Assembly: GCF_000354175.2 (NCBI RefSeq)
Contig: NC_022359.1
Coordinates: 960,001-992,000, forward strand
Source: Vibrio alginolyticus NBRC 15630 = ATCC 17749
GTDB taxonomy: Bacteria > Pseudomonadota > Gammaproteobacteria > Enterobacterales > Vibrionaceae
Direction: 5' to 3'
DNA length: 32,000 bases
The position numbers and the translations under genes are program-made. This document shows, piece after piece, positions 1 to 32,000 of the stretch. Positions within the stretch are counted from its first letter, which is position 1. Each line of letters begins with the position of its first letter. The notes under the pieces are model-generated. The model searched no databases. It saw only the letters and a list, made by a program, of their open reading frames with translations, and was not told the origin of the DNA.

Positions 1-1
1 G

Positions 2-3000
2 ACAATTGTGCCAACGGATTCATCTAAAGAGTTTGTCATGTCTCTTATCAAGAGTGACACAGATAAAATAGACATTTCTGAAGATGAAAAAACAACGTCA
101 TTGTATGTAAAAGCAACCGATATATATGGTTTTGAGTCTAGTTCTAACACGCACAAGGTTATTCTTGATCGTGATGGGCCAACATTAGGATTAAGTGGTT
201 TCAATGCGAATGACTACTACTTAGGTAACTATGTCTTTGACCTAACGGCGCTAGACCTAAATGCTAACGGTGATGTTTCAATTAATGGCGTAAATAGAGA
301 AAGCCTAGAGTATTGGACGTTTAGCGATCTGGAACCATTACCTGGCTCTCCTGGTACAAAAATCAATGAGGATCTCAAAGTGAGCCTTGGTGATTTAGGT
401 ACGGGTACACACAAGATTCGTTTAAAAGGGTCTGATGTTCGTGGCAACACAACCTTAACCAGTGATGAGCAAGATTTTACCGTCAAAGTGTACAACTCAA
501 TCCCGCAGGTGACGCTGGCGATGAGTTACACGGATGGAACGCCAATTACAAACAACACCATCTATCAAGATGGGAATATCGTACTTACGCTTGATATTGT
601 TGATGATAGTGGCGTTGATCGAATTGACTCAACGTATAGATTCTCTGGAGAGCAAAACGGGACTAACTTTACGTTCTCAGAAACCGCAGATGGCACTTGG
701 ACTGCAACGTTGCTTTCTACACAAATTGCCAAAGATGGTAATTATGAACTTGATATCAAAGTTTATAACAAAGTTCGTTACCTTGATGAAAAAGACCGAA
801 AGGTTGGAAAAGTAAACCAAACCTTTAGCGTACAGCGTGAAGGCGTGGTTCTAACAGTTGAAAGCCCGCTGGACTTCCAAAATTACTTATCTGATGGTGT
901 TCTTGATGTCACCTTTACTACAATGAGTGCGGTCAAAGCCAAAACGTTAGAGTGTTGGGTTCGTGAAGAATACAACTCTCTAGATGCGCCACCAACTAAT
1001 GAGCAACCAACTTCTGGTGTTATCAACGTATCGCAAGAACCTTACAGTTGTAGTGTCAATGTTGGGCAAAACATGACCAAAGCACCTGTCACTTTGATCA
1101 CTAAAACCTTGGGTACAAATGGGCGTGAAACGATCAACAAGTTCAATTTCTCGATGGTGGATATTGATGCACCGACAGTCGTGGATGGTAACTCATACAG
1201 TTTTAAAGGAAGTGATGTTTGGTTTGATGAAGCTTTGAAGAAGAAGATGCTCACATTTGAGCTCTCTTTTAATGATGCTTTATCAGGCGTGAATACCGAA
1301 AGTTCAGATGAATATCCAAAGTTGGTTCGTAATCTTGGCAACAAAGCTTATACACCAACGACTTGTGCCAAAGGTGTTGGAAATATCAAGTGTACGTATT
1401 CTGAATCCTATGCCGATATTATTGATGGCCTGAGTACAACTCAAGAATACAAAATCAAGAACTTATCTGATTTAGCAGGAAACTTGACGCCAGAGCACGA
1501 TCTACTGCTTGAATTACCTAAAGGTTCGGTAGTCGTTGAAATTACTGATCCGGTTGGAAACACAACCATTAATGGTCAGCAGCTTGTCGCCAAGTTCAGA
1601 ATTAAGCTGTATGAAAACTCTAGACTAGACAATGTGATGGCCAGATTTGGAACGGAATCCTACAACTATAAAGATAATCCGGAGAAGTTTGCACAATTAG
1701 AGGTGTGTGCAGATGATCCAACCTACAAGTGTTCAACATTTACAAGTGAACTTCCTAGCGATGCGGATGGAAAAACGATCAGGACAACGATTACTGCAAC
1801 GGATGTGTGGTCGAGAGTCGGTGAAGCGACCGTTGATATTAAAGTTGACAACACACCTCCAAGTGTTGGCGATGAGATTATCGTAACTGAATCGCCAACA
1901 AATCCAGATAATGTTCGTTTTCGTTTCGACATAACGGACACTGGTAGCAGCCTGGCAAAAGTAAACTATTCGGTTTTAAACCCAAGCTATCAAGAAGAAA
2001 GAGTAGAGGATGGGAACGGTTCATCTACGTACTTTGAACTACCGAAATCTCAGTTAGAGGGGCGTGGTTCAATCACGGTTGATATCAAAGCGACAGATAG
2101 CGTCGGACTGTATTCTGATATCAGAAAAGTCATTGATATTAGTGTTCCTAAAGTCACAGTTGATTTCGATGGAATTACGAGTTTGCAGGGTGGGAAACTG
2201 TTTTTAACCAAGGCAAGCCAGCCGTTTACGGTATCTACGGTGGAAGGAGAAAGAGTGAAAGCTTCACAATATTCTGTGGAGCTTATTCCAAGCCTCGGTG
2301 ATTCCTTGCGTTACTCAGGTGATGTTATCTCATCTAGTGGTAATGGAATGATGAACTTTGCCGTCGATAACCAAGGGGCATATACCCTTAAGGTGACGGT
2401 GACGGACTCAGTTGGAAGAGAGAATACAAGCTTTGAATTACTAGGCAAAAGTTATGATGGACAAGTGATCGAGTCTATTGTTGATTATGACGCTCCAAGT
2501 ATTTCGGGCTTAAGTGCTAATCAAACCTCTAAGGTGCCGACAAACGATAAGTATCAACTAGAAATTAGTGCATACATTACAGATAAAAATTTAAATCTCG
2601 TCACGTCAAAAGCGGTGAGTGGTGGTAGCACAGTGGCTCCTCAAGCGATTACTGAGCCGACAACCGAAGCGGGGCCTTATGTCATAAGCTATTTGTTACC
2701 GAAAGGCGATCATACGATCACGGTGGCAGCAACAGACAAGGTGGATAACAAGAGTGAAAGTTCTATTGACGCGCATGTGGAAGCGGCAACCGTTCCCGGG
2801 CTAAGTATCTCTACCGCCTCAAGCGCCCCTCTTTTTGGAGGCGAAGAGATTACGCTTGCGTTTAACTTTACAGAAGAAGTTACGAACTTTGATATCTCAG
2901 ATGTCCATCTTGTCGCTAGTGATAACGGCGCAACAGGAACGTTAAAGCAAGATACGTGGTCCACTTCAGACAACGTTACGTGGACGGTTAATTACATCAG

Positions 3001-6000
3001 TCCAGAAAAGCAAGATAAAAACATAACAATACAGGTAGAGGACGATAGCTACCAAAGTACCAACACCATTCCTGGAAAAGGAAGCAGCTTAAGTATCGCG
3101 GTTGAAGGAACCTTACCAAAACTAACCAATGTGACATTTAACCCCGAGCATCAGAGTGCGGGTCAAAGCGTGAATGTATCGCTTGAGTTTGACAAAGAGA
3201 TCCAAGAGGCGACCGCTACGCTTGGCGGCAATCGCATTAGTTCTCTGTCAGCAACGGCAGATAAAAAGGTCTGGGTTGGTGATGTACAAGTTCCGAGCAC
3301 CGCGCTGTTAAGTGTCGACTTGGTTGTTAGTCAGTTTAAAGATTTGACTGGCAACATAGGTGAGGATAACACCGCTCACGAATTGCCAATCACGCCAACC
3401 TTAGCTATTACGCCAGTGGGCAGTGTGGATGAAACGCATGCCGCCACGCTACAATTCGAAGGTACGTCGACACGTTTTGACGGCCAGTCCCTGCGTCTTG
3501 AAGTGGAAGCCCAAGGCAGCGCGACGGTACTAAAAAGCAGCAGCGCGACAGTACAAGCCGGTGGCACTTGGACCAGTGACGCGATTGATATGAGTCATCA
3601 AACCAATGGCACTTATACTGTGATGGTGACGGGGATGAACTCGGCGGGGATTGAAGTGAGTGAAAGCCAGAGCTTTACACTCGCGCAGTCTCTGCCAACG
3701 CTGACTAACGCGACGTTTAAGCCTGAGCACCAAGCCATCGGCCAACGCGTGACGGTGACGCTGGAATTCGATAAAGATCTGCAATCCGCCGCAGCGGAGT
3801 TAGGTGGTGCGACGATCACTTCATTAGTGGCAACCGCGGACCCAAGTGTTTGGACTGGTGATGTGGTGGTACCAAGCACGTCAGAGCTGAGTGTGGGGTT
3901 GCTTGTTCGTGACTACCAAGACTTCTCAGGGAATACCGGTAGCCAGAACACGGCTTACTCCATGCCGATCACGCCGACCTTAGCCATCACGCCAGTGGGT
4001 AATGTGGATGAAGCGCATGCCGCCACGCTACAATTTGAAGGTACGTCGACACGTTTTGATGGTCAGTCCCTGCGTCTTGAAGTGAAAGCCCAAGGCGGCG
4101 CGACGGTATTGAAAAGCAGCAGCGCAACGGTACAAGCCGGTGGCACTTGGACCAGTGACGCGATTGATATGAGTCATCAAACCAATGGCACTTACATCGT
4201 GATGGTGACGGGGACGAACTCAGCGGGCATTGAAGTGAGTGAAAGTCAGAGCTTTACACTGGCGCAGTCTTTGCCAACGCTGACTAACGTGACGTTTACG
4301 CCTGAGCACCAAGCCATCGGCCAAAGCGTGACGGTGACGCTGGAATTCGATAAAGATCTGCAATCCGCCGCAGCGGAGTTAGGTGGCACGACGATCACTT
4401 CATTAGTGGCAACCGCGGACCCAAGTGTTTGGACTGGTGATGTGGTGGTACCAAGCACGTCGGAGATCAATGTGGCGTTGCTTGTTCGTGACTACCAAGA
4501 CTTCTCAGGGAATACCGGTAGCCAGAACACGGCTTACTCCATGCCGATCACACCAACCTTAGCTATTACGCCAGTGGGCAGTGTGGATGAAACGCATGCC
4601 ACCACGCTACAATTCGAAGGTACGTCGACACGTTTTGACGGTCAGTCCCTGCGTCTTGAAGTGAAAGCCCAAGGCAGCGAGACGGTACTAAAAAGCAGCA
4701 GTGCAACGGTACAAGCCGGTGGCACTTGGATCAGTGACGCAATGGATATGAGTCACCAAACCAATGGCACTTATACCGTGATTGTGACAGGGACGAACTC
4801 AGCTGGCATTGAAGTGAGTGAAAGCCAGAGCTTTACACTGGCGCAGTCTCTGCCAACGCTGACTAACGTGACGTTTACGCCTGAGCACCAAGCCATCGGC
4901 CAAAGCGTGACGGTGACGCTGGAATTCGATAAAGATCTGCAATCCGCCGCAGCGGAGTTAGGTGGTACCACGATCACTTCATTAGTGGCAACCGCGGACC
5001 CAAGCGTTTGGACTGGTGATGTGATGGTACCAAGCACGTCGGAGCTCAAATTGGGGTTGCTTGTTCGTGACTACCAAGACTTCTCAGGGAATACCGGAAG
5101 TCAGAGCACGGCTTACTCCATGCCGATCACGCCGACCTTAGCTATTACGCCAGTGGGCAATGTGGATGAAACGCATGCCGCCACACTACAATTCGAAGGC
5201 ACGTCGACACGTTTTGACGGTCAGTCCCTGCGTCTTGAAGTGAAAGCCCAAGGCAGCGCGACGGTACTAAAAAGCAGCAGTGCAACGGTACAAGCTGGTG
5301 GCACTTGGGTCAGTGACGCAATGGATATGAGTCACCAAACCAATGGCACTTATACTGTGATGGTGACGGGGACGAACTCAGCGGGCATTGAAGTGAGTGA
5401 AAGCCAGAGCTTTACACTGGCGCAGTCTCTGCCAACGCTGACTAACGTGACGTTTACGCCTGAGCACCAAGCCATCGGCCAAAGCGTGACGGTAACGCTG
5501 GAATTCGATAAAGATCTGCAATCCGTCGCAGCGGAGTTAGGTGGCACGACGATCACTTCATTAGTGGCAACCGCGGACCCAAGTGTTTGGACTGGTGATG
5601 TGGTGGTACCAAGCACGTCAGAGCTCAATGTGGGGTTGCTTGTTCGTGACTACCAAGACTTATCAGGGAATACCGGTAGCCAGAACACGGCTTACTCCAT
5701 GCCAATTACACCGACAATACACCTAGACGTTATCAACGATGTTACTGGAGTGGAAAGCGTGACAGTAAGTGGTAGCAGTGAACGATTTGAAGATGGTGAG
5801 TTCATAGATATCAAAGTAGTCGACGCTGATGGTACAGAAGCCACAGGCATGGCAACCGTGCTTTCAGACTCATGGACAACTGATTTAGATCTTTCAGGAC
5901 TGAAGGAGGGGGTAGTGACGATTTATGTAAATGGTACCAACAAGCTTTCCGCCTCTGCCGAAGAGGCTCAAGCAACATTTAACTATGATCGTTTCGCAAG

Positions 6001-6070
6001 TACAGCCTCCTTAGGTGCTGTTTACAACCGATATTTTAGTGATAACAAAACTTTAAAAAATGCGGCATAA
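2..6070 (+). CDS. Giant repetitive Ig-like-domain surface protein (adhesin-like), 3' portion; 5' end lies outside the window
   Basis: The reading frame is open from the window edge, with no in-frame stop from nt 2, so the GTG at nt 8 in the ORF track is probably internal. The product exceeds 2000 aa and is rich in Thr/Ser/Val/Asp. It is built of roughly 95-100-aa modules with junctions such as DRDGPTL, DIDAPTV, DNTPPSV and DYDAPSI, typical of bacterial Ig-like/cadherin-like adhesin repeats. It contains near-identical 193-aa tandem units. A strong hairpin terminator follows the stop. Confidence 0.75.
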   Translation, partial: TIVPTDSSKEFVMSLIKSDTDKIDISEDEKTTSLYVKATDIYGFESSSNTHKVILDRDGPTLGLSGFNANDYYLGNYVFDLTALDLNANGDVSINGVNRESLEYWTFSDLEPLPGSPGTKINEDLKVSLGDLGTGTHKIRLKGSDVRGNTTLTSDEQDFTVKVYNSIPQVTLAMSYTDGTPITNNTIYQDGNIVLTLDIVDDSGVDRIDSTYRFSGEQNGTNFTFSETADGTWTATLLSTQIAKDGNYELDIKVYNKVRYLDEKDRKVGKVNQTFSVQREGVVLTVESPLDFQNYLSDGVLDVTFTTMSAVKAKTLECWVREEYNSLDAPPTNEQPTSGVINVSQEPYSCSVNVGQNMTKAPVTLITKTLGTNGRETINKFNFSMVDIDAPTVVDGNSYSFKGSDVWFDEALKKKMLTFELSFNDALSGVNTESSDEYPKLVRNLGNKAYTPTTCAKGVGNIKCTYSESYADIIDGLSTTQEYKIKNLSDLAGNLTPEHDLLLELPKGSVVVEITDPVGNTTINGQQLVAKFRIKLYENSRLDNVMARFGTESYNYKDNPEKFAQLEVCADDPTYKCSTFTSELPSDADGKTIRTTITATDVWSRVGEATVDIKVDNTPPSVGDEIIVTESPTNPDNVRFRFDITDTGSSLAKVNYSVLNPSYQEERVEDGNGSSTYFELPKSQLEGRGSITVDIKATDSVGLYSDIRKVIDISVPKVTVDFDGITSLQGGKLFLTKASQPFTVSTVEGERVKASQYSVELIPSLGDSLRYSGDVISSSGNGMMNFAVDNQGAYTLKVTVTDSVGRENTSFELLGKSYDGQVIESIVDYDAPSISGLSANQTSKVPTNDKYQLEISAYITDKNLNLVTSKAVSGGSTVAPQAITEPTTEAGPYVISYLLPKGDHTITVAATDKVDNKSESSIDAHVEAATVPGLSISTASSAPLFGGEEITLAFNFTEEVTNFDISDVHLVASDNGATGTLKQDTWSTSDNVTWTVNYISPEKQDKNITIQVEDDSYQSTNTIPGKGSSLSIAVEGTLPKLTNVTFNPEHQSAGQSVNVSLEFDKEIQEATATLGGNRISSLSATADKKVWVGDVQVPSTALLSVDLVVSQFKDLTGNIGEDNTAHELPITPTLAITPVGSVDETHAATLQFEGTSTRFDGQSLRLEVEAQGSATVLKSSSATVQAGGTWTSDAIDMSHQTNGTYTVMVTGMNSAGIEVSESQSFTLAQSLPTLTNATFKPEHQAIGQRVTVTLEFDKDLQSAAAELGGATITSLVATADPSVWTGDVVVPSTSELSVGLLVRDYQDFSGNTGSQNTAYSMPITPTLAITPVGNVDEAHAATLQFEGTSTRFDGQSLRLEVKAQGGATVLKSSSATVQAGGTWTSDAIDMSHQTNGTYIVMVTGTNSAGIEVSESQSFTLAQSLPTLTNVTFTPEHQAIGQSVTVTLEFDKDLQSAAAELGGTTITSLVATADPSVWTGDVVVPSTSEINVALLVRDYQDFSGNTGSQNTAYSMPITPTLAITPVGSVDETHATTLQFEGTSTRFDGQSLRLEVKAQGSETVLKSSSATVQAGGTWISDAMDMSHQTNGTYTVIVTGTNSAGIEVSESQSFTLAQSLPTLTNVTFTPEHQAIGQSVTVTLEFDKDLQSAAAELGGTTITSLVATADPSVWTGDVMVPSTSELKLGLLVRDYQDFSGNTGSQSTAYSMPITPTLAITPVGNVDETHAATLQFEGTSTRFDGQSLRLEVKAQGSATVLKSSSATVQAGGTWVSDAMDMSHQTNGTYTVMVTGTNSAGIEVSESQSFTLAQSLPTLTNVTFTPEHQAIGQSVTVTLEFDKDLQSVAAELGGTTITSLVATADPSVWTGDVVVPSTSELNVGLLVRDYQDLSGNTGSQNTAYSMPITPTIHLDVINDVTGVESVTVSGSSERFEDGEFIDIKVVDADGTEATGMATVLSDSWTTDLDLSGLKEGVVTIYVNGTNKLSASAEEAQATFNYDRFASTASLGAVYNRYFSDNKTLKNAA
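3113..5716 (+). repeat. In-frame tandem repeat array, 579-bp (193-codon) unit, about 4.5 copies, inside the adhesin gene
   Basis: Unit starts (LP[KT]LTN codons) fall at 3113, 3692, 4271, 4850 and 5429, exactly 579 bp apart. The last unit is half-length and homology ends after PITPT at about 5716. Units 2-5 differ by only about a dozen residues per 193 aa. Unit 1 diverges in its first half. Antisense ORFs at 4246-4470, 4771-5049 and 5350-5628 recur with the same 579-bp period. Confidence 0.95.
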
Positions 6071-6072
6071 AT

Positions 6073-6100
6073 AAAGCGAGCGTTTAGCTCGCTTTATTTC
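6073..6100 (+). terminator. Rho-independent terminator of the adhesin gene
   Basis: Perfect 9-bp stem AAAGCGAGC (6073-6081) / GCTCGCTTT (6087-6095) with loop GTTTA, followed by ATTTCTTT. It starts 3 nt after the TAA stop. Confidence 0.8.
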
Positions 6101-6277
6101 TTTGGGACTTTTTGTGATATTTATCAAAATAATTGCCTTTATTGATAAGTTACTCGAATTAATGAATCGTCTTAATACAAGGCTGAATAACTATAATAAC
6201 TAGGCCAATGTTGCTTTTAGGTGTGTATGACGTGATTGTGATGGTCGCTCGGCAGGTGCTGTGGTGAATGTGTCGCG

Positions 6278-6305
6278 TTGAAAATCTTTTTAAATATTAT
6301 ATATT
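6278..6305 (+). promoter_or_regulatory. Candidate sigma70 promoter TTGAAA-N16-TATATT
   Basis: TTGAAA at 6278-6283 and TATATT at 6300-6305 with a 16-nt AT-rich spacer. Motif match only. Confidence 0.3.
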
Positions 6306-6316
6306 TACGATCGTTT

Positions 6317-6333
6317 CTATACTCTGAGTATAG
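6317..6333. promoter_or_regulatory. Perfect 17-bp palindrome CTATACTC-T-GAGTATAG (operator-like)
   Basis: The 8-nt arms are exact reverse complements separated by one base. It sits about 12 nt downstream of the candidate -10. The 1-nt spacer is too short for a full RNA hairpin, which favours a dimeric protein-binding site. Confidence 0.35.
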
Positions 6334-6424
6334 TGTTCTGCATGAGGTCGATGGGTAATACCTCACCTCTTTAACTCGCGATGAAGCAAATTTAATCCTA
6401 GCAAGCTTCAGAGCAGTTACTTTT

Positions 6425-6455
6425 GTGAGTGCGTAATGCGCTCACCTTTTTATTT
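6425..6455 (+). terminator. Orphan Rho-independent terminator within the intergenic spacer
   Basis: 8-bp stem GTGAGTGC (6425-6432) / GCGCTCAC (6438-6445), including one G-U pair, with loop GTAAT. It is followed by C-TTTTT-A-TTT. No annotated ORF ends here. Confidence 0.6.
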
Positions 6456-6628
6456 AAACTTCCTCAGTAACAGTCAATTTGTTGTTTGTTGCTGAGGAGG
6501 GCACCTCATAAACTTCTGAATTTCCTCGTGCTTACCTGAAGCGCACGTTACTACGATTTTTGTTAACTTCAGTCCATAAATTAAATTTTTTTAGATAGTA
6601 AGATTTTACCATTTTGACAGAGTGGGTG

Positions 6629-6742
6629 ATGTTACTGGCTTTTGTTGTGGTCAAATCGCATGTTTTGATAGCAAAAGTCACCATTTTTTTGGTGTTTTTG
6701 ATTTCGGGCGATTTTTCTATCTCGTTGAAAATAAATGGCTAA
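6629..6742 (+). CDS. Possible 37-codon hydrophobic small ORF (MLLAFVVVKSHVLIAKVTIFLVFLISGDFSISLKING)
   Basis: ATG at 6629 to TAA at 6740-6742, read directly from the sequence. Two hydrophobic stretches. Weak Shine-Dalgarno (GGGTG). It is below the ORF-track length cut-off and may be spurious. Confidence 0.12.
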   Translation: MLLAFVVVKSHVLIAKVTIFLVFLISGDFSISLKING

Positions 6743-6753
6743 GTAAGTAGGAT
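6725..6753 (+). promoter_or_regulatory. Candidate sigma70 promoter TTGAAA-N17-TAGGAT upstream of the three-gene operon
   Basis: TTGAAA at 6725-6730 and TAGGAT at 6748-6753, about 85 nt upstream of the ATG at 6838. Motif match only. Confidence 0.25.
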
Positions 6754-6837
6754 ACGCAGACCAAATCGTACTTGTAAGCCTTATCAGCTTAATTGTCACC
6801 GCAGCCATATTTACGATGTTGGTTGTGGAGAATTCAA

Positions 6838-8589
6838 ATGCATTTAGTTTGCAAATTTATACCTAGCTCGAAGCTATCCTCCAACGAGCTATCTTATGTT
6901 CTTACACCGGACGAGTGTATAGGGCAGCTTTCGCGTTTGCGAAATTCAGATGACATCCTTAGAAACCTCCCTAAAGAGTTGGCGCAAAAGATTTCCATCT
7001 CTGCCAAAAAAACGACCAGCGCATTGCTAGCTGCTATAAGAATCGAATTGGGAAAAGGCAATTGGGTGTCATTATCTACCGTTGCTCGTCGGTCGCCATT
7101 GACGGACTCTCAGCTGCAAAGCTTCCCTAGACTTAAATCACTCGTTGACTCTGTATCTGCTTCGAATGAAAGCAAAGCTTTTAAAGCAGGATACAAGCAG
7201 GTTACCGACGATGTTGCTTTAGTTCGTAGTTACACGCATGTCCCCTCTGAGCCAAGTCTAGATCAAAAAATCGTTGTCGAGTTTGCAGGGCAGTGGTCTA
7301 GCAACGCGGCATGTTTGATGTTGGGAAAAACCGAAGCTCAAAAAGAAAAAGTGACTGTAGGCAAGGCTGATACAGAAAACAAACACCGCAGCCTCGCGAT
7401 ATTTAAAGATCTCGAAGCTGAGGGCAAAACGCTCTATATCAAGATCCCTTGCACTGACCAGCCTCAGCCAATTTTGCTTAAACTCGCCGAAAACCTGCAA
7501 CCCGTTGGTAAAGATACTCAGATGGATGAGTGGGATAACGTGTTGGTGCCTGTGGTTCCGCTGCACTTCCCTAGTAGCGATAAATCAGATGAAGCTGCAG
7601 AAGTGTTTAAATCAGGCTACGTGTATGTTGTTTGGAACAATAAAATTTGGCGCGAAGTGGCAATTACGGAAAATGGTTACTTTTCAGATACGGACATTAA
7701 TAGTGTTCGTGAAGGCTCTAGACCCAAAAGGCACGCCGATATCTATATGACCAATCCTGAAACAGGCGGTGTTTTCGCTTATGAGCCTTTCCAAATCGTG
7801 CAGAACGGCAAGGTGGTAAGTGAAGGCTCTTTGAATGGCTCTGGAGAGGCTCGAGTGTTCAACTTAGTTGAGGAAGAAGTTGAGATAGTCATGACAGGCT
7901 ATGAACCACAAATCAAAGAAAAGATTGAAACAAATTTGAGCCCTATTAATGCTTCTAGCCCAGTGGAGCGGAGCGCGCAAGGTTACCCTCTCCCGCATAT
8001 ATGGCTTCCTTACAAGATTAAAGGTGAGCCTCAAGAAGTATATTTGGCTTATAACAGTAAACGATTGAGCGAGAGTGAACTATCTGAACTAGAAAGTGAT
8101 CCCGGAACCAAGGCCATAAAAGTCACTGATCTTAACCATTATAGCAGTGAGAAAAGCTTTAAAATTGGAGACGGTTCTGTTCGTCTGCTCTCAGTATTAC
8201 CAAGTGCTGCGACCTCAAAACCTGAAAAATACGCAATGTTACGAAGCCAGCTAAATAAAAATGTAGCGGTCGTGTATTTACTTAAATCTGTCGAGATAGT
8301 TTTCGAATATCCGGGCTATACGACGCTGGACGAGTCAGATGATTACTTTGAGTTAAGGCAAAGCGATGGTGATTGGTCGCAGCGAGTGTGCTTGCGCCAA
8401 TGTATAAAAAAAGAGAATGGTTCTAGGTTGATTCGTTTTACTGGTTGGCCTGCAGAGGTTAAAGAAGTGGATCTTCTCCGTGGTTATCAGGGCAATAGTC
8501 ATCACGGAAGAGATAATAAAACGGTCATTTTTGCTCAAACACCCATTGCGGATTTACTGGCTTACAAGAAAAAAGATCAGCCAAGTTAA
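6838..8589 (+). CDS. Hypothetical 583-aa protein with MIX-like motifs; candidate T6SS cargo effector
   Basis: I prefer the ATG at 6838 (GGAG 7 nt upstream) over the TTG at 6793 used in the track. No signal peptide or TM segment. Residues encoded at about 7549-7632 read PVVPLH...(14 aa)...FKSGYVYVV followed by VVWNNKIW. This matches the published MIX pattern shhPhR / hRxGhhYhh / hhYSxxxW[ST] with conservative substitutions. It lies next to a T6SS cluster. Confidence 0.55.
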   Translation: MHLVCKFIPSSKLSSNELSYVLTPDECIGQLSRLRNSDDILRNLPKELAQKISISAKKTTSALLAAIRIELGKGNWVSLSTVARRSPLTDSQLQSFPRLKSLVDSVSASNESKAFKAGYKQVTDDVALVRSYTHVPSEPSLDQKIVVEFAGQWSSNAACLMLGKTEAQKEKVTVGKADTENKHRSLAIFKDLEAEGKTLYIKIPCTDQPQPILLKLAENLQPVGKDTQMDEWDNVLVPVVPLHFPSSDKSDEAAEVFKSGYVYVVWNNKIWREVAITENGYFSDTDINSVREGSRPKRHADIYMTNPETGGVFAYEPFQIVQNGKVVSEGSLNGSGEARVFNLVEEEVEIVMTGYEPQIKEKIETNLSPINASSPVERSAQGYPLPHIWLPYKIKGEPQEVYLAYNSKRLSESELSELESDPGTKAIKVTDLNHYSSEKSFKIGDGSVRLLSVLPSAATSKPEKYAMLRSQLNKNVAVVYLLKSVEIVFEYPGYTTLDESDDYFELRQSDGDWSQRVCLRQCIKKENGSRLIRFTGWPAEVKEVDLLRGYQGNSHHGRDNKTVIFAQTPIADLLAYKKKDQPS

Positions 8590-8661
8590 CAAAACAACTT
8601 ATTCGGGTTGCGTTGTCACATTATTAAACGCGATCGAGAAAGATAACGAAGAGAATATAAG

Positions 8662-9789
8662 ATGAACCTACGTCATACATTATGCTTGATTACCTTAGCG
8701 GTCTTATCTGGTTGTAATCAAGAATCAGCCAAGGAACCAGAACAACACGCGCCAAAACCTCAGACGGTTCAAGACCGAATCGCAGAAAAAAATGCTCAAC
8801 AGTGGGAAGATGGTCGTGTTTATATTACAGAAAACAATTACGTTATTTATGACAAAGAGACGGGTAAACCTAAACACTTTATTTTTAAAGCTAAAGAATG
8901 GCCACGTGAAGATCTCACCAATGAAAGCTCTTATGATTTACCACGTGTAGTGTTTCGTTGGGATAACGCCCGAAATGAAGCGAAAGACCACTATGATCAA
9001 AGGGATAAAGTGTGGAGTATCAAAACGGATGGGACGGACTTGCGTCTGGTCGCAGATGAGTTTGTTGGCAAAGTTCGTCTAATGCGTGTCTCTCCAAATA
9101 ATCGCTACTTGGCTTTGGCCTATTCGGCCTCAGAAGGGATGTTTAAAGTAATTAAAGATCTTAAGACGGGTGAGTATATTGAACTAGGTCGTTCACGTGG
9201 CTACCCAGAGTTTCTATGGGCAGAAGACAGCAGCTATCTTTACTACGTAGACAAGTTTAAAGACTGGAAGTACACCTTAGCGACAGGCGACAAACAGCAA
9301 GTAGACACAGAGTTTAATGAGTATTCCGTGATTCAAAAAGGAAAAAGATACGTACTAAACGACTTTGGCGTTGCAGTTTATGATGAGGCAAAAGACGAAT
9401 TTCTCTTTAGCACGGGAATTAATCCTGATGAACAAAATCTGGGTGATTATAAGTTTAACAAACGTAGTATTAGTCCAGACGGTAAGTACGCTTGGGGTGA
9501 AAGTAGGAAGTTTCGTTATCTAATTGATATCGAGCAGGATTCATTTCAACAAGAAGAAATTGTACCGCGAGCGGTAGGTAAACTGCGCTATTTTGAAATT
9601 TTGAGTAAAGATGCGAATTATGCTCGGGATGGAGCGGCGCGGGCCATCCTCAGTAAACTAAAAGAAAATAAAGAATTTGGTTCTTATTTAAAATGGGAGC
9701 AAATAGGGACGGGCCATAGTGCCAGTAACTCTTCTCTTTACAACGCCTTTGCCAACAATGGTGGTTTTGTTAAAGGGGATGAACTGTGA
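8662..9789 (+). CDS. Lipoprotein with TolB/PD40-like beta-propeller repeats; candidate immunity protein
   Basis: The N-terminus MNLRHTLCLITLAVLSGCNQ is a signal peptide with lipobox LSGC, and the +2 residue is Asn. Repeats such as DGTDLRLV...VSPNNRYLAL and ISPDGKYAW resemble PD40/TolB-type blades. The gene sits between two leaderless large proteins, and its stop overlaps the next start (GTGA). Confidence 0.6.
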   Translation: MNLRHTLCLITLAVLSGCNQESAKEPEQHAPKPQTVQDRIAEKNAQQWEDGRVYITENNYVIYDKETGKPKHFIFKAKEWPREDLTNESSYDLPRVVFRWDNARNEAKDHYDQRDKVWSIKTDGTDLRLVADEFVGKVRLMRVSPNNRYLALAYSASEGMFKVIKDLKTGEYIELGRSRGYPEFLWAEDSSYLYYVDKFKDWKYTLATGDKQQVDTEFNEYSVIQKGKRYVLNDFGVAVYDEAKDEFLFSTGINPDEQNLGDYKFNKRSISPDGKYAWGESRKFRYLIDIEQDSFQQEEIVPRAVGKLRYFEILSKDANYARDGAARAILSKLKENKEFGSYLKWEQIGTGHSASNSSLYNAFANNGGFVKGDEL

Positions 9790-12700
9790 GCACTCATGAT
9801 ACCAGTAACGCGATACCTTTGTGTGCAAATTACTATTTGTTTGGTGTTTATTATGAGGGGGAATTTAACTCTCAAACTAAAACAACTGAATTCCCATCTT
9901 GGCATTCAGAGGAAAGCTTGGTAAGAAAACAAATCGCTAATATTCGCCCTTTAGCGAAAGTGCCGATGCTTAACGTCACTGATAGCGATAGCCCTAAGCT
10001 TTGGGCTACCGACCATAAATTTAAGTTATGTTCACTGGGTAACGGAAAGCCCGATCAATATGGGGCTTTTGAGGTCCTGACACCAGAGCACACAATTCAT
10101 GCGTTAGGTAGGGATCTACCCAAAGAGGGTGAGCAGACCTTCACTTTCCGCTTTCCGCCCTTGCCTTTAATAGCTTCACTTTCTGAGTTAAACCCCAAAG
10201 AGTTAGCTACAAAAGTTGCAGAGTTGAGTAGCCAGTTGGAAAACAGCGAAGCAAAACTCACCTTGACAGAGGTCAGCATTGAACAATTGGCTAAGCCTTA
10301 CGAACCAGCTGCGAACGGGGGGCTCAGCGAAGAACAGGCAGAATATAATAAGTGGTATGAAGATGTAAGTGAATCGGGAGAGACACTAAAAGGCTTCGTT
10401 TTACCTGTTGTGGCGAGTTGCGCGGTGGTTTTTTCTGATCAAGGCTATGAAAGTGCGACGGTTACTTTGCAAAAGTTTGACTCAACCAAAGAAGGTGGGG
10501 AATACAAAACGATAGGCTCTTCAGTACAAGCGGCATTACCTGAAGATGAGCTTTCAGAAGAAAATGCTAAGCAATATCCATGCGCGATGTTTCACGTTGA
10601 TCCTGCTGATTTTAAAGAAGGCTTATATAGTATCCGTGTCGAATTTATTCCAAGCCAGATGAAAAATGGTGTTCCACAGTTCATTAAAGACGCTCATATT
10701 CAGCAATTTTCTGAAGGCTTAGATACAGTCTATACTTACGAGCTACGTGAACAGATTACCTTTTCTTCAAGCACTCCGTTAGGGAAATTTGCCATTGTCA
10801 GTGGCGATATGATCTCCCTTGAGGAATCCTTGATTTATCAATACCCTCAGTACTTTGGAAATATGAAACATTACCTTCACGGTAATGTACAAGGTGTAAC
10901 AGCCGATACGCCAGCTTCAAGGAGTATTGCGTTACTCAAGAATATCCGAGATGTGTCTGCTCAGCTAGGAGCAGGGCTGCTGAGCGGTAGCTTGCAAGAC
11001 ACTTTAGACCGTGATGGCCGCCAAGCGGTGTTTAATAACGTCTCGAAACTGTATTGGGATGCAGTTAAGTCCGAGATGCCGCCTGCGATGAAAGCGGCGG
11101 GCGAATTGTATTACGGTATTTACAGTACGAAAGAAGCGCTTGATAAGTTGCAGGAACTCCACACTCCAACTATCGCGGGTGTTGGTTGGAAGGCGCTATT
11201 TCACGATAAGGTTTTTAACACCAATGAAGCTCGGTCAAGCGCACTTGCACTTTCTTTAGAATCACGTCTGGGTAACCGACGTGTGGTTGCCGGGCGAGTT
11301 GCGGAAGCTTGGCTTTCTGGTGGTAAAACCGTTGGTTTTAATGGCTTCGGAACGGGATTGACAGCACTTAGTTTGTATAAAAAAGCTAAACAGCTGGTTA
11401 ATCAAAATAAAAAGGTTGATAAAGCAGAGCAAGGAACAGAAGAAGTTACAAAAGACTACCTTGCTCAAATTCCAGTTTGGAAGACAGCTAACCATATCCA
11501 GGAAGAAAAACTAGAACAGGCTTTAAAAGATGCGCGTGATCAATCTGGCAATCAGATTGACGCCATTCTCGTAAATAGCTCTAGAGGCGCAGGAATAAAA
11601 ATAGAATTTGCCTTTAACTCGCGTGAAAAAGAGTTAAAGGAGCATGCACCTATATTTAAACAGCTTGCTGCTTCTCTTGCCAACGTTTTAGAGAATGAGC
11701 CAAACCTTAGAGTAGAGATAGAAGGGCATGCTTGCCAAGTCGGTACCGAGAAAGCAAATATGCAGGTCTCGGCAGAGCGCGCAGAATATGCGAAAAAACT
11801 GCTCATGAAGGAGTTCCCTGTTTTTGAAGGTCGTGTTTCGGTAGCCGCTTTTGGTGAAAGTAAACCTGTCTATGTTCCCAAACAAGGTGAAAAAGTCGAC
11901 CGCAATAACCTTAATCTAAGACAAAACCGTCGGGTTGTAATCCGTATTTACCTGCAATCCCTGAACATATTCTTTCATCCCAGTCGCTATGGCTCGCATG
12001 CAATGGAACGCTCTAGGCTTGCTCTAGAAGCTGAGATGGTTGCGCAAGATAAAGCAGAAGTCGCACTGCGAATGGCGATTTTTGACAGTGTCGTTGACGT
12101 CGCTTCCTATATTCCTGCTATAGCTCCTGCGGCAAGAGGGTTTATGCTTGCCATAGAGGGGTCAAAGACAGCAATATCTGCGGTGAAAGTGATTGATAGT
12201 TTAATGTTGGACTCCTTCCTAGAAGAGTTAAAGCAAAGCCATGAGGTTGTCAGTGAGCTTGAAAGGCTGGCAAAAATACATATCGAGTTACTTAACGATT
12301 TGCGACGCAGTAAGGTAGATGTAGGTATTGAATGTAGGTCTTATCAGGAACTCATTACTCACCTTGAGAGCGAAGAAGTTCGTAAGGAGGTGTTAAAACG
12401 CTACCAACTACGAGCGCTTGCTATTAATGGCTTAGTGTTATTACTCGCTGACCTAGGATCTCAAACCAAACGGAATTCTAATATCTCGTTTAGGTTTTTG
12501 GTTGAGCGTTACAAGGTGAAGGAATACATTGAGAACTACATTTTGAGCGATGATTGGTCTGTACATACGATCAAAGGAAACACCTTAGCGGCTAACTGGA
12601 AGAACCGTTGTGATAACGAGTACTACACCGAATTATCGACAAAGATGCCACAAGGTGCGCAGCATTGGCCTGCTCCAATAACAACTAATAGCAAAGTTTC

Positions 12701-14531
12701 TCATCTCTCTATAACCGAAAACAGGGATAGCTTTAAAGCGTCAGGTGCATTTAATCAAATCTTCCCGATACAAACCATGTTGTTTGAACACCCAAATGAA
12801 ACGATGTTTGATAACTTTACCGAGTCATTTAACCCGCAGGGAAGTGAGTTAAAGAAAGATGAAATCGGCTATTGTCGAATACTTGTTCAGTCAGCTCGTT
12901 ATACTGAAAGTGATGAACCAGAATGGATGTCATATGATAGTTGGATTCAGCAATCTAGCAACAGTCGCCTAGGTCCATACGATAAAGTGAAAGTGCAGTT
13001 GATACTTAAAAAAGAACACAAGTATGCGAAGCCAGTTACGATTGGCTACGATCGCGTTGACGGGCTCGAAAATATTAAAGGCCCAGCTTTCAGTGACTGG
13101 ATGCTGCCAATGAAGGTTAGTGACTTCAAAACTGATCCTGATGGGCGAATAAGTGCTTTTTACAAGCAACAGGGGATTGATGACGGCGCTACGTTGATTG
13201 CTATTGAGCATATTCCCTCATTCCGCTTCGGTGATGTGATGATCGACGGTATGAAACCAATGACCTCTAAAGCAAAGCTAATGTTCTCTGATGCAATGTT
13301 CAGTATGGCAGTTTCCGGAGCAGCGATATCGGGTCAGCCAAGCGACTATTTTGCAGAAGCGGATTCCTTTAAGCGCTATGTAAAAGGCGGAGGCTTCCAA
13401 AATATGCGTTACTGCTTGGGAATTAGAACGAATCAAGGGCAACATAGTTTTTACTTACCACAAGAGTACAGTCTGGGGCAGAAGTTTGATGATGCTGAAG
13501 ATGAGTTGCAGATTGGCGCTTTAAGTACAGAAACTAGACTGGTTTTGCTTGATACCTACTTGGGAGAGCAGCAACTGCGTCTACGTGAACAGGACCTTAT
13601 GGTAGAGAGCTTTACCTTAATGGCAGGTGAGGGAGACAAAAATACCATCCCTATACTTCATGGCATTAAACAGCAATTGGTGGCTATAGACACCAAAGCG
13701 TCTGGTTTGAACTTTTTCAGTGAAAGAAAGTGGTACCAATCGGCTGATAATATCTGGCGTGATGGTTTCTCATGGGGAAACAAAAAGAAAGACGATCCTG
13801 CCAGTATTTATGTACTGATTTTGGGTGAAAGTCATGAAAAAGCACTTTATGAACGTTTGGGTATGCCGTGGGAAGCAGTGAATATGTGCATTCAACTGGC
13901 GCTCGACGGAAATGATGGCAAGCCAGTTAAAGGTCCTCTTTACTTCACCGATATGTATCATATTGGTGAGTTTGCCTATAAAAACGAAGAATGGATGTTT
14001 ACTGAATCTATTTCCGAAAACCATCGAGAACAAGTTGATGCCATGAGTGAGTTTATAGGTGAAGCTGTAGGTAGTCTCACTAAAGAGAATGAACTATCTA
14101 AGAGCAAAAACTATACGATGTACTGCATGAGGTTTAACTTGGAATATGTTGCACCAACGGGAGTTAGGTTAAAAGGTCTAAGACCGTTTGGTGGTGTAAT
14201 TGGTGGTAAAGCGAACTTGGAGCTTTCGGTTGCTCATCTAAAACAAGTCGGATTAAATGGAGCTGATGACTATGATATTGGTCGTGATGCTGTAATTTCT
14301 ATTCCTTCTTTAAATGCGGATAGTGCTTTGGCTGGTAATTTCTTTAGTGATATGCCTTGGTTAATTGAGAAAGAGTCGACAGAGGAAGGCGTAGACAAGT
14401 CTGCGGCTGAAACTTGGAAGCAGTATAACGAATCTCAACGCAAGAAATGGTTGAAAGATTGGATTGAGAAACAACCTGCGGTAACTCAAGCACCCAAGCC
14501 CTTGGAAAAGTCACTTGATAACCCTTCCTAG
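9786..14531 (+). CDS. 1581-aa leaderless protein with internal OmpA-like peptidoglycan-binding domain; candidate secreted co-effector or effector
   Basis: GTG start at 9786 with AAGGGG upstream and a 4-nt overlap with the upstream stop; the next in-frame Met is far downstream. No signal peptide. Residues ~600-722 (nt ~11580-11955) read LRVEIEGHACQVGTEKANMQVSAERAEYAKKLL...AAFGESKPV...NRRVVIRIY, which fits the OmpA_C-like pattern. The rest has no family I recognise. Confidence 0.6.
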   Translation: MSTHDTSNAIPLCANYYLFGVYYEGEFNSQTKTTEFPSWHSEESLVRKQIANIRPLAKVPMLNVTDSDSPKLWATDHKFKLCSLGNGKPDQYGAFEVLTPEHTIHALGRDLPKEGEQTFTFRFPPLPLIASLSELNPKELATKVAELSSQLENSEAKLTLTEVSIEQLAKPYEPAANGGLSEEQAEYNKWYEDVSESGETLKGFVLPVVASCAVVFSDQGYESATVTLQKFDSTKEGGEYKTIGSSVQAALPEDELSEENAKQYPCAMFHVDPADFKEGLYSIRVEFIPSQMKNGVPQFIKDAHIQQFSEGLDTVYTYELREQITFSSSTPLGKFAIVSGDMISLEESLIYQYPQYFGNMKHYLHGNVQGVTADTPASRSIALLKNIRDVSAQLGAGLLSGSLQDTLDRDGRQAVFNNVSKLYWDAVKSEMPPAMKAAGELYYGIYSTKEALDKLQELHTPTIAGVGWKALFHDKVFNTNEARSSALALSLESRLGNRRVVAGRVAEAWLSGGKTVGFNGFGTGLTALSLYKKAKQLVNQNKKVDKAEQGTEEVTKDYLAQIPVWKTANHIQEEKLEQALKDARDQSGNQIDAILVNSSRGAGIKIEFAFNSREKELKEHAPIFKQLAASLANVLENEPNLRVEIEGHACQVGTEKANMQVSAERAEYAKKLLMKEFPVFEGRVSVAAFGESKPVYVPKQGEKVDRNNLNLRQNRRVVIRIYLQSLNIFFHPSRYGSHAMERSRLALEAEMVAQDKAEVALRMAIFDSVVDVASYIPAIAPAARGFMLAIEGSKTAISAVKVIDSLMLDSFLEELKQSHEVVSELERLAKIHIELLNDLRRSKVDVGIECRSYQELITHLESEEVRKEVLKRYQLRALAINGLVLLLADLGSQTKRNSNISFRFLVERYKVKEYIENYILSDDWSVHTIKGNTLAANWKNRCDNEYYTELSTKMPQGAQHWPAPITTNSKVSHLSITENRDSFKASGAFNQIFPIQTMLFEHPNETMFDNFTESFNPQGSELKKDEIGYCRILVQSARYTESDEPEWMSYDSWIQQSSNSRLGPYDKVKVQLILKKEHKYAKPVTIGYDRVDGLENIKGPAFSDWMLPMKVSDFKTDPDGRISAFYKQQGIDDGATLIAIEHIPSFRFGDVMIDGMKPMTSKAKLMFSDAMFSMAVSGAAISGQPSDYFAEADSFKRYVKGGGFQNMRYCLGIRTNQGQHSFYLPQEYSLGQKFDDAEDELQIGALSTETRLVLLDTYLGEQQLRLREQDLMVESFTLMAGEGDKNTIPILHGIKQQLVAIDTKASGLNFFSERKWYQSADNIWRDGFSWGNKKKDDPASIYVLILGESHEKALYERLGMPWEAVNMCIQLALDGNDGKPVKGPLYFTDMYHIGEFAYKNEEWMFTESISENHREQVDAMSEFIGEAVGSLTKENELSKSKNYTMYCMRFNLEYVAPTGVRLKGLRPFGGVIGGKANLELSVAHLKQVGLNGADDYDIGRDAVISIPSLNADSALAGNFFSDMPWLIEKESTEEGVDKSAAETWKQYNESQRKKWLKDWIEKQPAVTQAPKPLEKSLDNPS

Positions 14532-14534
14532 GTG

Positions 14535-14566
14535 CAAAAAAACCGCCTTCGGGCGGTTTTCTTTTC
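14535..14566. terminator. Bidirectional Rho-independent terminator between convergent genes
   Basis: AAAAAAACCGCC-TTCG-GGCGGTTTTCTTTTC: a GC stem with a TTCG tetraloop, an A-run on one side and a T-run on the other. It lies between the stop at 14531 (+) and the stop at 14610 (-). Confidence 0.85.
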
Positions 14567-14609
14567 TTATCACTTCATACTGAATTTAGAAGTTTCTTTT
14601 TAACCCCCA

Positions 14610-16241
14610 TCAACCAGCTGCAGAAATGTCGTATTTCTTCATCTTGTGGTTGAGTGTGCTCATTGGCAGCGCCAATTGCTCAGCGGCCTTCTTGGTGTGC
14701 CAATTACACGCATTTAAGCAATCGATGATCACTGTACGCTCGTATTGGCTGACAACGTCCTTAAGGCTCTTTGAAACGTCTTCTAAATCCGCTTGTGCTT
14801 GCTGCTCGTAAGCAGGTTGCTCTGGGGTAGGTGAAGCTGCTTTCATGTCGATACTTGGTACATCTTCTGGGATTTGTTCGCCAAACTCAATGTGAGTAAT
14901 GGTTTCAAAATCGGACAGTAGCACCGAGCGCTCGATGATGTTCTTAAGCTCACGCACGTTCCCTGGGTATTGGTAGGCAAGCAGCTGTTTACGTACGTTG
15001 GCACTTAACCCTGGCGCTTGCGGCAGACCTAGCGTGTTGGTTGTGTGTTGCACGAAATGTTCGGCAAGGGGAATAATGTCTGACTTGCGAGCTCTCAATG
15101 GTGGTAATGTAATAGGGAACACATTCAAACGATAGAACAAATCGGCACGGAATCCGCCATCTTTGATTTGCTGCATAAGATTACAGTGGGTTGCGGCGAT
15201 AACGCGAACGTCCACCTCAATCTCTTTGCTGGTACCGATAGGGCGAACTTTGCGTTCTTGTAGTACACGCAGTAACTTTGCCTGCAGTAGCATTGGCATA
15301 TCGCCAATTTCATCTAGGAAAAGCGTGCCGCCGTTGGCTGCTTCAAACAAACCGACTTTGTCTTTGTCTGCGCCCGTAAATGAACCTTTCTTATGCCCAA
15401 AAAGCTCAGATTCCAATAACTGCTCTGGAATAGCCGCACAGTTCTGAACGATCAAAGGCTGTTCTGAACGATTAGAGTTTTCGTGAATGTATTTCGCGAT
15501 CACTTCTTTACCAGCGCCCGTTTCACCACGCAACAGAACGTCGACAGGAAGAGATAGCACCTTATCAAGACGATTCAAGACATTGAGCATTTCTTCGCTC
15601 TCTGCAATAGGACCTTGATAGGCTTTCTGGGTACGTTTTTTGAGCTGAGTGTTCTCGCGCACTAGGGCTTGATTGTCGGCATTGAGATTTTTTATTACTT
15701 GCCCGTATTGCTCTAACCACACAGCTTGGCGAATATTACTCGCGGCCATACGACAAAACTCAGTCAATGCAGCTTCATTGTCGATAACATTTAAATCGAG
15801 TAAGACTAACAGTCCAATGGTTTTGCTTTCGCTATCAATCAAAGGCCAAGCCAATAAGTTCTCGCTTTTTAATCCCAGTGTCTGCTCAGTTTGATAGATG
15901 CTTTCGCAGTCATAGCCGTTGTACTTATACAACTCGTTAATCAACACCACTTCACCATTACGAATGGCAAAGTTAAATGGGTCGTTCTCACTGGCTGAGT
16001 CTAACTGTAATGCTTCCCAAGGGTGGGAAACGATAGTTTTATCGTTATGGTGAGCGGTACTTGGAATCAACGCCTGCCCAGTCTGGTCCAAAACGTAAAT
16101 GATGCCGTGCTTTGCGAGGGTCATTTGTCTCGCAGCGGTCAACACAGCATCCAACGTTTGGGTAAGCTGGCTGCGATCAGCCAAAGACTGACTGATCGCA
16201 AGTAGGGCGTTACTAAGTTCGCTATGGTTAGCTGAACGCAT
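14610..16241 (-). CDS. Sigma54-dependent enhancer-binding transcriptional activator (GAF - AAA+ - Fis-type HTH), VasH-like T6SS regulator
   Basis: Walker A GETGAGKE, sigma54-contact loop GSFTGA, LFLDEIG Walker B region, a C-terminal HTH (AAEQLALPMSTLNHKMKKYDI) and an N-terminal GAF-like sensor region. Its start overlaps the clpV stop by 14 nt. Confidence 0.85.
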   Translation of the reverse strand: MRSANHSELSNALLAISQSLADRSQLTQTLDAVLTAARQMTLAKHGIIYVLDQTGQALIPSTAHHNDKTIVSHPWEALQLDSASENDPFNFAIRNGEVVLINELYKYNGYDCESIYQTEQTLGLKSENLLAWPLIDSESKTIGLLVLLDLNVIDNEAALTEFCRMAASNIRQAVWLEQYGQVIKNLNADNQALVRENTQLKKRTQKAYQGPIAESEEMLNVLNRLDKVLSLPVDVLLRGETGAGKEVIAKYIHENSNRSEQPLIVQNCAAIPEQLLESELFGHKKGSFTGADKDKVGLFEAANGGTLFLDEIGDMPMLLQAKLLRVLQERKVRPIGTSKEIEVDVRVIAATHCNLMQQIKDGGFRADLFYRLNVFPITLPPLRARKSDIIPLAEHFVQHTTNTLGLPQAPGLSANVRKQLLAYQYPGNVRELKNIIERSVLLSDFETITHIEFGEQIPEDVPSIDMKAASPTPEQPAYEQQAQADLEDVSKSLKDVVSQYERTVIIDCLNACNWHTKKAAEQLALPMSTLNHKMKKYDISAAG

Positions 16242-18912
16242 AGGTTAGTGTTCCTTGCTCATCGACAGACACTTCGATTTGCGTATGTGAATCATCCTTG
16301 TCATGCACTAATAGCTGAGTCGATAGTTGCGGCAGCAACTGACGGTTGATGACCGCGTCGATGTTACGCGCGCCCGTTTCAGCAAGGCGACAGTTACCTA
16401 GTACGAACTCAACCAAGCTTTCTTCGTAGCTCAGAGACAACTTGTGATGACTCTGTAGACGCTGAGAAACTTTGTTCAGCTTGTGGTGAATAATTTCTGT
16501 CATTGCTTCATCAGACAGCGGAACAAATGGTAGTACTGACATACGTGCCAACAGCGCCGGCTTGAAGTGTTGGTTCAAAGTAGGGCGAATAGCTTCTGCG
16601 ATGATGTTTGCATCGATGTCTTTGGATTGATGAACCAAAGATTCGATCTCATGCGTCGCAAGGTTACTGGTCATGATGATCAGCGTGTTCTTGAAGTCGA
16701 TTGTGCGGCCTTCGCCGTCGTTCAGCGTGCCTTTGTCGAACACTTGGTAGAACAGGTTCAACACTTCAGGGTCGGCTTTTTCCACTTCATCAAGAAGAAC
16801 AACAGAATATGGACGTTGACGAACCGCTTCTGTCAGCATGCCGCCTTCACCGTAACCTACGTAACCCGGAGGAGAACCGATTAGGCGAGATACCGTGTGC
16901 TTCTCTTGGAACTCAGACATGTTAATGGTCGTCATAAAGCGCTCACCACCAAACATTTGATCAGCGATCGCACGAGCCGTTTCGGTTTTACCCACGCCAC
17001 TTGGGCCAACCAGCAGGAATACGCCTGTTGGTGCGTCTGGGTTACCTAGACCAGCTTTCGCAGTTTGAATGCCTTCAGACAGTGCATCGATAGCGTATTC
17101 TTGGCCTTTGATGCTTTGTGTTAGGCTTTCTTTCAGTTTTAGCGTGGTTTCTGCTTCGTCTTGAAGCATCTTACCCATTGGAATACCAGTCCAGTCCGAG
17201 ATGACGTGGCTAACTTCATCTGGGCCCACTTCAAAGTGAACCAGTGGGTTGCCATTGCGGATTACATCTAGCTGTTCTTGGCAGGCCGAAATGGCAATGC
17301 GAACGGCTTCTTCATCCATTTCTGCATATGGAGAAACGTCTTGCTCTTGTTCTGAATCTTCGTCTGCAACAAGCTCTTCTTCATTTGTTTCTCCAAAGAC
17401 CAGTTCATGTAAGCGAGAGCGTAGAGCAATCATCTCTTGGATCTGCTCTTTTTCTTTGTGCCATTGCGCTTCTTGTTCTGCTAGCTCTTCTTTCGTTGTT
17501 TCCATTGCCAGTTTTAGGTCTGGAATGTTAGCAAGGCTGTGCTTGTCGCCAGTTTGCTGCAGAGCATCACGCTCAAGTGCTTCAAGCTCGCGCTGTTGAG
17601 CTGCAAGTTCTTGTTGCAGAGTCTCAACAGAAGCAGGAATGGCATTAAGGCTGATGTTCACTCGTGCACACGCCGTATCTAGTACATCGATCGCTTTGTC
17701 TGGCAGTTGACGACCAGAGATGTAACGAGCAGAAAGTGCTGCCGCAGCAGTGATAGCATCGTCACGCACGTAAACGTTATGTGACTTCTCGTATGCTGGG
17801 CGCAGACCACGAATGATCAATGCTGCTTGCTCAGGAGACGGTTCGTCGAGTTTCACCAATTGGAAACGACGCGCAAGAGCAGGATCTTTCTCGAAGTACT
17901 TCTTGTATTCCGACCATGTTGTCGCAGCGATGGTTTTCACTTCACCACGCGCTAGGGCTGGTTTTAGCAAGTTTGCCGCGTCGCTGCCGCCCGCTTGGTT
18001 ACCACCGCCAACAAGGGTGTGTGCTTCATCGATGAAAAGAATGATAGGGGTTGGCGAGTTTTTCACTTCATCCAATACTGCGTTTAGGCGTTTTTCGAAT
18101 TCGCCTTTTACGCTTGCACCAGCTTGCAGAAGACCCATGTCCAGGCCGTAAAGCTCAACACCTTTGAGGTTGTCTGGTACGTCACCTTGTACAATCTTAA
18201 GTGCCAAGCCTTCTACTACTGCGGTTTTACCAACGCCCGGTTCACCAACAGCAATAGGGTTGTTTTTACGGCGACGAGCAAGAATGTCCACGATTTGGCG
18301 GATTTCTTGGTCACGGCAGAAAACAGGATCGATTTCGCCTTTGCGTGCTTTACCAGTGAAGTCTGTCGTGAACTTGCTCAGTGCTGAGCCATCCTCACGA
18401 GCTTGTGTTTTCTCTGAATTAGCAACTTGCGCCTCAATAGAGTGGCTTGTTAGTTCTGCAAAGTTACGCTTAAGGCTGTCAGGATTTACCGCCTCAAGGA
18501 TAGAGGCATAACCATGTTGGCCGTAACGGAGAGGATTGCTAACAAGAGTAAGGAGCAGGGCGCCAGAGCGGATTTGTGTTTCGGATAGATCTAAAGAAGA
18601 AACCAGCCAGCTTTCTTGCAACCATTCGATTAATAAAGCAGAAAAAACAGGTTTGCTGCCATTTCCTTTGGCGTTGGTGTCGAGTGTGGATCGAACCGAT
18701 TGTCTTAATAAGTTCTCAGAACAATCAAAATGACTTAATAAGACGTCAAAATCACTATTTGGCCTTTCTAATAGACTCAGTAAATAATGCTCAATTTGAA
18801 CTTCGTTTGCTTTTTCAGAGACTGCAAGTGCAGCGGCGTCTTCTAATGCTACTTTTGCAATCGGGTGTAGACGCTGAATTAATGAAGAAAGGTTTATATT
18901 TATCATAGCCAT
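16228..18912 (-). CDS. clpV: T6SS AAA+ ATPase ClpV (TssH)
   Basis: 894 aa with a Clp N-domain and two AAA+ modules (Walker A GEPGVGKT and GPSGVGKT) separated by a coiled-coil middle region. It lies within a T6SS cluster. Confidence 0.95.
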
Positions 18913-18994
18913 TTTATTCTTTAGAGGAAAAGAGGTAGCGGCTATTATACTAAAAGTGATTGCGTTCTTTTTTTATCAAGATATTTTGACTATC

Positions 18995-19139
18995 GTTTGT
19001 TGGTTATTTTTAATGATTATTGTGACATTAATGTTTGTGGTTATTTTAATGGCGTTGTTATTCTAAATTAATTGATAGTAAAAGTGTCGGATTTATTAGT
19101 TTTAATGACTTTATTTACACGGTTTTATATGGTTATTTT
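18995..19139. repeat. Direct repeats GTTTGT(T)GGTTATTTT(T)AATG (two copies) plus a third GGTTATTTT core in the divergent clpV/hcp control region
   Basis: Copies at 18995-19015 and 19033-19051, with a third core at 19131-19139. All lie 140-280 bp upstream of the sigma54-type promoter of hcp in very AT-rich DNA. Confidence 0.35.
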
Positions 19140-19274
19140 CACTTTTTAAAGTTAGAACAATTTATTATTATCTTAATCCAACTTTTTGGTTTTTTATCCA
19201 ATAAATTGTACTCAAGATATTAGTGAATAATGTCTTTATTTGTTTAAATTGTTGTTTTTATTGCATTTTTAAAG

Positions 19275-19291
19275 TTGGCACGGACTTTGAT
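19275..19291 (+). promoter_or_regulatory. Sigma54 (-24/-12) type promoter upstream of hcp
   Basis: TTGGCACG-GACT-TTGAT: a perfect -24 element TGGCAC (19276-19281), an exact 5-nt spacer, and a -12 element TTGA (consensus TTGC). It lies about 70 nt upstream of the hcp ATG, and a cognate bEBP is encoded 3 kb away. Confidence 0.6.
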
Positions 19292-19362
19292 TATACCAAG
19301 TAGTCGCGGTGATAAGCGATTTGGTGATTTAAACAAAACAGATTTTAGAAAAGGAAATAGCG

Positions 19363-19881
19363 ATGCCAACTCCAGCATATATGTCTATCCAAGGTGAGAC
19401 TCAAGGCCATATTACTAAAGATACTTACTCTGCAGATTCAGTAGGTAACACATGGCAAGAAGCTCACGTTGATGAGTTCCTAGTACAAGAACTTGATCAC
19501 GTGCTAACTGTTCCACGTGATCCACAAAGTGGTCAGCCAACTGGTCAACGTGTACACCGTCCACTTGTTGTAACTAAAGTTCAAGATCGCTCATCTCCAC
19601 TACTATTCAACGCACTAGTATCTGGCGAAAAACTTCCTGAGTGTGTGATCCGCTTCTACCGTACTTCAGTTCAAGGTAAACAAGAGCACTACTACTCAAT
19701 CAAATTGATTGATGCGCTACTTGTCGATATCCAAACTCGTATGAACCACTGTCAAGACGCAGCAACAGCTGACCGCGTGACAGAAGAAGTGCTTAAGTTC
19801 ACTTACCGTGCGATCGAAGTAACTCACGAAAACTGTGGTACTGCGGGTAACGACGACTGGCGTGCTCCACGCGAAGCTTAA
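19363..19881 (+). CDS. hcp: T6SS inner tube protein Hcp (TssD)
   Basis: 172 aa. MPTPAYMSIQGETQGHIT...DPQSGQPTGQRVH...WYRTS-like...GTAGNDDWRAPREA aligns along its length with Vibrio cholerae Hcp as I remember it. Confidence 0.97.
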   Translation: MPTPAYMSIQGETQGHITKDTYSADSVGNTWQEAHVDEFLVQELDHVLTVPRDPQSGQPTGQRVHRPLVVTKVQDRSSPLLFNALVSGEKLPECVIRFYRTSVQGKQEHYYSIKLIDALLVDIQTRMNHCQDAATADRVTEEVLKFTYRAIEVTHENCGTAGNDDWRAPREA

Positions 19882-19902
19882 TTGCTCGTCGCGTAAAGAT
19901 TC

Positions 19903-19924
19903 AGGGCCAACGATTGTTGGCCCT
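19903..19924 (+). terminator. Hairpin between hcp and vgrG (partial terminator or RNA-stability element)
   Basis: Perfect 9-bp stem AGGGCCAAC / GTTGGCCCT with loop GATT, 22 nt after the hcp stop. The trailing sequence AATTCGATTATTTG is only moderately U-rich. Confidence 0.4.
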
Positions 19925-19953
19925 AATTCGATTATTTGTATCAGGTAAAAGAT

Positions 19954-22032
19954 ATGGTGAATGACGTAGAATTTAAATTTGAAGTGCCTGGATGTGGGCA
20001 TGAATTTCGGGTTGAGAGCTTTCATGTTCATGAAGAGTTATCTAAGCCTTTCCACATCAATCTCTCATTACTTTCACTTGATCCAGATATCTCGTTCGAT
20101 GAGTTAATACGTAAAGCAGGAACATTGACACTTTACGGACAAGGTGTTGGGGCTGCGCGTGTGTTCAACGGCGTGGTGAATGAAGTTCGTTACTTAGGGA
20201 CTGGACGTCGTTTTTCTCGTTATCAATTAGTCTTGGTTCCTCAAGCTTGGTTCTTATCTCAGCGCCAAGATTGTCGTATTTTCCAGCAAAAGTCAGCGCA
20301 AGACATCATCACAGAAGTACTCGATGATGGGACAGTCACCGATTACCGATTTGAAGTGTCGGGTACTTATCCTCCAAAAGAATACGTTCTGCAATACCGT
20401 GAGTCTGACTTGCACTTCGTGCAGCGTATGATGGCTGAACACGGTATGTGGTATTACTTTGACCATAGCGATTCAAATCATACGATGGTCATTGTCGACA
20501 GTAATGACGCGATTGCACCTTTGATAAGCTCGCCACTAAATGCTTCTTACATTGGGCCGATTGTTTATCATGCCGATGGTGGCGGTGTTGCCGATCGCGA
20601 ACATATCTCTGATCTCGAGTTAGTTAACCGCGTTAGAACGGGACAGGTTACGTACACAGATTACAACTACGAACACCCTAAAATTCCACAAGAGATGACA
20701 CAGGCTGGCGAGCTAGACCAAGATCTCAAGCAGTTTGATTATCCTGGACGATACGTCGACCCGCTGATGGGTCAGGTGAGAACCACGGAGTGGATGTCGG
20801 AACACATAGTCGATAATCAACAAGTGGAAGCAACGAGTGACGTAATGCGCTTAGCATCTGGTTACAGCTTTAACGTCAGTGACCACCCGCGTTCTGAGAT
20901 TAACCGCGATTACCTTATGTTGTCTGTAATGCACACAGGTCAAGATCCGCAAGTGCATGAAGATGAAGCGAGTGGTATGCCAACCACTTACTACAACCAG
21001 TTCTCGTGTATTCCACGTGATGTGGTGTTTAAAGCGCCTAAACTAGCGGCACCAGTAGTGGATGGCCCTCAAACGGCGGTCGTTGTAGGACCAGAAGGTG
21101 AAGAGATTTACACCGACAAGCTTGGTCGAGTGAAAGTACAGTTCCATTGGGATCGCTACGGTGATAACAACGAGCATTCAAGCTGTTGGATTCGTGTAAG
21201 CCAATCCATGGCGGCGCCAACATGGGGCGCAGTTTATTTGCCGCGTATTGGCCATGAAGTCGTAGTGACTTTCCTTGAGGGGGACCCAGATCGTCCGTTA
21301 GTTACGGGCGCAGTTTACAACGGTTTGCATTTCCCACCGTACTCTTTGCCAGAAAACAAAACTCGTACCACGTTCCGCACGCAAACGCACAAAGGAACAG
21401 GTTACAACGAGTTGAGTTTTGAAGACGAAGCGAACCAAGAAGAAGTCTATATTCACGCTCAAAAAGACATGTCGACCAAGGTGCTCAACAACCGTTACCG
21501 TGATATCGGTCAAGATGAATTCTTGAAAGTTGCACGTCACCAAACGAATGAAGTTCATGGTGACCATAAAGAAACCATTCATGGACATAAAACGACACAA
21601 GTAAACAGTACGTTTACCGAGACAGTCGAGCAAGACGTTACCGTCACATACAACGCGAACGAAGCCCAGTATGTGAAAAACAATTCTGACTTAGAAATTG
21701 GTGATAACCGTACGACTAAGATCGGTAAAAATGATGACTTAGATATTGGCGAAAACAGTAACCTTACTATCGGTGCGTCTAAGAGTTCAGATATTGGTGC
21801 GGATGATAACCAGACGGTTGGTGGCAACTTAACGGTATCAGTGAAAGGGAACACCGCTTATAAAGCTGATGGTGCAACGCAAATTATCAGTGGCGACAAG
21901 ATTGTATTGAAAACGGGTGGTTCCTCTTTAGTGATGAACAGTGATGGTTCAATAAAGTTATCAGGCTCGGCTATTACGATCGAAGGCAGTGACAAAGTCG
22001 TCGTGAAAGGTGGCAACGTAGTGGTTAACTAA
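19954..22032 (+). CDS. vgrG: T6SS spike protein VgrG (TssI), no C-terminal toxin extension
   Basis: I prefer the ATG at 19954 (AGG about 7 nt upstream) over the TTG at 19936. The N-terminal half is gp27-like, followed by a gp5 OB-fold region (GRVKVQFHWDR...HEVVVTFLEGDPDRPLVTGAVYN) and then beta-helix repeats ending KGGNVVVN. Confidence 0.95.
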   Translation: MVNDVEFKFEVPGCGHEFRVESFHVHEELSKPFHINLSLLSLDPDISFDELIRKAGTLTLYGQGVGAARVFNGVVNEVRYLGTGRRFSRYQLVLVPQAWFLSQRQDCRIFQQKSAQDIITEVLDDGTVTDYRFEVSGTYPPKEYVLQYRESDLHFVQRMMAEHGMWYYFDHSDSNHTMVIVDSNDAIAPLISSPLNASYIGPIVYHADGGGVADREHISDLELVNRVRTGQVTYTDYNYEHPKIPQEMTQAGELDQDLKQFDYPGRYVDPLMGQVRTTEWMSEHIVDNQQVEATSDVMRLASGYSFNVSDHPRSEINRDYLMLSVMHTGQDPQVHEDEASGMPTTYYNQFSCIPRDVVFKAPKLAAPVVDGPQTAVVVGPEGEEIYTDKLGRVKVQFHWDRYGDNNEHSSCWIRVSQSMAAPTWGAVYLPRIGHEVVVTFLEGDPDRPLVTGAVYNGLHFPPYSLPENKTRTTFRTQTHKGTGYNELSFEDEANQEEVYIHAQKDMSTKVLNNRYRDIGQDEFLKVARHQTNEVHGDHKETIHGHKTTQVNSTFTETVEQDVTVTYNANEAQYVKNNSDLEIGDNRTTKIGKNDDLDIGENSNLTIGASKSSDIGADDNQTVGGNLTVSVKGNTAYKADGATQIISGDKIVLKTGGSSLVMNSDGSIKLSGSAITIEGSDKVVVKGGNVVVN

Positions 22033-22034
22033 CA

Positions 22035-22517
22035 ATGGAAAAACAACCTCTTACAACAGAAGTAATATCAGAGCAGCAAGCCGAATCAACGGCTTGCTTT
22101 TCGCGTTTTGGAAGAATAGTGGCTATCAATGAGTCTACGGGCAGTGTGCGAGTTGATTTTGATGGTAACCCATTTAATCAGCCACTCACTGCGAGACTAG
22201 GACGTGGCTTTCGTCGTTCTGAGCTGCAAATGGCTATCGATAATCGATTAAGTTGTCGAGTTGAATTTTTGAACGACGACTTAAGCTTGCCTCTTGTGAC
22301 GGACATTTTCTTCTCCATTCTGGATGACTCTGACGAGTTTGTATTGCGAGCGAAGAAGATGGTTATCGAGACAGAACAAGAGTTGGTAGTCAAAAGTGGT
22401 GAGACAGAAACTCGCTATAGCGGGCGCGATGGACGAATTACCACTAAAGCGAAGTACGTCACCTCTCAAGCAGAAAAAGCACAAAAAATTCAAGGCGGAA
22501 CGATCGCAATTAACTAA
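22035..22517 (+). CDS. 160-aa VgrG-adjacent protein with a VgrG-like C-terminal tail; function unknown
   Basis: It starts 2 nt after the vgrG stop. The last ~44 aa (LVVKSGETETRYSGRDGRITTK...KIQGGTIAIN) align with the last ~43 aa of VgrG (IVLKTGGSSLVMNSDGSIKLSG...VVKGGNVVVN). No PAAR motif was seen. Confidence 0.5.
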   Translation: MEKQPLTTEVISEQQAESTACFSRFGRIVAINESTGSVRVDFDGNPFNQPLTARLGRGFRRSELQMAIDNRLSCRVEFLNDDLSLPLVTDIFFSILDDSDEFVLRAKKMVIETEQELVVKSGETETRYSGRDGRITTKAKYVTSQAEKAQKIQGGTIAIN

Positions 22518-22577
22518 TTACCTAGCATTAGCTAATTTACGTCGAGTTAGCTAATTACTTTGTATTAACTAATTGCA
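22508..22577. repeat. Four phased copies of TTA[AG]CTAATT (palindromic core TTAGCTAA), iteron/operator-like array
   Basis: Cores at 22510-22519, 22528-22537, 22547-22556 and 22565-22574, spaced 18, 19 and 18 bp, with non-conserved spacers. The first copy overlaps the stop codon of the 160-aa gene. Confidence 0.6.
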
Positions 22578-22611
22578 ATCGCGTTATGGCACGCTAATAA
22601 CGGATAACTAG

Positions 22612-23931
22612 ATGCGACAAAGAATCGGTGTCGAGCACCTAAAGGCACCCATAACCAATCAAGAAGTCGAAGGCGCGTTAGCAAAAGCTGAGCGCGCTGT
22701 GAACGACCTTTCCCAATTGCCAGTAACATGGCTGGATTTCTGTAATGAAAAGCTGTCCATTGCTTCTGAAAGTATCGGTTTTTTAATCAGGCAGCGAGTT
22801 CAAATTCACAAAAGGGGTTATCCAAGTCGTGAGTTGGCGTATCTCAAGCTGATTGAACGCCAAATTGAAGAACTGAAGCAGGTGTACTTGTCGTTTTATC
22901 GCTTAGCACCGGGGTTGATTCATCAATTAAGAGACCAGGAGCCAGAAATCTACAGCTGGCTGATGCTACAGGGCGAGTTGGGCTCAGAGTTGGATAACCT
23001 TTTGTGCGGATTGAGTTTACTCGAAGATATTGACACTAAAACTGCAATGGTCGTTGCCGTGCAATCTTCGGTTGAATCTATGGATAGCACGCTTTCGGAG
23101 CTTATTGAGGGTAATGCGACATCCAGTGCGTTTTACTTTGAATGCTTACGTGTACGTCAAACATTAAGTGTTTCTCTCATCAAGCGCTGGCACAATGTCA
23201 GCATCATCAGCTCTCAAGTTGCTTTGCCACTGCTCGCTTTACAAGACGTAAAAGAGGGGATTGATTGGCTTAATGACAATGCAGGCAGCGAACAATACCT
23301 ATTTGAACGTTTGATTACCAAACGTGACAGAGGCACTTGGTTCCGTCAGAGCTTTGGCATCGAACCAAATAGATTACCATCAGCGCAAGTGCTTACTTAT
23401 GCCAAGTTGCTTGAGTTAAAAGAGTTTGAGGCGTTTGATATCTCTTCTTCATTAGCACCTGTTGATTTTGCGCTGAGTGGCGATTGGAAACTGGTGCCCC
23501 AAATCATCGAGCACTTGGAAAGTCTGGAGGAAGCTGAAGGTGAAGTTTGGCTTCAAGCCTTGTATGTCGTCTACGGAAAGCTTCTTCCTCTGAATCCGCA
23601 AGATGTTGGTGTCGAGTATGAATGGGAAGAGATCGTCGATCTGCTCAATGAGTGGGTGGAAGATGAAAAATATATGCAAAATCTACCAAGCCGCTTGGGT
23701 TACGCATTGAGCTTCGAGTCTACGTTAGCTGCGATGCAAGATTCTAACGTTGATGTGCTGTTCCGCGACTGGCTATGGCGCCAAATCTGCATTCAATCCA
23801 GAGCCTACGTGCCTTGGGATATGGCGATGCCGATTCATCAACAAGACTGGAACTTCAACAATTTAAAGGCCGCACCTTCTGCGAGCGAACGATTCAACTT
23901 AAGGAATAGCAATGCAGTTATGGGATATTGA
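22612..23931 (+). CDS. Hypothetical 439-aa, apparently helical protein in the vgrG cassette
   Basis: ORF with codon usage that looks consistent with its neighbours. Its 3' end overlaps the next gene by 20 nt. No signal peptide, TM segment or motif I recognise. The Shine-Dalgarno sequence is weak. Confidence 0.55.
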   Translation: MRQRIGVEHLKAPITNQEVEGALAKAERAVNDLSQLPVTWLDFCNEKLSIASESIGFLIRQRVQIHKRGYPSRELAYLKLIERQIEELKQVYLSFYRLAPGLIHQLRDQEPEIYSWLMLQGELGSELDNLLCGLSLLEDIDTKTAMVVAVQSSVESMDSTLSELIEGNATSSAFYFECLRVRQTLSVSLIKRWHNVSIISSQVALPLLALQDVKEGIDWLNDNAGSEQYLFERLITKRDRGTWFRQSFGIEPNRLPSAQVLTYAKLLELKEFEAFDISSSLAPVDFALSGDWKLVPQIIEHLESLEEAEGEVWLQALYVVYGKLLPLNPQDVGVEYEWEEIVDLLNEWVEDEKYMQNLPSRLGYALSFESTLAAMQDSNVDVLFRDWLWRQICIQSRAYVPWDMAMPIHQQDWNFNNLKAAPSASERFNLRNSNAVMGY

Positions 23932-24904
23932 AGCGCACCCTGAGCTATCACTTAAAGGTCGTTTTCAACGTGACGAAAACGGCGATGAAGTGTGGGTTGT
24001 TGTCGCCAAACGCACATGGCAATTCGATGGTGTGGTTTGGCACGAATTAGGTGAAAGTGAAATCTTCGATGATCCCCAATATTTGGGCGAAGAAGGCTTC
24101 TCTGCGATGAAAGTTGACCACGAATTCGCGTATACCAAAGACAACACAGATGTACTTGTTTACGGCAAAGCGCGCAGCTACGCGAAAAAGCCAGTGACAT
24201 ACCAAGAATGTCGTGTGTTGATTGATGGTCATATCGATAAGACTCTCGCTATTCACGGGGAGCGCGTATGGGTTGAGCATGCTGGCAGTATCACGCTGAG
24301 CAATCCAGTCCCATTTATTGAAAAAGACATTGATTACACTTGCGCGGTAGGCGGTGATTTACGTAACCGAATAGGTGGTGGGGTTGCCTACTCCAACAAA
24401 GAATTGCTTGAACAGAAAGTACCCTCGATTTTTTATCCCCGAGAGGACTGGAGTGCCGCCGCGAAAAAACTACGCGTTGCGGGGTTCGGGCCAGTGCCTC
24501 CGTTCTTTGAGTCGCGCCAGAAGCTGGCCGGCACGTTCGATGACGATTGGATTGAGAATCGCAAGCCAATGTTGCCACTCGATTTTGATAAGCGGTTCTT
24601 CCAAAGCGCGCCTATTGATCAACAGTGCAAAGGCTTCCTTCATGGAGGGGAGCGTTTGATGATGAGTGGCTTTTGTCATGATGACACGCTTTCATTTCGA
24701 ATTCCTAAAGAAAAATACCGTGCGATCGCGACGTTCAAAGATCAAAGTTATCAAGCTGATATGGCGATGTACACCTTATTCGTTGATGCGGAAAAGAAAA
24801 CTATATCAATCAGTTACACCGCTGCGTTTCCTTGTCAGGGCAAGGAGCATTTGTTGGTGTCGACATCCATCACTAAGTTGGAAGAGGTAAGCGAGCATGC
24901 ATAA
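23912..24904 (+). CDS. DUF2169-like T6SS accessory (putative effector-loading adaptor)
   Basis: The N-terminus (DENGDEVWVVVAKRTWQFDG...DDPQYLGEEG...DHEFAYTKDNTDVLVYGKA...KTLAIHGERVW) matches the DUF2169 pattern as I remember it (D..G.e.vvvvK.Tf....dG; D.y.G; K..tDVl..G.A; v.G.R.W). It sits downstream of vgrG, as is typical for this family. Confidence 0.65.
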   Translation: MQLWDIEAHPELSLKGRFQRDENGDEVWVVVAKRTWQFDGVVWHELGESEIFDDPQYLGEEGFSAMKVDHEFAYTKDNTDVLVYGKARSYAKKPVTYQECRVLIDGHIDKTLAIHGERVWVEHAGSITLSNPVPFIEKDIDYTCAVGGDLRNRIGGGVAYSNKELLEQKVPSIFYPREDWSAAAKKLRVAGFGPVPPFFESRQKLAGTFDDDWIENRKPMLPLDFDKRFFQSAPIDQQCKGFLHGGERLMMSGFCHDDTLSFRIPKEKYRAIATFKDQSYQADMAMYTLFVDAEKKTISISYTAAFPCQGKEHLLVSTSITKLEEVSEHA

Positions 24905-25841
24905 TTCAACAGGCCGTTACGTGCTAGGGATGGAAGTGATGACGCCAACCGGTATGAATTTAGATATTGCTAGTGCAGTTTCGTATGCTGACTTAGGAAG
25001 ATTCGACCAATGTGTAGGGGATGATGGTATCGAGCGTTTTACTTACGCCAAAATCGAATACACCAAAGAAAGTGAGCAGTTTGAGAAAACGTGTGAGTTA
25101 ATCACCCACTTGCTTGATTCATTGTTAGCACAGTTACCACGTTCATTGAGACCAATACCTTTGCTTATAGCGGTGCCTGCGTCTGTTTCACTAGTAAAGG
25201 TGCAAGAATGGCTTGGTGAAAGTAACTATGCTGAATTTCTCTCTGTGGTGAATGCTGTTCATGCCAGTGGGCCCAGTTTCGTTCTCCAGGCCATGAAATC
25301 ATTGGATAAATATGATGCTATGATGTGTATCAGTGTCGATTCCTTGGTGAGTTCGATGCAAACACTCATCGACGATGCGATGGTAATGAGTACCAATAAT
25401 CCATGGGGCGTTATTCCGAGTGAGGGTGGGGCGGGTTTAATTCTTTGTCGAAGAAATACCGTAGAAACATTGAAACTTAAGCCTCAAGCGCAGCTTGGCT
25501 ACATTGATACGGAATTAAACACTTCAGACCGAAGAGGCATGTTTCGACTTGTTCAACGTGCGAGTAAAAAGCTCGATTCATTTGGTGAAGTGTATTCCGA
25601 TATGACGAACCTGCGCATGCATTCGGAAGATTACGGCTTTGCTCTGGGGGCGAAAGCAGAACGATTCACGAACCCAGAACAACCGCAGCTTATCAATGAG
25701 TTGTGGGGCACAATGGGCAGTTGTTCTTCTCTCGCTTTAATTGCCTTTGCGGTCAGAGAGCACCACTTTAAGCAACCAACTACGTTGTTAATGTTCGACT
25801 TTCATGGTGACAAAGGAGTTCTCCAATTACTGCAATGTTAG
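24897..25841 (+). CDS. Thiolase-fold / beta-ketoacyl-ACP-synthase-like protein lacking the Cys-His-His triad (pseudoenzyme candidate)
   Basis: 8-nt overlap with the upstream gene. By-eye alignment to E. coli FabF gave these correspondences: RYVLGMEVMTPTG ~ RVVVTGLGMLSPVG; VHASG replaces ACTSG (active-site Cys); GVIPSEGGAGLIL ~ GFVLGDGAGMLVL; SDMT replaces AHGT; GTMGSCSS replaces GHLLGAAG; FDFHGDKGVL ~ FGFGGTNGSL. Confidence 0.5.
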   Translation: MHNSTGRYVLGMEVMTPTGMNLDIASAVSYADLGRFDQCVGDDGIERFTYAKIEYTKESEQFEKTCELITHLLDSLLAQLPRSLRPIPLLIAVPASVSLVKVQEWLGESNYAEFLSVVNAVHASGPSFVLQAMKSLDKYDAMMCISVDSLVSSMQTLIDDAMVMSTNNPWGVIPSEGGAGLILCRRNTVETLKLKPQAQLGYIDTELNTSDRRGMFRLVQRASKKLDSFGEVYSDMTNLRMHSEDYGFALGAKAERFTNPEQPQLINELWGTMGSCSSLALIAFAVREHHFKQPTTLLMFDFHGDKGVLQLLQC

Positions 25842-26010
25842 TGGGCGCTCATCGATCAAATGGCAATGAAAATATACTCATATTATTAGGTTGAAGTTTG
25901 TAACACGAAAAAGCGTATAACTCATGCAGTGAAAGCGTAAGTAAAAAGGTCTAATAAGTTAGTAATAATAACTAAAATAATAGGCTTACTGTTTGTTTTA
26001 AATACCAACC

Positions 26011-26040
26011 TTGATACAAGTACGTTCAAGAAAATATTAT
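26011..26040 (+). promoter_or_regulatory. Candidate sigma70 promoter TTGATA-N18-TATTAT upstream of the kinase/tssA-tssC genes
   Basis: TTGATA at 26011-26016 and TATTAT at 26035-26040, in an AT-rich 237-bp gap about 40 nt upstream of the GTG start. Motif match only. Confidence 0.3.
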
Positions 26041-26078
26041 TCAACTCTAATAATATTTATTCTATGAAAGAGTACTAA

Positions 26079-28079
26079 GTGTCTAATAATCAGAGTACAG
26101 CCAAAGGATATATCGATCAGTTGGTTGTTAAAGCTATTGAGAAAAAGAAACTGAATGAGCAAAGGCTAGCAGAAAAAAATAAGCCGAAGCTTGAGTACGT
26201 GCTTTTTTCACAGTTTGATGTATTAGACAAGCTTCCTTCTAAAAATGGTAAGACAACGGTTTACCATCTTGCAAAAAAAGGGCAGCCAGAGAAGCAAATC
26301 TGTTGCAAAGTTATCAATGATGACTCGCCAGAATTTGCGAGCAAAATGTTGATTAACGAAGCGAGCAGGCTGGAGCTTTCTCAACACCCTAGCGTGGCTA
26401 ACTTTGTAAAAATCGGCAACGAATTCGAACGCCCATATTTGATGTACGAGTGGATCCAAGGTGAATCACTGGCAGAAAAAATGGAGCGTCATTCTTCTAA
26501 AGGCTTCCGCCACGACCACATCGCTTGGTTGGTGTATCAACTCGCTGGCGCTCTAGAGTTTATGCATACAAGAGGTATCTGCCATCTTGATATCAAACCA
26601 TCAAATGTTTTGGTTAGCGAAGGCGATTACGTTAAGCTCATTGATTTCGGCGCTGCTCGTTACATTGGAGAGACAGAACCTTACGCAGAAGCAAGCTTGA
26701 GCTACGCTTCCCCTCTTTATATAGAAACTGGCATCGCGGAACCGCAAGATGATGTTTACTCTCTCGCTTTGCTCGCTGGACATCTATTTTTAGGATCAAT
26801 ATTTGGTGATGCTTGGAATAAGCAGTTAGAAGACCGAAAGCGTCCGGCTTTGATCCCGGTTCATATTTGGAAATTGCTGAAAGAAGTCATCAACAAACCA
26901 AGAGGGCATGGCTATACCGCTATTTCTTTTGCTCAACAGTTAGCGCGAATCGATACGCAATCAATTAGCTCAAATTCTAACGCACCAATTTTCAGTAGCT
27001 TGCGTAACGCGGACTTGCTGCTTACACACTGTAAGCCAAATGATAAAACGGCGTATGGTCGCTTTAAAATATTAGAGGCGAGCTTAGTGTTGAGTGTGCT
27101 GGCAACAGCAGGAAGTTATTTATATCAACAGAATAAAGATCAATTGGATGCTATTTTTTCCCAAGGTGTCACTACTATAACTCACGTTATTACGCCCTCT
27201 GAAACGGCTTCTTTTTTGGCTCAGCCTCCATGGAAAATCAAAGAAGAATTGTCTCAAGCTACTCAGAGTATTGATATGACAGAAGCTTATCGAACAGCAT
27301 ATCAAGCTCAGCAGTTAAGCCTCTCGAATTTATATGAAGAAAAACAGGCTCAGTTAACGTCGTATCAATCGTTAGCGGATGGCTTACCAATGGCATTAGT
27401 CGAATTACGTAAGGAGCTTGTCACCTTGCGAGAAACCCTTGTTCGTGACGGTGCTCTGTTTCCATATGCGGATGAGGCGTTGACTAAAGTGATGTCTGGG
27501 TTAAATGTCGCGTCTATCGATTCCATGAAAGTATCTGCCATAGCTGGCAGTCGAGATAAGCAGATTGCTCGTTTAATTTTAGATGGTGAAGCTAAGCTCG
27601 CAGAAAATGAAATGAAAGAGGCATGGTTATTAAACCAGTCACAAGCCTATTTCTACAACCAAATCTTACCAAAGGCTGTGATGGAAAATATTAATGACTC
27701 CATCGATAAACATGCAGAGGCGCACTTTTACACCAAAGCAATTGAAGAAGCTGAATTAGCCAAAGCCTACTTCGGTAATACGCCAGAACTAGACAAAAAA
27801 ATAAAGGATTTAATCGTCGCAAGAAGCGAATTTATTTTGTTTAGCACCGTGATGGAGCAATCCGTTTACGACAAACAAAAGCTACATGAATCCCTTGCCG
27901 ATTTAGAACGGAATGCACCAAGCAAATTTACAGAAATCACGAAAATTCTAGATAGCATGGCGTCGGATGCGATAGAGCAGAGCCATCGGTTATCTAAGCC
28001 AGCAAATGGCGCAATTGCGGTAGCGCGTGCGTTGAGAGATTACTTGACTGAAGGAGACGTGAATTTTGTCCAACATTGA
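26079..28079 (+). CDS. Membrane-spanning Hanks-type Ser/Thr protein kinase (PpkA/TagE-like) with a helical extracytoplasmic C-terminal domain
   Basis: GTG start. Catalytic loop HLDIKPSNVLV, DFGAAR, and a conserved Lys context ICCKVI. One hydrophobic segment ILEASLVLSVLATAGSYLY (nt ~27066-27125) is followed by about 310 aa of helical sequence. The gene is encoded immediately upstream of tssA. Confidence 0.8.
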   Translation: MSNNQSTAKGYIDQLVVKAIEKKKLNEQRLAEKNKPKLEYVLFSQFDVLDKLPSKNGKTTVYHLAKKGQPEKQICCKVINDDSPEFASKMLINEASRLELSQHPSVANFVKIGNEFERPYLMYEWIQGESLAEKMERHSSKGFRHDHIAWLVYQLAGALEFMHTRGICHLDIKPSNVLVSEGDYVKLIDFGAARYIGETEPYAEASLSYASPLYIETGIAEPQDDVYSLALLAGHLFLGSIFGDAWNKQLEDRKRPALIPVHIWKLLKEVINKPRGHGYTAISFAQQLARIDTQSISSNSNAPIFSSLRNADLLLTHCKPNDKTAYGRFKILEASLVLSVLATAGSYLYQQNKDQLDAIFSQGVTTITHVITPSETASFLAQPPWKIKEELSQATQSIDMTEAYRTAYQAQQLSLSNLYEEKQAQLTSYQSLADGLPMALVELRKELVTLRETLVRDGALFPYADEALTKVMSGLNVASIDSMKVSAIAGSRDKQIARLILDGEAKLAENEMKEAWLLNQSQAYFYNQILPKAVMENINDSIDKHAEAHFYTKAIEEAELAKAYFGNTPELDKKIKDLIVARSEFILFSTVMEQSVYDKQKLHESLADLERNAPSKFTEITKILDSMASDAIEQSHRLSKPANGAIAVARALRDYLTEGDVNFVQH

Positions 28080-29640
28080 TATCGATCGTCTGCTTAATCC
28101 TATTTCTGATGAATCTCCAGTGGGAAACGATGCCCGTTACGAGTTTTGCTACGAGATGATGGAATCTGAAGTAAAGAAATTCGGTTCCTTGTTTGGCGAA
28201 ACAGTAGATTGGAGCGTGGTAAAAACGCACGCGACTGAAGTTCTAGAGCACCACAGTAAAGACTTAAAAGCCATTTGTTACCTCGTTCGCGCGCTAACAG
28301 AAGAGTTTGGTCTGCAAGGCTTTGAACAAGGTCTAAAGCTGCTTAGTGAGGCGTTAAGTCGCTTTGGCGTTGAATTGTATCCTTCGCGAAAGCGGGGTCG
28401 AGATGGCGCGGTTGAATGGTTGAACCATCAGTTTAAACTGGTCAGTAGCAAGTTAGCGGAAAGCGCTCAGTCATGGGATTTGGTATCAAACTGCATTTCG
28501 ACTATTGAAGAAGTGCAGCGCCAGTACGACGAGGTTTACCAAGACTCAGAAGCGGATTTCTTTGAGATTCGCACTCAACTCAATGTCTTATCTCAACAAG
28601 CGGTGGCTGATGAGCAGAGCTATGATGCAGTCGTTAACGTCGAACAAGCGGCGCCTGCACCAGCTACGCAGCCTGCTGCCGCAGAAACGCCAGCGCAGAG
28701 TGAAGTGCAAACCGCACCGGTGAAGGCGGTTCCGCCGGCCCCTAAACCTGCGCCAGTTAAGAAAGCGGTAGCAAAAGAAGTCGATGTCGATACGGACTTC
28801 TCTTCGCCTACGGCTTCTAAGCGCACCTTGAAGAAGGTGGCGGAAGTCATGCTTCATGCGAACCCAAGTGATCCGCTGGCTTACCGGATTTATCGTCATC
28901 TGACTTGGGATGACATTGATGGTCTACCCGACCACCAAAACAATCAAACGCCTTTGAGCTTGGCAGTGTCGTCCGATCAACAAGCGGAATACCGAGATAA
29001 AGCTGACCAAGAAAGCGACATCGACACGATTAAGCGTTTGGAGCGCACATTAACGGATGCGCCGTTTTGGCTGACGGGCCATTACTTCGTGTATTCGATG
29101 CTTAATAACTTGGGCTTTGATGATGCAGCGCTTGCTGTGAAACAAGAAGTGACGCGTTTTGTTGAATCGCTAGAGGGCATCGAGCACCTCTCATTTAAGA
29201 ATTCTATACCATTTGCAGATGAAGCGACCTTGAGCTGGTTATCGACTCAAGATACTACTTCTTCGACTTCTCAACCCGTTGTTCAAACGGTTGTGATTTC
29301 GCAGGAAGACTCGCTGCCAATGGAGGATATCACTCTAGAAAATCTAGGGGAATGTGCCGCAGAGCTTGCCCACAAACTTGAGCTGGATAGCTCGGGACGT
29401 GGGCAGTTCATGCTGTATTTACAATTGATAGCAGCTTACCAGTCTGTTGGATTATACCCGTTGTGTTTGCCGTATCTTGAGAAGGGGTGGGAAGTACAAA
29501 AAGCGTTTAATCTCGCGAACTGGGAACCCCACTTATCGTCACAGTTAGAAGACCTAATTCGAAAAACACTCCATCGGTTATTTGGAAGCAAGGATCTTCT
29601 ACCTGAGAAGTATGAAGAGTGGAAAGCAATTTACGACTAA
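28066..29640 (+). CDS. tssA: T6SS protein TssA (ImpA_N family, VasJ-like)
   Basis: TTG start with a strong AAGGAG 8 nt upstream, overlapping the kinase gene by 14 nt. The N-terminus LLNPISDESPVGNDARYEFCYEMMESEV is the ImpA_N signature. It has a central Ala/Pro-rich linker and lies directly upstream of tssB. Confidence 0.85.
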   Translation: MSNIDIDRLLNPISDESPVGNDARYEFCYEMMESEVKKFGSLFGETVDWSVVKTHATEVLEHHSKDLKAICYLVRALTEEFGLQGFEQGLKLLSEALSRFGVELYPSRKRGRDGAVEWLNHQFKLVSSKLAESAQSWDLVSNCISTIEEVQRQYDEVYQDSEADFFEIRTQLNVLSQQAVADEQSYDAVVNVEQAAPAPATQPAAAETPAQSEVQTAPVKAVPPAPKPAPVKKAVAKEVDVDTDFSSPTASKRTLKKVAEVMLHANPSDPLAYRIYRHLTWDDIDGLPDHQNNQTPLSLAVSSDQQAEYRDKADQESDIDTIKRLERTLTDAPFWLTGHYFVYSMLNNLGFDDAALAVKQEVTRFVESLEGIEHLSFKNSIPFADEATLSWLSTQDTTSSTSQPVVQTVVISQEDSLPMEDITLENLGECAAELAHKLELDSSGRGQFMLYLQLIAAYQSVGLYPLCLPYLEKGWEVQKAFNLANWEPHLSSQLEDLIRKTLHRLFGSKDLLPEKYEEWKAIYD

Positions 29641-29666
29641 TTAAAGAGTTAGATAAGGAACGAATT

Positions 29667-30173
29667 ATGTCACGTGACGGCTCGGTGGCTCCTAAAGAGC
29701 GAATTAATATCCGTTATGTTCCAGCAACTGGCGATACGCAAGAAGACGTAGAGCTGCCGCTAAGCATGATGGTAGTTGGCGACTTTACTGCGCGTGCAGA
29801 TGAGACACCAATTGAAGAACGTACTCCAATTAACATCGACAAAGACAACTTTAACGAAGTGCTAGAGGGCATGTCTCCAAACGTTAAAGTCAACGTTGAA
29901 AACCGTCTTTCTGATGAAGAAGGCGGCCAGATAGGTGTTGATCTGACCTTCCAAAACATGAAGGACTTCTCTCCTGAAGCGATCGCGAAAAGTGTACCTG
30001 AACTAAACAGCCTACTTGAGCTTCGCGAAGCCTTGGTTGCACTGAAAGGTCCTCTAGGAAACGTTCCTGCGTTCCGTAAGAAGATCGCATCGGTTCTTCA
30101 AGATGAAGAAGCGAGAAAGAAACTGTTGGATGAACTAAGCATTGGCAACGACCAAGACGCGAAAGAAGAGTAA
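29667..30173 (+). CDS. tssB: T6SS contractile sheath small subunit TssB (VipA)
   Basis: I prefer the ATG at 29667 (AAGGAA upstream) over the 29619 start in the track. MSRDGSVAPKERINIRYVPATGD...VELPLSMMVVGDF is the canonical TssB N-terminus. 168 aa. Confidence 0.95.
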   Translation: MSRDGSVAPKERINIRYVPATGDTQEDVELPLSMMVVGDFTARADETPIEERTPINIDKDNFNEVLEGMSPNVKVNVENRLSDEEGGQIGVDLTFQNMKDFSPEAIAKSVPELNSLLELREALVALKGPLGNVPAFRKKIASVLQDEEARKKLLDELSIGNDQDAKEE

Positions 30174-30181
30174 GGGATATC

Positions 30182-31657
30182 ATGTCTGCAGAAGCACAAG
30201 CGCCAGAACAAGAAGCAGCCTTAGTTGAATCAGGTTCACTTCTGGATAGCATTCTTAACGAAACACGTTTAAAGCCAAGTGATGAAGGTTTTGACGTTGC
30301 AAAGCGCGGCGTAGAAGCATTCATCAGTGAGCTACTAAGCAGTTCGAACACAGAGAAAGTCGACCAATCTCTGGTTGATCTGATGATCTCTGAAATCGAC
30401 CAAAAATTGTCTAAGCAAGTTGATGCAATTCTTCACAACGAAGAAGTTCAAGCGATTGAATCAACGTGGCGTGGCCTTAAGTACCTGGTTGATCACACTG
30501 ACTTCCGCGAGAACATTCAAATCGAACTGATCTCTGCGAAGAAAGACGAAGTTCTTGATGACTTCGAAGACGCGCCAGAGGTGGTGAAGTCTGGCCTGTA
30601 CAAGCAGATCTACACACGTGAATACGGCCAGTTCGGTGGTAAACCTGTTGGCGCCGTCATTTGTGATTACGCTATGTCAGCTTCGTCGCCTGACATCAAA
30701 TTGATGGAATACATGGCTAACGTAGGTGCAATGTCTCACGCACCATTCATCACGTCGGCATCGGCTAAATTCTTTGGTCTAGACAGCTACGAAGAGCTGC
30801 CAAACCTAAAAGATCTGAAGTCTGTATTCGAAGGTCCACAGTACGCGAAATGGCGTGGTCTGCGTGAGCACGAAGATGCGCGCTACCTAGGTCTATGTAC
30901 GTCTCGCTTTATGCTACGTACGCCTTACTCTGTTGAAGATAACCCAATCAAGGCGTTTGACTACGATGAGCAAGTCACAGACAGCCATGATAACTACCTA
31001 TGGGGCAACTCAGCGTACGCGATGGCGTCTAAGATCAGTGAATCATTTGCTAAGTACCGTTGGTGTCCGAACATTATTGGTCCTCAAAGCGGTGGTACTG
31101 TACAAGATCTACCGGTTTACAACTTTGAAGCTATGGGTCAAATCGAGACTAAGATCCCAACCGAGATCCTGGTTTCTGACCGTCGTGAGTACGAGCTAGC
31201 GGAAGAAGGCTTCATTGCGCTAACCATGCGTAAAGGTTCTGACAATGCGGCGTTCTTCTCTGCAAACTCTGTTCAAAAACCAAAAGTGTTTGCGAACACG
31301 CCTGAAGGCAAACAAGCCGAGATGAACTACAAGCTAGGTACGCAGCTTCCTTACATGTTCATTATCAACCGTTTAGCGCACTACATAAAAGTGCTACAGC
31401 GTGAGCAAATTGGTTCTTGGAAAGAGCGTTCTGACCTAGAAATCGAATTGAACAAGTGGATCCGTCAATACGTTTCTGACCAGGAGAACCCGCCAGCGGA
31501 AGTCCGTGGTCGTCGTCCACTTCGCGCTGCGAAGGTAGAGGTATCAGACGTAGAAGGCGATCCAGGTTGGTACAAAGTATCGATGTCTGTACGTCCTCAC
31601 TTCAAGTACATGGGCGCAAGCTTCGACTTGTCTCTAGTTGGTAAGCTAGACCAATAA
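30182..31657 (+). CDS. tssC: T6SS contractile sheath large subunit TssC (VipB)
   Basis: 491 aa, immediately downstream of tssB. Conserved segments include WRGLKYLV, YGQFGGKP, ANVGAMSHAPFI and RPHFKYMGA. Confidence 0.95.
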   Translation: MSAEAQAPEQEAALVESGSLLDSILNETRLKPSDEGFDVAKRGVEAFISELLSSSNTEKVDQSLVDLMISEIDQKLSKQVDAILHNEEVQAIESTWRGLKYLVDHTDFRENIQIELISAKKDEVLDDFEDAPEVVKSGLYKQIYTREYGQFGGKPVGAVICDYAMSASSPDIKLMEYMANVGAMSHAPFITSASAKFFGLDSYEELPNLKDLKSVFEGPQYAKWRGLREHEDARYLGLCTSRFMLRTPYSVEDNPIKAFDYDEQVTDSHDNYLWGNSAYAMASKISESFAKYRWCPNIIGPQSGGTVQDLPVYNFEAMGQIETKIPTEILVSDRREYELAEEGFIALTMRKGSDNAAFFSANSVQKPKVFANTPEGKQAEMNYKLGTQLPYMFIINRLAHYIKVLQREQIGSWKERSDLEIELNKWIRQYVSDQENPPAEVRGRRPLRAAKVEVSDVEGDPGWYKVSMSVRPHFKYMGASFDLSLVGKLDQ

Positions 31658-31675
31658 CCCATTACTGAAACCATC

Positions 31676-31705
31676 AAGCAGCCAGTGAAGACTGGCTGCT
31701 TTTTT
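31676..31705 (+). terminator. Strong intrinsic terminator/attenuator between tssC and tssE
   Basis: Perfect 11-bp stem AAGCAGCCAGT / ACTGGCTGCTT with loop GAAG, followed by TTTT. It lies 19 nt after the tssC stop and 14 nt before the tssE ATG. Confidence 0.75.
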
Positions 31706-31718
31706 CGTAGGACCGCAT

Positions 31719-32000
31719 ATGGAAAAAGGTTACCGTCTTTTAGAGCGGATCGAGCTAGGAGAACCAAAAAACTGCTACGAGAAAGTGGTGTCTCATAAGC
31801 ATTTGATTGAATCCATTCACTCGCATCTCGCTGACTTGTTGAATACGCATTCCGGCAACGCAATGATCGACAATGAGTATGGTCTGCCAGATTTTAACGA
31901 CGTACTTTCTAACAACACAAACCTCGTTCGCCATATTCAAAAAAACATTACGTCAACCATAGAACGCTTTGAGCCCCGACTGCTTAATGTCGAGGTTCAT
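31719..32000 (+). CDS. tssE: T6SS baseplate protein TssE (gp25-like), 5' portion; runs off the window
   Basis: ATG at 31719 with AGGA 6 nt upstream, open to the window end (94 codons). LLERI...DLLNTHSGN...EYGLPDFND...IERFEPRLLNVEV matches the TssE/GPW_gp25 pattern. It is absent from the ORF track because it has no stop in the window. Confidence 0.85.
   Translation, partial: MEKGYRLLERIELGEPKNCYEKVVSHKHLIESIHSHLADLLNTHSGNAMIDNEYGLPDFNDVLSNNTNLVRHIQKNITSTIERFEPRLLNVEVH

Follow-up and report, generated by a model that had tools for sequence, protein, structure and literature searches.

A Vibrio alginolyticus T6SS1 operon that is very probably the orthologue of the vp1388-vp1389-vp1390 binary effector module

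At the edge of the T6SS1 cluster of Vibrio alginolyticus lies an operon in which two large proteins with no evident export signal flank a lipoprotein, and it raises the question of which product attacks, which protects and what the third one does. We studied it in a window of 32,000 nucleotides from strain NBRC 15630 = ATCC 17749, the whole stretch of DNA that was analysed, to which all positions refer. Our conclusion is that the operon is very probably the V. alginolyticus T6SS1 binary effector module, orthologous to vp1388-vp1389-vp1390. Sequence, orthology and domain content were computed here, while the steps of secretion, binding, toxicity and immunity come from the literature on the orthologues; we infer how the two halves of ORF1 share the work and in what way ORF3 kills.

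The three genes are all on the + strand, ORF1 at 6838-8589 (ATG start, 583 aa), ORF2 at 8662-9789 (375 aa) and ORF3 at 9786-14531 (GTG start, 1581 aa), with the gap of 72 nt between ORF1 and ORF2 and the GTGA overlap between ORF2 and ORF3 that had been described before. The longest frame of ORF1 begins at TTG 6793; the publicly deposited form has 583 aa. Upstream is an AT-rich spacer of 767 bp (6071-6837, + strand) in which the promoter-like motifs claimed in the earlier note are indeed present, including sigma70-like hexamers at 6278-6305 and 6725-6753. Such sites are, however, rarer than in shuffled sequence (7 observed against 16 expected), so the spacer hexamers alone carry no weight. Terminator-like hairpins of the gene upstream also fall inside the spacer (6078-6094 and 6425-6445), and searches of the 767 bp matched neither a sigma54 -24/-12 site nor an Rfam family. 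In V. parahaemolyticus, vp1388-1390 has a -10/-35 promoter at which OpaR binds (PMC5650642). Downstream, the bidirectional intrinsic terminator proposed by the earlier note was recovered at 14539-14560, with no strand assigned: AAAACCGCCTTCGGGCGGTTTT forms a perfect 9-bp stem bordered by an A-run at one end and a T-run at the other, and its folding scores z = -3.6 against shuffles. It falls within the 78 bp that separate ORF3 from the convergent sigma54-activator gene (14610-16241, - strand) and is common to both genes. The neighbouring T6SS cluster is likewise as first read, its genes encoding this activator, ClpV, Hcp, VgrG, a DUF2169 protein (23912-24904, elsewhere in the cluster), a Ser/Thr kinase, TssA, TssB and TssC.

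Each of the three proteins matches public V. alginolyticus proteins exactly, and their 90%-identity clusters also hold members from V. parahaemolyticus, V. diabolicus and V. antiquarius. The orthology to vp1388-vp1390, suspected in the earlier note, is borne out by identities to the V. parahaemolyticus proteins (583, 375 and 1580-1581 aa long) of 93.7% for ORF1, 97.9% for ORF2 and 97.8% for ORF3, and by three V. parahaemolyticus contigs with identical gene order followed by the same sigma54 activator and ClpV; its basis is strains other than RIMD 2210633 together with a published statement on V. alginolyticus 12G01. In RIMD 2210633, vp1388-vp1389-vp1390 is placed, as here, at the edge of T6SS1 beside a VP1391-like sigma54 activator, and a MIX I co-effector, a signal-peptide immunity protein and an OmpA_C toxin are common to the two operons. 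Between V. parahaemolyticus and this operon, identity drops to 85% over the first ~190 residues of ORF1 and to 62-86% in the spacer DNA, against 96-99.7% in the remaining cassette; the species is another one, and there is no difference in kind. Strain 12G01, of the same species, has the same three genes (Va01565/Va01560/Va01555) with few amino-acid substitutions. ORF1 is 98.8% identical to cluster member EAS76655.1 and ORF2 99.5% identical to EAS76654.1, both of which we take, from their accession series, to be 12G01 proteins. Of 20 Vibrionaceae loci, 16 have the three-gene layout ahead of the sigma54-activator and ClpV genes and three more have the layout but end before those genes would show; upstream, the Ig-repeat gene can be detected in 15.

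Which of the three products is the toxin has been answered differently over time. In the T6SS1-dependent secretome of 12G01, Va01565 and Va01555 were both detected by mass spectrometry; Va01565/Va01560 were entered as an effector-immunity pair, and Va01555, not yet seen as a toxin, was left aside for want of an obvious immunity gene (Salomon et al. 2015, PLoS Pathog, PMC4549250). Such a classical MIX pair, the view of 2014-2015, would make ORF1 the toxin, ORF2 its immunity protein and ORF3 an unrelated co-regulated secreted protein, and it draws on the MIX motifs of ORF1 and the position of ORF2 directly after it as well as on that listing. It is already contradicted by published data, and we consider it very improbable. 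Later work identified VP1390 as a cell-lysing toxin, VP1389 as the periplasmic immunity protein and VP1388 as a MIX co-effector without toxicity (Dar et al. 2022, EMBO Rep, PMC8728615). VP1388 directed to the periplasm of E. coli did no harm; VP1390 is toxic and caused slower division, septal blebs that contained cytoplasmic GFP, and then lysis; immunity came from vp1389 only and required its signal peptide; VP1389 bound VP1390, and deletion of vp1390 abolished killing of the vp1389 mutant (PMC8728615). VP1388, secreted along with its toxin, binds VP1390; T6SS1 exports both, each requiring the other, and VgrG1 co-precipitates with both (PMC8728615). Reviews cited for the experiments on the module are PMC12724144 and PMC9765294. 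Also against the classical pair, the immunity protein diverges between alleles as much with ORF3 as with the ORF1 C-terminus, and other genera have immunity and toxin pairs without an ORF1 homologue. The proposal that two partners are secreted as one module and that a periplasm-facing lipoprotein confers immunity is thus supported by the orthologue experiments (PMC8728615, PMC4549250). The companion claim, that ORF1 and ORF3 are both envelope-acting cargo, survives in part: the orthologues of both are T6SS1-secreted, but ORF1 is no toxin and ORF3 alone is toxic (PMC8728615).

ORF1 is a MIX-clan-I co-effector, or tether, orthologous to VP1388 and Va01565. Both of its MIX-like motifs were located, at 7540-7632 on the + strand: VLVPVVP (residues 235-241) and FKSGYVYVV (residues 257-265). 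Its MIX membership is judged by motif only, with the consensus Arg substituted in both, by Val in the first (VLVPVV; homologues from other species carry VLVPVR) and by Lys in the central one, and the core block is kept in all 15 aligned homologues. Searches of Pfam, NCBIfam and the PDB found no relative of ORF1. A Kyte-Doolittle hydropathy check found no N-terminal hydrophobic segment (19-residue window maximum 1.06, not N-terminal), in agreement with the claim that ORF1 has no export signal. Residues 1-240 are 75-100% identical between alleles and residues 241-583 fall to 19-47% in divergent ones; the same alleles are equally low in the immunity protein (19-38%) and the toxin (19-29%). VP1388 is reported to have the same conserved N-terminus and variable C-terminus (PMC10734457). 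Of the two halves, the conserved N-terminal one (about residues 1-290, with the MIX core) is the likely contact to the conserved T6SS1 machinery, and the variable C-terminal one the likely hold on the toxin.

The arrangement can be set beside known systems. Polymorphic MIX effectors such as VPA1263 and Va16152 share with ORF1 the MIX core motifs and an export that depends on T6SS1, but they fuse MIX to a toxin domain, whereas the MIX protein here has none and the toxin is a separate polypeptide encoded two genes downstream. The T6SS adaptors and chaperones DUF4123/Tap-Tec, DUF1795/Eag and DUF2169 assist in bringing a cargo effector to the spike, as is proposed for ORF1; ORF1 matches none of these Pfam families, and classical adaptors stay inside the cell, unlike VP1388, which is secreted. 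Secreted RIX tethers also aid effector loading onto the spike (PMC10435454).

ORF2 is the periplasm-facing immunity lipoprotein, orthologous to VP1389 and Va01560. The lipobox that had been pointed out is the L-S-G-C of residues 15-18 (8704-8715, + strand), preceded by MNLRH and a hydrophobic core, and the mature protein would begin with Cys18, which carries the lipid. Residues 1-17 of VP1389 are the SignalP-predicted signal peptide, and their removal abolished immunity (PMC8728615). A PD40/TolB-type beta-propeller is predicted for ORF2 from its sequence: against the PDB the family profile matched TolB at 3e-6 and prolyl oligopeptidase propellers at 7e-7, and the propeller of oligopeptidase B was also matched, weakly.

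ORF3 is the periplasm-acting lytic toxin, orthologous to VP1390 and Va01555. A Pfam search returned the expected OmpA-like domain (residues 610-707; 11613-11906, + strand; Pfam PF00691, E = 3e-17). Its pocket is non-canonical, with Cys650 (nt 11733-11735) in place of the diaminopimelate-binding Asp and Arg665 retained; GHACQVGT aligns with the GHTD/GHAD of OprF, Pal and Acinetobacter baumannii OmpA, and the peptidoglycan-binding Asp position is Cys or Gly in 17 of 17 aligned family homologues. The roles of Asp271 and Arg286 in such a pocket have been described (PMC5974059). Several T6SS membrane complexes are anchored to the wall by OmpA-like domains, and ORF3 could on that ground be a structural accessory that fixes the machine to peptidoglycan in the manner of TagL/TagN/TagP, rather than a toxin. 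Its gene is within a T6SS cluster, and its family profile matches 7bba, an OmpA-like structure named 'putative type VI secretion protein' (E = 0.004); its matches to TssL-linked OmpA-like structures are insignificant (E = 0.8 and 2.2). This is extremely improbable: the canonical Asp is missing, the hydropathy check gave ORF3 neither a transmembrane segment nor a lipobox or signal peptide (no N-terminal hydrophobic segment by Kyte-Doolittle; 19-residue window maximum 1.53, not N-terminal), the presence of the orthologues in the medium depends on the T6SS, deletion of vp1390 leaves VgrG1 secretion and E. coli killing unimpaired, and the family diverges fast and in step with the immunity gene, a pattern typical of toxins and not of structural parts.

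How the toxin lyses its target is less readily read. The earlier note had seen no catalytic motif, and this still stands: a search of all 1581 ORF3 residues by structure models and by fold and profile comparison found only beta-sandwich and OmpA-like domains. The AlphaFold2 models consist of beta-sandwich domains and low-confidence helical stretches (pLDDT <50). The longest invariant-column run of the family, GDMISLEESLIYQYP (residues 340-354; 10803-10847, + strand), falls in a low-confidence region; G340, D341, M342, I343, L345, E346, E347, L349, Q352 and P354 are invariant in 17 homologues, down to 25% identity. ORF3 might act non-enzymatically as a mimic of Pal, its OmpA domain disturbing Tol-Pal or septal cell-wall processing, with the TolB-like ORF2 neutralising it by binding that domain as TolB binds Pal. 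Slower division, septal blebs and lysis resemble tol-pal defects. At the level of domain families, the TolB-Pal structures 2hqs, 2w8b and 4r40 offer a parallel: the immunity-family profile matches TolB propellers of four PDB families (E = 3e-6 to 7e-5) and the ORF3 OmpA domain matches the Pal chains (E = 3e-7 to 2e-5). Yet both kinds of domain, the PD40 propeller and the OmpA-like fold, are very widespread, the top matches are prolyl oligopeptidase and OprF, only about 100 residues of ORF2 align, and ORF2 lacks the N-terminal domain of TolB. ORF3 is ten times the size of Pal and lacks its binding-pocket Asp; some 1450 of its residues are left unaccounted for, the low-confidence helical regions could hide an enzyme, and cytoplasmic GFP in the published blebs indicates a wall breach beyond mere outer-membrane blebbing. 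In the library of papers searched, none connects VP1390 to Tol-Pal. Pal mimicry, compatible as it is with the binary effector module, is unlikely.

The operon is the V. alginolyticus copy of the laboratory-studied vp1388-vp1390, and the finding is therefore correct but already known, the two-partner idea having been published in 2021-22. For the organism, the binary effector module would work as follows. Transcription would start in the 767-bp spacer and stop at the shared terminator. The non-toxic ORF1 would bind ORF3, the 1581-aa cargo toxin with its internal OmpA-like domain, and the pair, each dependent on the other for secretion, would be loaded onto the VgrG1 spike. Once fired, ORF3 would act in the periplasm of the target cell, slowing division, raising septal blebs and then causing lysis, and ORF2, as a periplasm-facing beta-propeller lipoprotein, would bind ORF3 and so protect sibling cells.

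The three plus-strand genes form an operon that borders a T6SS1-type cluster and encodes first the co-effector, then the immunity protein and last the toxin; the sequence-level observations made on them in the earlier note hold in full. ORF1 (6838-8589, 583 aa) begins with an ATG that has a GGAG 9 nt upstream and is followed, after a gap of 72 nt, by ORF2 (8662-9789, 375 aa), which overlaps ORF3 (9786-14531, GTG start, 1581 aa) by the bases GTGA. A hydropathy check found no N-terminal hydrophobic segment in either ORF1 or ORF3, as expected if these large proteins lack a Sec signal, and the N-terminus of ORF2, MNLRHTLCLITLAVLSGC, has the standard lipobox LSGC at residues 15-18. Eight bases past the ORF3 stop, within the 78-bp gap to the convergent sigma54-activator gene (14610-16241, minus strand), there is a perfect hairpin, AAAACCGCCTTCGGGCGGTTTT (14539-14560), with an A-run on its 5' side and a T-run on its 3' side; this structure and its position between convergent genes mean that it can end transcription in both directions, in keeping with the shared bidirectional terminator that had been proposed. 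The preceding gene stops at 6070, leaving a spacer of 767 bp 5' of the operon. Promoter-like hexamers are indeed found in this spacer, but our scan showed them to be rarer there than in shuffled sequence and they therefore provide no evidence for a promoter. The spacer contains no sigma54 -24/-12 element that we could find, which fits the -10/-35 promoter, repressed by OpaR, that has been described for the operon in V. parahaemolyticus (PMC5650642). An Rfam scan across the whole window gave no matches, and Pfam assigned no domain to ORF1 or ORF2.

To judge from its sequence, the locus has every feature by which membership of the VP1388-VP1390 binary effector module of V. parahaemolyticus can be assessed, and ORF1, ORF2 and ORF3 are the orthologues of VP1388, VP1389 and VP1390, respectively. 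All three proteins were found by exact-sequence look-up in public Vibrio alginolyticus genomes, and their 90%-identity clusters include proteins of matching lengths from V. parahaemolyticus, V. diabolicus and V. antiquarius. ORF1 is 98.8% identical to the cluster member listed as EAS76655.1 and ORF2 is 99.5% identical to that listed as EAS76654.1, both of which we attribute to V. alginolyticus strain 12G01. Identity to the V. parahaemolyticus members, which are non-RIMD proteins linked to the VP numbers by the literature (PMC4549250) and by equal lengths (375 aa for VP1389), is 93.7% for ORF1, 97.9% for ORF2 and 97.8% for ORF3. V. parahaemolyticus contigs with the ORF1 homologue, obtained by exact protein look-up as the genome scan gave no reference loci from V. 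alginolyticus or V. parahaemolyticus, have genes encoding 583, 374 and 1580 aa, beyond which lie the convergent sigma54 activator and ClpV. The earlier note had suspected an orthologue of the vp1388-vp1390 trio here, and rightly so: the identities, the common clusters and the shared gene order all argue for it.

Work published between 2014 and 2022, including a secretome from the same species, has already described this module, the logic of its two-partner secretion and the protein that confers immunity. In V. alginolyticus 12G01 the homologues of VP1388, VP1389 and VP1390 are Va01565 (MIX I), Va01560 (immunity) and Va01555 (OmpA_C), and Salomon et al. (2015) detected the first and the last of these in the VaT6SS1-dependent secretome (PMC4549250). 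The name 'binary effector module' was coined by Dar et al. (2022), according to whom 1,375 strains carry one; working with V. parahaemolyticus, they reported that VP1388 and VP1390 bind one another and both co-precipitate with VgrG1, that each needs the other for its secretion, that killing of a vp1389 mutant needs both vp1388 and vp1390, that VP1389 binds VP1390, that immunity needs vp1389 only, together with its signal peptide, and that prey cells develop septal blebs and then lyse (PMC8728615). VP1390 was toxic in the E. coli periplasm and VP1388 was not (PMC8728615). Reviews up to late 2025 still describe the toxin domain as unknown and the activity as 'cell lysis' (PMC12724144, PMC9765294). 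The reading of the operon as a two-partner module with an immunity lipoprotein is thus matched by orthologues that are co-secreted and mutually dependent and whose middle gene confers immunity (PMC8728615, PMC4549250). The claim that ORF1 and ORF3 are both cargo agrees with the secretion of both orthologues, but a toxic role would fall to ORF3 alone, VP1388 being harmless (PMC8728615, PMC4549250).

By analogy with these orthologues, for which each of the following steps has been shown, ORF1 and ORF3 would form a complex in the attacker that is loaded onto the VgrG1 spike and then fired, ORF3 would act in the periplasm of the prey, and in kin cells it would be bound by ORF2, lipid-anchored and facing the periplasm. 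Within ORF1, the conserved N-terminal part probably docks onto the conserved T6SS1 machinery and the variable C-terminal part probably holds the toxin.

MIX proteins are characterised by the motifs shhPhR, hRxGhhYhh and hhF/YSxxxWS/T. At the first of these ORF1 has VLVPVV, with Val instead of Arg (class C alleles and relatives in other species have VLVPVR), and at the central motif it has FKSGYVYVV, with Lys instead of Arg; a clear motif 3 was not found in ORF1, and an invariant HxWxPYK block follows. The MIX-like motifs claimed for ORF1 are therefore present as variants of motifs 1 and 2, each without its consensus Arg, but there is no clear third motif. Neither Pfam nor NCBIfam contains a MIX model, and it is the literature that assigns VP1388 homologues to MIX I (PMC4549250). 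ORF1 had no significant match in Pfam, NCBIfam or the sequences of the PDB. Polymorphic MIX effectors combine MIX and a toxin in one polypeptide, whereas no C-terminal toxin domain was detected in ORF1 and VP1388 is non-toxic in the periplasm, so we rejected ORF1 as a classical fused toxin of this type. It was likewise rejected as a classical T6SS adaptor, because a Pfam search for DUF4123, DUF1795 or DUF2169 gave no match even at E <= 10 and because its orthologue is itself secreted.

A division of ORF1 into docking and toxin-holding parts is supported by the contrast between its two ends in a comparison of 20 related Vibrionaceae loci. Residues 1-240 are 75-100% identical in most alleles, whereas identity over residues 241-583 falls to 19-47% in the divergent alleles, alongside values of 19-38% for the immunity protein and 19-29% for the toxin. 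This modularity is not new, since VP1388 has been divided into a conserved N-terminus and a variable C-terminus by structure classification, its C-terminal domains being Ig-like repeats (PMC10734457). Conservation across all of the alleles (L001-L020) extends over ORF1 residues 1 to ~290, including the MIX core motifs; an insertion of ~77 aa at residues ~300-376 covaries with the immunity and toxin allele, as does the C-terminal half.

ORF3 contains an OmpA-like domain at residues 610-707 (11613-11906, plus strand; Pfam PF00691, 3e-17), with a score of 63.2 bits against a gathering cut-off of 27.2. In A. baumannii OmpA, diaminopimelate is bound by Asp271 and, 15 residues later, Arg286 (cited in PMC5974059). 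Alignment sets the ORF3 motif GHACQVGT against GHTD or GHAD in OprF, Pal and A. baumannii OmpA: the position of the diaminopimelate-binding Asp is occupied by Cys650 in ORF3 (nt 11733-11735) and by Cys or Gly in each of the 17 homologues, and the partner Arg665 is kept and is invariant among them. Canonical binding of peptidoglycan by ORF3 is therefore not assured and may not occur. The peptidoglycan-binding OmpA-like domain proposed for ORF3 is thus present as a domain, but with one residue of its diaminopimelate pair replaced. As a separate matter, ORF3 was rejected as a T6SS peptidoglycan anchor of the TagL/TagN/TagP type, having no transmembrane segment, membrane anchor or signal.

The rest of ORF3 gave little purchase to our search for an enzyme. 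The parts outside the OmpA-like domain had no significant match in Pfam, NCBIfam or PDB sequences, and the family profile matched only OmpA-like domains among PDB sequences. Repeating the homologue search with the family alignment returned 21 of the 23 earlier proteins and two new fragments. AlphaFold2 models (mean pLDDT 56.6 for residues 1-605 and 65.0 for residues 706-1581) show a number of beta-sandwich domains of moderate confidence together with long helical stretches of low confidence; Foldseek comparison of these models with the PDB gave no match at E <= 0.001, only generic Ig-like or arrestin-like beta-sandwiches being returned. No transmembrane or pore-forming segment in ORF3 was convincing. 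The absence of a visible catalytic toxin motif, remarked on from the sequence, was thus repeated at the level of profile, Pfam and Foldseek searches: ORF3 appears to be without a recognisable enzyme fold, and its low-confidence regions could hide one. A block at residues 340-354, GDMISLEESLxxQxP (10803-10847, GDMISLEESLIYQYP), falls in such a region and is nearly invariant in ORF3 homologues down to 25% identity, which also share scattered invariant residues in the 17-sequence alignment. The block may serve in catalysis or form a binding interface.

A different, non-enzymatic mode of action can be envisaged from the immunity protein. Pfam gave only weak matches for ORF2, to SGL and to other beta-propeller families (COPA/B, THOC3, WDHD1), and no match to PD40. 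When a profile built from 19 immunity homologues was compared with the PDB it matched TolB propellers with E = 3e-6 to 7e-5 and a prolyl oligopeptidase propeller with E = 7e-7, in each case over only ~100 residues, and in the same crystal structures of TolB-Pal it is the Pal chains that the OmpA-like domain of ORF3 matches. These matches weakly suggest that immunity could involve an embrace of the OmpA-like domain of the toxin by ORF2 that resembles the TolB-Pal complex. ORF3 may then disturb Tol-Pal or septal wall processing, an effect that would fit the septal blebs and slowed division that have been published. We consider it improbable that ORF3 is a Pal mimic whose OmpA-like domain, with its remodelled pocket, perturbs Tol-Pal or septal wall processing and which the ORF2 propeller blocks by TolB-Pal mimicry, because OmpA-like domains and propellers are both widespread and only short stretches align; a literature search found no paper tying VP1390 to Tol-Pal.

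The three-gene layout is the same in 19 of the 20 related loci, the exception being a short, rearranged contig (L002). It lies directly before the sigma54-activator and ClpV genes in 16 of those 19; the contigs of the other three end too early. Upstream of the module, 15 of the 20 loci have a detectable Ig-repeat gene. DNA identity to the V. parahaemolyticus contig L021 is 96-99.7% across about 7400-14600, with patches of low identity at 9200-9500 and 9800-10100; it is 62-86% in the 5' end of ORF1 and upstream of it, and in the neighbouring T6SS core genes it reaches 91-95%. This pattern suggests that the cassette was recently exchanged between species and underwent mosaic recombination afterwards.

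Some of the related loci carry additional or altered genes. Several species have extra, orphan immunity genes, as noted in a published survey, within the module or next to it (L005, 13385-14569; L009, 17753-18973; L015, 8326-9567; L017, 4694-5914 and 6329-7570), and in L005 a truncated N-terminal fragment of the toxin lies between two immunity copies. The immunity protein of the most divergent alleles (L012, 11680-12918; L014; L016-L020) has an N-terminal transmembrane anchor and no Cys or lipobox. The toxin gene of the V. diabolicus reference is split into one ORF of 1311 aa and another of 295 aa, perhaps as the result of a frameshift.

Within the window, the cluster beside the operon encodes a GAF/AAA+/HTH sigma54 activator, ClpV, Hcp, VgrG, a DUF2169 protein, a Ser/Thr kinase, TssA, TssB and TssC. 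A sigma54-type -24/-12 element with one mismatch, TGGCACGGACTTTGAT (19276-19291), is located ~70 nt 5' of hcp, which fits control by the neighbouring sigma54 activator. Downstream of vgrG the gene of the DUF2169 adaptor family (23912-24904) has an unannotated ORF on either side (22612-23931 and 24897-25841), and the three may be a further effector-loading set of the same cluster. On the other side of the operon, the gene at 8-6070 continues beyond the 5' end of the window, with a product of >2020 aa, and contains at least four tandem repeats of 579 nt (193 aa) that encode Ig-like domains (3161-5287) and have a GC content of 0.51-0.53, above that of their surroundings.

The identification of this operon brings no new biology and serves as a positive control: a mechanism that was established over several experimental papers was rebuilt from raw sequence alone. 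The searches narrow, a little, the question of how a toxin of 1581 aa lyses cells. The lack of a recognisable enzyme fold, the OmpA-like pocket without its Asp in 17 of 17 homologues and the resemblance of the immunity protein to a TolB propeller provide cheap, testable ideas for laboratories that work on VP1390. Were ORF3 to kill by mimicking the structure of an envelope-tethering system, it would represent a new class of T6SS toxin.

Follow-up and report, generated by a model that had tools for sequence, protein, structure and literature searches.

The analysed window, a contiguous stretch of 32,000 nt, carries four tightly packed genes directly after vgrG (Table 1), and all coordinates and junctions given for them in the initial annotation were reproduced. 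Six distant members of the Vibrionaceae, whose proteins share 40-65% identity with those of the window, keep the gene order hcp-vgrG-gene 1-gene 2-gene 3-gene 4-ppkA-tssA, and the overlap of genes 2 and 3 has the same length (20 nt) in all six of these loci. This conservation of order and overlap across the Vibrionaceae indicates that the ORFs of the cassette are real genes and not chance reading frames. The product of vgrG is the only VgrG spike of this T6SS1-type cluster and provides the platform for loading of the PIPY tip.

Table 1. Genes and spacer of the vgrG-linked cassette (positions are those of the window).
Feature	Position	Strand	Description
vgrG	19936..22032	+	698 aa; TIGR03361 E = 3e-200; Pfam Phage_GPD, Phage_base_V, Gp5_trimer_C
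gene 1	22035..22517	+	160 aa; 2-nt gap after vgrG
gene 1-gene 2 spacer	22518..22611	+	94 nt; carries the TTA[AG]CTAATT array
gene 2	22612..23931	+	439 aa; 94-nt gap after gene 1
gene 3	23912..24904	+	330 aa; 20-nt overlap with gene 2
gene 4	24897..25841	+	314 aa; 8-nt overlap with gene 3

The DUF2169 assignment of gene 3 was confirmed by the Pfam profile (E = 2e-73) and by a match to the crystal structure PDB 8VTH across residues 1-325 (E = 1e-151). The protein is a single-domain DUF2169 (domain residues 24-302) without a pentapeptide-repeat extension. It keeps F209, W213 and F225, at positions identical to those of the tested PIPY-binding residues of VP1398, the DUF2169 protein of Vibrio parahaemolyticus, which was shown experimentally to bind the PIPY domain of VP1415 (PMC11883445). 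Gene 3 is thus assigned as TvpA, the orthologue of VP1398 and the predicted binder of the PIPY domain.

Gene 1 alone matches Pfam DUF6484 with E = 1.3e-4, which is under the gathering score; the same domain is matched by all seven of its orthologues (best E = 5.9e-8). Residues 76-160 align with the DUF6484 protein of Ralstonia solanacearum (hhalign probability 95%, E = 2.6e-8), i.e., the two proteins are homologous along the full C-terminal half, and an OB-fold-like region spans residues 26-89. Judged by sequence, gene 1 is a TvpC-type DUF6484 mini-VgrG and the orthologue of VP1395. The VgrG-like tail proposed in the initial annotation gave no significant BLASTP match to VgrG, but the last 45 residues of the two proteins align end to end (z = 3.6), and in four other species the tail score was reached by none of 300 shuffles. 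It is therefore weakly but consistently supported that the short C-terminal tail of gene 1 mimics the VgrG tip.

The AlphaFold2 model of gene 4 (pLDDT 90.5) matches the structures of KAS I/II and of the polyketide chain-length factor (1TQY, 2GFV) in a Foldseek search (E = 2e-13, TM 0.73), in agreement with the KAS-like fold proposed earlier. The overall thiolase fold is common to all of these proteins; gene 4, however, shares only 9-14% identity with them, is approximately 100 residues shorter, and lacks the Cys nucleophile, the conserved His pair and the link to fatty-acid or polyketide genes. Its NCBIfam match to PRK06147 (E = 3e-7) is below the cut-off, and the alignment with the Ralstonia PRK06147 protein has an hhalign E of 8e-5. 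The fold, together with several invariant residues (among others an EGGAG-like motif, R212, R213, E244 and N267), could be taken to indicate enzyme activity, acyl transfer or condensation, with a lipid, an effector or a spike component as the substrate, but this is extremely unlikely. Active KAS I/II/III enzymes have an invariant Cys at the strand-helix elbow and a His-His or His-Asn pair, whereas no invariant Cys or His column was found in 27 homologues of gene 4. The expected nucleophile, H122, located three residues before the conserved G125 (a position deduced from the sequence motif and secondary structure rather than from superposition), is His in 21, Gln in 4, Asn in 1 and Ser in 1 of the 27 sequences. 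This resembles the non-catalytic chain-length factor, one of the top structural matches. Moreover, a sequence search of the PDB with the family profile retrieved no KAS. The designation of gene 4 as catalytically dead is therefore supported, and from sequence and model the gene is classified as a PRK06147-type thiolase-fold pseudoenzyme, TvpD, orthologous to VP1399 and predicted to be a co-chaperone of the PIPY domain.

Gene 2 is, as previously noted, a helical protein of unknown family. Its AlphaFold2 model (pLDDT 91.9, pTM 0.88) is all-alpha and solenoid-like, with 25 helices. No match was found in Pfam, NCBIfam or the PDB, and the model has no structural neighbor in the PDB (best Foldseek E = 0.21). 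Among 1.84 billion representatives, the gene 2 profile recovered only 31 clusters, and all organism-named matches are from Vibrionaceae. The protein is the orthologue of VP1396-7.

The four genes very probably constitute a known helper set, of the Vibrio T6SS1 type, that loads a PAAR-like PIPY tip onto VgrG. The adjoining of PRK06147 and DUF2169 genes has already been reported (PMC7714669), the same arrangement was described as synteny type A of DUF2169 loci (Sachar 2025, PMC11883445), and TvpC, TvpA and TvpD form the Class II Tvp system (Monlezun 2026, PMC13373197); PMC10734457 belongs to the supporting literature as well. The initial annotation was correct in viewing the cassette as a VgrG-linked accessory or adaptor set, but the combination of DUF2169 with a KAS-like pseudoenzyme, which it could not tie to a described mechanism, is a published one. 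Of the features of type A and Class II loci, the window contains (i) vgrG directly upstream, (ii) a DUF6484 gene, (iii) a single-domain DUF2169 gene, and (iv) a PRK06147 gene directly downstream; (v) the cognate DUF4150/PIPY gene lies outside the window and was found via conspecific strains.

The closest known counterpart is T6SS1 of V. parahaemolyticus RIMD 2210633 (vp1395, vp1396-7, vp1398 and vp1399), with the same gene order and sizes (Sachar et al. 2025, PMC11883445; Ben-Yaakov & Salomon 2019, PMC6618117) and the same flanks, i.e., hcp-vgrG upstream and ppkA-tssA-tssB-tssC downstream. Its homologues of genes 2 and 4 (P0006 and P0125) are 85-87% identical, and its PIPY gene (VP1415) is likewise located directly after tssL. 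Across tssM and a tagA-like gene, the V. alginolyticus-type and V. parahaemolyticus loci share approximately 75% DNA identity. The C-terminal half of the V. alginolyticus-type PIPY effector is unlike that of V. parahaemolyticus, and the next gene after that of the effector encodes a 739-aa protein lacking a family assignment.

The Class II Tvp set of Pseudomonas aeruginosa (PA0095-PA0099) encodes VgrG1b, TvpC (PA0096), TvpA (PA0097), TvpD (PA0098) and Tse7 (PMC13373197). It has in common with the Vibrio cassette vgrG, DUF6484, a single-domain DUF2169, PRK06147 and a DUF4150-tipped effector as the client. In Vibrio, however, the 439-aa helical gene, which the published Class II model does not include (PMC13373197), is inserted between TvpC and TvpA, and the client effector is encoded approximately 20 kb away instead of adjacently. 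A type A locus of the Ralstonia solanacearum megaplasmid (CP047139.1) has the genes in the same order as the Vibrio set (vgrG-DUF6484-DUF2169-PRK06147-DUF4150; DUF6484 E = 7e-13, PRK06147 E = 1.8e-59).

The claim that no PAAR gene is present in the window was borne out. A PIPY-domain HMM applied to all six frames gave a best E of 3.1, while positive controls were detected. Neither PF05488 (PAAR) nor PF13665 (DUF4150) was found by Pfam scans in the four cassette proteins, Hcp, VgrG, PpkA, TssA or the products of the upstream genes (the scans covered the annotated genes of the window except tssB and tssC), and the ORFs located between genes are AT-rich and spurious. In conspecific V. alginolyticus-type strains, which are 98.6% identical to the window and whose tails overlap locus L034 at 99.5%, a 485-aa DUF4150/PIPY protein (PF13665 E = 1.6e-35; motif KPVVPIPYGN) is encoded directly after tssL. 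Its position, taken from these strains and not from the window's own sequence, corresponds to approximately 19.7 kb downstream of gene 4 and 13.5 kb past the window end. A PIPY gene after tssL also occurs in V. diabolicus and V. parahaemolyticus, and in 11 of 25 species loci. The apparent absence of PAAR is thus a consequence of where the window ends, and the expectation that DUF2169 is normally accompanied by a PAAR-like gene proved right. The outcome that the initial annotation had named as refuting its view, a known adaptor set with a PAAR gene elsewhere in the same operon, is essentially what was found: the PIPY gene of the conspecific strains is in the same cluster as the cassette, though probably in a different operon.

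These data bear directly on the proposal that one of the unknown proteins, encoded by gene 1 or gene 2, is secreted and stands in for PAAR as a new spike-tip or cargo component. The OB-fold-like region and VgrG-like C-terminus of gene 1, as well as the lack of a PAAR-like gene in the window, are compatible with such a role, which is nevertheless very unlikely: the cluster of conspecific strains contains a bona fide PIPY tip gene, and the PIPY effector VP1415 of V. parahaemolyticus is essential for T6SS1 killing (PMC12826047). Furthermore, in Serratia VgrG takes the place of TvpC, which is not part of the final complex (PMC13373197), and gene 2 is modeled as a large alpha-solenoid-like protein, unlike known tips. 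The PIPY tip gene of Vibrio T6SS1-type clusters is routinely detached from the chaperone cassette, being located approximately 20 kb away or as an orphan elsewhere in the genome; therefore, a missing adjacent PAAR gene is no evidence for a new tip, and the case serves as a caution on reading tip absence from the neighborhood of a cassette.

By analogy with the characterized systems, the helper set may act as follows. The DUF2169 protein (gene 3) would bind the N-terminal PIPY domain (hydrophobic and PAAR-like; DUF4150) of the effector whose gene lies at the opposite end of the cluster, and the thiolase-fold pseudoenzyme (gene 4) would act with it on this domain. A trimer of the DUF6484 mini-VgrG (gene 1) would serve as a surrogate VgrG tip, on which the PIPY cone is pre-assembled. 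The real VgrG trimer would then displace gene 1, with the chaperones staying in the cell, and the PIPY-loaded spike would nucleate T6SS assembly. The pre-complex and hand-over steps were deduced from experimental work in Serratia and, for the P. aeruginosa set, from AlphaFold models (PMC13373197), and the roles of TvpC (gene 1) and TvpD (gene 4) in Vibrio are predicted on this basis. Because the Vibrio cluster has a single VgrG, unlike P. aeruginosa, it is predicted that firing of the entire system, and not just one cargo, depends on the module. In the sister species V. parahaemolyticus, DUF2169 is required for VgrG1 secretion and sheath assembly (PMC11883445).

The initial annotation had also considered the cassette as a loader of the MIX/OmpA binary effector module, which lies upstream at 6.8-14.5 kb, rather than of a PAAR-like tip; a variant of this reading assigns the adaptor role to gene 2. 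In its favor, VgrG1 co-precipitates with the orthologous VP1388/VP1390 pair, for which a review names no dedicated adaptor (PMC12826047), and gene 2 has no assigned function. The reading is, however, improbable and was not supported by our analysis: DUF2169 binds PIPY directly (PMC11883445), and its loss in V. parahaemolyticus ends all T6SS1 activity, not that of one cargo. In addition, the neighbors of the DUF6484-DUF2169-PRK06147 set in Ralstonia are a GHH2 toxin and a DUF4150 gene, and a MIX module is lacking there; a killing screen in V. parahaemolyticus gave no hit in vp1396-7 (PMC6618117).

The cassette and its logic are already published; the exception is gene 2, which has no family, structural neighbor or assigned role. 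For type A loci, Sachar et al. list an armadillo-like/HEAT-repeat (TIGR02270-type) accessory gene (PMC11883445), which in Ralstonia is located downstream of the toxin and immunity genes. No counterpart was detectable in the Vibrio cluster: TIGR02270, HEAT and ARM profiles gave no match at E <= 1 in gene 2 or 22 homologues, the hhalign probability of gene 2 with the Ralstonia TIGR02270 protein was 0.6%, and TIGR02270 was also not found among the other uncharacterized cluster proteins scanned against NCBIfam. Gene 2 may still be a functional analogue of the TIGR02270/HEAT protein. Given its strictly conserved position and its overlap with gene 3, it most likely serves the spike-tip module as a further scaffold or chaperone. 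A more specific view, plausible but somewhat less likely to be right than wrong, is that gene 2 is a Vibrionaceae-restricted fifth subunit, an alpha-solenoid scaffold that takes the place of the TIGR02270/HEAT protein. If so, gene 2 might, for instance, keep the TvpC-TvpA-TvpD-PIPY pre-complex assembled or control when it is passed on to VgrG, and a single fixed cassette would thereby be able to serve several polymorphic PIPY effectors encoded at dispersed sites.

Among the insertions that impaired T6SS1 in a transposon screen of V. parahaemolyticus, none was in vp1395 or vp1396-7, from which its authors inferred non-essentiality (PMC6618117). This result fits badly with an obligatory TvpC pre-complex; the paper gives no statement on saturation.

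The repeat array reported in the gap between genes 1 and 2 is real and consists of four copies of TTA[AG]CTAATT (at 22510, 22528, 22547 and 22565) with a spacing of 18-19 nt; no further copies were found elsewhere in the window. The first copy includes the stop codon of gene 1. In other species, including V. parahaemolyticus, the repeat is lacking, and the spacer has 20-46 nt, with the exception of a 305-nt spacer on one metagenome scaffold, where the start of gene 2 may be mis-called. The repeat-bearing spacer is thus specific to V. alginolyticus-type strains, one of which has a 111-nt variant, and is probably not part of the mechanism. The spacer is predicted to form a hairpin of -29.3 kcal/mol (z = -2.2).

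The window represents a Vibrio T6SS1-type cluster, the organization of which is summarized in the table. The Ig-like repeat ORF encodes more than 2020 amino acids and continues beyond the 5' end of the window; its GC content rises sharply, from approximately 0.41 to approximately 0.53 (3-6 kb).

Features of the T6SS1-type cluster (window coordinates)
Feature	Position	Strand
Large Ig-repeat protein	8-6070	+
Three-gene block (598, 375 and 1581 aa; OmpA domain in the last)	6793-14531	+
Sigma-54 activator	14610-16241	-
clpV	16228-18912	-
hcp	19363-19881	+
vgrG	19936-22032	+
Four cassette genes (genes 1-4)	22035-25841	+
Ser/Thr kinase (ppkA-type)	26079-28079	+
tssA, tssB, tssC	28066-31657	+

The junctions of the cassette (2-nt gap, 94-nt gap, 20-nt overlap and 8-nt overlap) are exactly as initially annotated. 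All four ORFs are real genes, since the order hcp-vgrG-gene 1-gene 2-gene 3-gene 4-ppkA-tssA was found again in six Vibrionaceae loci (Enterovibrio nigricans, V. azureus, an unclassified Vibrio group, V. ostreicida, Vibrio sp. ZSDE26 and a marine metagenome scaffold), and the 20-nt overlap of genes 2 and 3 is kept in each of them, at protein identity down to 40%. In the E. nigricans contig (L039:11335-12942) gene calling divided tssA into an ImpA_N ORF of 150 aa and a VasJ ORF of 368 aa, which points to a frameshift or to a truly split gene.

The 94-nt spacer between genes 1 and 2 does contain a repeat array, composed of four copies of TTA[AG]CTAATT spaced by 18-19 nt, with the gene 1 stop codon inside the first copy and no further copies elsewhere in the window. 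The units (22510-22611) resemble tandem duplications of the stop-codon region of gene 1, and the spacer can fold into one long, imperfectly paired hairpin (-29.3 kcal/mol, z = -2.2). The repeat is restricted to V. alginolyticus-type sequences, with a 111-nt variant in one conspecific strain (L002); in five of six other Vibrionaceae loci the spacer is 20-46 nt long and repeat-free, and in the sixth (the metagenome scaffold) it is 305 nt long, also without the repeat, although the start of gene 2 may be mis-called there. The 238-nt gap preceding the kinase gene carries a sigma-70-like promoter match (10/12; 26011-26040), consistent with the internal vp1400-1406 operon reported in V. parahaemolyticus; the overall frequency of promoter-like sites across the region is not above chance.

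The product of gene 3 is indeed a DUF2169 protein consisting of a single domain (Pfam, E = 2e-73), matching 8VTH, the only solved DUF2169 structure, over its whole length (E = 1e-151). The alignment places Phe209, Trp213 and Phe225 at positions equal to those mutated in VP1398 of V. parahaemolyticus, in which F209A and W213A abolish binding of the PIPY domain (the PAAR-like DUF4150 tip domain), whereas F225A retains it (PMC11883445). In a conspecific complete chromosome (AP023188.1, L004:3729-4723) two inserted nucleotides within a run of G split the DUF2169 gene into ORFs of 249 and 81 aa; this is a T6SS1-null allele of natural origin unless the homopolymer was misread in sequencing. A DUF2169 match in Proteus mirabilis (L037) was considered as a pef operon and rejected, the locus being of type B.

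Gene 1 alone matches Pfam DUF6484 below the gathering threshold (E = 1.3e-4), and the family was matched by all seven collected orthologues (best E = 5.9e-8). Their profile aligned with a true DUF6484 member encoded at a vgrG locus of Ralstonia (95% probability, E = 2.6e-8) up to a common C-terminal end, GGx[IV]x[IL]N; the DUF6484 model also picks up the OB-fold region in the VgrG of the window. The VgrG-like tail originally ascribed to gene 1 is real but weak: BLASTP gave no significant match with VgrG, while the last 45 residues of both proteins align end to end (z = 3.6), with a tail score in four other species that was reached by none of 300 shuffles.

Gene 4 showed a sub-threshold match to PRK06147 (E = 3e-7), and its profile aligned modestly with a PRK06147 protein of Ralstonia (E = 8e-5). 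The confident AlphaFold2 model (pLDDT 90.5, pTM 0.91) has the expected KAS-like fold: Foldseek matched it to KAS I/II enzymes and the polyketide chain-length factor with E = 2e-13, TM 0.73 and 9-14% identity; a thiolase-like fold of VP1399 was also seen in a structural survey (PMC10734457). No invariant Cys or His column was found among 27 homologues. The expected position of the Cys nucleophile, at the strand-helix elbow three residues before conserved Gly125, was mapped by motif and secondary structure and not by superposition; it is occupied by His in 21 of the homologues, Gln in 4, and Asn and Ser in one each. Gene 4 is therefore predicted to be catalytically dead, as the initial annotation held, and this reading is well supported; an active enzyme is unlikely, because the protein is devoid of catalytic residues. 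Neither phmmer nor hmmsearch found anything meaningful among PDB sequences for gene 1, 2 or 4.

The combination of DUF2169 with a KAS-like protein, presented initially as lacking a described mechanism, has been published. PRK06147 adjoins DUF2169 in 74% of cases and was proposed as an adaptor (Liu et al., 2020; PMC7714669), while "synteny type A", to which V. parahaemolyticus T6SS1 was assigned, comprises (i) vgrG, (ii) DUF6484, (iii) DUF2169, (iv) a thiolase-like protein, (v) an armadillo-like protein and (vi) a DUF4150 "PIPY" effector (Sachar et al., 2025; PMC11883445). These proteins were named TvpC (DUF6484), TvpA (DUF2169) and TvpD (PRK06147), and VP1395 and VP1399 were explicitly placed in Class II (Monlezun et al., 2026; PMC13373197). 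We found the type A order independently on a Ralstonia megaplasmid (vgrG, DUF6484, DUF2169, PRK06147, DUF4150, GHH2 toxin), with a TIGR02270/HEAT protein further on, past the toxin. The cassette is thus an already known system, contrary to the novelty initially claimed.

Gene 2 is the one uncharacterized element of the cassette. As initially described, it encodes a helical protein without a known family: the AlphaFold2 model is confident and all-alpha (pLDDT 91.9, pTM 0.88, 25 helices), no Pfam or NCBIfam family and no PDB sequence was matched, and Foldseek against the PDB gave only noise-level ARM, HEAT and TPR solenoid matches (best E = 0.21). A profile of 22 homologues recovered only 31 clusters from 1.84 billion representative proteins, and all matches with an organism name belong to Vibrio, Photobacterium or Thaumasiovibrio. 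Gene 2 is the counterpart of vp1396-7 (VP1396 and VP1397 being a single ORF; PMC6618117), with a V. parahaemolyticus homologue (P0006) 87% identical; conspecific strains vary more in gene 2 than in the other three genes (97.0% identity, compared with 98.5-99.7%). The UniRef name of another homologue (P0103) prompted its consideration as a TIGR02270/HEAT member, which was rejected after an NCBIfam scan of the 22 members gave no match; hhalign against a Ralstonia TIGR02270 member was also negative. TIGR02270 proteins harvested from plasmids by tblastn came almost only from Ralstonia and were too uniform for a better profile, and none of the other uncharacterized cluster proteins scanned against NCBIfam belongs to the family. 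No membership of gene 2 in the TIGR02270/HEAT family of other type A loci could thus be detected, and gene 2 also differs in location, lying between TvpC and TvpA, whereas the TIGR02270/HEAT gene is situated 3' of the toxin.

The window itself contains neither a PIPY nor a PAAR domain, in line with the lack of a PAAR gene that had been noticed: a PIPY HMM made from 109 N-terminal domains gave a best E of 3.1 in the six-frame translation of the window, with controls recovered at 1e-83 (Vibrio), 2e-19 (Ralstonia) and 5e-4 (Proteus), and the intergenic ORFs are junk. This apparent lack arises because the window ends too early. Using a homologue search and contig look-ups in conspecific strains, we reached the PIPY gene. 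In four conspecific contigs (98.5-98.7% identity with the window) tssC is followed by tssE, tssF, tssG, a regulator gene of the asnC type, tssM, a tagA-like gene, a gene encoding 199 aa and fha. The distal ends of these contigs overlap two further contigs, L034 and L035 (99.4-99.6% identity, 6.1 kb), which carry tssJ, tssK, tssL and then a gene for a 485-aa protein. This protein contains PF13665 (Tox-PAAR-like, equivalent to DUF4150; E = 1.6e-35) with the motif KPVVPIPYGN, and one source names its cluster a DUF4150 protein of V. alginolyticus. In these contigs the gene starts at approximately 45.5 kb in window-equivalent coordinates, i.e., about 13.5 kb beyond the window end and 19.7 kb after the gene 4 stop. 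A PIPY gene occupies the equivalent position in V. diabolicus, V. parahaemolyticus and 11 of 25 species-representative loci, the remaining ones having none within 10 kb; V. coralliilyticus has an orphan PIPY effector amid housekeeping genes. As the gene is distant or orphan across species, its detachment from the cassette is the norm in this lineage. With a genuine PIPY tip gene present in the same cluster of conspecific strains, a new spike tip or cargo, one of the two readings first proposed, is an unlikely role for gene 1 or gene 2.

The adaptor role suggested for the cassette agrees with the published type A and Class II sets and with V. parahaemolyticus, in which VP1398 was shown to bind the PIPY domain of the effector VP1415 and to be necessary for VgrG1 secretion, sheath assembly and killing (PMC11883445). 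The other initial reading, in which the cassette loads the 5' MIX/OmpA module, is unlikely: Ralstonia has the cassette set without any MIX module, DUF2169 binds PIPY directly, and the orthologues VP1388/VP1390 were described as a self-contained binary module co-precipitating with VgrG1. The observation behind the initial annotation is thus confirmed and its adaptor role partly right, but neither of its readings holds. For Vibrio we infer a pre-complex and hand-over similar to those of Serratia, in which a TvpC pre-complex was shown and VgrG takes the place of TvpC (PMC13373197). Genes 3 and 4 would shield the distal effector at its hydrophobic PIPY cone, gene 1 would act as a trimeric mini-VgrG, a surrogate tip for pre-assembly, and VgrG would then displace it, the loaded spike licensing assembly and firing; a role for gene 2 is likewise presumed. 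Since the cluster has a single VgrG, the module should act as a core function rather than a cargo-specific adaptor, in agreement with the vp1398 deletion phenotype. One observation cuts against an obligatory role of genes 1 and 2: a transposon screen of V. parahaemolyticus, whose saturation is not stated, yielded no T6SS1-defective insertions in vp1395 or vp1396-7 (PMC6618117).

In the region L034:10001-14919, similarity of the 485-aa protein to the 505-aa effector of V. parahaemolyticus and V. diabolicus is confined to its first ~150 residues. No Pfam family was matched by the C-terminal half of the 485-aa protein, and the 739-, 203- and 176-aa proteins that follow match no Pfam or NCBIfam family, so that together they may constitute an undescribed toxin/immunity set. 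Downstream of the 505-aa PIPY gene, in the regions L030:11531-16795 and L005:16401-18256, lies a gene for a 256-aa protein, with a weak AHH-nuclease hint in V. diabolicus, followed by serial Imm11-like genes that resemble an immunity-gene array made up of duplicates or orphans. In six loci (L007, L008 and L011-L014; at ~18.2-19.8 kb in each), including those of V. harveyi, Vibrio sp. M260121, V. bivalvicida and V. crassostreae, a second PIPY-domain ORF is located 3-4 kb 3' of the first, after tssL, which suggests that tandem polymorphic PIPY effectors share one accessory cassette.
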